Source of the DNA: a virus
Lineage: Duplodnaviria; Heunggongvirae; Uroviricota; Caudoviricetes
DNA length: 54,893 nt
Reading direction: 5' to 3' (one strand)
IMG/VR virus record: IMGVR_UViG_2880378312_000013
The translations under genes were made by a program, and so were the position numbers. Under the pieces are notes generated by a model. It was not told the origin of the DNA and searched no databases. It was given only the letters and a program-made list of their open reading frames with translations. This document shows, in pieces, positions 1-54,893 of this stretch (the stretch's first letter is position 1; the number at the start of each line of letters is the position of its first letter).

Positions 1-900
1 ATGAAAATCGATCTTAATCTTTTACCCATTTTTATCGCGGTAGCAGAAGAGAGTAATTTTAGTAAAGCCGCCGCACGGCTGGGCGTTACCCGTTCAGCGG
101 TCAGTCAGGGAATAAGACGCCTTGAAGATGCATTCGGGACAATGCTTGTAATGCGGACCACGCGCTCAGTTAATTTGACAGAAGCGGGAGAACGGCTGCA
201 TAAATCGCTGTCATTACCTTTATCCGGTATTGAGGCAGCGTTCGAAGAGATGGTTTCTGACCATGTGCCACGCGGACTTCTCAGAATCGCGGTGACGTCA
301 ATAGCTGAAGAATTTCTTTCAGGTCCGCTAATCGCTTCGTTTGCAGCAGCCAATCCAGCCGTTACGCTTGATATTGTTGTCACGGATGAGGAATTCGATA
401 TCGTGGCCGCAGGTTACGATGCTGGCGTAAGGCTCGGAGAGGTCATTGAAAAAGACATGATTGCTGTGCCCCTTACCGGCAGGCAGCGTGAAATGGTCGT
501 TGCCTCTCCCTCCTATCTCGCAGCCAACAGCACACCTGTTCATCCGCGTGAACTTGTGAATCATAAGTGTATCGGCTGGCGTCAGTCCCCGGAGGTTGCG
601 CCTTATCGCTGGCCATTTGAAGAAAACGGGAGAGCTTTCGACCTTGCGATTGAACCGCAGATTACGACTAATGATCTGCGTCTGATGTTGAGGCTGGCTC
701 TTGCCGGCGGAGGAATAACAATTGCCACTCAGGAAACTTTCAGGCCGTATATTGAAAGCGGTAAGCTTGTATCTCTGCTTGATGACTTTCTTCCACAATT
801 TCCGGGCTTCTATCTGTATTTCCCACAGCGTCGCAATATTGCACCAAAGCTCCGCGCTCTGATTGACCACGTTAAGGAATGGCGGCAGCAATTGGCTTAA
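1..900 (+). CDS. LysR-family transcriptional regulator
   Basis: 299-aa ORF with N-terminal HTH typical of LysR regulators (LLPIFIAVAEESNFSKAAARLGVTRSAVSQ) and a C-terminal substrate-binding-like domain. Confidence 0.85.
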   Translation: MKIDLNLLPIFIAVAEESNFSKAAARLGVTRSAVSQGIRRLEDAFGTMLVMRTTRSVNLTEAGERLHKSLSLPLSGIEAAFEEMVSDHVPRGLLRIAVTSIAEEFLSGPLIASFAAANPAVTLDIVVTDEEFDIVAAGYDAGVRLGEVIEKDMIAVPLTGRQREMVVASPSYLAANSTPVHPRELVNHKCIGWRQSPEVAPYRWPFEENGRAFDLAIEPQITTNDLRLMLRLALAGGGITIATQETFRPYIESGKLVSLLDDFLPQFPGFYLYFPQRRNIAPKLRALIDHVKEWRQQLA

Positions 901-1026
901 ATGTCTGCACCTGCATTGCCTGATGTCAGAACAGTATTTTGATTAATTGCCAGGGTTACAATGGCACAAATGCGGCACAGGAGGAAACGTGGTGTATTTA
1001 AATATGGGGTAACTACTTGATTTAAA

Positions 1027-1042
1027 TGGTGCGATAATAGGA
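1027..1042. repeat. degenerate copy of the thrW 3' att core; candidate distal boundary of the P4-like island
   Basis: tggtgcgataatagga matches the tRNA-Thr 3' end tggtgccgataatagga with one deleted base; lies just beyond the primase end of the island. Confidence 0.4.
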
Positions 1043-1575
1043 ACCAATAATCGCCACCAACACAATGATTTTAATACATAAATTAAAATAGAAGATTTAA
1101 ACTACACACACCCCTATACACATTGGTGAAGGCGTTCGCTTTCCGCGCATTCTCAAGGCAGAAAAAACTTTTTTTGGGGGAAAACTGTTCATACTACTCA
1201 TTGTGTTTTTTTTCATTAATATTCAAAAAGATATGAAATTAACGATTGATAAGAAGTGAACACTTTACTGTTCACCTTGACTGATTAATAAGTGCATAAA
1301 AACCTAATTTTTGAGCACGGAAGGTATTTGTTCCTTACCCCATTTTTTCTCTTTAGTCCAGTACAACAAAAAATGCGCCCAACAGAAAACTGTTTTGAAT
1401 TTAAATGCAATCGCTTTGTAGTGATTGTAACGTAAGTTGATTTGATGGGTGCGATTTTGTTTAGCGATAATGGTATGTTGTAAAAATCATTTCGTTGCAA
1501 TAAAATTGCATCGCTACATTTTATAGACAATATCAATTAAATTTTAATACTCATTATTAATTTTGAGGCTAACAA

Positions 1576-2532
1576 GTGACTAGTTATTCAAACTTTTCCA
1601 ATCAAATAAAAGAAACCATCAATAATAAATTCGATCATGAAATTCATGATTGGGACATTATAAAAAACTCAATCACAACTTTAATAAATAAAAATATCCA
1701 TGGTGCAGGTAGAAATATCGTTGATTTTATAGATTTAGGTAACTGGGATTTTATTTCAAACTTTTCCTTTGATGACTCTACAAGAAGACTTGAATTAGAG
1801 TGGCACCCCAATGATAAATTCCATATATATATTGAGTCCGTTGTGTTTGTCGAGTTTAATGACACTATATATGCTTTCTTAAAGGGATACTATCACAATC
1901 AGTTATCTCTAAATAGAATATATAATACAAAATGCTCTTCATGTTCATTTGAAAACTCAGGTTCTTATATGGTAGACGTTTATAGAACGGTTAAAAGAGT
2001 AAATGAGACAATCCAGACCCCAAATATAAATTGCTATACTACATGTATTTTAACAAGGCCCGCAAATGGTCATGTTACATCTACAGGCTTCTCACGAAAC
2101 CTCATGGATGCGATAAATATTTCATTAGCAGAGCACAAAATAGCCTCTTTACATAATGAAGTCATGAGTATTGAGGAATATGATCGTGATTCTTTACAAG
2201 AGAAAGGAAATACTGCCAGGAGATATTTAGAATATATTCTCATGCTTGTTAATATTCGTATAATGCATTTAAACAACGTTCAATACCAAGAGCAAATGCT
2301 AGGTAGTTTAGTTTCTGTTATTGAGGCTCTGGACTATGAACCATTAATGAAAAATGATGTTGAAATTACAAAGGACATCCTTAATGCTTGCAGCCACCAC
2401 GGGGGGGTTAGAATTGAAAAGAAAGATGTAATTTTTTCTTTGGAAGTTATTGAAAACTTAATTAAAGCCATAAAGAAAACCGACATAAATAAATTACAAC
2501 TCGATGGGATGTTTAAATCAATTCAAAAATAA
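1576..2532 (+). CDS. hypothetical protein, AT-rich orphan ORF (candidate island cargo)
   Basis: 318-aa ORF (GTG start) with strongly AT-biased codon usage unlike flanking genes; sits between the alpha-like primase and the candidate att repeat; no motif recognised. Confidence 0.5.
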   Translation: MTSYSNFSNQIKETINNKFDHEIHDWDIIKNSITTLINKNIHGAGRNIVDFIDLGNWDFISNFSFDDSTRRLELEWHPNDKFHIYIESVVFVEFNDTIYAFLKGYYHNQLSLNRIYNTKCSSCSFENSGSYMVDVYRTVKRVNETIQTPNINCYTTCILTRPANGHVTSTGFSRNLMDAINISLAEHKIASLHNEVMSIEEYDRDSLQEKGNTARRYLEYILMLVNIRIMHLNNVQYQEQMLGSLVSVIEALDYEPLMKNDVEITKDILNACSHHGGVRIEKKDVIFSLEVIENLIKAIKKTDINKLQLDGMFKSIQK

Positions 2533-2664
2533 ACATCATCTAACAATGAATTAGATGCATTTTCCGCTGACGCCTTAGCATATAACTTTTAAATTTTATC
2601 GATATATATTTTGAGATAATTTCCTGTAGCGGATTTAAGACCGGCACAGCCGGTCTTAGGTCAG

Positions 2665-5055
2665 TTATTTCGCTGCAAACTCATCGCATTTTGGCAACCA
2701 GTCAGCATTGCTTTCCTCTCTTAGGGCCAGATTAGTCTGCATTCCTTGATTGGTCCGTCGTTTCTCATACTGCAGCCCATATTCCTTGAGCATTAACGGT
2801 AGCCCCTTGCCAAACATGGTCAGACTGAGCGTATTTTTATAGCCGTTAGCCTCCATGTAGACCAGATAGGCATGGTAGAGGTAAGTTCGAGGCTGACGTG
2901 GAACAATATTAGCGTTCCCCATAAACATGCCCGTGGTGTCAGGTAGGACCTCAAGGTAGCCGCAAAAATCAAAAGCTGAATCAGCATCACGTTTGATGGT
3001 GAGCGCTTCATCGGAGTTCTGCTGTGACTGAAGCAATGTCCTGGCACTCATTGGGTCGCTGAAACGCTGCATAAGCTGGCGAACAATCACCGCTAGCTCA
3101 CTGGCAATTTTCTCTTTGAGCTGGGTATCGCGTTCCTCCGGGGCTATCTGGTCGGGGAAATGCAGGATCACCCTTCGGCGTGAAACTCCACCACTACGAT
3201 CAGTGAAGCGCATCGGATTATTGTTCACAGCCAGGATGACCGCCGGGATGTGGGTTGAATAGGCGTTCTGATATTTGGGATCAACGGATACCGCATCGCC
3301 GCCAGTGATGGCTTTTAGTCCGGCCCCGTCACCGCTCCACTTTTCCTGGTCGGGAAGTCGAATCAGTGAAAAACCTATTAACGCAGCTCGTTCTCTTGGC
3401 GACTCAAGCATTTCAATGGTTGCCGAGGTCGCGTTATCTTCACCCGCCAGCATGGTTGCTATTTCAGCAAGAATACTCTTTCCACTTCCGCCAGGGCCAG
3501 TGACCTCCAGAAACAGCTGCCAGTCATAACGGTTAGCCAGCACCATAAACAATGCAGCCAGAATAATGTCCCGTTTTTCAGGATTAAAACCTGCGGCACG
3601 ATCCAGCCAGCGCCAGAATGCCGGGGCATGGGTTTCCAGTGACTCACCGTCAACGGGCTGCGTGTAATCCACCTCGCACAGCGTACGTAACCAGTGCTTC
3701 TTATCGTGCGGGCTGAACAATCCTGTCCGGGTATCGAGCACACCGTTGCGAAATCCGATAAGTTGCCGCGCCGGATTCTGCTGTTGCGGAACGATCAGTT
3801 TGAGGGTTTCCACGAGAGACGCAATTTTCGCGGATGAAAAAGGTGCGTCGAGGCGCTGAAACAGCGCAGCGACATCACGGGCAAAATCGGCGTAATAGAT
3901 AACTTTCCAGGCCCCCGCCTCATAGCGTGAAAGGAGCTGCCCGTTCGGGTCTACTGCCAGTGAATTTTTATAGTGATCCACTACCCTCTGCGCTTTTTCG
4001 CTGACGCTCAGCGCGGTAAATTCAGCTTCGCTCATTGTGTCGAAGGGGCTGGCAACAGCTGGTTTTATTACTTCATGAATTGCATGCCGGGTGGCTTCTT
4101 CGCCGTTTTGCGTGAATGCATCGTTCCAGTCACCAAACACAGGCGGGAGCGCCATTGTGCAATTGCAGGCCCCGGTAACAGCTGCGCCCCTTGTTTGCCC
4201 CGCACCGTTGAGATCGCGGTCAGCAGCAATAATTATCTGGTGCGTTGGGTACTCACTGCAGGCAATGCTCGCCAGGGAAAGGAAATTGACGGACGAAAAG
4301 GCCACCATGACAGCATCGCCAGTCAGATAGTTGATAGTAAGTGCGGTGGCATATCCTTCCGCTATCCAGAGCCGTTTGGCTGCTTTGGCAGTACCTTCAA
4401 CCAGGTAAAAGGCATTCTTAACCTGACCGCCTTTAAGGAAGCATTTGCCCCCATTAGCGTTGATTAACTGCAGATTTACCAGCTCTCCATCTGCATACAA
4501 TGGAACGACAAGATCTCCCGCGCGAAATGCCACACCACCGACTTTATGCATAGCGGTTAATTCCCGGCAAGGCAGTGCAGGAAACCCTTTACTCGTCAGA
4601 TAGGCATTGCCAGTGGTCTGGCGGGACTTATCAAACAAACGGGCAGCCAGCACTGCTGCAGCTTTTCTCCCGTCCTCTTTTTCAGGAGAACCAGATTCAA
4701 GCATTCCCTGAGATACTGGCAGCAGGTTTCCGATAATGCCGTTTATTCTGTCTGCCGCTTCACTAATGCCTACATCCAGTACTTTACTTACAAGCGCCAG
4801 GCCATCACCTGCCCCGCACTGGTTACAGAACCACGTTCCCCGCCCTTCCTGGTCATCAAATCGAAAGCGGTCTTTCCCGGCACAGACCGGGCAGGGCTGG
4901 TGCCGATTTTTCAGTACATTTACGCCCAGCGCAGGTAAAATTCTTGACCAGTGACCCCGAGCTGCTTTCTCAGCCTGGCTAACTTTCATTCCTGACATTG
5001 TGCGGCCCTCCTTAGTGCAGCGCTGGTTTGTTGAGGTGACGGGAACAAAGTTCAT
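2665..5055 (-). CDS. P4 alpha-like primase/helicase (zinc-binding primase + D5-type NTPase)
   Basis: CxxC...CxxC zinc motif ([10 protein letters not shown]...CNQCGAGDG) and P-loop GPGGSGKS; true start may be the internal Met (MSGMKVSQ) about 57 nt downstream of the ORF start. Confidence 0.8.
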
Positions 5056-5335
5056 CCATGACCGTCATTCCGAGCAGTGAGAGAACCGGACAGGCTTTAA
5101 GCGGCCCCGACTCCATCAGATCCGAAAGCAACGCGCAGGCAATTTCCAGCCCTCTTTGCTGCCCATGCTGGCGCAGATAGAACCCTTCCAGCTCGCGGGC
5201 TATGGCATCTTCAAGTTCAGCGAGCGTCAGGCCGGAATAACGTTCCTGATGATTGCTTAGAGCCAGCCAGGCACAGGCAACGGCACGGCGATACAGAGCG
5301 GCACGAAGTGCCAGAAGAGATTCACAGCATATCAT
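5012..5335 (-). CDS. hypothetical protein (satellite early region)
   Basis: 107-aa ORF co-oriented and nearly contiguous with the primase gene. Confidence 0.4.
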
Positions 5336-5556
5336 CAGGCCACCTCCGCATTCATCAGGTCGTCATGGCAGCGTTGCACCACTCCATCCAGTTGCTCTGT
5401 CATCAGATAAATGAGGGAAACCAGTTGTTCGCATTGGGCACCTGCTGGCTTTTCATAACAGTCCTGCAGGGCTGCCATGCCAGTTACATACTCACCCACA
5501 TTGCGTAAATGTTTCAGCCTTACAACATCGTCGTAGGAAATCTCAAACTGGTTCAT
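5335..5556 (-). CDS. hypothetical protein (satellite early region)
   Basis: 73-aa ORF in operon-like arrangement. Confidence 0.4.
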
Positions 5557-6110
5557 AGCGTCACCTCCCCGGCAGGCAGCCGTGCAGAAAGGGAGAGTAC
5601 ATAATCTCGGACTAGCAAACGGCGCGCGGAACGCTCATCGCAGGAGACAGTGCGAAGCATACAGATGCGGGGGTGAGTGTCAGCACGGCGGATTGCGGCA
5701 AACACAAAGACATATTGCGGGTGTGACGGGGTGAGGATTGTAGCCATGATGGCAGCCTCCAATAAGTAGCGGTTATTGCTACCACCGGAAACGCCAATTT
5801 CACTGGTGGCAGCCCGAACGGGGTTGGCGTAACCGGCCTTATTGGAAACCGGCCAGCCCGAAGGCTGCCCCGCCCGGACTACCATTATCTCGATAGAACC
5901 ATGGTGTAAGCATAAACACCACAGCCCTGAAAATGGTTGTGCCTGAGCTACGACGTAAAAAAAGACGCAAGGGGCGTCAATTGTCGCCAATAAGTTATAC
6001 GGAACGCCAATTCCGGCTGCCGATTTTGCGACAGCGGAAAAACTATACCTGGAAATGACGACAGTAAGCAAGCCAGAATAAAGGTATTTAATGTATGCAG
6101 GTATCATCAT
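5553..6110 (-). CDS. hypothetical protein; real gene probably only the 3' third
   Basis: 185-aa ORF whose N-terminal part is low-complexity; a likely internal start at [11 protein letters not shown] would give about 64 aa. Confidence 0.3.
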
Positions 6111-6367
6111 GCATCACATCCCCGCCCACGGGCGCTGATGCGGTCCGCCATCCATGCGCTGACCTCAGACTGTGCCCAGGCGACATTTTTACCGCCAAGC
6201 GGGATCTGCTTCGGAAACGCATCGCGGCTGATCAGGTCGTAAACGGTCGAACGGGACAACCCGCATAAGTGCATCACCTCAGGCAGGCGTAAAAATCGCT
6301 CATGATGGTTCGATACAGGAAATAATGGCGCAGCAGGAGCTGGCGCAGACACAGAAATATTACGCAT
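6107..6367 (-). CDS. AlpA-family phage transcriptional regulator
   Basis: Small HTH protein with [20 protein letters not shown] motif characteristic of AlpA/prophage regulatory proteins. Confidence 0.7.
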
Positions 6368-7212
6368 TTATCTACCCTCTTTAATTTCCACAACAGTCCG
6401 GATGAATTTATCCGGGTTCAGGTAGTTCCTTATTATGTGTATATAAACCACCTGCGCACGCATTTTTTATTTAGCGTCACATATTGATTTTATGGAATTT
6501 AAAGCCCGATTAAACCATATAAAATGACATAATAAATACCATGCCTGCGGACTATAAATACAGGAGCATTAATAGGAACTACCATTCACCCAGGGTTTAC
6601 TATCCTATGGGTCATTGCACCTGATAGTGCTAACCCCACCGCCAATACAGCAAGGCAGTACAACTTCTACACGAGGCCTTGCATTGCAGGCCCCAATTTC
6701 CGGGCATATTTTTGAATCGCATCCAACTTATAAACATTGGGCCTGCATAAAAACCTTGATATTAAATAACATCACCTTAAATCGTAAAATATATCCGAAT
6801 GAATCCATAAAGAACCGGACAGATCTAGTTTTATAAAAATCAGTATGAAATGCAACACCATGGCCAGAGGCGAAAATGTTATTCCCCGGCAAAAACATGC
6901 AGTCTATTTATGTGCCTGTTGAATACTCCTGAATAAGGGTGAATAGTGGTGAGGAGCAAAAAACAAATAGCTACGAGGAATAAAAAAACCACCCATTATG
7001 AAAAAATACCATAAATAATTTTATTCCCATGTGAACAGTTATGAACAGTCGATGAATACTGCCATGCCAACCCTTCACCTTATAACCTTCTGTATTACCT
7101 ATTTTTTTTACCTAAGTGAATAGTAGTGAATAGTTAAGGTAAGTCTGAAACAGCCTTAGTTAAACGAGGCCTTTTCTGGCTAGCCAAAAGAGGTCCGGGG
7201 CGGTTCAGTCTT

Positions 7213-7230
7213 TGTCTTGTCGCTCGCACA
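7213..7230 (+). promoter_or_regulatory. TGT-N12-ACA dyad, candidate Ogr/delta-dependent late promoter element
   Basis: tgtcttgtcgctcgcaca about 70-90 nt upstream of the sid-like start; matches the P2/P4 late-promoter activator-site pattern. Confidence 0.45.
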
Positions 7231-7300
7231 ATGGCGTTCAATGGCAGCTTTGTATGCATCACAGCACAATTGACACCACGACAAACCACTAGGTGCTGAC

Positions 7301-8053
7301 ATGACAATCCCAGAACAGAACAATAACCCGATCGTTGAAATTTCTATCCCTGTTTCGACGCAACAGGCGCTTGAGAAAGTGAATGCCACCAAATCTGCAT
7401 GGCTTGAAGCACGTCGTCAGCAAAAAGCGGCAGCGGATAATATTGCGACAATCCGCCAGCGCCGCGCTGAAATGGAAGCCACGACGAACGCCCTGAATGA
7501 GGAGTGGCGCACGCTATTTCGTGAAAGTCAGGGCGTAGTCTCAAAGGAAATGAAAAAACTGCGCACGGAAATTGCGCTGGGACGAGAAACGCTTGAGGAT
7601 TTTGATGAGCTGCTGGCGGCTCAGGAAAGCGAAAATGCACTTTTGCCGCAGGAGGCTGCGGAATTAGCCGGAAAGTATATCCACGCGCACGACACCCTTG
7701 TGGGTATTCGCGCAAAACAAATCTGGGAAGATTTTATGCAGTCGCATGGAAAAGCACTAATCCAGACACTAAGCCTGCTCAAATCAACAATGGGCAGGGA
7801 AGCCAGCGCAGTTGTCGGTGTGGTGCATTCAGTTAATGACCCGGACACACTGCTGAAAGATTTTATTCATAAACATATCACCAGACCGGCTCTGACTAAC
7901 GATGCGATGCCCGAACAGGACCCCGTGTTTAAACTGGCGGGAGTTGCCCCGGATTATGCGGCCCGTCTGGATTTCAGTAATAAACTCTCTCCAGCAGCTA
8001 TGCATAAAATGAAGGTTCGTCAGGAACGTGCTGAGAAGGAGAAAGCAGTATGA
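7301..8053 (+). CDS. Sid-like capsid size determination protein (putative)
   Basis: 250-aa helical/coiled-coil protein first in a sid-psu-delta-like operon; similarity to P4 Sid is from recollection only. Confidence 0.45.
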   Translation: MTIPEQNNNPIVEISIPVSTQQALEKVNATKSAWLEARRQQKAAADNIATIRQRRAEMEATTNALNEEWRTLFRESQGVVSKEMKKLRTEIALGRETLEDFDELLAAQESENALLPQEAAELAGKYIHAHDTLVGIRAKQIWEDFMQSHGKALIQTLSLLKSTMGREASAVVGVVHSVNDPDTLLKDFIHKHITRPALTNDAMPEQDPVFKLAGVAPDYAARLDFSNKLSPAAMHKMKVRQERAEKEKAV

Positions 8054-8601
8054 TGGCCCGAGTCACTCCAGACCAAGCGCTTATCAGTTTTAGAAATGCC
8101 CGTATTCTGTGGGCTGGACATAGTGAGAGCCGAAAAGCCGTTGAACAACAGATAGAATCACTCCTCACTGCCATGGAAAAACCAGCAGATTATGCTCGAC
8201 AGCTCGAATTACAGCGGGAACATCTGGATGTGCTGAAATGGCAAATTAACTGTGCTGCGCGCGAATGCATTTACTCGCAGCATCAACTGATGGAGGCCTG
8301 CACAGAAGACGCTCTCAGCAATTTTATGCAGGCGAATGGAGCAGCCCTGACATCTGCACTGGCTCCGTTCCTGAAGGGGCGCGGAGGGGTTGACGTTGCG
8401 TCCCGTATATTACGCAATGCTCTGGTTCGCCAGCTGGCAATAACACCGCCTGAAATTGCCGGGGATTATCGTATGATTCTGGATGAATCCGGTGTGATGC
8501 CTGACCCCATGATGGTTCGTGATTGCCAGAGCTCTTACACCCCTGCACAACAACTGCGCTTTCAGCAACGTCTGGATTACATTAACGGCATGCAGGAGTA
8601 A
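8050..8601 (+). CDS. Psu-like polarity suppression protein (putative)
   Basis: 183 aa, overlaps the upstream gene by 4 nt; segment FMQANGAALTSALAPFL resembles P4 Psu as I recall it. Confidence 0.5.
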   Translation: MMARVTPDQALISFRNARILWAGHSESRKAVEQQIESLLTAMEKPADYARQLELQREHLDVLKWQINCAARECIYSQHQLMEACTEDALSNFMQANGAALTSALAPFLKGRGGVDVASRILRNALVRQLAITPPEIAGDYRMILDESGVMPDPMMVRDCQSSYTPAQQLRFQQRLDYINGMQE

Positions 8602-8606
8602 TATTA

Positions 8607-8879
8607 ATGGCACTTAAATGTCCCGAATGCGGTACGACGGCACACGCCAGAACCTCCGCCTATGAAGCACCATCGGTTAAACGCTCATGGTATCAGTGCC
8701 AGAATCTTGAATGTTCCTACACATTTACCGCACTGGAAAGTGTGGATACGATAATCATGAAGCCCCGGCGCAATGAACAGGAATCAGAGAAAGCACAAAT
8801 GCCGGAAAAACAACAGCAAACTCTCAATCGCTATGGCTCCGCGTCAAAGCTGTCAAGCCGTCAGCAAATTCCTGTCTGA
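8607..8879 (+). CDS. Ogr/Delta-family zinc-finger late-gene activator
   Basis: CPECG...HARTS...YQCQNLECSYTF pattern matches the Ogr/Delta C4 zinc finger. Confidence 0.75.
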   Translation: MALKCPECGTTAHARTSAYEAPSVKRSWYQCQNLECSYTFTALESVDTIIMKPRRNEQESEKAQMPEKQQQTLNRYGSASKLSSRQQIPV

Positions 8880-8900
8880 TTAGCAAAAAAAGCCCACGTA

Positions 8901-8927
8901 ATCCCGGTCCAGTACTGGGATTTTTTA
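8901..8927 (+). terminator. possible intrinsic terminator after the delta-like gene
   Basis: Short hairpin (atccc...gggat around palindrome ccagtactgg) followed by a T6 run; weak stem. Confidence 0.35.
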
Positions 8928-9288
8928 CGCCTTTTCCCTGGCTGGCCTGAGAGCGCATGAGTGCATGTCTATAGCGCATGAAAACGCATGATTCTCATGC
9001 ACCATTTTTGACGCGAAAGCCCTTGTGTGGTGGCTTCTGAGACGATTTGCGGAATGCATGAAAACCAGTCTGTTAAGCGAAGCGAGCAGGCGTGGGGGGC
9101 TGCGCGCGCTAAGGGGTTAGATTATAAAATATCAAACGCCGGTGAGATCCATTATTGTGGAACCACCCGAAGGAAGTGTAGAGGCGAAAGTACCCAAAAT
9201 AATTTTGCAAATTATTTAGAAATGAACTGAGCGCTCGAAACGAAATATAATTTCGAGCACCCCAATTAGCAGTTATATTTTTAATGTA

Positions 9289-9855
9289 TTAAACAGGATA
9301 AAAACCAGAGCTTCCATTCTTATTTAAGTTATGGATTTTATTTGCATCATTAATTTTTATTTGGAACGTCGGACCTTTATTCTCAAGAATTACAATCTGG
9401 AAATTATAGTCCCTTTTGATTAATGCGTGATAAAATGAATCACTGAGACTGACGCTATTAACATCCGATAGAGAACCCCCTCTATCTTTATCAAAGTGCG
9501 TCACTAATGGACTATCAAGCACAACAAATCCAATGAATGGATTCCCTTTTCTTGATAAAAATTCCGCAAAGCAAATGGTAAATATAGCATGCATTACTGC
9601 ACGGGTACCTTTACCAAACATTCCTCGGCGTTTCCCATTGATATTAAAGTCATATGTATCTTCGTCAAATCGCACTTTGTTATCTTTAGAATTTTCAAAA
9701 TTTATATCATTCAAAAAGTCTTGCATCGCTATTTCTATATCATACAAATCAGCTACTGTTAAGGAGTCAAAGTCCTCGGCGGAGTATTTAAGTTCGTCAA
9801 CATCATCTTCTTTATCTTGTAATGAAGATAGAATGCTATGTTTTGTGTGATCCAT
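9289..9855 (-). CDS. C-terminal head segment of an SMC-like ABC ATPase (Walker B-like region)
   Basis: 188 aa; hydrophobic strand followed by Asp (FIGFVVLDSPL) resembling Walker B but without the canonical Glu; start overlaps the upstream stop as TAATG. Confidence 0.55.
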   Translation of the reverse strand: MDHTKHSILSSLQDKEDDVDELKYSAEDFDSLTVADLYDIEIAMQDFLNDINFENSKDNKVRFDEDTYDFNINGKRRGMFGKGTRAVMHAIFTICFAEFLSRKGNPFIGFVVLDSPLVTHFDKDRGGSLSDVNSVSLSDSFYHALIKRDYNFQIVILENKGPTFQIKINDANKIHNLNKNGSSGFYPV

Positions 9856-10445
9856 TAAAAGATTGTCTTTATATTCATAAAGTGATTCAAGAGATGAATG
9901 TATTGTTTTATATTTTTATCTTCTAACGTCTTAAAATCACTTTTTTCTGATTGATAAATTTCATTAACATCATTTTTTCTTAACATAATTAATTCATGTT
10001 CGCGAACATTAGATCCGATTGATTCAATTAATCCTTTCAGCTGGCTTTTGATTTTCAATTTTTCTGCATTACACGACAAAAAACAATCATCATATGATAT
10101 TTCATTTTCTTTTTTTTGCGGTGTATTACAGAACTCACAATAAATATCTGCAAAATTATTTAAATAGAAATTCGCCTGTGATACAACATCTATTCTTTGT
10201 AGATCTATAAAGTATTGGTCTTTAAGAAGACTAAATCTTTCAATGAGTAATGATAAGTATTTTTCCCTGTCACTGATTGAATATAATTCATCACTTAACT
10301 CTTTTAATAATTGCTTCTTATCATCAAGTGCATCAACAATACCTTTCAATATATCTTTCGATGATTCAATATCTTGCTCTACTTTCTCAAGTTCTCTTGA
10401 AACAATGACTTGATCATATTCAGGATAAATTAATTGCGCTTTCAA
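9855..10445 (-). CDS. coiled-coil middle segment of the SMC-like ABC ATPase
   Basis: 196 aa, highly charged heptad-like sequence, TTG start; in the same frame as the upstream ORF and separated from it by a single TAA. Confidence 0.55.
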   Translation of the reverse strand: MKAQLIYPEYDQVIVSRELEKVEQDIESSKDILKGIVDALDDKKQLLKELSDELYSISDREKYLSLLIERFSLLKDQYFIDLQRIDVVSQANFYLNNFADIYCEFCNTPQKKENEISYDDCFLSCNAEKLKIKSQLKGLIESIGSNVREHELIMLRKNDVNEIYQSEKSDFKTLEDKNIKQYIHLLNHFMNIKTIF

Positions 10446-10475
10446 TTCCTCATAAATATTTGCAATTTGATTTTT

Positions 10476-11135
10476 TTAAAAATATCTTGCTTTTTTATTT
10501 GGTTTTTCTGCTAAGGAGTTAGTATCATCTCTCTGAGTTAAAAGGAATTTAAATTCAGACTTTCTTTTTGTCTCCTCGCTAGGAATATCAGAAAGAATTA
10601 ACGACTTCTCAGTTAACACTCTTAATTCATCAATACAAAAAAATTCAAAAACATTATTAAGATTAAATTTATGAAGAGTATTACTTAAGTTTGTTCTTAC
10701 TTTAGCCTCTTTGAAATTCAACCTACCATAAAAGTATGATGAAAAACTCTTTTTAGACGAAGCACTTTTGGAAAAAACCATCAACAGATTAGCTTCACTA
10801 ACATTTTCAATGCTCGAATCATATAATCTGTAATGGGCGCTATCCTGAAGAGACCTCTCAATTGTCATTACCCTACCTTGAAAATTAAATTCCAGATAGG
10901 CTAAATCATAACCTTGAGCATGATCGATATCTTTATTTTTTAGTTTTTCACTCCCTAATAAATATCGAATCAAATAATATATGTATGTTTTTCCAGAGTC
11001 AGAACCACCATATAAAATAGTCAATTTAGAACCAAATTCAATTATAGCATCTAATTTATTGAATCCGGTTACCTTTATTTTTCTGAACGTAAAAAAATTG
11101 TCATTCATAATTAAATTCCATATCATATTTGCCAA
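10476..11135 (-). CDS. N-terminal head segment of the SMC-like ABC ATPase (Walker A)
   Basis: FRKIKVTGFNKLDAIIEFGSKLTILYGGSDSGKTYI matches the N-terminal strand plus P-loop of SMC/Rad50/RecF-like ATPases; likely true start at MNDNFF. Confidence 0.65.
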   Translation of the reverse strand: MANMIWNLIMNDNFFTFRKIKVTGFNKLDAIIEFGSKLTILYGGSDSGKTYIYYLIRYLLGSEKLKNKDIDHAQGYDLAYLEFNFQGRVMTIERSLQDSAHYRLYDSSIENVSEANLLMVFSKSASSKKSFSSYFYGRLNFKEAKVRTNLSNTLHKFNLNNVFEFFCIDELRVLTEKSLILSDIPSEETKRKSEFKFLLTQRDDTNSLAEKPNKKARYF

Positions 11136-11574
11136 TTTTATTTTTTATAATTGATTGCAACTGCTCATCAGGAATATCACTATATAACTTAACCACCAAA
11201 TTTATATTATGCTCCATCTGCGCAACATATTCATTATGTAGAGAATTTGTAAATGCATATGTTTTTTCAGAAGCTTTATATACAAAACCACGATGTGTAT
11301 AAATTTTTGAGGCTAGTTCATAGCCTTGCAACAAAGCCAATGATTCTAAAACAATCTCTCGTTTTAGGGCTAACTGAGCATCTCTACGGGGTATTGGAGG
11401 ATGAAGACTAATCTCTTCAGGTAAAAAATCCTTAAGATTTACTAAAATAAAATCAAAACAAATAAGCCGTTCAAGGCTTAATGAAGAAGGATAAATAGCG
11501 ACGAGCACTTTCGCCATTCGACATGCCACTTCTAAACTTGAATTATAAATTCTAACCATTATCTCACCGTCCAA
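11101..11574 (-). CDS. small helical protein, candidate middle component of a three-gene defence cassette
   Basis: 157 aa, TTG start, overlaps both neighbours; position matches LmuC/ABC-3C middle components. Confidence 0.45.
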   Translation of the reverse strand: MDGEIMVRIYNSSLEVACRMAKVLVAIYPSSLSLERLICFDFILVNLKDFLPEEISLHPPIPRRDAQLALKREIVLESLALLQGYELASKIYTHRGFVYKASEKTYAFTNSLHNEYVAQMEHNINLVVKLYSDIPDEQLQSIIKNKIGKYDMEFNYE

Positions 11575-12176
11575 ATTACTTCACCATCATTAACCAAATG
11601 ATGGCATATTCCTTTTTTATCATTTGCTTCACATATTTTTGATAGTACTGAATGTGCAATTGGTGTCAGAACAGCCTGCTTCAAGACTGCATTACACCTA
11701 ATAAATGCATAATTATGGTCTTCATAAAAGACGGGTTCAATTGAAGATGAAATGTAACATTTCAATGCTTTGAATACATCATCTTTAAATACTTCGCGGA
11801 CAAAAACCTCAAGCGAAGATGCAAAATAAAAATCATTTCTACTATTATTAAAGTGTCGTCTGTATGGATCATCAAGCTCTAAGAAAGAACTATAAGTTTT
11901 ATTTCCATGCTCTGAATAGGCTTGAAGCAGTGCATTAACATATACAGACTCTTTTTTTGAATTGTATGTTGGAATTTCATTTGGAGGGATTCTCACGACA
12001 TACAGCTCGTTAAAGTACTTAAAATAAAGGTGTGTATTTGCAATATCATTTAAAATCAATGATAAGGGTAGAGAGTAAAAAATACTAAAATCAAAATCCT
12101 CAATATATTTTTTTATTTCATCATCTAATGGAATATCAATCTTTTTAGTTATTTTTTTGAAATTGCTGAATCCCAT
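11559..12176 (-). CDS. C-terminal part of the candidate effector protein (frameshifted relative to the upstream ORF)
   Basis: 205 aa; overlaps the upstream ORF by 28 nt in another frame across an A7 tract. Confidence 0.5.
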   Translation of the reverse strand: MGFSNFKKITKKIDIPLDDEIKKYIEDFDFSIFYSLPLSLILNDIANTHLYFKYFNELYVVRIPPNEIPTYNSKKESVYVNALLQAYSEHGNKTYSSFLELDDPYRRHFNNSRNDFYFASSLEVFVREVFKDDVFKALKCYISSSIEPVFYEDHNYAFIRCNAVLKQAVLTPIAHSVLSKICEANDKKGICHHLVNDGEVIWTVR

Positions 12177-12565
12177 GAATCAAGGACTGCTTTTTTAAGC
12201 TCGTTTTTATTTTTCAATAAATTAGAAAATGTAGTAGATAAATCATAGGGTGCCACAAAAAAGTACTTCTGAGGGATGGGATAATCACCATTCAGAGTAA
12301 AATAGATAAGTTTTCCAAACTCAACTACAACATCAGAGAACCCTAAACTTTTTTTGTACAGTTTGCATTGATAATTATCCCAAGAATAACCTTCTACGTT
12401 AGGATCCGATTTATATCCAACAACGTCTCTACCTTTATCTCCAGCTCCTCCCAAACGTTCGCTCCACGGGTAATCATCTGATTTACAGACAATAAGCCAA
12501 TCATGGACAAATACCTCCCATTGTTCATCATCCCATGTCAATATTTCCGAAAGTGGTTGAGACAC
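12149..12565 (-). CDS. N-terminal part of the candidate effector, PD-(D/E)xK / Mrr-like nuclease-fold motifs
   Basis: 138 aa, GTG start; GAGDKGRDVVGY followed by YQCK resembles the D...(E/Q)xK core of restriction-endonuclease-like folds; assignment is tentative. Confidence 0.45.
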   Translation of the reverse strand: MSQPLSEILTWDDEQWEVFVHDWLIVCKSDDYPWSERLGGAGDKGRDVVGYKSDPNVEGYSWDNYQCKLYKKSLGFSDVVVEFGKLIYFTLNGDYPIPQKYFFVAPYDLSTTFSNLLKNKNELKKAVLDSWDSAISKK

Positions 12566-12568
12566 AAA

Positions 12569-13801
12569 TTAACTCCTTTTTAGTCTTTCAAATATCAAAT
12601 TACTGTACCAGTCCATCATAGACTTCCTTCCACTAAAATATTGAGCATGGTTATAAGTCCCCCTAATAGAATTTTTATCTACATGAGCCAACTGGATTTC
12701 AATCCAAGCACTCTCAAAACCTTGCTCATGCAGGATTGTAGAAAGGGTATGACGAAAACCATGTCCAGTGACTTTTCCTCCATACCCAATACGCTTAATG
12801 GCTTGATTTATACTCGCTTCGCTCATTGGCCTATTCGGATCGTTCCGCCCTGGAAAAACATAACGATAGTTCCCTGTCATGATCTTGAGTTCATTGAGTA
12901 AATCTACCGCTTGAGATGATAAGGGCACAAGATGTGGCCTACGCATTTTCATCCTTTCAGCAGGAATTTCCCAAATAGCGTTATCCAGATCAAATTCTTG
13001 CCATAATGCCGCGCGTAATTCGATGGTTCTCACACCCGTAATCATCAGTAATTTCGTGGCTATCTGGACAAGCTTACTCCCGGAGTAACCCTCTAAGGCA
13101 CGTAGAAAATCAGGTATCTCATCAGCTTTTAGGAATGGGAAATGATTGGATTGGTGTACTTCGAGAGCGCTGGAGAGATCAGCCGCAGGATTGTACTCCG
13201 CCCTACCCGTTGCAATTGCGTAGCGAAACACTTCGGAGCAACGCTGCCGCACTTTGCGCATTTTCTCCAACGCACCACGTTTCTCAATTTTACGCAGAAC
13301 GTTCAGCAGCTCTAGCGGTTTAATCTCTCCCACAGGCCTTGTTCCGACATAAGGAAAAATGTCGTTCTTAAACGCTTCCATGATGTCTGATGCATATCCC
13401 GCCGACCATTTAGCAGATTTAAGTTGATGCCACTCTCTGGCTATCTTTTCGAAGGCGTTCTCTGACTCTGTTTGCATAGCTAGCTTTTGCTCTTTTCGAA
13501 CCTCACTAGGGTTCTTTCCTTCTGCCACAAGTTTTCGAGCTTCATCACGACGGGAACGAGCATCGGCAAGGGTGATCGTTGGGTAAACACCAAGCGAGAT
13601 CATTTTGGGTTTGCCGGCATAGCGATAGCGGAACCGCCAACTCTTGCTTCCATTAGGTTCTATAAGTAATGACAACCCTAGCCCATCTCCAAATGTATAG
13701 GCTTTAGCTTCAGGCTTAGCGCGGCGAATCTGCATATCGTTTAAAGGCATGTGTATAGGAATCCAGACCGAACAGGAACATATACACAATCCTATACACA
13801 T
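12569..13801 (-). CDS. P4-type tyrosine integrase
   Basis: 410-aa ORF with C-terminal catalytic region (HGFRHT...Y); sits next to the partial tRNA-Thr repeat, co-oriented with it; probable start at MPLNDMQ. Confidence 0.9.
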   Translation of the reverse strand: MCIGLCICSCSVWIPIHMPLNDMQIRRAKPEAKAYTFGDGLGLSLLIEPNGSKSWRFRYRYAGKPKMISLGVYPTITLADARSRRDEARKLVAEGKNPSEVRKEQKLAMQTESENAFEKIAREWHQLKSAKWSAGYASDIMEAFKNDIFPYVGTRPVGEIKPLELLNVLRKIEKRGALEKMRKVRQRCSEVFRYAIATGRAEYNPAADLSSALEVHQSNHFPFLKADEIPDFLRALEGYSGSKLVQIATKLLMITGVRTIELRAALWQEFDLDNAIWEIPAERMKMRRPHLVPLSSQAVDLLNELKIMTGNYRYVFPGRNDPNRPMSEASINQAIKRIGYGGKVTGHGFRHTLSTILHEQGFESAWIEIQLAHVDKNSIRGTYNHAQYFSGRKSMMDWYSNLIFERLKRS

Positions 13802-13912
13802 TCAGTACCGGATTCTACTGGATGGTTACGGACTACTATGGACTTAAAAGAATAAAAAATGTTATAAATCAGAGATTTTATGGACTAATACGGACGTTTG
13901 AGGAAGTTGAGA

Positions 13913-13958
13913 TGGTGCCGATAATAGGAGTCGAACCTACGACCTTCGCATTACGAAT
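13913..13958 (-). repeat. 46-bp direct repeat of the thrW 3' end (att site shared by both elements)
   Basis: tggtgccgataataggagtcgaacctacgaccttcgcattacgaat is identical to the 3' part of the intact tRNA-Thr at 53450-53495, then diverges. Confidence 0.8.
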
Positions 13959-14233
13959 TATAAGAATCCGCTTCTAATTCAAAGCATTACCCCATCAACA
14001 CTGCGCTCACACGTCCCACCACATCAAAACATGTAAAGCCTTGCAAGCCATTGCGAGGCCTTATGTGTCTCAGTTTTGTCCCACCTTGTATTACGACTTG
14101 CATAGCCAATGAAGATAAACGTGACGACAAACGGCGCAGCAGTCTTCTTTTCTTTCACGACTTCTCCAGCATGCATACCTTTCTGCCATGACTGAAGTGA
14201 ATGCCTGTTATGAGCGAGGATTGGCCCAGATGA

Positions 14234-14671
14234 ATCGCCCTGGACTGTTGCGATCGTGAAGCCATAGACTGGGCCGCAAGCACGGGAGGTTACGATAAAG
14301 CGACAGTGCAGGATGTCATGTTAGGAGCGATAGAAAAACGCTTTGGCGATAAAGTACCGGAACAGTCCATCCAGTGGCTGACAGATAACGGTTCAGCGTA
14401 TAGAGCGCATGAAACACGGCAGTTCGCCAGAGAGTTGAATCTGGAGCCCTGCACAACGGCAATCAGCAGTCCTCAGAGTAATGGAATTGCAGAAAGGTTC
14501 GTGAAAACGATGAAGGAAGACTATATCGCGTTCATGCCGAAACCGAATGTAAGAACGGCATTGCATAATCTTGCAGTGGCGATCGAACATTACAATGAAA
14601 ACCATCCGCACAGTGCGTTGGGTTATCGCTCTCCGCGAGAATATCGACGTCAGCGGGTAACGTTAACTTAA
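14234..14671 (+). pseudogene. IS2-like (IS3 family) transposase orfB remnant
   Basis: Translation [23 protein letters not shown]...[14 protein letters not shown]...[14 protein letters not shown] matches the integrase-core C-terminus of IS2 InsD as I recall it; in-frame stop upstream and no orfA. Confidence 0.6.
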
Positions 14672-14712
14672 GATACACCCCCTGTCTGGAAATAAGGGGG
14701 CAAGAACAATGA

Positions 14713-15465
14713 TCAGATTCCCTGGTGAGTAAGAATTTTACTTTCTGAACTCCTCTGAGAGTATTGACTTGGAGAAACACCAAAATAACGTCTAAATACA
14801 TAAGTAAAGTATGAGACACTGGCATAACCACAGACCTTAGCTACTTTACTAATAGGATAACAACGAGTGCTGAGTAAATATTCAGCCATTTGCATCCTCT
14901 CATCAAGTATGATCTTACTGAATGATACCCCCTCTTCTTTCAATTTCCTCTTTAGTAAACTTTCGCTGAGATATAATCTTGATGATATATCCTTAAGACG
15001 CCATGGTGCAGATAAATCCGTATGAATAATCGTTTTAACTTTAGCCCCTGTGCTTTTCAAACATCCAAACAGAAATACTCCAAATTGTTTTTCAGAAGAA
15101 AATGCAGAGAGACATGTAAAAGCAATAGACTCATCAAAAATTTCTATGTATTCAGCACAGTGATTAGCCCAACTAATTAATCCTTTAATTAAACTGAAGT
15201 CAGCAAAGTTTATTTTTAAATAAGATGGATATTCCCTACAATCAGAAATATCCCTTAAGTTATTAGCTTTCAAATAGCGACTAATAAACTCAGCGCCAAA
15301 ATCCGCCACTATCACTCTTTCAGGATATGTCAGGAAAAAATCTCTAGAGCTAGAGTCGACAAGTACAGATGAACCTCTCTCCAGAAACACACTCTCTTTT
15401 CCGAAATAAACATCAAAGGACTCCAAAATCAATATAACTGAACATGTAGTTGCCATATCATCCAC
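14713..15465 (-). CDS. AraC-family transcriptional regulator
   Basis: 250 aa, C-terminal AraC-type HTH (ISKVAKVCGYASVSYFTYVFRRYFGVSPSQY); gene is markedly AT-rich. Confidence 0.8.
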   Translation of the reverse strand: MDDMATTCSVILILESFDVYFGKESVFLERGSSVLVDSSSRDFFLTYPERVIVADFGAEFISRYLKANNLRDISDCREYPSYLKINFADFSLIKGLISWANHCAEYIEIFDESIAFTCLSAFSSEKQFGVFLFGCLKSTGAKVKTIIHTDLSAPWRLKDISSRLYLSESLLKRKLKEEGVSFSKIILDERMQMAEYLLSTRCYPISKVAKVCGYASVSYFTYVFRRYFGVSPSQYSQRSSESKILTHQGI

Positions 15466-16038
15466 CCAATTTAACTGAAACCAGGATGAAGTATATGTAT
15501 ATAAAGTTCACTTTGCCAAACTTCAGTATAAAAAACCACTAAAAATAGGGTGTGATAAAAAATACCGTAACAATAAAGCAAAGGATTATAAATTCCGTTA
15601 CAGTTACAAATGATACTCAAGAAACAATTCCTTAGGAAAAACTTATTTACAGCCAATAAGTAAGACACTTATATGATATCAAGTTTTCATAAAACATAAC
15701 TAGGCTAAATAGCTGCGCCTAATACCGCTACACTTTTGCCAGCCCATGTTTGCCTCCGGGTATTGACCCCTTCTCTACGCAACTTCAGTTCCCACCACCA
15801 ACTTTGCGGCAGCTTTGTAGGATCAATGTCTAAAAGAATAATGGTGACCGATAAGAAAACGACTGAATAACTGCAGATTTTCGCTCGAAACCTTCCTGTC
15901 AGATCCATAGCGAATCAAGTGCTGAATGTCACAGTATCGAACAGAAAACAGTGACGATCTAACCCTTCAAGAATATTCTACGATTGTTCTGTTTAGGAAA
16001 AGCAAGGCGGGAAGTCGGGAGATAAGTCATTGATAAAG

Positions 16039-16104
16039 TGGCGGAGAGAGGGGGATTTGCCCCCCCGGTAGAGTTGCCCCTACTCCGGTTTTCGAGACCG
16101 GTCC
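16039..16104 (-). other. partial tRNA-Ser(CGA)-like 3' fragment (relic att site)
   Basis: Reverse complement reads ggaccggtctcgaaaaccggagtaggggcaactctaccggggg..caaatccccctctctccgcca, the anticodon-to-3'-end part of a serU-type tRNA; 5' third absent. Confidence 0.6.
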
Positions 16105-16184
16105 AATCATCAAACGAAACATAAAATTAATTCACATTATGAGGAAAAGTATCTTTTTTGTACTATGTAAATTCAAAGACTTAG

Positions 16185-17054
<870 letters not shown>

Positions 17055-17114
17055 GTCTTTAAGTGATAAGCATAAACCGCAGCACGATCTTCTTGCATAC
17101 GACGTGCTACGGTT

Positions 17115-17714
17115 TCATTTATCTCCGACCGGAAACTTCTTATACAGTGTCGATATACCAACATCATAGATGATCGCCACCTTTTGGCGAGGAACGCCTG
17201 ATGCAATTAATCGCCCGGCCTGCGCCCATTGTTCTGGTGTAAGTTTGGGACGACGTCCACCAATTCGTCCCTGTGCGCGAGCTGCTTCCAGTCCAGCTTT
17301 TGTTCGTTCAACAATCAGTTCACGCTCCATTTCAGCCAGGGCACCCATCACATGAAAGAAAAAGCGCCCCATTGGGGTACTGGTATCAATTGAATCCGTC
17401 AGACTACGAAAGTTGATGCCTCGTTCGCGCAACTCCTCCACCAGCACGACAAGATGCCGCATACTGCGCCCCAGTCGGTCCAGTTTCCAGACCACCAGCG
17501 TGTCACCTGCCGATAATGTCCTGAGCAGCTTTTTCAGTCCTGGTCTGTCGGACTTTGTACCGCTTATCTTGTCTTCAAAAATCAGCTCACATCCTGCACA
17601 CTCCAGCGCATTACGCTGTAATTCCGTATTCTGGTTATTTGTTGATACGCGGACATAGCCAATAAGCATGAGCATTCCCCTGAGTAAAAACCGGGGATGA
17701 TGCCAGTTAGCCAT
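17115..17714 (-). CDS. serine DNA invertase (Gin/Pin/Hin/Cin family)
   Basis: MLIGYVRVSTNNQNTELQ...LVVWKLDRLGRS...GRIGGRRPKLT are hallmark resolvase/invertase motifs; real start at the internal MLIGYV. Confidence 0.9.
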   Translation of the reverse strand: MANWHHPRFLLRGMLMLIGYVRVSTNNQNTELQRNALECAGCELIFEDKISGTKSDRPGLKKLLRTLSAGDTLVVWKLDRLGRSMRHLVVLVEELRERGINFRSLTDSIDTSTPMGRFFFHVMGALAEMERELIVERTKAGLEAARAQGRIGGRRPKLTPEQWAQAGRLIASGVPRQKVAIIYDVGISTLYKKFPVGDK

Positions 17715-18218
17715 AATCTCTGCATTTTCTTAAACGTTGGTTTGGGAGAAGGCTCTGCATTACCTGTTGGTGTGCCTGTTCCATGGCCTTCAGCCACACC
17801 GCCAACAGGCTGGCTGAAATGCAACGGTGCGGCTTTTTCTGCTGAAGAATACCCGGAACTGGCAAAGGCTTATCCGACAAATAAATTGCCTGATTTACGT
17901 GGTGAGTTTATTCGTGGCTGGGATGACGGGCGCGGTATTGATGCAGGACGTGTTTTATTGAGCATTCAGACAGGGATGCTGGAAAAACACCGCCATATTG
18001 TTGTTGCCAATGATGGTTACGACACAAAAGATGAATGGGAACTGGCTACGATTTTCAAAAAGACATACACACAAGGACGGGGACTTGATGCCACAAATAC
18101 AGGAGGGAGTCTGATCCCATCACCGACACTTCATTCACGAGGGAGTATCGGTAATACTGGCGGGAGTGAAACCCGTCCACGAAATATTGCATTTAACTAT
18201 ATCGTGAGGGCTGCATAA
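17697..18218 (+). CDS. alternative tail fibre C-terminal segment (silent orientation, no own start)
   Basis: Encodes LPVGVPVPWPSATPPTGWLKCNGAAFS...; begins at the crossover site and would fuse to the constant fibre N-terminus after inversion. Confidence 0.7.
   Translation: MMPVSHNLCIFLNVGLGEGSALPVGVPVPWPSATPPTGWLKCNGAAFSAEEYPELAKAYPTNKLPDLRGEFIRGWDDGRGIDAGRVLLSIQTGMLEKHRHIVVANDGYDTKDEWELATIFKKTYTQGRGLDATNTGGSLIPSPTLHSRGSIGNTGGSETRPRNIAFNYIVRAA
17731..17751. repeat. invertase crossover site (right inverted repeat)
   Basis: aaacgttggtttgggagaagg is the inverse complement, with one mismatch, of cttctcccaaaccaaggtttt at 19615-19635. Confidence 0.55.
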
Positions 18219-18820
18219 TGGATAACGCCGTATTAAATAGCGAGCTTATTGCCACGAAGGCGGGGAATATTACCGTCTATAACTATGATGGTAAAACTCG
18301 GGAATATATTTCTACTTCAAATGAATATCTTGCCATTGGTGTCGGTATCCCTGCATATTCCTGTCTGGATGAACCTGGTATACATAAGGCGGGTTATGCT
18401 ATCTGCCGTTCGATGGATTTAAACTCATGGGAATATGTGCCAGACCATCGCGGTGAAATCGTCTATAACACCGAAACGGGAGACGCCAAAGAAATCACAG
18501 CTCCGGGTGATTATCCTGAAAATACAACCACTATCGCCCCGTTAACGCCATTCGATAAATGGGATGGTGAAAAATGGGTGACAGATACTGAGGCACAACA
18601 CGGTGCCGCAGTAGAAGCGGCAGAAGCACAGCGCCAGTCACTGATTGATGCAGCAATGGCTTCCATCAGTCTGATTCAACTGAAATTGCAGGCCGGACGT
18701 AAACCGACGCAGGCAGAAACAACCAGACTTAACGCTGTGCTGGATTACATTGACGCGGTGACGGCAACAGATACCAGCACCGCGCCGGATGTCATCTGGC
18801 CTGAACTGCCGGAGGCGTAG
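18218..18820 (+). CDS. tail fibre assembly protein (alternative orientation)
   Basis: 200 aa; C-terminal region (AVLDYIDAVTATDTSTAPDVIWPELPEA) parallels the other assembly protein on the opposite strand. Confidence 0.7.
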   Translation: MDNAVLNSELIATKAGNITVYNYDGKTREYISTSNEYLAIGVGIPAYSCLDEPGIHKAGYAICRSMDLNSWEYVPDHRGEIVYNTETGDAKEITAPGDYPENTTTIAPLTPFDKWDGEKWVTDTEAQHGAAVEAAEAQRQSLIDAAMASISLIQLKLQAGRKPTQAETTRLNAVLDYIDAVTATDTSTAPDVIWPELPEA

Positions 18821-19244
18821 GCCATTCAATATCTGGCGCACTGGAGGTATCAACCAGCTCCAGTGCATCCAGATAATCCAGCCACAAATTATATTGCGCC
18901 AGTTCCTCACCTTTCAGACGACCAATAGCGGCTTTACCGGGCCATTGTTTACTGTTCATGTATTCGTTGGCCTGGTTAATTAGTAGCTGTCTTTCTGATT
19001 CAGTAATTTCAATAAGTTCTTCATGCGTGGGTGGAGGAATATCTGCCCACGCAGGCAGCCCATCATCTCCGGCAATACGGATTTTTCCTTGTGGCGGTTC
19101 AGCCATAAACTCACTGATAATATTTTGATTTACTTCCTTAGCGTCTGATAAATCCCATCCCTCTGATTTATATTTATCAATCATATCCACAGGGAAAAAA
19201 GCATTATGCCTTGCGCTATAAACATATTCATTCATATAAATCAC
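18792..19244 (-). CDS. tail fibre assembly protein (expressed orientation)
   Basis: 150 aa immediately downstream of the fibre gene; ends LWLDYLDALELVDTSSAPDIEWPTPP. Confidence 0.7.
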   Translation of the reverse strand: MIYMNEYVYSARHNAFFPVDMIDKYKSEGWDLSDAKEVNQNIISEFMAEPPQGKIRIAGDDGLPAWADIPPPTHEELIEITESERQLLINQANEYMNSKQWPGKAAIGRLKGEELAQYNLWLDYLDALELVDTSSAPDIEWPTPPAVQAR

Positions 19245-19255
19245 CCTGAATAAAA

Positions 19256-19918
19256 TTACTCACCAACAGCCCACCAACTGTAATTCATCGATACCGTGTC
19301 GCTGGTTGATGACGTTCTGTAAGCAGAATTAAAGCCGGTTAACGTTGGGCCTTCTGCAGTCATCACGAACCCTCGCCCAGCGCCTAAAGGCGCACCGCCA
19401 TCACCAGAATGAGTAAGCATGGCGCAGTCCGCTTTTTTGGAGAAAGGGATGCTGAATGTAATTCTCATTGTTTGCGTCGATAATGTCGGCGTAACCGCAC
19501 CACGACCATATTGCAGGATTTTCCCGTTGGGTAATTTCATCCATCCATCACCACTGGCAAAAGAGGCCATGTCCGGTATCTGATTTTCCCCTGTCCCCAC
19601 ATCCCGTTTTGCCGCTTCTCCCAAACCAAGGTTTTCGAGAGCCGTTTGCACAGTGCCATCCGATTTGATATCGCCAAACGGATTCTTGCGGCTTAACAGC
19701 AGCGCGCGAAGTGCGGTAAGTAACTGGTCGTGCCGCCCCTTCTCCAGGCTGGCACCGGATGCCTCCACCACGCTGCAAAGTTCCTCCTGCAACATGTCAA
19801 AGTAGTCATCATCCAGATCGGTGGCAGGCGTGCCGGTCTGGGGGTTACCACGGGTAAAACCGTTCTTACCCGCGCCGAACTTATCCTTCTGCGCGGTTTT
19901 CGTGTCTATACGATGCAT
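19256..19918 (-). CDS. tail fibre protein (constant N-terminus fused to variable C-terminus)
   Basis: 220 aa; the crossover site lies inside the gene at the codons for NLGLGE, as in Mu S / e14 fibre genes. Confidence 0.7.
19615..19635. repeat. invertase crossover site (left inverted repeat, inside the fibre gene)
   Basis: cttctcccaaaccaaggtttt; partner at 17731-17751. Confidence 0.55.
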
Positions 19919-19921
19919 GGA

Positions 19922-20506
19922 TTACTCCGGATATTTAAAAATTACGTAGGTTTGCGACGGGCAGAGTTTGTTAAGCACACACTCGACAACGGTGTCACCC
20001 CAGATACGCAGTGCGGAATCACAGGGATCGCCACATGTCATCCAGGTGGAGTTGGTGGTGGCTGGCATGTTGACCTGCCAGTAATACCGCCATTCCGGCG
20101 CATTCACCGCGTCAGTACAGGCCGATGAGCAGGTGAAAGTGCTTTTGTCGTATCGCGTGATGGTGGCATCTGGTCTGCCCAGGGCAGCAAGCTGTGCAAG
20201 ATAAAAATCCTCGTTGATGCCGCCCGCCAGGTTAACCTTCGCATCCAGCCGTTGCTGACGCTGGCGAAGGGTCTGCGTTCCCGCCGGAATACATTCATCC
20301 GGCAGACCGCACAGACGCTCCCAGCGGTTTATCAGTTCAGTGGTGGTGCGAGGATCCAGCTCCCGCATCAGGGCATCCGCACGCTGATGAACACGGGTTA
20401 ATGACGGTGCCGCACCGGCAATCGCCGGATCGCTGGCTGACCACGCCGGACCGGGCGGCAACAGTGCCGATAACAGGCGGATGTAATCATCGTTTGTCAC
20501 GTCCAT
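19922..20506 (-). CDS. Mu gp48-like tail/baseplate protein
   Basis: Position between baseplate J and fibre genes; 194 aa. Confidence 0.55.
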
Positions 20507-21555
20507 GAAATCGTCCCCAGTACCGCCAGTTCGTTTTTCGCAATGGAGATATTGTCCACCGGTGCAAGCAACTGATGGCTGTATTCCCCGTTCGCACCGG
20601 AAATCGCCTCACTGATACGCGATACCTTGAGTTCTCCCTGCGGATAACCATCACGCAGCAGGAACGAACGCAACTCCGCGGTAATGGCAGCCCGTATTTC
20701 CGGTGTGTCCGGCGTCACGCGGATATGAAAATCCACTTTATGCGCCACCGGCCTGAATACATACAAATCAGAGCCTGCCACCGGGGCCAGTGGCTCAATG
20801 TGTTGTCTTGCCGCCGTTTCCGTTGATTCTTCCGGAATGGGATTAATCAGGTCACTGCTGGCAATCATCACACCGACAGTTCCCGTTCCCATCCAGTGAC
20901 GGTATGTCCATGCGCGGGTAATGCCGGGCACTTCTTTAGCCCAGACAACATAGTCCCCGTCAGCCCCGCCCTGAGGCGTCCAGTAATACCGCTCAATGAC
21001 GCGGGCGCGCCACGTTTCCAGATCTTCAGTATCGAATCCGCCAGTCAGGGTATCTGCAACACCGGAAGACGGCAGACCATTCACCGGCGTGACCAGGATT
21101 AATGCCGTACCGTCGTCAGCGTTACCGACCGCGCCTGCACTTGAGCAGGCGATCGGCACGCGCAGGACACCACCGGAGCTGGTTGCATCAGCAGTTGCCG
21201 TGTACTGAACCAGGTCATCGCGCTGAATCACGCTCCCGGCGGTCACCTTCAGGCCATCGCTGACACCTTCCCAGCGCATATACCCGCTGGCAGCCGTGGC
21301 CCCCTTGCGCGGACACCGTTTCATCGCAGCATGTCGCGCCAGCCAGGACTCATCGCACAGGTCAGGCAGCATGTTCATTGCCAGATAATCGATGTAACCG
21401 TAAACCGTATGCAGCGCCGCCGCATACACCTTTGCCCGCACGTCTTCATCCATGCGCCGGAGCGTGTCGCTGACGTCCAGCCTGGCGAATAAATCGTTAC
21501 GGAGCATACTGATATTTTCTGCCAGCGTCGGGCGCTGAAATTCACTGTCCGCCAT
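20497..21555 (-). CDS. baseplate J-like protein
   Basis: 352 aa in conserved Mu-like baseplate gene order. Confidence 0.65.
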
Positions 21556-21970
21556 GCGTTATCGCACTCCACAGATCATCAAAAGAAATCATTACCGGTC
21601 CGTCACGACGCCAGAGGGTGATACTGTTACCCAGCTCATTAATCCCGGTGCGGCGGATATCCAGATCAATACGGGACACCACGCCGTCATCAATCATCCA
21701 TTGCAGGCATTCGCGGATATACCCCCTTACTGTCTGCACCAGCTGATTGGTCAGTTTGCTGCGCTGAAGCAGCCACAGTCGTGAGCCGTAACGGTCATTC
21801 TGTACCGCAGGCCAGGTATCCCCCCACCATCCCATCGGGACGTCGGCGTTGTCATCAGGCTCCGCCCGCCGCCAGGTAAACAGGGAAATCACCACGGCGC
21901 GGGTCAGCGGATCCAGCGGTGCGCTGGCGCAGGTGCGTTTACCGTTCACCGTCAGCCACAGTTCCATCAT
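21542..21970 (-). CDS. Mu gp46-like baseplate protein
   Basis: 142 aa; order and size. Confidence 0.5.
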   Translation of the reverse strand: MMELWLTVNGKRTCASAPLDPLTRAVVISLFTWRRAEPDDNADVPMGWWGDTWPAVQNDRYGSRLWLLQRSKLTNQLVQTVRGYIRECLQWMIDDGVVSRIDLDIRRTGINELGNSITLWRRDGPVMISFDDLWSAITHGGQ

Positions 21971-22515
21971 GCCTCCATCGCTTTATCCGGTTTGTCGGTG
22001 TTACTGCCCTGACCGTTCTCTCTGTGACGATGCCCGTTATAGGCAAGCCGCATCGCTGACATGGTAGTGCCGCTGGAGTCGCACAGGTCTTTCACCTGTC
22101 CTGTCACTTCCAGGTCCATTTCAAAACGTGCTTTAGGTGAATTGCGAAACGTGATCGTTTTACCTGCACCGTCCACCACGATCCCCTCCCGGGTCAGCGT
22201 CACAGACTGCCCCTGATCGTCATAGACAGCCACCTCACCCGTCTGCAACCCTTTCAGGCGGTAGCGCCGGTCCGACACCGTAACAACCACCGCATGAGAA
22301 CGGTCGCCATCCGGAAACAACACCACCGCTTCCGCGCCGCTGTTTGCCCTTGCGGTAAAACCGTAGGGTTCAAGATGTTCAACCCCGGCTTTGGGTTCAC
22401 CGGCAATCAGGGACACATCCACGGTCTGACATTTCGTGGCGGCACTGATGCTTTTCACCACTGCCCGCGCAATCAGGCCGAGAAGTTGTCGCTGCATGGC
22501 TTCAATCGTCCTCAT
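21967..22515 (-). CDS. baseplate assembly protein (gpV / Mu gp45-like)
   Basis: 182 aa; order and size. Confidence 0.55.
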   Translation of the reverse strand: MRTIEAMQRQLLGLIARAVVKSISAATKCQTVDVSLIAGEPKAGVEHLEPYGFTARANSGAEAVVLFPDGDRSHAVVVTVSDRRYRLKGLQTGEVAVYDDQGQSVTLTREGIVVDGAGKTITFRNSPKARFEMDLEVTGQVKDLCDSSGTTMSAMRLAYNGHRHRENGQGSNTDKPDKAMEA

Positions 22516-23594
22516 CAGAACGGGTCCTCCTGTACTCTGGCTTTTTTCTTTTTCCGCGCGCCGGGGGCTTCGGGTTCAGGCAGATAAGCATCAGGCGGGC
22601 CGACACGGATTTCCGTCAGGGTGCCGTTCTGGTCCTGAGTAAACGTGACTTCCGAGACAAGCAGTTCGGTATTGTCGAAACCACAGACTGGATCGAAGAC
22701 AATCACCCGCTGGTTGGGCTGCCACAGCGTACCGTTACCCTGTCGCCAGCCCTGCACCACATAGGTGGTTTCATCCGTCCGCGCCGCCCGTTGTCGGGCT
22801 TCAAAGTCAGCACGCGCAATACAGCCTGCCCCCGTGGCCTGCCCTGTCTGCCTGATATACATCGGACGGTAACGGGCAATAAATGCGTCCTCTGTGCGGG
22901 CCCGCAGCGCGGTGGTGGTGACCTCACCGAAATCATCGTCGTTTCCGGCACGCTGCCCCGCCACCTGGTAAACAGAAAACCGCTCCCGGATACTCTTCTC
23001 CGTATCACAGGAAAGGATGTTTTCCCCAAGTACCAGCGCGGTATGTGCCCGCGTTGAGCCAATACCGCCAATCACCAGCCTGCCGTGCGGATCGTCGTAA
23101 GCCAGCGCCTGCTGCTGACCGAGTATTTTGTTGATAACCTCAATCACCGTTTCACCGTGATCAGGCTGAACATCAGGAATAACACCCGACGGCGCACCGC
23201 TGTTCACCACCTCAATGCCGAAAGGCGCAGCAAGCGCCTGCGCAATCTGCACCAGCGAGCGTCCGTTAAACTGTGTCGGTTCGGCTGCACAGTCAATCAG
23301 GTCAGCCGTCAGACTACGTCCGGCAATACCGGTGCTGACCGAACGGGCATCGTAACGAACGGGAGTCGCCTCCACCCAGCCGGTGATCACCAGCTCATCA
23401 CCAATCAGCACTTCCACTTTTGAACCGTTTTTAATGCGCGGCTGAAGCGTGGTGATACCCTCATCTCCCGGCCACTGGCGAGTGATCTCCACACTGAAAT
23501 CCCGCGCCAGCCGTTCAATACCGGCACCGATGCGCACCGATGTCCAGCCATTCCACTCCCGGCCATTTACCCGTAGCGTGACATTGTCGTTCAT
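22515..23594 (-). CDS. Mu P-like tail protein
   Basis: 359 aa immediately downstream of the DNA circularisation gene. Confidence 0.65.
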   Translation of the reverse strand: MNDNVTLRVNGREWNGWTSVRIGAGIERLARDFSVEITRQWPGDEGITTLQPRIKNGSKVEVLIGDELVITGWVEATPVRYDARSVSTGIAGRSLTADLIDCAAEPTQFNGRSLVQIAQALAAPFGIEVVNSGAPSGVIPDVQPDHGETVIEVINKILGQQQALAYDDPHGRLVIGGIGSTRAHTALVLGENILSCDTEKSIRERFSVYQVAGQRAGNDDDFGEVTTTALRARTEDAFIARYRPMYIRQTGQATGAGCIARADFEARQRAARTDETTYVVQGWRQGNGTLWQPNQRVIVFDPVCGFDNTELLVSEVTFTQDQNGTLTEIRVGPPDAYLPEPEAPGARKKKKARVQEDPF

Positions 23595-24961
23595 TGCACT
23601 GGCACCTTCAGAGGGATCACCGGCACAAAGCCGGGATGCGTAATGGCATTACGCCGGATAATGTCCGCGTCACGCGCCGCGTTATCAAACCAGGTCGCCG
23701 CCAGCACCAGCGCGGGTAAAACCTCATCCGGCGTGCGCTGAATGATCCGTGCAGACTGTTCAAGGCGCGTGTTGATATCCGCATTCAGATCTGCTTTCAC
23801 CCGGCGCAGCGCCAGAAACAGCGCATCACTGGTTGTACGGGACAACTCCTTATCAATTGCCGTATTCAGTGTGTCGCGAATGTCGGTCAGTTCTTCCCAC
23901 GTTGGCAGGTCAACCGTGTTTTTCACCGCCGGTGCATTGTTCAGTGCCGGATGCGTGACAGAAGGCCAGCCGGTGCTCTGCGCGGGTGTTGTTGACTGCC
24001 CTACTGTGGCATTCTGCATCACCGCGGAAGTTGTGGGCGCAGGCAATCGTGTGACGGCATACGCCGCTTCGCTGATTGCAGTCGTACGAAGGGTGCTGGC
24101 AACCACGTTACGCTGCTGCGTCGCCGTGGCGGTAGTTTTACTGTCCGTTTTCCAGACGCCGCGCGGTTGCAGATCGCTGCCGAGGCTGACACCGGAAAGC
24201 GTTTTGATCATGGTGACCAGGTCGCTGGCGTTACCATAAAGGCGTTTCCCGGTACGCCACATTTTCTGCACCTGCTCAACGAAATTTTTGCCTGACGATG
24301 GTGGCGGCAGAAGTACCGAGATATCCCCCTGCAACAGCCTGGCGGCATCCGATACGGCAGAATCCACCACTTTCATCGCATCAGAAACATACCCAAGCAT
24401 TGTGCTGGCATTACCGACGACGTCGTTCTGCACAAAATCTGCCACGCCATCGATACTGAAACCACTGAAGCTGTCACTGATGCAGTCATCCAGTGCAGAA
24501 CAGGATGACATCAGCGTCTGCGCCGTCGCCGCACCTGAAGTGGGGTAAGAGAGTTCTCCCGCTTCGACAAACTTCAGGTCAAAGCGGACAATACGCCCTT
24601 CACTCTTCGATGTGCTGACCCGAACTTCCCCGTCAACACAGACTTTCAGCTCACCGTAAGTCGGATGGACAAGCGTGCCGGGACCGGGTTTATTCAGCGC
24701 GTCAATCAGGCGATCGCGCTGGTCAAAGCAGTCATCTCCCACCACATAAGCTGTGATGGACGGGCGGAAAGTGATTTTCCCCAGGTCTTCGGTATAGGGT
24801 TTGTCGCGGTTCGGGTATTCGTGCGTTTCCACACGACGACCGGTTCCCGCACTTTCTTCTTCAACCTTAAACGGCACACCGCGAAATGACGCGTCCTGAA
24901 GTCTGTCTTTCCACGTCATATAAACTCCGTACATAAAAAATCCCACCGGAGTGGGACTCAT
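23591..24961 (-). CDS. Mu N-like DNA circularisation protein
   Basis: 456-aa ORF after the tape-measure gene; N-terminal region resembles Mu N. Confidence 0.7.
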   Translation of the reverse strand: MSPTPVGFFMYGVYMTWKDRLQDASFRGVPFKVEEESAGTGRRVETHEYPNRDKPYTEDLGKITFRPSITAYVVGDDCFDQRDRLIDALNKPGPGTLVHPTYGELKVCVDGEVRVSTSKSEGRIVRFDLKFVEAGELSYPTSGAATAQTLMSSCSALDDCISDSFSGFSIDGVADFVQNDVVGNASTMLGYVSDAMKVVDSAVSDAARLLQGDISVLLPPPSSGKNFVEQVQKMWRTGKRLYGNASDLVTMIKTLSGVSLGSDLQPRGVWKTDSKTTATATQQRNVVASTLRTTAISEAAYAVTRLPAPTTSAVMQNATVGQSTTPAQSTGWPSVTHPALNNAPAVKNTVDLPTWEELTDIRDTLNTAIDKELSRTTSDALFLALRRVKADLNADINTRLEQSARIIQRTPDEVLPALVLAATWFDNAARDADIIRRNAITHPGFVPVIPLKVPVQ

Positions 24962-24979
24962 TAACAGATTAATTTTTCA

Positions 24980-26815
24980 TTACCTGCCAAAGCGCGTATA
25001 GCCAACATCATGGCTGACATCAAAACCGCTGGATCGCGTTTCCATAACCCGCATACCCGGAGGCGAATTCACAAAAGAGACCTTGATCTCACCATCAACT
25101 TTTGGCGCAGAAGCTTTGTTAATCATGAAGGGATTCGGGCCTGTGGCACCGGAGGCGTTGTTTGACTGAGCCGGATCTACCGCCTGATAAGGTGTGTATC
25201 CCCGTGCCGGTATTCCCGTCCCATAAGCATCATAAGCACCCGCGCCCCACTGCGCAGAGTTAATGGCATCGACCGTGTCACCGGAACTGTCGGTAAACCA
25301 CTCAATAATTGGCTTCAGTTTGTCCCACATATCCTGAAACCACTTAACAACCGGTCCCCAGTTATTGATTACCATCCCCAGCGGCGACCAGGCAAAAACC
25401 TTCTTCAGAAGTTCCCAGCCAGCCTCAAAATAAGGACCAATGGTTTCCCAGAGCTTCTTGAAATAAGGTCCGACAACATCCCAGTTAGTGATAATTAATC
25501 CCGCAGCCAGGGCTATCGCCGTCGCAATCATTCCAATCGGCGTCATCGACATGATCCTGCTGACAATACTGATGGCACCGCCAACGCCCATCAATCCCAG
25601 TTTCAGAATCGCAAGACCGGCAGCAAGCCCGACGACGCCGCGAATAACCCGGGGATTTTCATCCGCAAACTTCGTGAATTTTTCCCCTAACTCCCCCAGC
25701 CATTGCGTGATATTTTTGGCGTCACCAGAAAATGCGCCGCCAATAGCCGCAAGGCCGTTAGTTGCGGTCCCCGTCATTGCCTCCCACAGGTTGGACAGCG
25801 TACCAAGCTGGGCCTGAACACGTTTATTCAGGCTGGCCTGTTTATTCATCTTCTGCTGGATCTGATCGTAGCCATCCTTTCCTTTATCGATTAGTGCATT
25901 GACCACCTGAAGGGTTTCGGCATCATCACCAAATATTGCCTTAAGTACACCTGTTCGCTTAACGTCGGTCAGTTTTCGCAGCTTTGCCAGTTGCCTGAAC
26001 ATGTTATCAAGACCGCCAAAACTTCCTTTGCCGTCAGTAAAATCGAGCTGTACCCCGAGTTTCTGGCGGGCCATGATTTTATTGACGTCCCTGATTTTCT
26101 TAACGCTTAATCCGGACTGGATAACTTTTCGCAGGGCGTTACCTGCCGACTCCCCGTTCATCCCCATCTGATCCATCATGACGCTGATGGGGGCAAGGCT
26201 CTGTGCAGCCTGAAGACCGTCCTTGTTCACCATCTTCAGAACAGAGCTGGTTTTAGTGAAGAAGGACAACATGTTGGTATCGTCAACACCCAGATAAAAC
26301 GCCTTCTGGATAGTGTCGAACAGCCCCATCATGTCTTCTGACGCCGTTCCGGTAGCATCCTGCATCTTTGCAGCAAACTCAGCAGCCGCTTCCGGTGTTT
26401 TTTTCAGTTGTACCGCAAGATAAGCTGTCGCTTTACCCACACCGCCAAGAATGTTTTCTGCCGGGATCCCCTGACGCACCAGCATCTGCATCATGTTCTG
26501 GAAATCAGCCGTTGTACCGGGTAGCTGGTTACCCAGGCCAATAGCCAGTTTATTGATGTCCTGAAAGCTCTTTCCAACCTCGCCGTTCGCATCCATCATG
26601 GCGACTTTCAGCCCGGTGGCGGCGTTTTCCTGATCGGCATAAGATTTCAGGGAAAGCGTCAGACCCGCTGCCAGTCCGCCACCAAGCGCCAGCCCACCCT
26701 GTGACGCTTCTTCCGCCTGGCGTTTAAATCCCCGGATTTTCTTTTGCATTTTCGACAGCGCGGGAGAAAGCCTGTCGACACCGGTGATCAACGCCTTAAG
26801 CTCAAATTCCGCCAT
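24980..26815 (-). CDS. tail tape measure protein
   Basis: 611 aa, Ala/Gly-rich helical protein with hydrophobic central segment, downstream of a chaperone pair. Confidence 0.75.
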   Translation of the reverse strand: MAEFELKALITGVDRLSPALSKMQKKIRGFKRQAEEASQGGLALGGGLAAGLTLSLKSYADQENAATGLKVAMMDANGEVGKSFQDINKLAIGLGNQLPGTTADFQNMMQMLVRQGIPAENILGGVGKATAYLAVQLKKTPEAAAEFAAKMQDATGTASEDMMGLFDTIQKAFYLGVDDTNMLSFFTKTSSVLKMVNKDGLQAAQSLAPISVMMDQMGMNGESAGNALRKVIQSGLSVKKIRDVNKIMARQKLGVQLDFTDGKGSFGGLDNMFRQLAKLRKLTDVKRTGVLKAIFGDDAETLQVVNALIDKGKDGYDQIQQKMNKQASLNKRVQAQLGTLSNLWEAMTGTATNGLAAIGGAFSGDAKNITQWLGELGEKFTKFADENPRVIRGVVGLAAGLAILKLGLMGVGGAISIVSRIMSMTPIGMIATAIALAAGLIITNWDVVGPYFKKLWETIGPYFEAGWELLKKVFAWSPLGMVINNWGPVVKWFQDMWDKLKPIIEWFTDSSGDTVDAINSAQWGAGAYDAYGTGIPARGYTPYQAVDPAQSNNASGATGPNPFMINKASAPKVDGEIKVSFVNSPPGMRVMETRSSGFDVSHDVGYTRFGR

Positions 26816-27226
26816 GTGTGCGTTTCTCCTGCTCTATCCTGTTTGCCTGACTGACCAGCAAGGGAATTTCACTGATCGGCATATTCAGCAATTCGAAAGG
26901 ATTAATGCGCCAGTAGCTGGCGCAGTCAAAGAAGCGATCAGTGAGGTATTCAGCCGTCAGGCCTGGAGGAAAAAACCAGCCACAAGCCACGCCGCTGCAT
27001 TCAGGTCTGCCGGAGACATCTGGTCGACAGAGCTTTGCGGCACTTTCGCCAGCCGCACAATGTATTTCGACACCACATGCGCCAGAAGTCTGACTGACTC
27101 ATCCTGATTCATCTGGTAGGGATACCCCAGCTCGCGGACATCCTTCCCGGTGGGTTCATCAAACTCCAGTACGGAGAGTGTCTCGCCATGAGCAGTAATC
27201 GGTTTCTTTAACTCAAGCTCTTTCAT
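26802..27226 (-). CDS. tail assembly chaperone pair with candidate -1 frameshift extension
   Basis: 89-aa ORF (26957-27226) and overlapping 62-aa ORF (26802-26990) in the -1 frame; T_TTT_TTC heptamer lies in the overlap. Confidence 0.55.
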
Positions 27227-27582
27227 TACTGGTAATCCCCTTCTTCACCGTGGAACTCAAGATCAACCGTGCCTTCTTCGGCATTATGGTTCGCTTCGCC
27301 GTGCAGCCAGGCAGACGACAGTACATAGACCTGACCGTTCGCCAGCTCGGCAGTGATGGTCATCTCATCAGACGAGGTGATTTTGCTTACCGGAAAATTC
27401 TTCGGCACCTTGAAGGTCCCTTTGACATAAGGCGCACGGTGAGTTTCCTTGCGGTCCACTGAACCGTCCAGGCCGATGATGTCATCGTTAACCGTTTTGT
27501 TCATGGGCACCTCAATGCCGCCGGTCAGCGATAGCTGCTGACCGTCAATTTTGAAATAACAGGTTCCCCCGATACGGGCCAT
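27226..27582 (-). CDS. tail tube protein (Mu gpM-like)
   Basis: 118 aa directly downstream of the sheath gene. Confidence 0.7.
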   Translation of the reverse strand: MARIGGTCYFKIDGQQLSLTGGIEVPMNKTVNDDIIGLDGSVDRKETHRAPYVKGTFKVPKNFPVSKITSSDEMTITAELANGQVYVLSSAWLHGEANHNAEEGTVDLEFHGEEGDYQ

Positions 27583-29078
27583 TATGCAGACTCCTCTGAA
27601 TACTGAAGACGGAACTGATTAACCACGGCAAAGACACGCAGCTGGTTAACATAGTCAGGCGGGAACAGCGTGTTCAGGCGGTTCGGATCGCTGGCATCAC
27701 GCTCCACAACCAGGTACTGCTTAAACAGTTCGTAGTTTTCCACGATCCCCGCACGCTCAAGCTGACGGTAGGTTGCCAGCAGTTCCCCTTTGATCACCGC
27801 CGGGGTGACAATCGCCTGACCGGGACCAAAGCGGGTACCGTCACTGGCAAGCTTGTGACGCCCGTACTTACTGGTAATGACGGATTTCAGTTTGCGCAGT
27901 ACATACGCGCTGGTATGCAGCGTCTCACTGTCGAGGTAACTGTTATCCGCAACCCCGTAAGCGTTTTTCCTGTACGTGGTGACATCACGCTGAATGCGTA
28001 GTACCCCGCTTTCGACATACGCCGTTGCCACGCCATGAGACAGCAGGGTCTGTTGTTCGGTCATCGTGAACCGTTTCCCCTTCGGCGCAGGCAGCATACC
28101 CACCAGCTCACCGGTCTGCGTGGGACGTGCCGGATCGTTGCGGATAAACACCGCTGCGCGGGCGGTACGGCTTGCCGCCAGCTCGTCGGCAGGCGTCTGG
28201 GTCTCTTTTTCGTACCCCGCCAGGGTAATGTGCTGCTGGTTAAACTGGTCACCTGCGGTCACCAGTTCTGACAGCGTGCCGATCTTTGCCGTATACACAT
28301 GACCATACAGCTGACGCGCATAGCTCCAGCGACCGCTGGTATCGTTCATCTCGGTCACCAGCGTGTTAACGGAGGCCGTGTCGTTGAACGGCAGGCCGAT
28401 ATAATCAAACGGCTCATCCGCCATTGCAGCCACCGCGCCGGTGAGAACCGGAGCACCCGTTCCGGCGGTACCCGTCGCCACGGCAATCTGTACGCCCGCT
28501 GGCAGCACTTCGCCCCCACCAAAGCCGTAGTAATTGAGGCTGACAGGAATTTCATTCCCACAAAGCCCCTTATGACGCGCGGTCAGTGTGACCACGCCTG
28601 CCAAAGATGAAGCCGTAAACGGCAGGGTCGGAACGGCATTGATGGCATCCTGGATACTGCTGGCAATCATCGTGACGTTATCGCCGTTAGTCACCGGTGC
28701 CTGCACGCGGGTACGTCCTACATACACATTCACCGTGCCGGTTTCGGTTGCCGCCCCGGTCACCGTCAGCGTAACTGTTGCCGCCGCACCTGTGGATTCA
28801 GGAACGGCAATCACATACAGCTCGCCAAACGGGTCAGTCTGGCGATAAGCCTCGACCATACGCGCCAGCTGACTTCCCGCACCACAAATCTGGCGTGCAT
28901 AGTCTGCCGACGACATCAGTACCAGACTGTTGGCAACAATCTCTGCACCGTTATTGGCATGACCAATCAGCAGCGATGCTCCGCTGTCCTGTGCAGTATT
29001 CGCCGCCTGGTTATCCATTTCCGCATAAAACAACGGAACCAGCGTATTCGACGGAATGGTGTTAAAGCTTATCGTCAT
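27582..29078 (-). CDS. contractile tail sheath protein (Mu gpL-like)
   Basis: 498 aa; size, position and sequence character typical of myovirus sheath. Confidence 0.8.
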   Translation of the reverse strand: MTISFNTIPSNTLVPLFYAEMDNQAANTAQDSGASLLIGHANNGAEIVANSLVLMSSADYARQICGAGSQLARMVEAYRQTDPFGELYVIAVPESTGAAATVTLTVTGAATETGTVNVYVGRTRVQAPVTNGDNVTMIASSIQDAINAVPTLPFTASSLAGVVTLTARHKGLCGNEIPVSLNYYGFGGGEVLPAGVQIAVATGTAGTGAPVLTGAVAAMADEPFDYIGLPFNDTASVNTLVTEMNDTSGRWSYARQLYGHVYTAKIGTLSELVTAGDQFNQQHITLAGYEKETQTPADELAASRTARAAVFIRNDPARPTQTGELVGMLPAPKGKRFTMTEQQTLLSHGVATAYVESGVLRIQRDVTTYRKNAYGVADNSYLDSETLHTSAYVLRKLKSVITSKYGRHKLASDGTRFGPGQAIVTPAVIKGELLATYRQLERAGIVENYELFKQYLVVERDASDPNRLNTLFPPDYVNQLRVFAVVNQFRLQYSEESA

Positions 29079-29097
29079 CGGTGTTCACCTTTTTATT

Positions 29098-29232
29098 CAC
29101 GCGCCGGATATCACCCGCTGCTTCACGGCGCAGCCAGTAGTTGTTCTCGTCAACATTTCGCCCTTCGGCGGGCAAAAGGTCGCCGCGGGCAGGGTCAGGC
29201 ACTGACCGCCCTTTAACAGGTTTGACAAACAT
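29098..29232 (-). CDS. small conserved phage protein (about 44 aa)
   Basis: ATG-initiated short ORF between head-tail joining genes and sheath, below the ORF-track size cutoff. Confidence 0.3.
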
Positions 29233-29240
29233 GAGGATCC

Positions 29241-29801
29241 TCAGGAAGGAAGGGTTATTTCGGTGTGATGTTCGATATCGCCGTCAGGCCCGTTACCGGG
29301 CTCGAGATAATCAACATCAATCGCCAGCGTTTGCAGTTCATCCAGACTGTTCAGATCATCCTGCTGGCGGGTATCGTCTTCAGTCAGCTCGCTGATGACC
29401 GAAAAATCGAACTGATAAATCAGCTCATGACGATTCAGATCCAGCAGCGTGCCGCCGTCATAGGTAATCGGGTTACCGCACGCTTCCGGGTTCCAGCCCA
29501 GCAAGGCCTTAAAGAGCATCTGCCGGACATCGTCCACCACATCATACGAAGCAAACTGACCGAGCTCATCACGCCCGTTACTCAGTATGACAACCACGGA
29601 GAAGCCCTCTTTCAGCTCCTGCCAGTAGTCGGTCTGGCTTTTGTTTTCTCCCGGAGAGTCATCACCCGGTACCACATACGCCGCCGGGAGTCTCAGCTTT
29701 CCGACCTCCGGCAGATTTTTGAACTGTGCCGCGCCTGCCACCCGGTTTTCAAAATACGGGCAGCGGGCACGCAGCGCAGCAATAACAGGCGTCAGTTTCA
29801 T
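29241..29801 (-). CDS. phage structural protein (tail completion-like)
   Basis: 186 aa in the head-tail joining block. Confidence 0.45.
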   Translation of the reverse strand: MKLTPVIAALRARCPYFENRVAGAAQFKNLPEVGKLRLPAAYVVPGDDSPGENKSQTDYWQELKEGFSVVVILSNGRDELGQFASYDVVDDVRQMLFKALLGWNPEACGNPITYDGGTLLDLNRHELIYQFDFSVISELTEDDTRQQDDLNSLDELQTLAIDVDYLEPGNGPDGDIEHHTEITLPS

Positions 29802-30304
29802 CTGCGTCGTCGCTCAGGCTTCAGTGATTTACGTAATTCTCGCGCCAGAAAATAGCGTGTCCAGCTGCGGTTCTTTTCAAGCGTTTCCACCATAAAGTTA
29901 TTACGTGGAGCCAGCCGCCAGCCGCTGCCACCGGATGCACCACGATGATGACTACGACGACGTTTTGCTCCTCCCCGGACACCAAAAAACAGAAACGCCG
30001 GATAGAAGTCACCAGAGATCATCCGGTTCCCCTTCCCGTTGCGCTGGTTAGGGGCAATGCGTGTCATAAAACCGGCTCGCTTTTTACTGGCTCTCGGCAC
30101 CATGTAACCAATCGAACGAGCCAGGCGTCCGGTCTGATAACCGGGGTTTTCACCCGGTGCCGACCGCGCACGGCGCATCACCAGCCGACGGGCATCACGC
30201 ATATGACGCTGCCCAATCGTGACAAACGCCCGCCGGACACGGGCGCGGTTAAAGCGCATCTCGGCGGGCTGCTGAACATCAACGTGAAAAAAGGGAGTCG
30301 CCAT
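29798..30304 (-). CDS. HK97 gp10-like head-tail joining protein
   Basis: 168 aa, Arg-rich; position. Confidence 0.5.
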   Translation of the reverse strand: MATPFFHVDVQQPAEMRFNRARVRRAFVTIGQRHMRDARRLVMRRARSAPGENPGYQTGRLARSIGYMVPRASKKRAGFMTRIAPNQRNGKGNRMISGDFYPAFLFFGVRGGAKRRRSHHRGASGGSGWRLAPRNNFMVETLEKNRSWTRYFLARELRKSLKPERRRR

Positions 30305-30689
30305 TGCTGCCTCCGTGACTCTGCGTAAATTCGCCCAGTTCCGTACACTCCAGCAGCAGAAAGCGCCGCGCCCCGTTCAGATCGCGCTGACGTTTCACCC
30401 GGTACACACTGTCATCACAGACCACCTCATAATCAGCAGTGATCCCGCGGCGGTAGCGAATGGTGATGTAATGGGTGATGGCGTCCCCGGTCTGCGCGGT
30501 TTCCTGCCAGGTGGTGGCACTGGTCTGGATAACCTTCGCCCATGCCCGGAACGCAACCGGGTATTGAGGCTCCACGCCAAAGTTATCCGCGGGCATATCC
30601 ACCCGCTGGCGGATCAGGACGCGTTTATTCAGTTCGCCGGGGTCCGGCAGTATGTAGGTTGCGCTGGTCTGCGCCTGACGAATTTTCAT
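30279..30689 (-). CDS. head closure / head-tail adaptor protein
   Basis: 136 aa; position. Confidence 0.5.
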   Translation of the reverse strand: MKIRQAQTSATYILPDPGELNKRVLIRQRVDMPADNFGVEPQYPVAFRAWAKVIQTSATTWQETAQTGDAITHYITIRYRRGITADYEVVCDDSVYRVKRQRDLNGARRFLLLECTELGEFTQSHGGSNGDSLFSR

Positions 30690-31054
30690 AGTGGTATAAG
30701 GCGATAAGGAGCAACCAACCAGTTAAAACTCATTGGCAACTCCATTTTCTCAACGTCTGTAACCGTTGAGCGGTTTTCGTAGAAATGGCTGACAAGTAGC
30801 AGAAGTGCCAGCTTCACATCATCAGATATCACAAGCCCATCAGGATCATCCGCAGGCCTGTCATCTGCGGTTGCATACAACTTACGGTTAAGGAAGTTTT
30901 CCGTACGACTCTGAGCGGCCTTACCAAGCAGTTCAAGCAACTCATCTTCATCAGAGAAATCATCATCCAGACGGAGCTGAAGCTTAATCTCTTCCATTTT
31001 TAACAGCATAAAACCTCCTGTGCCCGCCAGAACGCGGGCACAAAAAAACCGCAT
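30686..31054 (-). CDS. gp6-like head-tail connector protein
   Basis: 122 aa acidic protein immediately after the capsid gene. Confidence 0.5.
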   Translation of the reverse strand: MRFFCARVLAGTGGFMLLKMEEIKLQLRLDDDFSDEDELLELLGKAAQSRTENFLNRKLYATADDRPADDPDGLVISDDVKLALLLLVSHFYENRSTVTDVEKMELPMSFNWLVAPYRLIPL

Positions 31055-31087
31055 TACGCGGCGTGCTGTATTACGTAAAAAGACTAA

Positions 31088-32317
31088 TCAACCACCAACG
31101 CTACCTTTCCCCACCAGCGCTTTAATGGCAGAGGTGTCTTCCAGGATACAGTCAAAACGATGGAAGGCCAGAAAACCGGTCTGATCATATTCCGCGTAAC
31201 GCTCAACCAGACGTTTAAGAATCATGTATCGCACACGACGGATAATGAAGCGATCAAAGTCACCACAGAACATGAATTTTTTACCCGCCCCGATATCATC
31301 AATTTCCTGATCAATGACATACGGTACATTCAACACTGAAGCAGGTGCCACACCAACAATATCCGGCAACCATAAAGGGCGTCCCTGACCGTCTTCCATC
31401 TCACTGATCAGTTTCAGCGTATTATCGTTAAACGCCAGGCGGAATTTCGGTCCGCGACGATATGCAGGATCAATGCTGTGTTTCAGAGCCAGAATTTCCT
31501 GCCACTTCACCGTATTTGCCGCGGCAGTCTGTGTTGTGCCGGTCACAGATGCGACCAGCCCTTTGGGTTGTTTAGGCGTACCAGCACCAGTTCCCTGAAT
31601 CAGATAACGGGCTTCACCACGACCAATACGTTCAGCAATGCGACGGGCAAGATAAGCTTCCATATCGATCGCACTGTCCTGCAGCAACTCATTAGACACA
31701 CGAATTATTTTCGATGTCATTTTGAGCGCCCCAAGGCTTCCCATACCGAAATCGGTGTCTTCTTCACCGGCTTCTTCATTTTCGCCCAGCAGAACACCAA
31801 CTTCGGAAGTACCATCAGCTGTTGCCCACTCCATAGTGCGACCGTCAGAAGTGGTAAGAATCTGCGCCACACTGGCGATGCCACCGTAGGATTTCATCTT
31901 CTCAACAACTTTCGCCAGGAATGTTTCTGGTACGGTATATCCGCCCTTTTCATCCTGAGCTACGCCCTGGGCACGAAGTTCACGCAACGCCTTTCGTTCT
32001 TCTGATGTCAGCTCACTGGCACCGTGACGCATCCACTTATCAAAAACCTGAGCTCGTTTCTCATCCTGTTGTGGATTGTTTTCCGGATCAAGATTCTGAC
32101 GCTGCTCTTCCTCATTGCTTTCAATGTACGCCTGATCCTGACGACGCAGTTCTTCTTCGCGTGCAATTCGTTCATCAAGCGCTTCCAGTTCGGATTTTGC
32201 TTTGTTCCACTCAGTGCGCTGCTCTTCCGTCCATGCGTTATCACCAATTTTTTCATTCAGGGCGCGCATGTCAGTTGCGATAGTATTACGTTTCTGTTTC
32301 AGTTCATGCAGTTTCAT
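31088..32317 (-). CDS. major capsid protein, HK97 family
   Basis: 409 aa with N-terminal coiled-coil delta domain followed by capsid fold region; follows the protease gene. Confidence 0.85.
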   Translation of the reverse strand: MKLHELKQKRNTIATDMRALNEKIGDNAWTEEQRTEWNKAKSELEALDERIAREEELRRQDQAYIESNEEEQRQNLDPENNPQQDEKRAQVFDKWMRHGASELTSEERKALRELRAQGVAQDEKGGYTVPETFLAKVVEKMKSYGGIASVAQILTTSDGRTMEWATADGTSEVGVLLGENEEAGEEDTDFGMGSLGALKMTSKIIRVSNELLQDSAIDMEAYLARRIAERIGRGEARYLIQGTGAGTPKQPKGLVASVTGTTQTAAANTVKWQEILALKHSIDPAYRRGPKFRLAFNDNTLKLISEMEDGQGRPLWLPDIVGVAPASVLNVPYVIDQEIDDIGAGKKFMFCGDFDRFIIRRVRYMILKRLVERYAEYDQTGFLAFHRFDCILEDTSAIKALVGKGSVGG

Positions 32318-32327
32318 GATGTTTCCT

Positions 32328-32930
32328 TTACGCGTTAAGAAGGGTCAGGACGCGTTCACGCGCCATACGTTGATTAATGGCTTTCTGTAGCGCGCCGCTG
32401 TTGCGCGCCTCCTGCCATGCTTTCATGGAGCGAACAGCCGAGTCAGCCTCCTGATAGGCAGGATATGTCACAGGACTGACATCCAGCAGACGGGAAAAGC
32501 GGGTTATCTCGCGAATAACAACCCCGTCCTCATCCTGATACCACTCCTCGCCGTCACGGGCGACACGGAAAGCAAAAGATGACTGGTTAATATCTCCACG
32601 TTGCATCGGGGCCAGCACCAGATCACGAATGGTCTGTGTCTCCGGAGCCTGGATGTCATAGCGCAATCCGCGCTCATCAACTGAAAGATTCAGCGTGCCT
32701 GCTGCACTACGCCCAAGAATAAAATTAGGATCGTGGTTAAACAGTGCGCGTACATCATCACCAAGCACATCGTCAAAAGCGCCGGGCCGGATGATTTCGC
32801 GGAATGAACCAAATATCAGCTCAGAACGACAGTCAAACACCGATCCATAACCGATAATGTGCGCAGGGTTATCGTCATGCCGCTCAGCACGCACCTCACC
32901 GCTGTAACAACGGATTTCACGGTCATTCAT
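32328..32930 (-). CDS. prohead protease (HK97 family)
   Basis: Track ORF 32328-32987; likely start at the internal Met (MNDREIRCYSGEV); position between portal and capsid. Confidence 0.75.
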   Translation of the reverse strand: MNDREIRCYSGEVRAERHDDNPAHIIGYGSVFDCRSELIFGSFREIIRPGAFDDVLGDDVRALFNHDPNFILGRSAAGTLNLSVDERGLRYDIQAPETQTIRDLVLAPMQRGDINQSSFAFRVARDGEEWYQDEDGVVIREITRFSRLLDVSPVTYPAYQEADSAVRSMKAWQEARNSGALQKAINQRMARERVLTLLNA

Positions 32931-34149
32931 TGGTTTTTCCCTCATCATTTTTTGGGGGCTTAAAATCTCCTGCCGGGTTAGCAGCATTCACGCTTACCAG
33001 CATCTCATCCAGCCCTTCAACCGGATTCATATCCTCGAATGCGCGGGCTTCATTACGGCTCATCCATCCATCGGTAATAGCGAAGTGATAGAATTGCGCG
33101 CGCTCCTGCGGAGTTCCGCGTAAAAGCCCCGTCAGATTGAACCTAACGTAATACCCGGCGGCTAACTCAGCGCGGGTAAACAAGCGACGGTTAAGCTCCT
33201 GCTCCCAGTTCGTTACCCACGGCATCATCGTGTAGCGGACAAACTGAATCGCCTGCGCAGAAATATTGGAGAAGGTGGCTTTTTCGAGGTCATTAATCAT
33301 GTGCGCAGGAATATTGAAAATACCGGCAATCATTGAACGGTTCAGTTTCATCATGTCAATGATCTGAGCGTCAACTGGCGACACAGTCAGTGCCTTGTAA
33401 TCCAGATCGGCTGGCAGCAGCATGGTTTTGTTTTCCTGGCTGCGTAACGCCTGCGATGCCTTCTGCCACTGATCTTTAAGCCAGCCCCAGCTGTCCTTAT
33501 TGAGTCCGCTTTTAACGGATACTATCCCCGCCGGACGGGCATTACCGCTGAAGAAGCTTTCTGTGTATTTCTGACCGCTCATCCCCATGCCTATTGTTTC
33601 GGCATGTTGCATAATCGGACTCAGCCCCATCTTCTGATTATTACCCAGCGCACGGATGTGGATCATATCGTCGGGGCTGATCGCAAACGCCCCATATTCG
33701 TTGTACAAACCGTAGGTATATCGGCCACCAGTATTCATCAGCGTCGTTTCCCACGGCATACAGCAATCCAGGGATATGACTTCACCGCGACGATTACGTT
33801 TCACCCAGGTATACCCATTCCCCCAGCCAAGGATGTGACGTTGCTTCAGTTCGCGCCATTTGTAACTGGTTTGCCAGGTATTGGGCTCATCATGAACCAG
33901 ATAAAACGCCGGATGATCGCGTGCGGGCTCAACCTTCCCATTGTGCCTGCGCATAACATGCAACGGCATCTGGGCAAGGCTGGAAGACAGGACATAGATA
34001 CAGGAATACACCGCAGCCAGTTTCATCGCAGTTTCAGGACTGACATAAACGTCTGTCCGGAACAGCCCATCAGTATCAACGGCATCCCCGGTTATCGGGG
34101 TGGAAGGATTCTCCAGTGATTTACTTCTGAACAGAGCATCAAGCAGCAC
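32923..34149 (-). CDS. portal protein, HK97 family
   Basis: 408 aa downstream of large terminase. Confidence 0.85.
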   Translation of the reverse strand: MLLDALFRSKSLENPSTPITGDAVDTDGLFRTDVYVSPETAMKLAAVYSCIYVLSSSLAQMPLHVMRRHNGKVEPARDHPAFYLVHDEPNTWQTSYKWRELKQRHILGWGNGYTWVKRNRRGEVISLDCCMPWETTLMNTGGRYTYGLYNEYGAFAISPDDMIHIRALGNNQKMGLSPIMQHAETIGMGMSGQKYTESFFSGNARPAGIVSVKSGLNKDSWGWLKDQWQKASQALRSQENKTMLLPADLDYKALTVSPVDAQIIDMMKLNRSMIAGIFNIPAHMINDLEKATFSNISAQAIQFVRYTMMPWVTNWEQELNRRLFTRAELAAGYYVRFNLTGLLRGTPQERAQFYHFAITDGWMSRNEARAFEDMNPVEGLDEMLVSVNAANPAGDFKPPKNDEGKTNE

Positions 34150-34296
34150 GCGTCCCCCTTCTGGCCATAGCCAGTGCGCCCACCAGCAGTAAACCGCCGG
34201 ACAGCATCAGAGCCGGAGCCATACCAAACTGCAGGTAAAACCCGCACGTAAGCAGGCCAAAACCAGCCAGCCCGATAACATCAGCAATTAGTGATT

Positions 34297-36030
34297 TCAT
34301 AGAATTAAGAGAGCATCGTCCGGATCAAGAGATGAGAGGAAATCGTCGGGTTCTTTGAGCATTGCCCGACCGATCGCCATAATCAGCGCAACCGCACCAT
34401 CGATTTTGTTTTCCGCCTGCTCCTTGACAGGCTTCACCACATCATCGTTACCCGGAATGGTTTTGCCGACCACGTTGCCGATACACCAGGTCATGATGGG
34501 ATTGCCGTCATGATGAAAGCGCCCCGATTCAATCGCCGCTTCCAGCTCTTTCATCGGATCGGACATGTTGGTGTAGTTCTGAATGATGGTGATGGGGTTC
34601 AGGTCTTCATCAGCAAGGTCATGCGACAGCCCGGTCGCCCCGAAGGGGTCGATGGGTGACTCACTGACCGGGCTGATTTTGTTCGCCGCTTTGGCCTCCT
34701 CGAGGATGTACCGATAATCCACCTCCGCACCAGCGGTAACAGTCAGAACGCCCATTTCCACCCATTTCTGAAAGCGTTCGGCTGTCCGGCGATCTTCATT
34801 TTTCTCGACGCTGTACACCGTGTCATACGGTACCCAGAAACGCGGGGCCACACTGTAGTAATGCGTTTTACCGTCAATCTCGCGGGTATAAAGTCGCGCC
34901 ATGCTGTTCATATCCAGCTTACGCGCCAGGTCAAAGGCCAGAATGCACGGCTGCCCCTCGAACTGCTCAAGGGTCAGTGATTTATCCTCGCAGCTCTGCC
35001 AGCTCACCAGGTTGAAATACGCCGAACGCGCCGACACCCAGATATTGAGGTGTTTTGTTTTAAAGACGTTTGCCAGACGGGCGTTATTTTTCGCACGCTG
35101 CTGCTGACTTAACAAAAATTCGCGATAAACCGACACGCCAATATTTGGATTGGCTTTTTCCAGCACCTGCGGGTCGATCCAGTCGTCACCTTCATCAACG
35201 GTATAGATGATCCCGAACAGTTCATCGTTGGGTACCGAACCGTTGAGCATCTCGATAACTTCCCGCCGCTTGTCGTAGCACGGCCCCTCAATGTTGTACC
35301 CGGCGGTGGTGATGGCCCACATCAGTGGCTGACGTCGCGCCCCCATCCCGGTAAGCATCGTGGTATAAAGCGCATCGGTGGCGTGCTCGTGATATTCATC
35401 CACCACCGCACAGTGGGGTGATGAACCATCACCAGGGTTACCGATCAGCGGTTCAAACCGCGCACCATCCTCCGGACGGTTCATGTTTGAGGCGTTAACC
35501 TCAATCCCGAACGCTTCCGTCAGCATGGGTGTGCGTTTACACATCAGTCGTGCCGGACGAAAGACTTCCCATGCCTGTTTCTCCGTCGTGGCACCGGAAT
35601 ACACTTCCGCGCCGAACTCGTTATCACAGGCAAAACAATACAGGGCGACACCGGCAGAGATTGCCGATTTGCCGTTCTTACGGGGGATTTCGGTATACAC
35701 CTCCCGGAAGCGGCGCAGCCGGGAGCCTTTATTGACCCAGCCAAACGCGCAGCAGATCACAAAGAGCTGCCACGGCTCCAGCGTGATGGGCATCCGTTTG
35801 AATGCCCACTCACCCTTGGTGTGCGGCAACAGCTGAATAAATTTCGCGGCCCGTTCAGCCAGGTCCTTGTCGAAGCGGTAACGAAACGACTTACTTTTTT
35901 CCGCCATCAGGTCATCAAGATGGCGCTGGCAGGCCTGAATCACAAACTGGCAGGCCACAATCTTTCCGCGCACGACATCACGGGCATACTGATTTGCAGC
36001 ATTTACGTTGGGGTAAGATTTCCGGCTCAT
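34297..36030 (-). CDS. terminase large subunit
   Basis: 577 aa with ATPase region and C-terminal nuclease region. Confidence 0.9.
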
Positions 36031-36530
36031 GATTCGATAATTTTCAGAAACGGGTTAGTGGCTTTCTTCTGCCCCGCCAGGCCAATCAGACGCTGGCGGC
36101 TGCTGGGGTCGAGTCCGAGCATTGCCCCCGTACTGCTCATCTCGGACTCCTGTTCTTTTTTGGCGGTCAGCTCCGGATTTTTGACCATGCCGCCCATTGC
36201 ACCGGTGATGGTGTTGCCCTGTCTGGCAATATTTTTCACGGCACGTCGCCAGAACTCATAGGCCACGCACCACCGCTCAAGCACCGCGAGGTCAGTCACG
36301 CACAGCAGGCCCTGACCGCAGAGTTCTTTGGTTGTCAGTTGCCACATGATCGTGGCGAGAGGGAGATCTTCTTCAGCGAACCACTCCGGTGGCTCAACAC
36401 CTTTGATGGGCGTAAAAACAGGTTCATCTTTGTTCAGGGCTCGCTTGCCGGGGTTTCCGGCCAGCGCCTTGCGCGCCGTTGGCTTGGGGCGACGCCCGGA
36501 ACGCCCCGCCGTTCCAGCCATATGCGGCAC
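36027..36530 (-). CDS. terminase small subunit
   Basis: 167 aa immediately upstream of and overlapping the large subunit gene. Confidence 0.7.
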
Positions 36531-36646
36531 TCCTGGTTAAATTTCATTTTTCGCGGGTATAAAAAAACGATGGGGCGGGCAGTCCGGAAGACGTCAGGTC
36601 ACAGGGATTTGACCCGCCCCTCCCCTCTGGCAGTGGGAACTGGTTC

Positions 36647-37000
36647 TTACTTCAGCCGTTCACGGGCCGTCTTCGCCTTATGACACGGCCAGCACAGGCT
36701 CTGCAGATTGCTGTCGGCATCAGTGCCGCCATGCGCTTTAGGGATGATGTGGTCAACGGTTTTCGCCTCGCGCACCACACCGGCACGCAAACACAACTGA
36801 CACAGGCCTTTGTCACGCTTTAGTACACGCCCCCGGATAACATCCCATTTCGAACCATAACCGCGCTGGTGTCGGGACTGGCCTGGCTTGTATTGCTTCC
36901 AGCCCTCGCTTTTGTGGCTTTCGCAATAACCTGACGGGTCAGTCGTGGTATGGCGGCAGCCGCGAACTCGGCAGGCTTTTGGGGTTCGTGGTGGCATATG
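36647..37000 (-). CDS. HNH endonuclease (terminase-associated)
   Basis: CxxC...H-N-H...CxxC pattern (CQLCLRAG...DHIIPKAHGGTDADSNLQSLCWPCH); likely start MPPRTPKA. Confidence 0.8.
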   Translation of the reverse strand, partial: HMPPRTPKACRVRGCRHTTTDPSGYCESHKSEGWKQYKPGQSRHQRGYGSKWDVIRGRVLKRDKGLCQLCLRAGVVREAKTVDHIIPKAHGGTDADSNLQSLCWPCHKAKTARERLK

Positions 37001-37522
37001 TACTCCAATGAAGAAGCTACCGACATAGCCTCCTCCATTCGTCGTGAAACTATTTTCATCTACCCAGTAATGAATTCTTTGAAGAGTTGTAATCAATACA
37101 ACTCGCTAATGGAGAGGCTTGTCTCACACGTGAGACAAGCTTCCTGTTTGATTTACTGGACACTATAGAAGGACAGAATGCCTTCCTCACTCGAATCACA
37201 TCAATTAAGGAGGTTCAACATGTTTCATTCCACAAGTCATCAGGCTGTAATTATGGCAGCATCAGTTTGTGCCACAGACCTTTTCCGCTTCACTTTGAGC
37301 CTGATTCATTTCTACCTGACCGGCTCGCCTCTATCTTTTTAATCCCCGCTTTATCCAAATTGCATTGCCAGAATGCCGACAACAGACTGACATTCAAATC
37401 CTGACTACCTCCAATAGTCTGACCGTACACCTATATAGTTTTAATTTTCATCAATCCATTTAACTATCGTTTAATTGTTGTCACATAGGATTCTGCCGTT
37501 TTTAACAATGCAGGATAATAAG

Positions 37523-37816
37523 ATGAAAAAAATGTTATTTTCTGCCGCTCTGGCAATGCTTATTACAGGATGTGCTCAACAGACGTTTACTGTTGGAAAC
37601 AAACCGACAGCAGTAACACCAAAGGAAACCATCACCCATCATTTCTTCGTTTCGGGAATTGGACAGGAGAAAACTGTTGATGCAGCCAAAATTTGTGGCG
37701 GCGCAGAAAATGTGGTTAAAACAGAAACCCAGCAAACATTCGTAAATGGATTGCTCGGTTTTATTACTTTAGGCATTTATACTCCGCTGGAAGCGCGGGT
37801 GTATTGCTCACAATAA
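37523..37816 (+). CDS. bor: Bor lipoprotein (serum-resistance family)
   Basis: MKKMLFSAALAMLITGCAQQTF... with lipobox LITGC; near-identical to lambda Bor as I recall it; opposite strand to neighbours. Confidence 0.85.
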   Translation: MKKMLFSAALAMLITGCAQQTFTVGNKPTAVTPKETITHHFFVSGIGQEKTVDAAKICGGAENVVKTETQQTFVNGLLGFITLGIYTPLEARVYCSQ

Positions 37817-37847
37817 TTGCATGAGTTGCCCATCGATATGGGCAGCG

Positions 37848-38309
37848 CTATCTGCACTGCTCATTAATATACTTCTGGGTTCCTTCCAGTTGTTTTTGCA
37901 TAGTGATCAGCCTCTCTCTGAGGGTGAAATAATCCCGTTCAGCGGTGTCTGCCAGTCGGGGGGAGGCTGCATTATCCACGCCGGAGGCGGTGGTGGCTTC
38001 ACGCACTGACTGACAGACTGCTTTGATGTGCAACCGACGACGACCAGCGGCAACATCATCACGCAGAGCATCATTTTCAGCTTTCGCATCAGCTAACTCC
38101 TTCGTGTATTTTGCATCGAGCGCAGCAACATCACGCTGACGCATCTGCATGTCAGTAATTGTCGAGTTCGCCAGCTTCAGTTCTCTGGCATTTTTGTCGC
38201 GCTGGGCTTTGTAGGTAATGGCGTTATCGCGGTAATGATTAACAGCCCATGACAAGCAAACGATGATGCAGATAACCAGAGCGGAAATAATCGCGGTTAC
38301 TCTGCTCAT
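37848..38309 (-). CDS. Rz i-spanin
   Basis: 153 aa with N-terminal TM helix then coiled coil; follows the endolysin gene. Confidence 0.8.
37907..38089 (-). CDS. Rz1 o-spanin lipoprotein (embedded in Rz, +1 frame)
   Basis: 60 aa, lipobox VVGCTS and proline-rich segment, nested inside Rz. Confidence 0.8.
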
Positions 38310-38782
38310 ACCTCAATCTCTCTGACCGTTCCGCCTGCTTCTTTGAATTTTGCAATCAGGCTGTCAGCCTTATGCTCGAACTGACCGTAACCAGCGCCCG
38401 GCAACGAAGCCCAGATATTGCTGCAACGGTCGATAGCCTGACGAATATCACCACGATCAATCATCGGTAAAGCGCCACGTTCTTTAATCTGCTGCAATGC
38501 CACAGCGTCCTGGCTTTTGGGGGAGAAGTCTTTCAAACCAAGCTGTTTACGGTAAGCATCCCACCAACGTGAAAGAAGCTGGTAACGTCCGGCGGCTGTT
38601 GATTTGAGTTTGGGGTTTAGCGTGACAAGTTTGCGAGGGTGATCGGAGTAATCAGTGAAGAGTTCACCACCGACAATAACGTCATAACCGTGGTTACGTG
38701 TCGGTTGTCGTCCGTTATCCGTTCCTTCTGACCAAGCCACCATATCAAGGAAAGCTTTACGCTGGGAATTTAGTACCTGCAT
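38306..38782 (-). CDS. endolysin, lambda R-type lytic transglycosylase
   Basis: [34 protein letters not shown]... closely matches lambda R. Confidence 0.9.
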
Positions 38783-38785
38783 AAA

Positions 38786-39217
38786 TTACTCCTTAGAGCC
38801 ACCAAATTTGTTACCGATTACTCGCATTGCAGCCCCACGAATAGCATCGACACCGATCAGCCCCACCCCACCACCAATGGCAACAGAAAGTGATTTAGGC
38901 CATCCGACATACTCAAGAGCGGATGCAAAGGTCAGCGTCAGAGCGCCACATAGCAAAATCTCGAGCGTTTTTCGCTTCCAGCCACCACCACCGCCAAAAT
39001 AGGCGATGCGCAAACCAGCCATAACGATCGACATAATCACTGCACCCAGCGGTGTGTCTCCACGCCACCAGCTCTGAAACAACTCCAGCCAGTCCGGCCA
39101 GGTATTTGGGTTATGAGGCATTTCGTCATCTCTCACCTCGCGATATTTGCGGGTGCTGTGTTGGAAATAAAAAGGCCACGCAACGTGGCCACCAGAATTA
39201 TTTCCCCACCAGTTCAC
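38786..39217 (-). CDS. putative holin
   Basis: Membrane protein with 2-3 hydrophobic helices directly upstream of the endolysin; likely start at internal MPHNPN. Confidence 0.55.
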   Translation of the reverse strand: MNWWGNNSGGHVAWPFYFQHSTRKYREVRDDEMPHNPNTWPDWLELFQSWWRGDTPLGAVIMSIVMAGLRIAYFGGGGGWKRKTLEILLCGALTLTFASALEYVGWPKSLSVAIGGGVGLIGVDAIRGAAMRVIGNKFGGSKE

Positions 39218-39257
39218 TTACCTCTTTCACCGTCTGATTAAACCGCTCTGACTCAAG

Positions 39258-39572
39258 TTAAACACCTAACGCCCGACGCCCCAGCGCCATTGCTGCTTTT
39301 ATTGTGGAACCGAATCCCATAAAGAAATCAGCAACCAGATCACCAGGTCGACTACTGGCATTGATTATTTGCCTGAGCATATCCGCCGGTTTCTCGCACG
39401 GATGTTTACCCGGGTAGAACTGAACGGGCTTATGCGTCCTGACATCGGTATAAGGCACGGAGACTGATACGGAGAAATAGCGCCGGTGAGATTTAAACTC
39501 ATCCAGCAATTCAGAAGATTTGCAATTCAGTGAATCATGAGATACCACCAACTGGTGGTAGGATTGTCTCAA
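39258..39572 (-). pseudogene. DNA methyltransferase fragment (N6/N4 MTase C-terminal piece)
   Basis: 104 aa containing HPCEKPADMLRQII and DLVADFFMGFGSTIKAA motifs but lacking the rest of the enzyme. Confidence 0.6.
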
Positions 39573-39742
39573 CTAGTGAGCTTTATACATTTAAGTGCGA
39601 TGCACAGATAATAACCACGCCAATGGAATATCACACACAAAATTGATAGAACACTAACAATAAGCCACAAAATAATTCACAATTTATTTTTACAGTGGAT
39701 AAGTAGCAAAGTAGTGAATGTGAATAACGGCTAACTAAGATG

Positions 39743-39771
39743 AAACAAAAAGCCCCACAATATGTGGGGCT
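39743..39771 (-). terminator. intrinsic terminator closing the moron
   Basis: Hairpin gccccacaatatgtggggc followed on the minus strand by a U-run. Confidence 0.5.
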
Positions 39772-39829
39772 CCTTCGCGATTTATAGTAAAATAATCGAT
39801 TCTCTAGCTGAAAAAATCTTTAAAAATTA

Positions 39830-40063
39830 TCAGCAATACGCAAGTTTTTTACCGTCATCCGGTACTAGTTTGATCACTACACCAGGATTCTTACGCTCTA
39901 ACATCTGAGTTTGACTCCATGTAATACCAAAGGTTTCCATTGGAGATGCATTGCCAGCAAAGAGTTCGGCGACGACTTTAGCTGCCTCAATCTCTATCTG
40001 CTCATGATGTTTCATAAAAATCCCCTTGTTCAGCACTAAGCTGTAGTTGCTTCTTTGAAGCAT
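39830..40063 (-). CDS. hypothetical small protein (moron, second gene)
   Basis: 77-aa ORF (likely about 61 aa from MKHHEQ) between the GNAT-like gene and the terminator. Confidence 0.35.
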   Translation of the reverse strand: MLQRSNYSLVLNKGIFMKHHEQIEIEAAKVVAELFAGNASPMETFGITWSQTQMLERKNPGVVIKLVPDDGKKLAYC

Positions 40064-40206
40064 AAAGGCAACAAAGTTTGTTACCTGAAGATGTATAAAG
40101 TAAAGCGTAGTACATTTTGTGTGTGCTTTGTGTGGATCCAGATTGCATCAACTAAAAGAGGTTTTCAATACTTTTGTAATGATTCTGGAGAAATTAAGAA
40201 TCTAAC

Positions 40207-40749
40207 TCACACTGATTGGTTAGGTAAAACGCTCCTAAGCACCATTGCGCAACCACCTCGTTCGTAATCAGCAATGTACTCAAAACCACTTTCAGTATAG
40301 TATCTTATTGCCCCATCAACTGGACTAACTAAAGCTATCGAATCAATAGATTCACCCTGAAGGTTCAGAAATCGTGCATATGCAGAGAAGCAATCCAAAA
40401 CGATACCAAGCATCTGATGGTCTAGGTCTTCATGTGCATCATTACGTTTTTCCATCCAGCAAATATGCACCGCATTTTTCGGCTTACAGTAACACCCAAA
40501 TGCAAATCCAATAGGCTCCCCACGATAATAAACAACTAGTTTTATCGGGTGTTCTTCCATCATATCCATAAACACTCGCGACTTTAGTCCGGGATCCCAC
40601 CGCAGTTTATTGTTAGCCTTGAGGAACTCCATATCTTTTAGTACCAGCTCGTCGGCATATACGAGCCCTAACGACTTATGAGGGAAGCGCCCTTTTAAAT
40701 ACTCTGCAACATTTTTAAATACTGCTGTTTGGAAGGCTTGAAACATCAT
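40207..40749 (-). CDS. GNAT-fold acyltransferase-like protein (moron)
   Basis: 180 aa; LVVYYRGEPIGFAFG...AIRYYTESGFEYI resembles GNAT core motifs; AT-rich; located between Q and lysis genes. Confidence 0.5.
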   Translation of the reverse strand: MMFQAFQTAVFKNVAEYLKGRFPHKSLGLVYADELVLKDMEFLKANNKLRWDPGLKSRVFMDMMEEHPIKLVVYYRGEPIGFAFGCYCKPKNAVHICWMEKRNDAHEDLDHQMLGIVLDCFSAYARFLNLQGESIDSIALVSPVDGAIRYYTESGFEYIADYERGGCAMVLRSVLPNQSV

Positions 40750-40825
40750 GTCGATCCAGACGAGACGAAAGTTTAAATTCTACCTACTCGCCGAATACCA
40801 TTTCAATGCCACACATCTAAAATTC

Positions 40826-40852
40826 CGAAAAAAAACCCGCACATCAGCGGGT
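40826..40852 (-). terminator. tR'-like intrinsic terminator downstream of Q
   Basis: Hairpin cccgcacatcagcggg followed on the minus strand by U8. Confidence 0.5.
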
Positions 40853-40960
40853 TTTCTACTTTTTATTAAAGCCGGACACACAATGCCTATCATTGAGAAA
40901 ATATTATCCATTTTTTTTGAAAAATGCAAGCATCATGTCGCCATTTTCGTCGAAAATCAT

Positions 40961-41713
40961 TCATCTCGTCACTTTCCTCAATTGTGTCTCAGCATACGCT
41001 TCTTCCTGCCAGCACTTTGTAACCAGTTTATCAATGACATCTGCATATCCTTTGTACCACTGATAATCCGTCAGGTCTGGTACCAGCTTCTGGACATGAA
41101 GCCGCGCCAGTGTGGTTGGTAAACGGCTAAACCGGTTTCCATTGCAACGCCCACAAACCTTATAAACAGGCGTGCCATGAAGCCTGGTTCTTTTTTCATC
41201 CAGGACAATACCTTTACCCTTACACCCTCTGCACGCTGTGCTGACTTCTCCCTTACCATGACAATGCTGACACAGTTCCTTCACCCACTCTTCCTTGATA
41301 ACAGATTCCCCGCTTCTGGAGTGTTTCACCACCTCGCGCAATACATCATGAAATCCAGTACCAGCACAATGCTCACAGCGAGCCTTACTTGCCGCAGACC
41401 TGGAATAATCAGCAAAGGCAAAATTCACAAGGTAAGGAATGATCTGTAGCCGGGTTTCTTCACTCAATTTGTTCAATGTCGGGTTATCCAGTGCCATCGC
41501 GTAATTGAGCAGACCTTCAATCGCAAACTGAGGATCCTGAACACCAACTTTTGCCAGGAATAAGGCAAACCCAAGCGGTGCTTTCGACTGCACCATCCCC
41601 TGCGCAGCCATTACATCCGTAATTGTTAAACCACCAGAGCCTGTCGCCGGTGCGTCATCGCTCAATTTTGGAGATTTTGGGGAGTAATATTTCGGTAAGG
41701 CTTCAAAGTTCAT
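40961..41713 (-). CDS. antitermination protein Q (zinc-finger type)
   Basis: 250 aa with Cys clusters (CEHCAGTG...CQHCHGKG...CRGCKGKG...CGRCNG) at the lambdoid Q position. Confidence 0.65.
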   Translation of the reverse strand: MNFEALPKYYSPKSPKLSDDAPATGSGGLTITDVMAAQGMVQSKAPLGFALFLAKVGVQDPQFAIEGLLNYAMALDNPTLNKLSEETRLQIIPYLVNFAFADYSRSAASKARCEHCAGTGFHDVLREVVKHSRSGESVIKEEWVKELCQHCHGKGEVSTACRGCKGKGIVLDEKRTRLHGTPVYKVCGRCNGNRFSRLPTTLARLHVQKLVPDLTDYQWYKGYADVIDKLVTKCWQEEAYAETQLRKVTR

Positions 41714-41726
41714 GCTCGTTCTCCAC

Positions 41727-42722
41727 TTACGCCAGTACGCCTATTGCCAGCGCACGATCGATAAAACGAAATATCAGCTCCAGCTGGGAGCCATACTTCT
41801 CTTCAAATGCCACGGTATCCGCATGCAGCTCGTCGTGATGCTTTCTGCACAAAGGCAACACAAAGAGGTCATGCGCTTTTGTACCCATTCCTCCCTGACC
41901 GTGACCTATCAGGTGGTGGGGATCATCAGCAGGCTTTCCACAACATGCACACGGCTGTGTCTTAACCCAGCGCGTGTACTTTTCATTAACCCAGCGGCGA
42001 CGTTTTGGGCGTAACATAAAAGACTCCGGCGACTCAGGATCCACTTTCAGCGCCAGCACCTTTTTCGCTTTATCCTGGATGATGCTGGTGGCAGGAACCG
42101 AAGGCACAAGGTCACTTTCCCGGGTAACAGACGGCACAACAGGCTTCGGTAATCTAAGTGCCTTACGGGCTGCACTTTCCGGTAAGGCATCCGCCAGGTC
42201 ATTACGAATCAGCCACCAGCACAGTTCCGGCATTGTCACAACGTGACTGTCATCAAAACCGAGATCCCGACGCACAACAGACAACACCCAGCGGGCACAG
42301 TTATCCGTTGCCATTGATTCCAGCCGTTCCGTGAACTGATCGCGCAGCTGGTTATCGCAGTGCCAGCACAGACGGATTGCGCCCGGAGCGTGTCGCATTG
42401 TGGTCATGTTCTCGCTGTGCCAGTCGGAATGAGGCCACTGGCAGCCTTTTTCACGAAGTAACCAGCTTTCAAGACATTCCACGCCACCAGCACGACGGAT
42501 CACTGCCTCATTGCGGAACACGGCCCGAACGGCAGGATCATCCGCCAGCGGTTGTGATGCCGCCGGAACGGCACCACTGGCGAAAGATGAATAACGTTCC
42601 GGCTCAGGCTCCAGCAGGACACGCCCCTGCATAAACAGGGGCATCAGCTCTGAACCTGGCCTGAACAATACGATCCCCATACGCGGGGCAATTTCAGGAG
42701 TCAGTAGTGCTCTCACGGTCAC
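41727..42722 (-). CDS. DUF968-like phage protein
   Basis: 331 aa with C-terminal Cys/His cluster (CACCGKPADDPHHLIGHGQGGMGTKAHDLFVLPLCRKHHDELH). Confidence 0.55.
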   Translation of the reverse strand: MTVRALLTPEIAPRMGIVLFRPGSELMPLFMQGRVLLEPEPERYSSFASGAVPAASQPLADDPAVRAVFRNEAVIRRAGGVECLESWLLREKGCQWPHSDWHSENMTTMRHAPGAIRLCWHCDNQLRDQFTERLESMATDNCARWVLSVVRRDLGFDDSHVVTMPELCWWLIRNDLADALPESAARKALRLPKPVVPSVTRESDLVPSVPATSIIQDKAKKVLALKVDPESPESFMLRPKRRRWVNEKYTRWVKTQPCACCGKPADDPHHLIGHGQGGMGTKAHDLFVLPLCRKHHDELHADTVAFEEKYGSQLELIFRFIDRALAIGVLA

Positions 42723-42723
42723 C

Positions 42724-43533
42724 TCAATGAACGGTATCGAGCAGCTTTAACAGCTCAGGGAATCGGGATTCGAAGAAATGCGGCTGCGTCTCGCGCGGAT
42801 TTGCGGGACTGGTGATGTTCTTGCCGAACATGCAGCCTTTCGCTGTCAGCGACCAGAATTTTTTGATGTTGTTAATCGCAGTGCGGCTGTATCGTTCACG
42901 TTGTTCAACGATCCCCAGCTTCGCCATCTGGTGATATGCCTGATTAGCTGTCAGGCGGATACCATACTGCTTCAGCAGTGCACTCAATGATAGCGTGGGG
43001 CGGCTTGAGCCATCAGGCGCGTCAGCAGGAGCATCAATGGCATAGCGCGGTGCCAGATTCGGTAAGCCAACAGCCTCCTGGAGTTTCTGACAGGCACCAA
43101 GCACTGAAGAGTTAGACAGGTTTAACTCCCGGCGCATAAAGTCCAGCAGGATCACGCCAGCCTGCATCTTGTCAGCAGCCTGTCCGGATAATTTTTCCGG
43201 TGCGCTGGTTACCATATCGAAAGTACGGATCACCTTCAGATGGAATGACGGGCTGATCCACATTGCATAGGCATACACCAGTTCCTTGCAGACATACGTT
43301 CCCCGTTCATTTCCCCCATGAATCACACTCACCGGGTCAACACCCAAATTCTGGGTGTTGGTCAATTCATGAACAAGCTCAACAGTTTGTTGGCTGGAAA
43401 GAAACTTTCCCGGCTCCTTGGTTCTGGCATTTGCACCAGATGCTACTGCTGCGCGATGCAGATCGTTCAGGCTGTAACGCCCATAAGCATCACGACGAAC
43501 TTCAATACCATCAATGACCATCAGATTATTCAT
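42724..43533 (-). CDS. KilA-N domain protein (antirepressor-like)
   Basis: N-terminal region MVIDGIEVRRDAYGRYSLNDLHRAA resembles the KilA-N DNA-binding domain. Confidence 0.6.
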   Translation of the reverse strand: MNNLMVIDGIEVRRDAYGRYSLNDLHRAAVASGANARTKEPGKFLSSQQTVELVHELTNTQNLGVDPVSVIHGGNERGTYVCKELVYAYAMWISPSFHLKVIRTFDMVTSAPEKLSGQAADKMQAGVILLDFMRRELNLSNSSVLGACQKLQEAVGLPNLAPRYAIDAPADAPDGSSRPTLSLSALLKQYGIRLTANQAYHQMAKLGIVEQRERYSRTAINNIKKFWSLTAKGCMFGKNITSPANPRETQPHFFESRFPELLKLLDTVH

Positions 43534-43552
43534 ACTTCGTTTCTCCTCTTAA

Positions 43553-43942
43553 TCAGGCGGCTGCACCCGCCGTTTTCTCGTACTTACTGATAGTGATCTC
43601 GACCTTCCCTTCCGGGATAACCGGTCCCCACTCCACCAGCATTCTTTTCACCTGACTGTCGTCTTCCCACACACCCGCGTGGGTCAGGGCGTCAAACAGC
43701 GCCTTGTTATAGTTGTCCAGATCGCGGATCCGGTTATCCGGAGGAAACAACACGATCTCCACTGAAGCAGGTGCCGACGTTGGTTTCGGCAGACGACGTA
43801 ACTGCTCAACTATTGCTGCGCACGCCGCGCTCTGGAATTTTCGCCCCGCCGCGCTTATCAGGCTCTTACCAGCAAACGCCCCTTTGTTGGGGTGTCGCCA
43901 GTACGTGTTCACGCTGGGCGGAAAAGGCAGGATCAGCTTCAT
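43553..43942 (-). CDS. rusA: RusA-family Holliday junction resolvase
   Basis: 129 aa; LPFPPSVNTYWRH...D...D...E pattern typical of RusA. Confidence 0.8.
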   Translation of the reverse strand: MKLILPFPPSVNTYWRHPNKGAFAGKSLISAAGRKFQSAACAAIVEQLRRLPKPTSAPASVEIVLFPPDNRIRDLDNYNKALFDALTHAGVWEDDSQVKRMLVEWGPVIPEGKVEITISKYEKTAGAAA

Positions 43943-44265
43943 ACTTTCAGGTCCCTCTCATGTAACCAGTGGGTTGCACGCAGCCTTGCGTTTTCCTCAC
44001 CGGCAAGCAGTGCGCGGATAATCCCGACCGCCTCGCTGTCGTCGTCCTTCACCGCGATATGAAGCGTTATCCCCCGGGCCACGCCACGCTTTATCGTGAT
44101 GACGCCTTTTTTCTCCAGTGCGCGAAGATGCTCCACCGCTGCATTCACTGAACGGTATCCCAGCATGGTTGCCACCTCCTGATTGGTTGGCGGGAAGCCA
44201 CGTTCTTTCTGATAAGAAATCAGCATATCCAGCACCTGCTGCTGGCATTGAGTTAACGTCGTCAT
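43939..44265 (-). CDS. LexA-N-terminal-like DNA-binding protein
   Basis: LTQCQQQVLDMLISYQKERGFPPTNQEVATMLGYRSVNAAVEHLRALEKKGVI resembles the LexA winged HTH; no peptidase domain. Confidence 0.6.
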   Translation of the reverse strand: MTTLTQCQQQVLDMLISYQKERGFPPTNQEVATMLGYRSVNAAVEHLRALEKKGVITIKRGVARGITLHIAVKDDDSEAVGIIRALLAGEENARLRATHWLHERDLKV

Positions 44266-44948
44266 GCCGCCATCTCCCTGACCAGTTTTTCTGCCTGCTG
44301 GCGAACCTGCGCCAGAAAGGCCTCACCACATGCCTCAAGTTCATAGCGCCCGATGTAGCTGATTGCCGGTCCCTTCCAGGTCTTGTCGAAAACAGCAATA
44401 GCACCAGCGAAGAAAGCGCCTGTCGGCACCTGCTTCTCATCCTTCGGGATAAACCAGGCAGGCAGTTCAAAACCAATACGCCCGCGAATAAAAGCAATAT
44501 GATCTGCATCTTCCGGCCACCACACTTCGCTGGTGGCAGCTTTGATCAGGAAAACATAGCGCCCGCCTTTATCACGCATGGCACTGGCATGCTTCATGAT
44601 GTAACGCATGCCGGTGATGTATTGCCCCTCATGCTGACTGGCGCGGCTGTATGGGGGATTACCAAAGGCAGCACCTTTAAGCTCCGCAAGACGTTCTGAC
44701 CAGTCATGCGCCAGCGCGTTGTCTTCCGCAGTGTAATAAGCGGCACATTTGGCGTTATCACCGTCAGTGAACAGATCCAGAACAAACGGGCCAAACAGGG
44801 TGTTAATTCCCCAGAAAATGTTGTCCGGCGTGCGCCACTGATCGCCCACTTCCTTCAGTTCATGGGCTGGTTTGTTCCGCAGCTCCACCAGCGCCTGGCA
44901 ATATTTATTACTCATTAAGCCCCCACGTAATTCCCTGACAGATACCAC
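44262..44948 (-). CDS. phage N6-adenine DNA methyltransferase
   Basis: NPPY catalytic motif (AFGNPPYS) and upstream nucleotide-binding region. Confidence 0.8.
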   Translation of the reverse strand: MVSVRELRGGLMSNKYCQALVELRNKPAHELKEVGDQWRTPDNIFWGINTLFGPFVLDLFTDGDNAKCAAYYTAEDNALAHDWSERLAELKGAAFGNPPYSRASQHEGQYITGMRYIMKHASAMRDKGGRYVFLIKAATSEVWWPEDADHIAFIRGRIGFELPAWFIPKDEKQVPTGAFFAGAIAVFDKTWKGPAISYIGRYELEACGEAFLAQVRQQAEKLVREMAA

Positions 44949-45409
44949 TCTTCACCCGATACAGCGCGCTTGCTGCTTTTCCGTAAGCACCGCTCACAAC
45001 GCGCCAGAAAATTGTTTCGTTCTGGCTGGGAGTGGCTTTCACGGAATGCCGCCATCCACACCGTTGCAGCACGACGGTATAAGCCCCTGGACTCCAGTTC
45101 TTCAGCCTGGCGGGTCAGGCACAAAATCACCCGGGGATCGTTAGTGCCGACATAGAAATTGCGCACAGGTCTGGTTTCACGAACTGGTTGTGGTTCCGGC
45201 TCCTGCGCTCTCTCAGTCAGGCGCGGGAAATGTCTGCGTGTATCCCCTTCACAACGGTGAGCCACACGCCCACTCTGACGTAACTTGCTTGCAGACTGCA
45301 GAACGCGCTGCCGTGAGTAACCTGCAAAAGCATCCGCAATGTCTCCGGAAGTACAGCCCGGATGGGCTTCAATGAATTTCTGAACGTCATTCAAAAGACT
45401 CATGCTCAC
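44915..45409 (-). CDS. hypothetical protein (replication region)
   Basis: 164-aa ORF downstream of the initiator gene. Confidence 0.4.
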   Translation of the reverse strand: MSMSLLNDVQKFIEAHPGCTSGDIADAFAGYSRQRVLQSASKLRQSGRVAHRCEGDTRRHFPRLTERAQEPEPQPVRETRPVRNFYVGTNDPRVILCLTRQAEELESRGLYRRAATVWMAAFRESHSQPERNNFLARCERCLRKSSKRAVSGEEWYLSGNYVGA

Positions 45410-46347
45410 CCCCTGAATCCTGCCGGGATCTGGCTGTAGTCCACGTTGTCGTAACTGGCTTTGAAGTACGGGTCCTCGCGTTTTTCGGTGTACGTGCTGA
45501 CGGACGGCGATAAGCGCAGGGAAAGCTCATCCCATTTTTCCCGCAGCTTCGACGGGCTGAGCACGTTACGGCACCAGAACGGATCGCGACTGACGCGGCT
45601 GTACATCTCGCAGATTTGTTTATGAGTACGACCATCCTGCACACACATCAGGCGAATTTCGTTTGCCCAGGCTGTCCAGTTCGGTTCTTTGGGACGAACC
45701 ACCTCGCCGTCACATTCGGCGGCATGCTCGTACAGGGCGATGATTTTTTTCCAGAGCCACTGTGCACAGGTCAAATCATCCTGCGTCCCCCACTGGCGCT
45801 TTTTAGGGCTGAATACAACCGCATCAGGATGGCGAGTTAAAAAATCCTGTTCATCCGTCTGCGTGTCCGGTTGCGAAGCGTCCGGACGAGAAGGTTTTTT
45901 ATCTGACGGATCATGTTTTGATTTTACTGACGGATCCCCGCCAGATTCTGACGGGTGAAAACCCGCTTTTTTGCCAGATTTCGACGCATCAAATTTTGAC
46001 GGGTCAGATTTTGATGCGTCAGATTTTGACGGGTCAGAATCTGACAGTTGAGAAAATGCCGCTGCCTGAAGCTTCGCAACGTTAAGCTGATAAACATTCG
46101 ACGCATTGCGGTTACCCTGGCGACGCGCCTTACGCGTTAACCAGCCTTCTGCTTCCAGCCGTGCGATAGCCGTTCTGACGGTGCTCATCCCCGCGCCAAT
46201 CTGGCGGGCAATGGTTTCAATTGATGGCCAGCACACACCTTCGTCATTACTGAAATCAGCCAGGCGGGCCATAATTGCCACGCTGGATAACTTCATGCCT
46301 GACGCAGCGCAACCATCCCATACATAGCCGGTTAATTTAGTGCTCAT
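45406..46347 (-). CDS. replication initiator, lambda O-like (contains iterons)
   Basis: N-terminal HTH-like region, internal amino-acid repeats (DPSKSDASKSDPSKFDASKS) encoded by DNA iterons, acidic linker. Confidence 0.65.
   Translation of the reverse strand: MSTKLTGYVWDGCAASGMKLSSVAIMARLADFSNDEGVCWPSIETIARQIGAGMSTVRTAIARLEAEGWLTRKARRQGNRNASNVYQLNVAKLQAAAFSQLSDSDPSKSDASKSDPSKFDASKSGKKAGFHPSESGGDPSVKSKHDPSDKKPSRPDASQPDTQTDEQDFLTRHPDAVVFSPKKRQWGTQDDLTCAQWLWKKIIALYEHAAECDGEVVRPKEPNWTAWANEIRLMCVQDGRTHKQICEMYSRVSRDPFWCRNVLSPSKLREKWDELSLRLSPSVSTYTEKREDPYFKASYDNVDYSQIPAGFRG
45900..46050. repeat. iteron cluster (candidate replication origin) inside the O-like gene
   Basis: About six copies of GAT(T/C)TGACGG(G/A)TC-like repeats in direct and inverted orientation. 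Confidence 0.55.
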
Positions 46348-46356
46348 GACCGACCT

Positions 46357-46695
46357 CTATTTCCCTGAATTTACGACGAAACTGTTCGAGCGGGCTGAAG
46401 CACTCATGCTCATAGCCTTCGCGGAGGTAGATAACCCGTTGTGTTTCCGGTTCCCAACGAATGACTCTGACGGGCACTCCGTAGTGATCTTTGAACCAGC
46501 GGTTAACTTGTCGCAAAGGACTGTCTCCTTTTGCCTGTTGAAATCACCCACAGCCCACTCTGCAAAGCTGTGGGTTACAATTTCCCTGTCACCTGGTACA
46601 TTCACTGCATAGCAATACTCCACCTTCGCTTTTCCACCCGGTACAGGAAGTGCAATCAGTTGCGAGCGACGGTAGTGTGTTGTTAAACTGTTCAT
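46357..46695 (-). CDS. hypothetical protein
   Basis: 112-aa ORF between CII-like and O-like genes. Confidence 0.35.
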
Positions 46696-47243
46696 GCGTT
46701 AGTTTCTCCACAGTCACGACACGCCACGGCGCCCGGAGCTGCACACTCGCGGGCGTCATTACTTTCTGAAATGCAAAAAATTTTGTAGACCAGTGCTGCA
46801 TGCTCCTGCAGCTTCGAAATTGAGAGGTACAGCTCGTCGTTAATTGCTGTCTTCTCATGCGGTTCCACTACACCGTCTTCAATTGCTGAACGAATCTGTT
46901 TTGAATAACTGCCGATCTGTTCAATGACCTCCAGCAGGCGTTGGTTGATATCGGCGTTGTCCACATCCTCGACATCAGGAAGAGACACAAAGACGCCATT
47001 TGCAGACTGCGCCACAGCGTCAGCAATGAAGTGAGTTCCACCAGCACGTTGCAAAATCATTGCCCATCCCAGCGGGAAAATCTGATCGCCATCGGCACGA
47101 AGGCGGTTAAATAATGCGTTCTCTGTTACATCCAGCCAGTCAGCAGCTTCAGCGTACCCCCCCGGCAACGCTGCGATAGTTTTTCTGACAGCTTTCACGT
47201 ACCACTCAGGCTGTTTTTCTACTTTCCAGTGATGCTTACCCAC
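46692..47243 (-). CDS. phage regulatory protein (CII/YdaT-like)
   Basis: 183 aa immediately downstream of the cro-like gene. Confidence 0.45.
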
Positions 47244-47496
47244 GGTTCACCTCCTGTTCCTGTGGTTTAAACCCATTCTGGTTTTGGCTAGATTGAAAAC
47301 GTGCCGGATAAAGAATCTGCATTTCGCTGACTTCACCCTTAAAAAAATTGGCTAAACGTTCTGCAAGCTCGATAGATGGAATCTGCTCCAGCCTCTCAAT
47401 ACGACTCAACGTCGCTGGATTGACTTGAACACCCGCAGCAACATGCTGCAAAGTGAAACCATGCGCCTTACGCACATTTCGTAATGGTGATTGCAT
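47236..47496 (-). CDS. Cro-like HTH repressor
   Basis: 86 aa with XRE-type HTH (FTLQHVAAGVQVNPATLSRIERLEQIPS), divergent from the cI-like gene. Confidence 0.7.
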   Translation of the reverse strand: MQSPLRNVRKAHGFTLQHVAAGVQVNPATLSRIERLEQIPSIELAERLANFFKGEVSEMQILYPARFQSSQNQNGFKPQEQEVNRG

Positions 47497-47593
47497 ACGC
47501 CCTCCAAATATTGCGCGTTATGCATGTTATTTCACGCAATTATTTTGCGCAAGTTGATTTGCTTATCACGCAATAAAGAAATGTAATAAACGC
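47497..47593. promoter_or_regulatory. divergent promoter/operator region of the immunity switch
   Basis: Intergenic region between divergent cro-like and cI-like genes with repeated TCACGCAAT and palindromic TTGCGCAA motifs. Confidence 0.5.
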
Positions 47594-48286
47594 ATGAACA
47601 TAGGAAACCGAGTCAGACAACTTCGCCAAGCGAAGAACATGAAAATCGCCGATCTCGCTGAAGCGATAGGAGTAGATGCGGCGAACATCTCGCGCTTAGA
47701 AACGGGTAAGCAAAAACAATTTACCGAACAAACACTGAGTAATATTGCCAAGAGCTTAGGTGTTGATATTGCTGATCTCTTTACCTCTGCCCACAAAAGT
47801 AATACTGTATATAAAAACAGTAATAATGAGGATGTTGCGCAGGTGAAGGATGTGTTCCGTATTGAAATGCTGGATATCAGTGCCAGTGCGGGAAATGGCC
47901 TTATCCAGGGCGGTGATGTCATTGATGTGATTCATGCCATCGAATACAGAACTGATAATGCTGTATCAATGTTCGGCGGACGACCAGCCAATCACATCAA
48001 AGTTATCAACGTTCGTGGGGACAGTATGTGTCCAACCATTGAGCCAGGAGATCTCATCTTCGTTGATGTCAGCATCAATCAGTTTGATGGTGATGGTATA
48101 TATGTCTTTGGTTTTGATGACAAAATATACGTTAAAAGACTTCAAATGATTCCTGACAAACTGCTGGTGATTTCTGATAACCAGATTTACCGTGAATGGG
48201 GAATTACTAGCGAAAACGAACACCGATTCATGGTCTTTGGAAAGGTCTTAATCAGTCAGTCGCAAACCCTTAAGAGACATAATTAA
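47594..48286 (+). CDS. CI-like repressor (HTH + S24 LexA-type peptidase)
   Basis: N-terminal XRE HTH and C-terminal S24 domain with Ser (GDSMCPTI) and Lys (VKRL). Confidence 0.85.
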   Translation: MNIGNRVRQLRQAKNMKIADLAEAIGVDAANISRLETGKQKQFTEQTLSNIAKSLGVDIADLFTSAHKSNTVYKNSNNEDVAQVKDVFRIEMLDISASAGNGLIQGGDVIDVIHAIEYRTDNAVSMFGGRPANHIKVINVRGDSMCPTIEPGDLIFVDVSINQFDGDGIYVFGFDDKIYVKRLQMIPDKLLVISDNQIYREWGITSENEHRFMVFGKVLISQSQTLKRHN

Positions 48287-48563
48287 CCTCAATATCCCAT
48301 CCATCGGCCACCGAAAGGTGGCTTTTTATTACCTATAAATTTGCATATCTCGCAAATACCACTTGCATATCTCGCAATTTAATTTTATCTTTTATTCCAG
48401 ACCAACTACAGGATTACAACAAAATCTGGTTGCAACACGGTGCATGTGTCGTAAGCAGTCAGTAAATGTCAAAAACGAACAGGCAGGACGCCCACGAAGT
48501 AGCCGCCTGGGGCATATGAAGTCCAGGATGATTCGTTGAGTCATGTTGTGCCACTAGGCACTC

Positions 48564-48860
48564 ATGTTAAAGCAGGTGTATGAAATGAAAGTCCAGATTT
48601 TAAACAATAACTGTGAAGTCGTTTGGTCATACGACATAGCCGCCCCTGTAGATCAGAGCGGCGATAGCTGGACCAATGGGAAACATCAGATTATGGCTGG
48701 AGTTGTGTTCTCTTTACGCCGTGCTTTAGAACAGGCTGAAGTCTTTCCATCAGACCCTGAATGGAAATGGCCTTTTTCTATTTGTCCAAATTCGGAGAGT
48801 ACATTTCAGAAAATTGGTCAGAAAGTCGCACTCGAAGAGCATCAGCCAACTGTTTCCTGA
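48564..48860 (+). CDS. hypothetical protein
   Basis: 98-aa ORF downstream of cI. Confidence 0.35.
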   Translation: MLKQVYEMKVQILNNNCEVVWSYDIAAPVDQSGDSWTNGKHQIMAGVVFSLRRALEQAEVFPSDPEWKWPFSICPNSESTFQKIGQKVALEEHQPTVS

Positions 48861-48995
48861 TTTTTTCAGGTAACTCGTCGGCATCGCAGAAACAACAACG
48901 CTCGATCATGTTGAAAGCCGATTCGTAGAACTGTTTTTGCTGAGTGTCGCTGATGAACCGCCCCGGTTTTCCTGGAGAGTGTTTTATCTGTGAAC

Positions 48996-49883
48996 TCAGG
49001 CTGCCAGATCATCGTTTCTGATGGAAGCATAATAAGCTTTTTCTGCTTCTGCCGGAGGGATATGACCCAGCCTTCCCAGCAATCGTCGATTGTTATACCA
49101 GTCCACCCACGTGAGTGTGGCCAGTTCCACTTCTGCACGGTTTTTCCAGCTCTTACGGTGTATTACCTCCGCTTTGTAAAGACCATTGATGCTCTCCGCC
49201 ATCGCGTTGTCATACGAGTCACCTGTACTCCCTGTTGATGCCAGCAGTTTTGCTTCTTTTAGTCGCTCCGTATAGGCCAGTGATACATACTGAGAACCTT
49301 TATCACTGTGATGGACTGTGCCGGACGGCCGACGGGCCCACAACGCCTGCTCCAGTGCATCCAGCACGAATGTCGTTTCCATAGACGATGAGACTCGCCA
49401 CCCCACGATACATCCGGAAAACACATCAATGATGAACGCCACATAGACGAAGCCCTGCCATGTGCTGACGTAAGTAAAATCAGCCACCCACAGCTGGTCA
49501 GGACGTTCTGCCACGAACTGACGGTTTACGCGGTCGCCTGCGGAAACGGCTTTCCGGCTGACGGTAGTACGGACCTTTTTACCCCGGAGAACACCGGCAA
49601 GTCCCATAACCGCCATGAGGCGCGCCACTGTACATCTGGCCACCCTGATACCTTCGCGTAACAACTGGCGCCAGACTTTACGCACACCGTACACCTGATG
49701 ATTTTCATCGTATACGCGCTGTATCTCTCTCTTCAGCCAGTCATCGCGCTGCGCACGGGCACTGCGTTTATCCGGATGATGTCGCTGTTGCTGACAGTGG
49801 TAATACGTTGACGGGGCAATATGCAGTTCACTGCATACCGGTCCGACCCCGTACTGCTCACGCAGCTTATCCAGCAGCGGCAT
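48996..49883 (-). CDS. IS3-family transposase orfB (DDE integrase core)
   Basis: 295 aa with rve-type catalytic core. Confidence 0.9.
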   Translation of the reverse strand: MPLLDKLREQYGVGPVCSELHIAPSTYYHCQQQRHHPDKRSARAQRDDWLKREIQRVYDENHQVYGVRKVWRQLLREGIRVARCTVARLMAVMGLAGVLRGKKVRTTVSRKAVSAGDRVNRQFVAERPDQLWVADFTYVSTWQGFVYVAFIIDVFSGCIVGWRVSSSMETTFVLDALEQALWARRPSGTVHHSDKGSQYVSLAYTERLKEAKLLASTGSTGDSYDNAMAESINGLYKAEVIHRKSWKNRAEVELATLTWVDWYNNRRLLGRLGHIPPAEAEKAYYASIRNDDLAA

Positions 49884-50209
49884 TATTTTTTCCAGAGGCG
49901 GTCGAACTCCGCCTTCGCAAAATAAGCGGAAGCCTGGCGAAGGATATCGTTACTGCGGCGCAGTTCACGATTTTCACGTTCCAGCTCTTTCAGACGCTGA
50001 CGTTCAGCGGTGGTGAGTCCACCATCACCGCCCCCGGTATCCCGCTCATGCTGACGAACCCACACACGCAGAGTCTCTGGTGTACAGCCAATCTTTGGGG
50101 CAATGGAACAAATTGCCGCCCATTGTGAGTCATATTCGCCCTGACTTTCCAGAACCATACGGACTGCCCGTTGACGGACCTCGGGGGAAAAACGTGTATT
50201 TTTAGTCAT
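49883..50209 (-). CDS. IS3-family transposase orfA (HTH)
   Basis: 108 aa, [19 protein letters not shown]..., leucine-zipper-like C-terminus. Confidence 0.9.
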
Positions 50210-50823
50210 CCTGTTTACCTCTTTCTCAGGGAGTTTAGTCTCCAGGATTCCCGGGGCGGTTCACTGAGACAGGAAAAGAGCGACGTTACGATGATTTTAT
50301 TAATTGCATTATCAAGTTCTTTTTCATCAAAAGTCATTTGATTTTCCTTTTATGTATACGGGCTTAAAAGGATACCACCGAGCCTGAAGTGGTGAAAAGA
50401 CAGGCACATAACAGCTAAGTATTTTCAACCAGAGAGAATCCTTAGCGTTGTGGTGAATGCGGCTCAGCGCACGCGGGTTAAGGTTGAGGCTGACAGTCGA
50501 CCTTCTGTGGATACCCACCCGCCTGGTGTGCAACCTTCGCCAGGCACCGGGAGGCACCCGGCACCACAACTTTATGCTGTGTGTAGTCTTAGCGGTACCA
50601 GCTTGTACCCTTGCTTCCGGCTGGTACCGTCCTTTTTACAAAACAGAGAAGAGCATCACCGGACGACGGGCTCATAACCCAATCCATCCGGGCGGCTGCC
50701 ACCGCAGGTGTTCTTCTCTGTTTTGTGGAGAAACTAACCGCCCCTACGGGGGCATTTATGGAAATGTAATTGACTCAATAATCGCCGGACGGTGAGGGCT
50801 TCCTTTTACCCGAATTCAGCGCG

Positions 50824-51387
50824 GTGCAGCGCATATACGTGGAGAACAAAATGTCATTTATTAAAACTTTTTCCGGGAAGCATTTTTATTATGACAGGAT
50901 AAATAAAGACGACATCGTTATTAACGATATCGCGGTTTCCCTTTCAAATATCTGTCGCTTTGCAGGACATCTTTCACACTTCTACAGTGTCGCCCAACAT
51001 GCGGTGCTTTGCAGCCAGCTGGTGCCACAGGAATTTGCTTTTGAAGCTTTAATGCATGATGCAACAGAAGCATATTGCCAGGACATCCCCGCACCACTGA
51101 AACGACTTCTTCCTGACTATAAACGGATGGAAGAAAAAATAGACGCCGTAATACGTGAGAAATACGGGTTACCTCCTGTTATGAGCACGCCAGTGAAATA
51201 TGCCGATCTCATTATGCTGGCAACCGAACGCCGCGATCTCGGGCTTGATGATGGCTCTTTCTGGCCTGTACTGGAAGGTATCCCGGCAACAGAGATGTTC
51301 AAAGTGATTCCACAGGCACCGGGCCATGCCTACGGGATGTTTATGGAACGTTTTAACGAGTTATCGGAGTTACGCAAATGCGCATGA
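50824..51387 (+). CDS. HD-domain phosphohydrolase (YfdR-like)
   Basis: HD motif region (FAGHLSHFYSVAQHAVL...LMHDATEAY); likely start MSFIKTF. Confidence 0.8.
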   Translation: MQRIYVENKMSFIKTFSGKHFYYDRINKDDIVINDIAVSLSNICRFAGHLSHFYSVAQHAVLCSQLVPQEFAFEALMHDATEAYCQDIPAPLKRLLPDYKRMEEKIDAVIREKYGLPPVMSTPVKYADLIMLATERRDLGLDDGSFWPVLEGIPATEMFKVIPQAPGHAYGMFMERFNELSELRKCA

Positions 51388-51740
51388 ATGTTTTCGAAAT
51401 GGAAGGGTTTCTTCGTGGGAGATGTGTACCGCGAGATCTGAAAGTGAATGAAACAGATGCTGAATACCTGGTGCGTAAATTCGATGCGCTTGAAGCTAAA
51501 TGTGCAGCACAGGAAAACAAAGTAATACCAGTGTCAACTGAACTGCCACCAGCAAATGAAAGTGTTTTGTTATTCGATGCTAACGGAGAAGGCTGGCTAA
51601 TTGGCTGGCGTTCTCTCTGGTACACCTGGGGACAAAAAGAAACCGGAGAATGGCAGTGGACATTTCAGGTCGGGGACCTTGAAAACGTCAATATCACTCA
51701 CTGGGCAGTAATGCCAAAAGCACCGGAGGCTGGAGCATAA
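51378..51740 (+). CDS. DUF551-like phage protein
   Basis: 120 aa, Trp-rich C-terminus (WLIGWRSLWYTWGQKETGEWQW). Confidence 0.45.
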   Translation: MRMNVFEMEGFLRGRCVPRDLKVNETDAEYLVRKFDALEAKCAAQENKVIPVSTELPPANESVLLFDANGEGWLIGWRSLWYTWGQKETGEWQWTFQVGDLENVNITHWAVMPKAPEAGA

Positions 51741-52045
51741 TGACCACTTTTACCGACAAAGAACTGATTAAAGAAATTAAAGAGCGTATCAGCAGCCTTG
51801 ACGTGCGAGACGATATTGAGCGCCGTGCTTATGAAATCGCACTCCTATCTCTGGAAGTAGAACCAGATGAACGCGAAGCTTATGAATTATTCATGGAAAA
51901 GCGTTTCGGTGACTTAGTAGATCGTCGGAGAGCAAAAAACGGCGATAACGAATACATGGCATGGGATATGACTCTCGGTTGGATCGTCTGGCAGCAACGA
52001 GCAGGTATCCATTTTTCAACAATGTCACAACAAGAGGTGAAATAA
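51740..52045 (+). CDS. hypothetical protein
   Basis: 101-aa ORF translationally coupled (TAATG) to xis. Confidence 0.4.
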   Translation: MTTFTDKELIKEIKERISSLDVRDDIERRAYEIALLSLEVEPDEREAYELFMEKRFGDLVDRRRAKNGDNEYMAWDMTLGWIVWQQRAGIHFSTMSQQEVK

Positions 52046-52395
52046 TGGAGCCATACAGCCTCACACTCGATGAGGCCTGTCATTTTCTCAAGATATCCAG
52101 ACCGACTGCCATTAACTGGATACGCACAGGGCGTCTTCAGGCAACACGCAAAGATCCCACTAAGAATAAATCTCCTTACCTCACAACACGACAAGCCTGC
52201 ATTGCGGCTCTTCAGTCTCCGCTGCATACTGTCCAGGTGAGCGCGGGTGATGGCATAACAGAGGAAAGAAAATGTCACTCTTCCGCAGAGGTGAAATATG
52301 GTACGCCAGTTTCACATTGCCGAACGGTAAAAGATTTAAACAGTCTCTTGGAACAAAGGACAAAAGGCAGGCGACAGAACTCCATGACAAGCTAA
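52045..52395 (+). CDS. xis: excisionase (P22 Xis-like)
   Basis: [36 protein letters not shown]... HTH; overlaps int start. Confidence 0.7.
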
Positions 52396-53435
52396 AGGCT
52401 GAAGCATGGCGGGTCAGCAAACTTGGTGAAATACCTGATATAACGTTCGAGGAAGCGTGTGTCAGGTGGCTTGAAGAGAAAGCACATAAAAAATCGCTGG
52501 ACGATGACAAAAGCCGGATCGGATTCTGGCTTCAACATTTCGCAGGAATGCAACTAAGAGACATTACTGAATCAAAAATTTATTCAGCAATGCAGAAAAT
52601 GACGAACCGGCGTCATGAGGAAAACTGGAAACTCAGGGCAGAAGCATGCAGAAAAAAAGGGAAACCTGTTCCAGAATACACGCCAAAACCAGCGTCCGTT
52701 GCAACGAAGGCTACGCATCTTTCATTTATAAAGGCCCTACTAAGAGCCGCAGAGCGTGAATGGAAAATGCTGGATAAGGCACCAATTATTAAAGTGCCTC
52801 AACCAAAGAATAAACGGATCCGCTGGCTGGAGCCCCATGAAGCACAAAGGCTGATTGATGAATGTCCGGAGCCATTAAAGTCTGTTGTTGAATTTGCACT
52901 GGCAACAGGCTTAAGACGCTCGAACATCATCAACCTTGAATGGCAACAAATAGATATGCAGCGCCGGGTGGCATGGATAAACCCGGAAGAGAGTAAATCA
53001 AACCGCGCAATTGGCGTTGCGCTGAATGATACTGCATGTCGCGTATTGAAAAAACAAATCGGGAATCATCACCGTTGGGTATTTGTGTACAAGGAAAGCT
53101 GTACCAAACCAGACGGAACGAAAGCGCCAACAGTAAGGAAGATGCGGTATGACGCAAACACAGCCTGGAAAGCGGCGCTGAGACGGGCTGGTATTGATGA
53201 TTTCAGATTTCACGACTTGAGACACACCTGGGCAAGTTGGCTGGTTCAAGCCGGAGTCCCGTTGTCAGTGTTACAGGAAATGGGAGGCTGGGAGTCTATC
53301 GAAATGGTTCGTCGATATGCTCACCTTGCACCTAATCACCTTACCGAACACGCACGGCAAATAGACTCGATCCTGAACCCATCGGTCCCAAATTTGTCCC
53401 AGTCAAAAAATAAGGAAGGTACTAATGATGTGTAA
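52272..53435 (+). CDS. int: tyrosine integrase (P22-type)
   Basis: 387 aa ending in the catalytic box ([39 protein letters not shown]); stops 15 nt from the tRNA-Thr 3' end. Confidence 0.95.
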
Positions 53436-53449
53436 CTTATTGATTTTAA

Positions 53450-53525
53450 TGGTGCCGATAATAGGAGTCGAACCTACGACCTTCGCATTACGAATGCGCT
53501 GCTCTACCAACTGAGCTATATCGGC
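53450..53525 (-). tRNA. thrW: tRNA-Thr (anticodon CGU)
   Basis: Reverse complement gives GCCGATATAGCTCAGTTGGTAGAGCAGCGCATTCGTAATGCGAAGGTCGTAGGTTCGACTCCTATTATCGGCACCA with intact cloverleaf and CCA. Confidence 0.9.
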
Positions 53526-53639
53526 CCTGAAAGGACATGTTCACGAACGTGAATCACGGTGGACAAGGTTAAAACTAACCGGGCGATGCGTCAATGGCCT
53601 TGTGAATCAAACGGCTACTTTTGCATCACCCGGTTTTAT

Positions 53640-54893
53640 TTACGCACGAATGGTGTAATCACCAATGCCGATCCACTTGTAAGTGGTCAGTGCTTCCAGC
53701 CCCATTGGGCCACGCGCGTGGAGTTTTTGTGTGCTTACCGCCACTTCCGCACCCAGTCCAAACTGGCCGCCGTCGGTAAAACGCGTAGAGGCGTTAACGT
53801 AAACAGCGGACGAATCCACTTCGTTAACAAAACGCTGGGCGTTGCGCATATCGCGGGTCAGGATCGCATCGGAGTGTTGCGTGCCGTGTTCACGAATATG
53901 GGCGATGGCATCGTCAAGATCGCTGACGATTTTGACGTTCAAATCTAATGACAGAAACTCATCGTCATACTCTTCGGCTTTAACCGCCACCACCTTCGCA
54001 GGGCCTGTCTGCAACTGCGCCAGCGCAGATGCATCTGCGTGTAACGTCACGCCGCTTTCCGCCATTTGTTTGCTTAATGCGGGCAGGAAGCTATAGGCGA
54101 TGTTTTTATTCACCAGCAACGTTTCTACCGTATTACATGTGCTCGGACGCTGAGTTTTCGCATTGACGATTACTTTCAGGGCTTCAGCAATCTCTGCACT
54201 TTCATCAACATAAATATGGCATACGCCTATACCACCTGTGATCACCGGGATCGTCGACTGCTCGCGGCACAGTTTATGCAAACCAGCCCCGCCGCGCGGG
54301 ATCAGCATGTCGATGTATTTATCCATACGCAGCATTTCACTGACCAGCGCACGGTCAGGATTATCAATCGCCTGCACGGCACCCGCCGGTAAGCCACAGG
54401 ATTTCAGGGCGTCCTGAATCACCACCACCGTTGCCGCGTTAGTGCGACAGGTTTCTTTGCCACCACGCAGGATCACCGCGTTACCGGTTTTCAGGCACAG
54501 CGAAGCGACATCAACCGTCACGTTCGGGCGCGCTTCATAAATCACGCCAATAACCCCCAGCGGTACGCGACGACGCTCAAGACGCAGGCCGCTGTCCAGT
54601 ACGCCGCCATCGATTACCTGCCCCACTGGATCGGCGAGGTTGCACACCTGACGTACATCGTCGGCAATGCCTTTCAGCCGTGCGGGCGTCAGTGCCAGAC
54701 GGTCAAGCATCGCTTCGCTAAGGCCATTGGCTCGCGCGTCAGCAACATCCTGGGCGTTAGCGTTGAGGATGATTTCGCTTTGTGCTTCCAGTTCATCGGC
54801 GATTTTTTCCAGCACGCGATTTTTTTCGCGGCTGGAGAGTTGCGCTAATTTATACGAGGCTTGCTTCGCGGCAATGCCCATTTGTTCCAGCAT
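53640..54893 (-). CDS. proA: gamma-glutamyl phosphate reductase
   Basis: 417-aa ORF, aldehyde-dehydrogenase fold; conserved proA-thrW neighbourhood. Confidence 0.95.

Follow-up and report, generated by a model that had tools for sequence, protein, structure and literature searches.

A prophage integrated at thrW in E. coli carries, between its late antiterminator gene Q and its lysis genes, a mobile cassette of two genes, one for a 180-aa protein predicted to have a divergent GNAT fold and one for a small protein that has diverged together with it. The window analysed here is the whole 54,893-nucleotide stretch of viral DNA, and the cassette occupies about 1.1 kb of its minus strand. The Q-to-lysis slot carries Stx and other conversion genes, so that any other occupant of it is relevant to the biology of O157:H7. 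Here the slot is occupied by two proteins without a name in the databases, belonging to a tiny family and combining an enzyme fold with an altered cofactor site and a co-inherited small partner. What is new here is the small gene as a strictly co-inherited, co-diverging partner of the GNAT-fold gene. For the function of the pair we favour, with low confidence and a probability of roughly one in three, a conflict module in which a partner controls an effector.

The cassette between Q and the lysis genes

Q, the cassette and the lysis-side elements all lie on the minus strand and are present where the first-pass annotation had placed them. Q itself (40961-41713), which forms the context of the cassette and stands outside the cassette proper, encodes a 250-aa late antiterminator of the ydfT/QuuQ-like type (Pfam Antiterm PF03589, E 8e-53; phrog_127; RefSeq 'antitermination protein'). 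Just 3' of Q, sequence reading and a hexamer scan predicted a pR'-like late promoter (CTTGCA-16-GATAAT, 40903-40930). It is followed at ~40828-40857 by a tR'-like intrinsic terminator, located by terminator scan and folding, in which GAAAACCCGC and GCGGGUUUUC enclose the loop and a U run (U8) comes next; this structure folds at -15.9 kcal/mol (z -4.18), and none of 200 shuffles folded equally well. On the 3' side of tR' and 28 nt ahead of the GNAT-fold gene, the scan predicted a sigma-70-like promoter with 10 of 12 matches to the consensus (TTGAAA-18-TAGAAT, 40777-40806).

The gene for the GNAT-fold protein (40207-40749; phrog_11949; RefSeq WP_021519681, 'hypothetical protein') is separated by an AT-rich spacer of 191 nt (40016-40206, GC 0.35) from the gene for the 61-aa partner (39830-40015; phrog_11292; RefSeq WP_000680348, also 'hypothetical protein'). 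The latter is preceded by a good Shine-Dalgarno sequence (AAGGGGA), and its length was taken from homology and from the RefSeq call instead of from the maximal ORF of 77 aa. Judged by comparison, both ORFs are real genes, because the homologues of each show protein-level conservation, down to ~20% identity. Scanning and folding located a small hairpin with UUUAUGCUU inside the spacer (40066-40086), perhaps an attenuator or a weak terminator. The 191-nt spacer as a whole had no significant structure (fold z -1.45) and no match in an Rfam search, and a structured RNA was rejected there apart from this small hairpin.

The unit ends in an intrinsic terminator (39747-39775), also found by terminator scan and folding, which folds at -20.2 kcal/mol (z -4.78, with 0 of 200 shuffles folding equally well) and bears out the earlier claim that the unit is closed by a terminator of its own. 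Terminator-like sites number 5 in the 1.9-kb region, against 1.1 ± 0.8 expected. The description of the locus as an AT-rich two-gene unit directly downstream of Q and a tR'-like terminator was likewise sound, the 1.1-kb cassette having a GC content of 0.40, whereas the prophage has 0.515 and the genes for Q, holin and lysozyme have 0.48-0.53. Next comes the remnant of an N6/N4 DNA methyltransferase gene (39258-39572, Pfam PF01555), N-terminally truncated, which retains the C-terminal 104 aa, covers profile positions 156-209 of 221 and is called a pseudogene in RefSeq; the full-length gene (~350 aa) is present in the relatives L012, L013, L010 and L023. The remnant is followed by a lambda-family holin, a GH24 lysozyme and Rz.

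The first-pass annotation had regarded the unit as a moron and had proposed a comparison with the Q-to-S regions of related prophages. That comparison agreed with it, since prophages with the same ydfT-type Q hold other cargo in the slot. L012, L013 and L014 share Q, the DUF968 and KilA-N genes and the holin with this prophage, but these flank other cargo there; L015 combines the same cassette with another lysis module. Homology with other ydfT-type Q regions stops at 40828/40829, at tR' (matches H34-H37 start at query position 2044), and homology to cassette-free relatives restarts at 39559/39560. The comparisons showed that the cassette took the place of the usual cargo of the Q-to-lysis slot, directly after tR', and that the locus is an autonomous, horizontally mobile two-gene accessory cassette, that is, a moron.

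Lying between Q-pR'-tR' and the lysis genes, the cassette points in the direction of late transcription, and in this prophage the Q-modified polymerase must read through it before reaching the lysis genes. The promoter-like site of the cassette should in addition permit its expression in the lysogen. An obligatory coupling of its expression to late transcription, as first assumed, was not upheld by the family: relatives are found in reverse orientation, beyond the lysis genes, in tail regions, in P2-like prophages and outside prophages, with predicted promoters of their own. Since relatives occupy these other orientations and sites, the Q-S position is not a property of the family, and the coupling is a mere positional consequence in this prophage.

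A divergent GNAT fold and its co-inherited partner

The alignment-based AlphaFold model of the 180-aa protein (pLDDT 87) has the canonical order b1-a1-a2-b2-b3-b4-a3-b5-a4-b6-b7, and in this model the protein has a complete GNAT acyltransferase fold, extended by an N-terminal helix (residues 2-21). The structural reading rests on this alignment-based model, the single-sequence model reaching a pLDDT of only 44. The closest structural neighbours are the protein N-terminal acetyltransferases RimI, NatD and Naa50, and further ones include SpeG, PaiA, the streptothricin and phosphinothricin acetyltransferases and RimL.

The earlier identification of the protein as GNAT-like stood for the predicted fold and for motif B, but not for motif A or for any match to a sequence profile. 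Both the alignment and the model lack motif A, the Q/RxxGxG/A pyrophosphate-binding loop between beta4 and alpha3. Its place is taken by K101-R-N-D-A-H-E-D-L-D-H-Q112, in which D104-A-H-E-D-L109 is by register equivalent to Q76-R-Q-G-L-G81 of RimI. No glycine-rich loop is conserved across the wider-family alignment, and this, together with the replacement of the loop by DAHEDL, makes the use of acyl-CoA uncertain and a pseudoenzyme conceivable. A comparison of the family profile with that of RimI was not significant (probability 4%) and was used solely to set the register of the b2-b3 hairpin.

The helix of motif B, alpha4, is present as A147-IR-Y-Y151-TES-G155-F156 (AxxxYxxxGF) and can be aligned with AIALYESLGF of RimI, which puts Tyr151 at the place of the RimI catalytic Tyr. 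Within the close branch Y151 and F156 are invariant; across the whole family near-invariance in this motif is limited to G155, and distant branches have F, L, M or W in place of the Tyr. Several GNATs have their general base as an acidic residue on strand beta4, and Glu100, on this strand, is near-invariant in the whole family, where only seven positions are invariant or near-invariant. The most strongly conserved stretch in the enterobacterial branch is the b4-a3 loop, WMEKRNDAHEDLDHQ. The family is acidic, with a median pI of 5.2; the GNAT toxins that acetylate tRNA are basic. With the GNAT N-acetyltransferases (RimI 5isv, NatD/Naa40 4u9w, Naa50 2ob0/3tfy, Gcn5 1m1d) the protein thus has in common the motif-B helix and the acidic residue on beta4, whereas it differs from them in a sequence identity of only 7-18%, in having the acidic DAHEDL for Q/RxxGxG/A, in the absence of any profile-level relationship, in the added helix and in coming with an obligate 60-aa partner gene.

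Searches of Pfam and NCBIfam (including Acetyltransf_1, _3, _7 and _10) returned no family match for the 180-aa protein even at E <= 1, and one of 35 family members matched Acetyltransf_1, at E 0.19. The first-pass annotation had recommended a profile search of both proteins; in the PDB such searches gave nothing for the GNAT-fold protein or its family, and the partner matched nothing in Pfam, NCBIfam or the PDB and had no recognisable DNA-binding or antitoxin domain. Over all profile annotation of the two proteins (Pfam, NCBIfam, PADLOC, PHROGs and PDB, with single sequences and family profiles), the sole assignments were the two PHROGs, which carry no functional annotation. Assignment of the small protein to the excisionase/AlpA-type HTH regulators (Aca-like) was also rejected: hhalign comparisons with AlpA and lambda Xis were null, and the protein is neutral to acidic.

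The first-pass annotation had treated the small ORF as incidental. Wherever a relative had sufficient sequence 3' of the GNAT-fold gene, we found the small gene there, on the same strand; this yielded 16 distinct pairs, and over 13 of these the distances among the GNAT-fold proteins correlate with those among the partners (Mantel r 0.85, with none of 5000 permutations as high). By these comparisons the ~60-aa protein is an obligate partner that co-evolves with the GNAT-fold protein. Its core is conserved (P25, F29, L39), whereas the N-terminal residues and the tail vary. Usually a Cys stands among the ~10 C-terminal residues of the tail and the chain terminates in Ala, Ala-Cys or Cys-Gly, but L019 has no tail Cys, and in L020 the sole Cys lies farther from the C-terminus.

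The spacer between the two genes measures 56-237 nt across relatives, and the genes are not translationally coupled. Alignments of the upstream and spacer DNA of the relatives were too divergent to inform on a conserved motif, and promoters and terminators were assessed by a scan of each locus instead. These scans predicted a terminator and/or a near-consensus promoter inside the spacer in many relatives, strong terminators 3' of the small gene in most relatives examined, and promoter-like sites also upstream of the Pragia and Limnobaculum homologues. Because the spacers of many relatives carry such signals, the pair looks like two tandem, separately transcribed units bounded by a final strong terminator.

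Distribution and insertion sites

The family comprises 36 representatives among 1.84 billion proteins. The cassette is present in 94 of 5426 complete E. coli genomes (1.7%) and in one of 50,697 phage records, frequencies that do not fit a common conserved lambdoid gene, the alternative against which the first-pass annotation had set its own reading. Among the E. coli matches, genomes from cattle and of O157:H7 are enriched. The hosts of the family are Enterobacterales, together with genomes of Vibrio- and Aeromonas-type hosts. A single plasmid match, in the unannotated record CP044351.1 (IncX4), has the same cassette with many frameshifts, which are most likely an assembly error.

Chromosomal E. 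coli copies, among the loci inspected, occupy the Q-to-lysis slot only. Across the family there are at least six kinds of insertion context; the pair was found in Q-lysis slots, at a post-lysis site, at a lambda K-I tail site, in the P2 gpA-gpQ hotspot and in non-phage islands, in some relatives in the opposite orientation. A HicB-like antitoxin gene, as we take it to be from sequence reading, adjoins a Photorhabdus copy, and one Photorhabdus copy lies beside what is presumably, on the same grounds, a chloramphenicol acetyltransferase-like gene. Two Vibrio-type relatives are located in the cos-proximal gpA-gpQ interval of P2-like prophages, where one of them adjoins putAbiC. This part of P2 is on record as a hotspot in which anti-phage systems reside, old and tin among them (Rousset et al. 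2022, PMC9122126). As evidence for a role in defence the hotspot location is circumstantial, and the contexts beyond it are generic moron sites.

Possible functions of the pair

The conflict module that we favour is suggested by the copies in the P2 gpA-gpQ hotspot, by the putAbiC and HicB-like neighbours, by the obligate pairing, by the autonomy and mobility of the cassette and by a GNAT fold with motif B and Glu100. In such a module the GNAT-fold protein would be an acyl-transfer effector acting on a basic cellular or phage target, with Glu100 on beta4 as the putative catalytic base and Tyr151 of the AxxxYxxxGF helix, at least in the enterobacterial branch, as the putative general acid; that Tyr151 is not conserved in distant branches counts against this. 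The small protein would bind and control the effector as a neutraliser, a sensor or a specificity subunit, and the pair would act in phage-phage conflict as a toxin-antitoxin-like, abortive-infection or exclusion module, and not as a virulence toxin. In RnlAB and LsoAB the toxin gene comes first and the antitoxin is expressed from a promoter of its own, and the cassette resembles these modules in architecture only, having the larger, effector gene first and a small downstream gene that apparently has its own promoter; there is no relationship of sequence or fold. With the accessory anti-phage systems of the P2 gpA-gpQ region (PMC9122126) it shares an interval through the two relatives described above, but it has no homology to any catalogued defence protein. 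In PADLOC-DB v2 no defence model was matched by the two cassette proteins or by 10 diverse relatives, apart from a match at chance level (E 0.06). This negative search weighs against a conflict module, as do the replaced pyrophosphate-binding loop, the acidity of the family, a partner in which neither a DNA-binding nor an antitoxin domain was recognised and the lack of translational coupling.

The first-pass annotation had proposed an acetyltransferase toxin, and for either form of it, Stx-like or TacT/AtaT-type, no link was found beyond the generic fold. A Stx-like virulence toxin, or an effector that modifies host cells, expressed late under Q and set free at lysis, would suit the co-oriented position between Q-pR'-tR' and the lysis genes as well as the enrichment of genomes from cattle and of O157:H7 in the E. 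coli matches. [quoted passage not shown] With stx and other Q-tR'-S cargo, and with classical morons such as bor and lom, the cassette shares the slot, the orientation, the variability of the cargo, a promoter and terminator of its own and a deviant GC content, but it is unrelated to any toxin and is not tied to the Q-S slot. Neither a signal peptide nor a toxin domain was found in the cassette proteins, relatives lie reversed, within tail modules, outside prophages altogether or, in Vibrio-type hosts, in P2-like prophages, and the predicted promoter and terminator argue against an obligatory Q dependence; we give this reading very little credence. A classical GNAT/RHH toxin-antitoxin system (TacAT, AtaRT, KacAT, ItaRT), which would acetylate aminoacyl-tRNA, is highly improbable as well, although the format of a GNAT-fold protein of ~175-180 aa with a small protein, on mobile elements, is common to both. 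Those systems have the antitoxin first in an overlapping operon, whereas the cassette has the GNAT first, in tandem units with a long spacer. Its partner has no DUF1778/RHH match and its GNAT-fold protein no Acetyltransf_1 match, and the latter is acidic, has lost the CoA loop and is no more similar to TacT than to unrelated GNATs.

A detoxifying lysogenic-conversion enzyme, which would acylate a small molecule to the lysogen's advantage, the small protein serving as chaperone or regulator, seems unlikely to us. Its substrate could be an aminoglycoside- or streptothricin-like antibiotic, processed microcin C or a polyamine. An acidic GNAT suits cationic small molecules, and SpeG, PaiA, the streptothricin/phosphinothricin acetyltransferases and RimL are among the structural neighbours; the presumed chloramphenicol acetyltransferase-like gene beside a Photorhabdus copy and a predicted promoter for expression in the lysogen point the same way. 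Resistance GNATs, however, work alone, which leaves the obligate co-evolving 60-aa partner unexplained, the CoA loop is missing, and structurally the protein resembles these enzymes no more than it does other GNATs. We also hold it unlikely that the protein is a pseudoenzyme, its fold a scaffold that together with the partner would inhibit a host or phage factor (anti-defence or exclusion). The loss of motif A without any glycine-rich loop conserved in the family, the restriction of (near-)invariance to seven positions and the failure of sequence profiles to recognise the protein are consistent with such a binding module, and phage accessory slots also hold anti-defence genes. Against it, the conserved Glu100 (beta4), Pro143 (after beta5) and G155/F156 (motif B) sit at GNAT active-site places, and the strong conservation of the b4-a3 loop in the enterobacterial branch suggests a functional site. 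Strict pairing and co-evolution would also be expected of an enzyme and its substrate, the GNAT-fold enzyme modifying the small protein, for instance by acylation at its N-terminus or in its Cys/Ala-containing C-terminal tail, so that, as in a pared-down RiPP-type or protein-acylation system, the active agent would be the modified protein or peptide. The conserved core and variable, usually Cys-bearing tail of the partner fit this arrangement, as do the nearest structures, which are protein N-terminal acetyltransferases. At the loci examined, however, there is no conserved adjoining protease, exporter or immunity gene, the N-terminal residues vary and a tail Cys is not found in all partners, and a precursor and its modifying enzyme are seldom in separate transcription units; we regard this arrangement as improbable.

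A more specific form of the conflict module is put forward only tentatively. The cassette could be a previously unrecognised two-component phage-conflict moron, in which a GNAT-fold effector with an atypical, acidic cofactor loop is checked or directed by a co-evolving 60-aa protein with a promoter of its own, and which would shield lysogens by exclusion or abortive infection or counteract the defences of the host by acylating proteins. In a more unusual version, the enzyme may modify its own partner to produce the active species. Our literature searches returned no paper naming WP_021519681, WP_000680348 or their PHROG ids, and no title or abstract on GNATs with defence, morons or hotspots that described such a pair. 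Should the pair serve in defence, exclusion or anti-defence, it would represent a new GNAT-based mechanism in the conflict between phage and host, in the form of a compact two-gene system; if it is inert, the locus would still be a clean case of modular cargo exchange exactly at tR'.

The late region and its exchangeable cargo

The layout proposed in the first-pass annotation, in which Q and a tR'-like terminator are followed by an AT-rich two-gene unit with its own terminator, was found complete in the window, with all of its parts on the minus strand. The Q antiterminator gene, a 250-aa ORF (40961-41713; Pfam PF03589, E 8e-53; phrog_127) with DUF968 and KilA-N genes (Pfam, RefSeq) upstream, is followed past its stop codon by a predicted pR'-like promoter (CTTGCA-16-GATAAT, 40903-40930) and, ~50 nt further on, by the tR'-like intrinsic terminator (~40828-40857; -15.9 kcal/mol, z -4.2, U8 tail). 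Another promoter-like site, TTGAAA-18-TAGAAT (40777-40806), is predicted between tR' and the 180-aa GNAT-fold ORF (40207-40749), which a 191-nt spacer separates from the small ORF of 61 aa (39830-40015), whose start is preceded by AAGGGGA. The maximal 77-aa form of the small ORF was rejected, since a start at MKHH is shared by its homologues, the PHROG profile and the RefSeq call. A further strong terminator, at 39747-39775 (-20.2 kcal/mol, z -4.8), closes the cassette, which has a GC content of 0.40 versus 0.515 for the prophage. Next comes what is left of an N6/N4 DNA methylase gene, its 104 C-terminal codons (39258-39572; a RefSeq pseudogene), and then the lambda-family holin, GH24 lysozyme and Rz genes (Pfam, RefSeq), still on the minus strand.

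The maximal holin ORF (38786-39217) has a GTG start and 143 codons, while RefSeq gives 111 aa (38786-39121); the N-terminal extension is probably untranslated, because the Pfam match to the long form begins at its residue 35. Just after Rz, on the plus strand, lies a bor/iss serum-resistance lipoprotein gene (37523-37816), a second, classical moron of the same late region.

Among 5426 complete E. coli genomes, 94 carried the 1.4-kb cassette region at 99.8-100% identity, always as a single chromosomal copy, and many of these genomes are from cattle or O157:H7 strains; one phage record, vB_EcoM-689R6, also carries it. Unlike this rare cassette, the Q gene has relatives at 90-95% identity in ~3300 genomes. 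Homology to these same-Q relatives breaks at 40828/40829, in the U-tract of tR', and restarts at 39559/39560, within the methylase. Moreover, three prophages sharing Q, DUF968 and KilA-N with the window hold other cargo in the slot: in L012 a 64-aa ORF with a full-length methylase, in L013 a lipoprotein together with a 67-aa ORF and a methylase, and in L014 a 261-aa hypothetical protein. The breakpoints and the alternative cargo therefore indicate that cargo is swapped exactly downstream of tR'. In a further relative (L015) the identical cassette and methylase stump are joined to another lysis module, essD/rrrD. The methylase is cut off where the cassette segment has its left breakpoint (39559/39560), and relatives retain the full methylase (~350 aa) at the same place; the insertion that brought in the cassette also deleted the methylase N-terminus. 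The moron reading, for which a comparison with the Q-to-S regions of related prophages had been proposed, thus stands, and the locus is firmly established as a self-contained moron in a variable slot.

The GNAT-fold protein and its partner

The 180-aa protein (WP_021519681) matched no Pfam, NCBIfam or PADLOC model, its sole match being phrog_11949, of unknown function. Its family is small: 5.8 billion sequences yielded 28 clusters (90% identity), exhaustive HMM searching of 1.84 billion proteins found 36 representatives, and a search of one genome per species (185,579 species) gave 5 loci. All full-length members are single-domain proteins of 173-199 aa; the family is acidic (median pI 5.2). 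AlphaFold gave a pLDDT of 44 from the single sequence, and we used instead a model built on a 27-sequence alignment (pLDDT 87, pTM 0.85), which has the order b1-a1-a2-b2-b3-b4-a3-b5-a4-b6-b7 with an extra helix in front. Foldseek searches with this model, in the PDB and among viral models, again returned the GNAT fold (E ~1e-6, TM ~0.5). The confident model and the Foldseek agreement therefore bear out the fold call of the first-pass annotation, and as a modelled structure the GNAT fold is firmly supported.

The protein is nevertheless an outlier among GNAT-fold proteins. To place the motifs we used the E. coli RimI sequence, verified against 5isv, the b2-b3 register from hhalign and the secondary structure of the model. 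RimI motif A (Q76-R-Q-G-L-G81) aligns to D104-A-H-E-D-L109, so that both glycines are lost and an acidic loop takes their place; the wider family conserves no glycine-rich loop, and the CoA loop is clearly degenerate. Motif B can be recognised as A147-xxx-Y151-xxx-G155-F156 (compare AIALYESLGF in RimI), with Tyr151 substituted in distant branches. Of the GNAT motifs sought on alignment, then, motif A is missing and motif B present. Q7, D39, Y74, G85, E100, P143 and G155 are (near-)invariant family-wide. E100 is located on beta4, where several GNATs have their general base.

The chief addition to the earlier account is that the small protein (WP_000680348) is an obligate partner. A homologue was found downstream of the GNAT-fold gene, on the same strand, in all relatives with sufficient downstream DNA, which come from Proteus, Pragia, Limnobaculum, Erwinia, Photorhabdus, Vibrio-type and Aeromonas-type genomes and metagenomic contigs. 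These ORFs encode 54-64 aa at a gap of 56-237 nt; one (L030), overlooked by the gene caller, was recovered by HMM. Pairwise identities of the two proteins correlate (Mantel r 0.85, 13 pairs; 0 of 5000 permutations as high), and therefore the two genes are inherited and diverge together. That the small protein is an obligate, co-evolving partner is firmly established. Its family is equally narrow (37 clusters, all unannotated). The core is conserved (P25, F29, L39; SPMExFG..W..MLER..P in the enterobacterial branch) and the tail variable, usually with a Cys among the ~10 final residues and ending in Ala, Ala-Cys or Cys-Gly. No profile in Pfam, NCBIfam, PADLOC or the PDB matched it, phrog_11292 (function unknown) being its sole match, and hhalign comparisons with AlpA and Xis were negative.

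Genomic settings and transcription signals

The stx-equivalent position assigned to the cassette holds for this prophage and fails as a property of the family. Behind PF03589- and PF06530-type Q genes, the pair occupies the Q-to-holin slot in the window and four relatives (L004, L010, L020, L023). Elsewhere it lies on the opposite strand between Q-like and lysis genes, beside umuDC-like genes (L017, L018), between lambda-like tail genes K and I (L026, Erwinia), or by an IS fragment and a methyltransferase among chromosomal genes (L009, Limnobaculum). In Photorhabdus australis (L024) it adjoins what we take, reading the sequences, to be HicB-like and CAT-like genes near a PVC/T6SS-like cluster. 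In Pragia fontium (L003) it sits past the lysis cassette, ahead of a pyocin-S gene. Two different P2-like prophages (L016, L030) carry it in the gpA-to-portal interval, in L030 adjoining a putAbiC gene; this interval is a hotspot of anti-phage systems (Rousset et al., PMC9122126). The pair is thus at home in accessory sites of phages, two of its relatives lying in a recognised defence hotspot, and the variety of settings therefore marks it as an autonomous mobile module.

In the Pragia locus (7444-9037) the genes directly after the pair are that for the pyocin-S-type bacteriocin and a 100-aa ORF that is probably the matching immunity gene, so that a single prophage slot, between lysis genes and terminase, contains two cargo modules in a row. 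An unannotated IncX4 plasmid record (CP044351.1, 39590-40100) also contains the cassette, with both genes frameshifted many times, which looks like long-read assembly error, not real decay.

The two genes are never adjacent. Many relatives have a spacer with an intrinsic terminator behind the GNAT-fold gene (L003, L007, L009, L024, L026, L027), and in many a near-consensus promoter is predicted ahead of the small gene (TTGACC-17-TAGAAT in L017, TTGCAT-16-TATAAT in L020, TTGACT-17-TATTTT in L019, TTGACT-17-TAAGAT in L030); a strong terminator lies 3' of the small gene in most relatives examined. The window spacer has a modest hairpin followed by UUUAUGCUU (40066-40086, -9.2 kcal/mol) and gave no Rfam match. 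Separate transcription signals for the two genes are thus predicted, and the cassette has the appearance of two monocistronic genes in tandem rather than of an operon with translational coupling. Since Q-modified polymerase must cross the cassette in this prophage, it would also be transcribed late, as the first-pass annotation had supposed; from the promoter-like site past tR', the cassette is predicted to be expressed in the lysogen too.

Candidate functions and neighbouring elements

The two proteins probably function together, the small one most plausibly binding the enzyme-like one. Because of the genomic contexts we tentatively favour, at a probability of about 0.35, a conflict module in which the GNAT-fold effector, with an active site built on E100 (and Y151 in the enterobacterial branch), would acylate a basic target under the control of the small partner. 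This could be a system of the toxin-antitoxin-like, abortive-infection or exclusion type, or possibly an anti-defence one. A bona fide TacT/AtaT-type toxin-antitoxin system shares the fold but fails on gene order, antitoxin domain, charge and CoA loop, and is very improbable.

It is unlikely that the GNAT-fold protein detoxifies a small molecule with the other as accessory protein, and a catalytically dead scaffold that serves in binding is similarly doubtful. That the two form an enzyme-substrate pair yielding a modified small protein is quite improbable, and a late virulence factor of the Stx kind, which the position in this prophage would recall, is highly unlikely. Neither protein was named in the literature and databases searched. 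Neither the fold nor the genomic niche is new in itself. The novelty lies in how the features combine: an orphan GNAT branch without motif A comes with a strictly linked small partner, in a two-unit architecture that hops between phage hotspots. For phage-defence and toxin-antitoxin specialists, the conflict-module candidate is compact and cheaply testable, with nothing surprising in it yet.

A P4-like satellite (2665-13801) adjoins the prophage, with a primase-helicase (2665-5055, minus), Ash (5553-6110, minus), two Psu-like ORFs (7301-8053 and 8050-8601, plus) and an integrase (12569-13801, minus). Between psu and int it holds an ABC-three-component (ABC-3C) system, comprising MC2 (11101-11574), a CTD6 effector (11559-12176) and an ABC/SMC-like ATPase, which is apparently split over three ORFs (10476-11135, 9855-10445, 9289-9855) and so may be frameshifted. 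An AraC-family regulator (14713-15465, minus), a GIY-YIG (LEM-3-like) nuclease-domain protein (16230-17054, plus) and a Hin-like invertase (17115-17714, minus) lie between the satellite integrase and the prophage tail-fibre genes, and an rve-family IS transposase (HTH_21 and rve; 48996-49883) is inserted in the prophage early region. Within 52272-54893, the prophage integrase (52272-53435, plus) abuts tRNA-Thr(CGT) (53450-53525, minus) and a proA-like aldehyde dehydrogenase gene, which places the integration at thrW.

Follow-up and report, generated by a model that had tools for sequence, protein, structure and literature searches.

Recent insertion of IS629 into o81, a small and mostly unannotated gene of an SfV-like prophage

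The window analysed here, a stretch of 54,893 nucleotides from a Caudoviricetes record (IMGVR_UViG_2880378312_000013), contains an insertion sequence (IS) lying between two short minus-strand coding segments, which raises the question of whether a transposition event has split a genuine phage gene. A preliminary description of the sequence had recognized an IS629-like insertion with a 4-bp target duplication splitting a small phage open reading frame (ORF), and the main points of that description held. The element is a complete minus-strand IS629 of 1,310 bp (48954-50263), delimited by its boundaries and by the terminal inverted repeats TGAACCGCCCCGG...CCGGGGCGGTTCA at its orfB-side (48954-48978) and orfA-side (50239-50263) ends, which are identical at the terminal 13 of 13 bases and at 22 of 25 overall. 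Its ends of the TG...CA type, its imperfect inverted repeats and its length of about 1.3 kb are those of the IS3 family. On the minus strand, orfA (49883-50209) encodes a 108-aa protein with an HTH_Tnp_1 domain (PF01527, E 1.3e-12), and the orfB frame (48996-49883), a 295-aa ORF in the -1 phase relative to orfA, encodes the DDE 'rve' integrase core (PF00665, E 1e-26). An A6 run is located at the orfA stop, and an ALIL frameshift-stimulating pseudoknot is predicted over the orfA/orfB junction (49812-49928, minus strand; Rfam RF01497, 120.9 bits against a gathering score of 50). The identical IS sequence is labelled 'IS3 family transposase, programmed frameshift' by PGAP. Members of the IS3 family produce OrfA and, via -1 ribosomal frameshifting, an OrfAB transposase, and they transpose by a copy-out/paste-in route through a circular intermediate, leaving duplications of 3-4 bp. 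As far as can be read from the letters, all features needed for IS3-family transposition are intact in this copy.

The IS is 100% identical to the copies on the pO157 plasmids of strains EC4115 and TW14359, which were counted as IS629 in a previous survey (PMC3271280), and the name used here rests on this identity together with that study. It shares 95-96% identity with copies named 'IS1203 family' by PGAP that are inserted nearby in other strains, a difference of 4-5% that matches the subtype divergence reported in the survey (PMC3271280). The IS629/IS1203 copies of O157:H7 described there have the same 1,310 bp, inverted repeats, orfA/orfB arrangement, -1 frameshift and ALIL pseudoknot, as well as the same target duplications of 3-4 bp and the same preference for prophages, in which 62% of the copies lie; the window copy differs from them in location only.

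The tetranucleotide CTGA flanks the IS on both sides (48950-48953 and 50264-50267). Matches to the corresponding empty site (1,287 bp, with a single CTGA) reached 100.0% identity over its full length in at least 28 complete genomes, most of them O157:H7, and covered 80% of it or more in 181 genomes. The occupied site, searched as a 2,601-bp query, gave a single unbroken match at 100% in 17 genomes, which are from cattle isolates. The two sites differ in length by 1,314 bp, that is, by the 1,310 bp of the IS and the 4 bp of the duplication. The IS is absent from strains 144 and 150, which by name and accession number belong to the series of the 17 occupied-site isolates. The insertion is recent, being limited to 17 near-identical cattle isolates whose sister O157:H7 genomes keep the untouched site. 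An IS can also reach a locus by recombination between two IS copies, in which case the CTGA repeats would be coincidental, and the 16-18 matching places per O157 genome offer ample substrate for such an exchange. However, the flanks are contiguous at 100% identity in IS-free genomes, with one CTGA between them and nothing gained or lost, and a rearrangement joint was therefore rejected as an extremely improbable origin. We favour, with a probability of about 0.9, a recent IS629 transposition into a genuine gene of the SfV-like prophage, hereafter o81, that does not belong to the early operon. On this reading, a complete IS629 copy moved into o81, split it after codon 25 and duplicated the 4-bp CTGA.

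When the IS and a single CTGA are deleted, the minus-strand segment MTFDEKELDNAINKIIVTSLFSCLS continues in frame into DTQQKQ...SPNLDK, which restores an ORF of 81 aa (25 + 56) rather than the roughly 70 aa estimated at first, whereas removal of none or only 3 of the duplicated bases breaks the reading frame. The restored ORF is not a product of chance, since the exact empty site exists at 100% identity in many genomes. The 5' part of o81 (50268-50337, minus strand) begins with a start codon at 50337-50335, and an AAGGA Shine-Dalgarno sequence lies 7 nt upstream; the 3' part (48778-48953, minus strand) comprises codons 25-81 and the stop codon and is now without a promoter or a start codon. The interrupted gene therefore spans 48778-50337, and the start of the feature had been placed 2 nt off, at 48776. 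What can still be translated from the o81 start is a 40-codon fusion ORF (50215-50337, minus strand) made of 25 o81 codons and 15 IS-derived codons, whose stop codon is separated by 5 nt from the orfA ATG downstream of it, at 50209. By leaving only this fusion peptide and a promoterless 3' remnant, the insertion almost certainly created a null allele.

Whether a gene was lost depends on whether o81 is one. The comparison with IS-free relatives suggested in the preliminary description uncovered intact counterparts: o81 is unbroken in each of the seven near-identical IS-free copies that were examined (phage SfV, two other phages and four E. coli genomes), and it is 98.8% identical in amino acids to an unannotated SfV ORF at U82619 25054-25296. 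There are nevertheless reasons to suspect a spurious antisense ORF, in which case the IS would merely interrupt a spacer without coding function that runs from orf33 to the downstream genes of the PL operon, and no gene would have been inactivated. PGAP does not call the ORF in FRIK2455 or in strain 113; the SfV record has only the opposite-strand orf33 and a putative terminator over the ORF start; neither Pfam nor NCBIfam gave matches; and the ORF overlaps by 83 bp (48778-48860) the annotated orf33 homologue. The latter, o91, is a plus-strand gene (48585-48860, alternative start 48564) of the SfV orf33 family (phrog_3195), which is intact in the window and is supported by conserved homologues and a coding signature.

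The diverged relatives of o81 argue strongly against a spurious ORF. Against the phrog_3311 profile, residues 1-81 of o81 aligned to positions 1-81 of 81 with an E value of 3.1e-55, and full-length homologues of 72-84 aa with 35-65% identity were found in five other genera, including Yersinia, Salmonella, Klebsiella and Cronobacter. This family was recovered only by an exhaustive HMMER search and a profile search; when the 81-aa protein was used in a pattern scan of GTDB species representatives, no relatives were confirmed. The seven near-identical copies carry 4 SNPs in o81 and 14 in o91, too few to judge coding, and SNP counting was therefore replaced by comparison with the diverged homologues. 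Differences from these fall mostly at third codon positions (for example 13/5/31 at the three positions over 53 non-overlapping codons), and pN (0.19-0.45) is well under pS (0.67-0.92). Over the 53 non-overlapping codons of five homologues that are paired with an orf33-family gene, pN was 0.19-0.29 and pS 0.70-0.86; for two solo homologues, which have no orf33 partner at all, the values were 0.35-0.45 and 0.67-0.92. A signature of this strength where nothing overlaps effectively refutes the antisense view, and the AlphaFold2 model of o81, three helices with a pLDDT of 81, also speaks against it. We therefore regard a spurious ORF as very unlikely. On these sequence comparisons, o81 is a genuine protein-coding gene under purifying selection, with a predicted three-helix product, and the 83 bp that it shares with the 3' end of o91 are dual-coding.

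Searches of o81 and o91 against Pfam and NCBIfam gave no credible match, and PADLOC gave no significant match to a defence protein model, so that these three resources place neither protein in a known anti-phage defence or toxin-antitoxin system. Profile searches against PDB sequences returned nothing below E 0.05, and a Foldseek search of the o81 model against PDB and BFVD returned no match with E <1; Rip1 of phage HK446, the rank-8 Foldseek match, was discarded at a probability of 0.02. The model of o91 (pLDDT 45) was too poor for structure search. The Cys cluster noted at the outset is present in the reconstructed protein but is not a family trait, since CCFC is retained only in the closer relatives; C46 is widely conserved, and the most distant homologue has no Cys. 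In E. coli, many copies of o81 are frameshifted, rearranged or shortened by in-frame deletions, and the gene may therefore be dispensable and decaying.

The window carries a tyrosine integrase gene (52272-53435, PF00589), a tRNA gene (53453-53525) and a 417-codon minus-strand ORF (53640-54893); in the annotation of this region in FRIK2455, tRNA-Thr is followed by proA, whose position matches that of the 417-codon ORF. Phages of the SfV group typically integrate at thrW beside proA (PMC3636060), and the window shares 98.6% identity with SfV DNA over 960 bp. As judged by its immunity and early-left sequence, the prophage is SfV-like and lambdoid, integrated at tRNA-Thr (thrW) beside proA. Between cI and orf32, SfV (U82619) has the intact 81-codon ORF and its orf33 partner, as does the window prophage, but it has no IS; its record leaves the 81-codon ORF unannotated and places a putative terminator over its start. 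The window prophage in turn lacks about 1.3 kb present in SfV (the yfdP/yfdQ genes, SfV orf32/orf31).

The absence of o81 from the SfV record extends to the PGAP annotation of most genomes: at this locus, RefSeq and the record usually show the convergent partner, orf33, alone. PGAP does call o81 (WP_000141752/3) where the competing ORF is uncalled, for example in AR216.2b and in AC-3, where the competing ORF is split by an IS. The gene is unannotated because gene callers keep one of two overlapping convergent ORFs, and its disruption consequently does not show up in standard lists of pseudogenes. RefSeq (in most genomes) and the SfV reference record thus have an annotation gap where a small gene is conserved and under selection.

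The interrupted ORF had been described as an early-region gene. Its location agrees with this, since o81 lies between a cI-type repressor gene and the early-left genes; its membership of the early operon does not follow. The repressor has HTH and S24 domains, and operator-like sites lie on both sides of its gene. Directly after the cI terminator (48306-48323) are two identical plus-strand sites, TTGCATATCTCGCAA (48341-48355 and 48363-48377), which we infer to be OL/PL (48341-48377) directed toward o91; the only related sites, with 2-3 mismatches, are in the cI-cro intergenic region (47511-47525 and 47559-47573). As o81 is oriented opposite to this putative PL operon and converges on cI/orf33, it is probably outside the early operon, of which o91 would be the first gene. 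Upstream of o81 is a conserved minus-strand element, TTTTCACCAC-N10-GTGGTATCCTT (50368-50398), which reads either as a -35 TTCACC and a -10 TATCCT spaced by 16 nt or as a hairpin. A consensus promoter scan detected no strong sigma-70 promoter for o81, the hexamers of the element being a weak consensus match (8/12). The same element stands at the same position before unrelated ORFs in the E. coli K-12 prophage e14 (ymfI) and in strain N9. The hairpin at 50374-50393 was considered as a terminator and rejected; its T-tail is not conserved in relatives while the -35/-10-like hexamers are, and the promoter or operator reading is therefore favoured. From the weak match and the conservation, the element is a candidate promoter or operator. 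With such a promoter, o81 would be an accessory gene transcribed on its own during repression of PL, and transcription from this promoter would now run straight into the transposase gene.

The same geometry suggests another consequence of the insertion, since 1.3 kb of foreign DNA would now stand between PL/o91 and the downstream early-left genes (yfdR ... xis, int). The main effect could then be polarity on the PL operon rather than the loss of o81, with the IS lowering excision and induction and locking the prophage in place. The operator-like sites and promoter-like sequence past the cI terminator do read toward o91, yfdR, xis and int, the IS carries a plus-strand terminator-like hairpin (49232-49247), three more IS629-type elements have inserted into this operon in other strains at points outside o81, and the e14 genes ymfJ and intE are induced together under a cI-like control (PMC11002266). 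However, PL, the length of its transcript and any antitermination are all putative, the terminator is a consensus match, and int and xis may have a promoter of their own. We consider it doubtful that polarity is the main effect; it would in any case be compatible with the inactivation of o81.

An IS629 in a small prophage gene is an ordinary and already known kind of event. Such insertions are numerous in the prophages of O157:H7, have been well catalogued and already serve for strain typing, so that this one carries little weight by itself beyond marking the lineage of a small clade of cattle isolates. The locus, however, has been hit repeatedly. Four insertion points, involving different IS subtypes and orientations, were found within the 246-bp o81, after nt 74 in the window and after nt 91, 95 and 172 in other strains, and three further IS629-type insertions were found in other strains in the surrounding 2.1 kb, at 48682-48684, 50736-50738 and about 50772. 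No shared motif was evident among the targets, which have the duplications CTGA, AAC, AAC and (T/C)TG. This clustering, together with the common frameshifted and deleted o81 alleles, might mean that the insertion was not a neutral accident and that the o81 region is a regional hot spot of IS629 or is selected for inactivation in O157:H7. On the other side, IS629 is highly active and favours prophages (62% of copies, PMC3271280), and thousands of O157 genomes have been sequenced, so that several insertions in one prophage region may be expected; we hold a hot spot or selection to be possible but unlikely. With seven independent insertions in about 2.1 kb, the locus is well suited to testing hot spots against counter-selection of the early-left region in O157:H7.

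Beyond the insertion, o81 and o91 form a recurrent arrangement. The overlap geometry is shared by six diverged o81/o91 contexts, with 3' overlaps of 74-110 bp (nominally up to 155 bp) in homologous pairs, and in relatives down to about 50% identity o81 is always paired with an orf33-family gene. The pair is conserved across E. coli/Shigella, Yersinia- and Salmonella-type prophages and several metagenome-derived prophage contigs, while the more distant o81 homologues are solo and lie opposite the late operon between the Q and holin genes. Since the coding regions overlap, expression of both genes would necessarily give overlapping transcripts, and convergent overlapping transcription would make o81 expression mutually exclusive with PL/o91 transcription. 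A rather speculative extension, to which we give low credence, is that phrog_3311 and phrog_3195 constitute a mobile and so far undescribed two-gene lambdoid module acting as an excludon-type switch, its repeated disruption by IS629 resulting from selection. If so, the lysogen product could be, for example, an exclusion or defence factor and the induction product its antidote. Whether beside the repressor or in the Q-lysis accessory slot, the pair is a tractable candidate for a switch between lysogenic and lytic expression.

Two known arrangements resemble this one. Reverse-oriented accessory genes of lambdoid phages ('morons') have their own promoter inside lytic operons; like them, o81 homologues oppose the surrounding operon, beside repressor/PL or between Q and the lysis genes, and lie among accessory cassettes such as HicAB and Fic/Phd. 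Unlike morons, o81 in the closer relatives travels with an overlapping operon-sense partner, and its promoter is only putative. The second is ymfJ/ymfI of e14, likewise located between a cI-like repressor and the ymfH/xis/int side and likewise convergent, with a 63-bp 3' overlap. YmfI and o81, and YmfJ and o91, have no detectable sequence similarity, and the e14 proteins and the strain N9 pair were rejected as o81/o91 homologues after sequence comparison; by its position, ymfJ/ymfI is an analogue of o91/o81, not a homologue. The ymfI-ymfJ pair has been listed as a convergent excludon from RNA-seq (PMC12288877). During the SOS response, induction of ymfJ and intE comes late and is subject to cI-like control, and the response of ymfI is much weaker (PMC11002266). 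In addition, e14 contains a segment 98.9% identical to window positions 50369-50459, starting 32-36 bp before the ATG of the antisense gene.

In the window, a lambdoid prophage resembling SfV has integrated at tRNA-Thr (53453-53525) beside proA (53640-54893), with the integrase gene int at 52272-53435 on the + strand; this phage group is known to integrate at thrW/proA (PMC3636060), and the insertion region shares 98.6% identity with phage SfV over 960 bp. Within this prophage, a 1,310-bp element with its ORFs on the minus strand was found at 48954-50263. Its terminal inverted repeats (TGAACCGCCCCGG... / ...CCGGGGCGGTTCA) match at 22 of 25 positions, the outer 13 bases being identical. The element encodes orfA (50209-49883, minus, 108 codons), with the Pfam HTH_Tnp_1 domain, and an overlapping orfB frame (49883-48996, minus, 295 codons), with the Pfam rve DDE core (E 1e-26). 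At their junction, an A6 run sits at the orfA stop and the Rfam ALIL frameshift pseudoknot was matched (120.9 bits versus a gathering score of 50). The element is 100% identical to pO157 plasmid copies, including those of EC4115 and TW14359, and is flanked by a CTGA target-site duplication (48950-53 and 50264-67), single in the empty site. These data confirm the preliminary description, which had proposed an IS629-like insertion with a 4-bp duplication. IS629 has been catalogued in O157:H7, including copies on these pO157 plasmids; its target duplications are 3-4 bp, and prophages hold 62% of its copies (PMC3271280).

Deletion of the IS and one CTGA restores a single 81-codon minus-strand ORF, o81 (MTFDEKELDNAINKIIVTSLFSCLSDTQQKQFYESAFNMIERCCFCDADELPEKIRKQLADALRVRLSDQFSEMYSPNLDK; 48778-50337 in its split form), while its frame is lost when zero or three duplicated bases are removed. 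The two peptide segments reported previously are exact and join in frame in this way, giving 81 rather than roughly 70 aa. At least 28 complete genomes, most of them O157:H7, contain an uninterrupted match at 100.0% identity to an empty-site query (654 bp of left flank and 633 bp of right flank with a single CTGA), and 181 genomes match it at 80% coverage or more. The occupied site (2,601-bp query) was found in a single piece at 100% identity in 17 complete genomes, all from cattle isolates named 113 to 141; strains 144 and 150, with names and accession numbers in the same series, carry the empty site. IS629 has therefore inserted simply into o81, and the distribution among these isolates points to a single recent insertion within one clade. 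The event is a textbook case of IS629 insertion polymorphism within an O157:H7 prophage. Known copies have exactly the sequence of this IS, and public genomes already show the insertion under the PGAP label of an IS3-family transposase.

The reality of o81 needed checking, because PGAP leaves it unannotated in both the IS-free FRIK2455 and the IS-bearing strain 113, the SfV record holds only orf33 on the other strand and a 'putative terminator' across the o81 start, word-indexed protein searches went no further than near-identical E. coli copies, of which many are frameshifted or rearranged, and a scan of GTDB species representatives for o81 relatives found none. Several results argue for a gene. 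Comparison with IS-free relatives, the check proposed previously, found an uninterrupted o81 in three phages, SfV among them, and in four E. coli genomes, and o81 matches phrog_3311 end to end (E 3e-55). PGAP does call it (WP_000141752/3) where the competing + strand ORF goes uncalled, as in AR216.2b and in AC-3, in which that ORF is split by an IS. Exhaustive HMMER and profile searches recovered full-length relatives (72-84 aa, 35-62% identity) from Yersinia, Salmonella, Klebsiella and Cronobacter genomes and from metagenomes, and tblastn added unannotated partners at 60-65% identity. Moreover, when the 53 o81 codons that overlap nothing were compared with seven homologues, the differences fell mostly at third positions (e.g. 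13/5/31 by codon position), with pN 0.19-0.29 and pS 0.70-0.86 against the five homologues paired with an o91 homologue, and pN 0.35-0.45 and pS 0.67-0.92 against the two solo ones. AlphaFold2, run with a small alignment, gave a three-helix model (best-model pLDDT 81, pTM 0.55). Together, these results show that o81 is a real gene. Searches of Pfam, NCBIfam, PADLOC, PDB sequences and a fold library matched no entry to either o81 or o91.

The Cys cluster noted earlier is retained as CC[FY]C in the closer relatives of the CCFC-bearing o81 only; C46 is widely conserved, and the most distant family member has no Cys, making a conserved metal-binding cluster unlikely. Some E. coli genomes carry a different o81 ending, with the final ~15 codons exchanged (JCH8249, L006 2194-2702; proteins P0010, P0011 and P0022) through a rearrangement that fuses a truncated tail-fibre gene with the module (window position 48822 onward); the resulting 95-aa variant is WP_000141754 in PGAP.

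The + strand partner o91 (48585-48860, 91 codons; phrog_3195, SfV orf33) is also genuinely coding, with a third-position bias (e.g. 16/8/36) and pN (0.18-0.34) well under pS (0.64-0.85) among homologues; its AlphaFold2 model is unreliable (pLDDT 45). The final 83 bp of o81 overlap the o91 end. Every examined o81 homologue at about 50% identity or more has a convergent o91 homologue with overlapping 3' ends, and a search begun from o91 homologues gave the same pairing. Yersinia-type loci (L014-17) have an overlap of ~95 bp, Salmonella loci (L025/26) one of 74 bp and L018-20 one of 110 bp; for L027-29, with the o91 ORFs called through to a later stop, it is nominally ~150 bp. Most pairs lie directly after a repressor and head an early-left operon (kilR, gam and recE are among the genes that follow); the pair in L018-20 differs, lying immediately upstream of holin genes. 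More distant o81 homologues (37-41% identity) are solo, opposite the late operon between Q and holin genes, amid accessory cassettes. The interrupted ORF as a selected gene, and its conserved overlapping convergent pairing with the orf33 family, are absent from annotation and, as far as we found, from the literature consulted; this pair alone has some potential for novelty.

The slot between the cI-type repressor and a conserved ymfH-like segment holds three mutually unrelated convergent pairs with overlapping 3' ends. Besides o91/o81, there are ymfJ/ymfI in e14 (L013 1878-2465), overlapping by 63 bp, and in strain N9 a pair of 68 and 63 codons (L010 478-837), overlapping by 39 bp; slot and geometry are conserved, with the sequence replaced. 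In all three, 32-36 bp separate the ATG of the antisense ORF from the edge of a near-identical segment that they have in common. The segment contains TTTTCACCAC-N10-GTGGTATCCTT, which reads as a -35 TTCACC, a 16-nt spacer and a -10 TATCCT. This element (50368-50398, minus, 30-60 nt upstream of o81) also occurs in L013, L010, L014, L025, L027 and L029, preceding o81 homologues as well as the unrelated ymfI and N9 ORFs, and in L029 both arms are changed symmetrically (ACCGC...GCGGT). We infer a promoter for whichever antisense gene fills the slot; a palindromic operator may be embedded in it, or the element may form an RNA hairpin. The e14 pair, similar in slot and geometry and unrelated in sequence, is listed from RNA-seq as a convergent excludon (PMC12288877), and multi-omics data showed ymfJ and intE strongly induced late in SOS under cI-like control, ymfI much less (PMC11002266). 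By analogy, these data support the general picture.

The cI-type repressor gene (47594-48286, +; HTH and Peptidase_S24 domains) is followed by a terminator (48306-48323) and then, 22 bp apart at 48341 and 48363, by two identical copies of an operator-like site, TTGCATATCTCGCAA. Related sites with 2-3 mismatches occur in the 55-kb window only in the cI-cro intergenic region. Operator-like 15-mers (TTGC-N7-GCAA) thus flank cI on both sides, two imperfect ones at 47511-47573 and the identical two within 48341-48377, and they are likely OR and OL. Beyond o81 come a conserved GC-rich stretch and then the + strand genes yfdR, others of the early-left group, xis and int. The identical sites would mark OL/PL, with PL reading rightward via o91 towards int. 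On this reading, o81 would oppose the early-left operon and converge on cI and o91, so that the label of 'early-region gene' needs correction. The preliminary interpretation is otherwise supported, with protein length and Cys cluster likewise corrected.

The insertion severs o81 after codon 25, leaving a 40-codon fusion ORF (50337-50215) and 56 3' codons without promoter and start codon; o91 is unaffected. The claimed inactivation holds as to the cut, and the allele would be null. The convergent o81/o91 transcription overlap would be broken, and 1.3 kb would separate the putative PL and o91 from the downstream early-left genes, whose expression may be lowered by the IS with its + strand terminator-like hairpin (49232-49247). 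The IS is oriented as o81, and the fusion ORF stops at a TAA 5 nt before the orfA ATG (50215-50209, minus). The o81 promoter would therefore read into the transposase gene, with o81 translation likewise running to the orfA start, and more transposase might be made as a result.

In other strains, the equivalent of 48682-50772 contains six more IS629/IS1203 insertion points, in both orientations. Three, traced through database proteins that are truncated or fused, lie within the 246-bp o81 gene of other strains (L030, L031, and L032/L033 from nt 2501), after nt 91, 95 (O157:H7 TW09195 and one other assembly) and 172, all opposite in orientation to the window's IS after nt 74. AC-3 carries one in o91 (48682-84) and one shortly upstream of yfdR (50736-38), each with an AAC duplication (L005 686-1995 and 2739-4048), and NZRM4169 has another shortly upstream of yfdR (~50771-72; L004 1460-2769). 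Full-length comparison of four copies, that of the window and the three from complete genomes, gave three sequence types 4-5% apart, matching the three IS629 subtypes described in O157:H7 (PMC3271280). The second AC-3 copy lies 3 bp or less from a joint at ~50740-50751, inside a short GC-rich hairpin-like repeat (CCCCTACGGGGG), where the O157 thrW prophage, unlike SfV (L002), lacks ~1.3 kb bearing yfdP/yfdQ (orf32/orf31).

Within 50340-50830, the segment at 50417-50639 (+) matched STnc100, a family of prophage sRNAs, at full length and below threshold (RF02076; 43 bits versus a gathering score of 47, E 5.6e-8; bioRxiv 10.64898/2026.05.13.724894). Its + strand folds much more stably than shuffled sequences (z -6.4; minus strand, z -3.6), and part of it is 92-99% conserved in ~2,000 E. 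coli genomes. The PGAP label is 'frameshifted hypothetical protein' throughout the genomes examined, and YmfH in K-12; the segment is probably an RNA element and not a pseudogene. At the far end of the window, a P4-type module (2668-6110, minus) encodes a 796-aa primase/helicase (Zn-ribbon, Toprim and D5 domains) and an Ash-family protein (5556-6110, minus), with matches to C4 antisense RNA (5802-5889) and isrK (5958-6035), and looks like a satellite or cryptic element.
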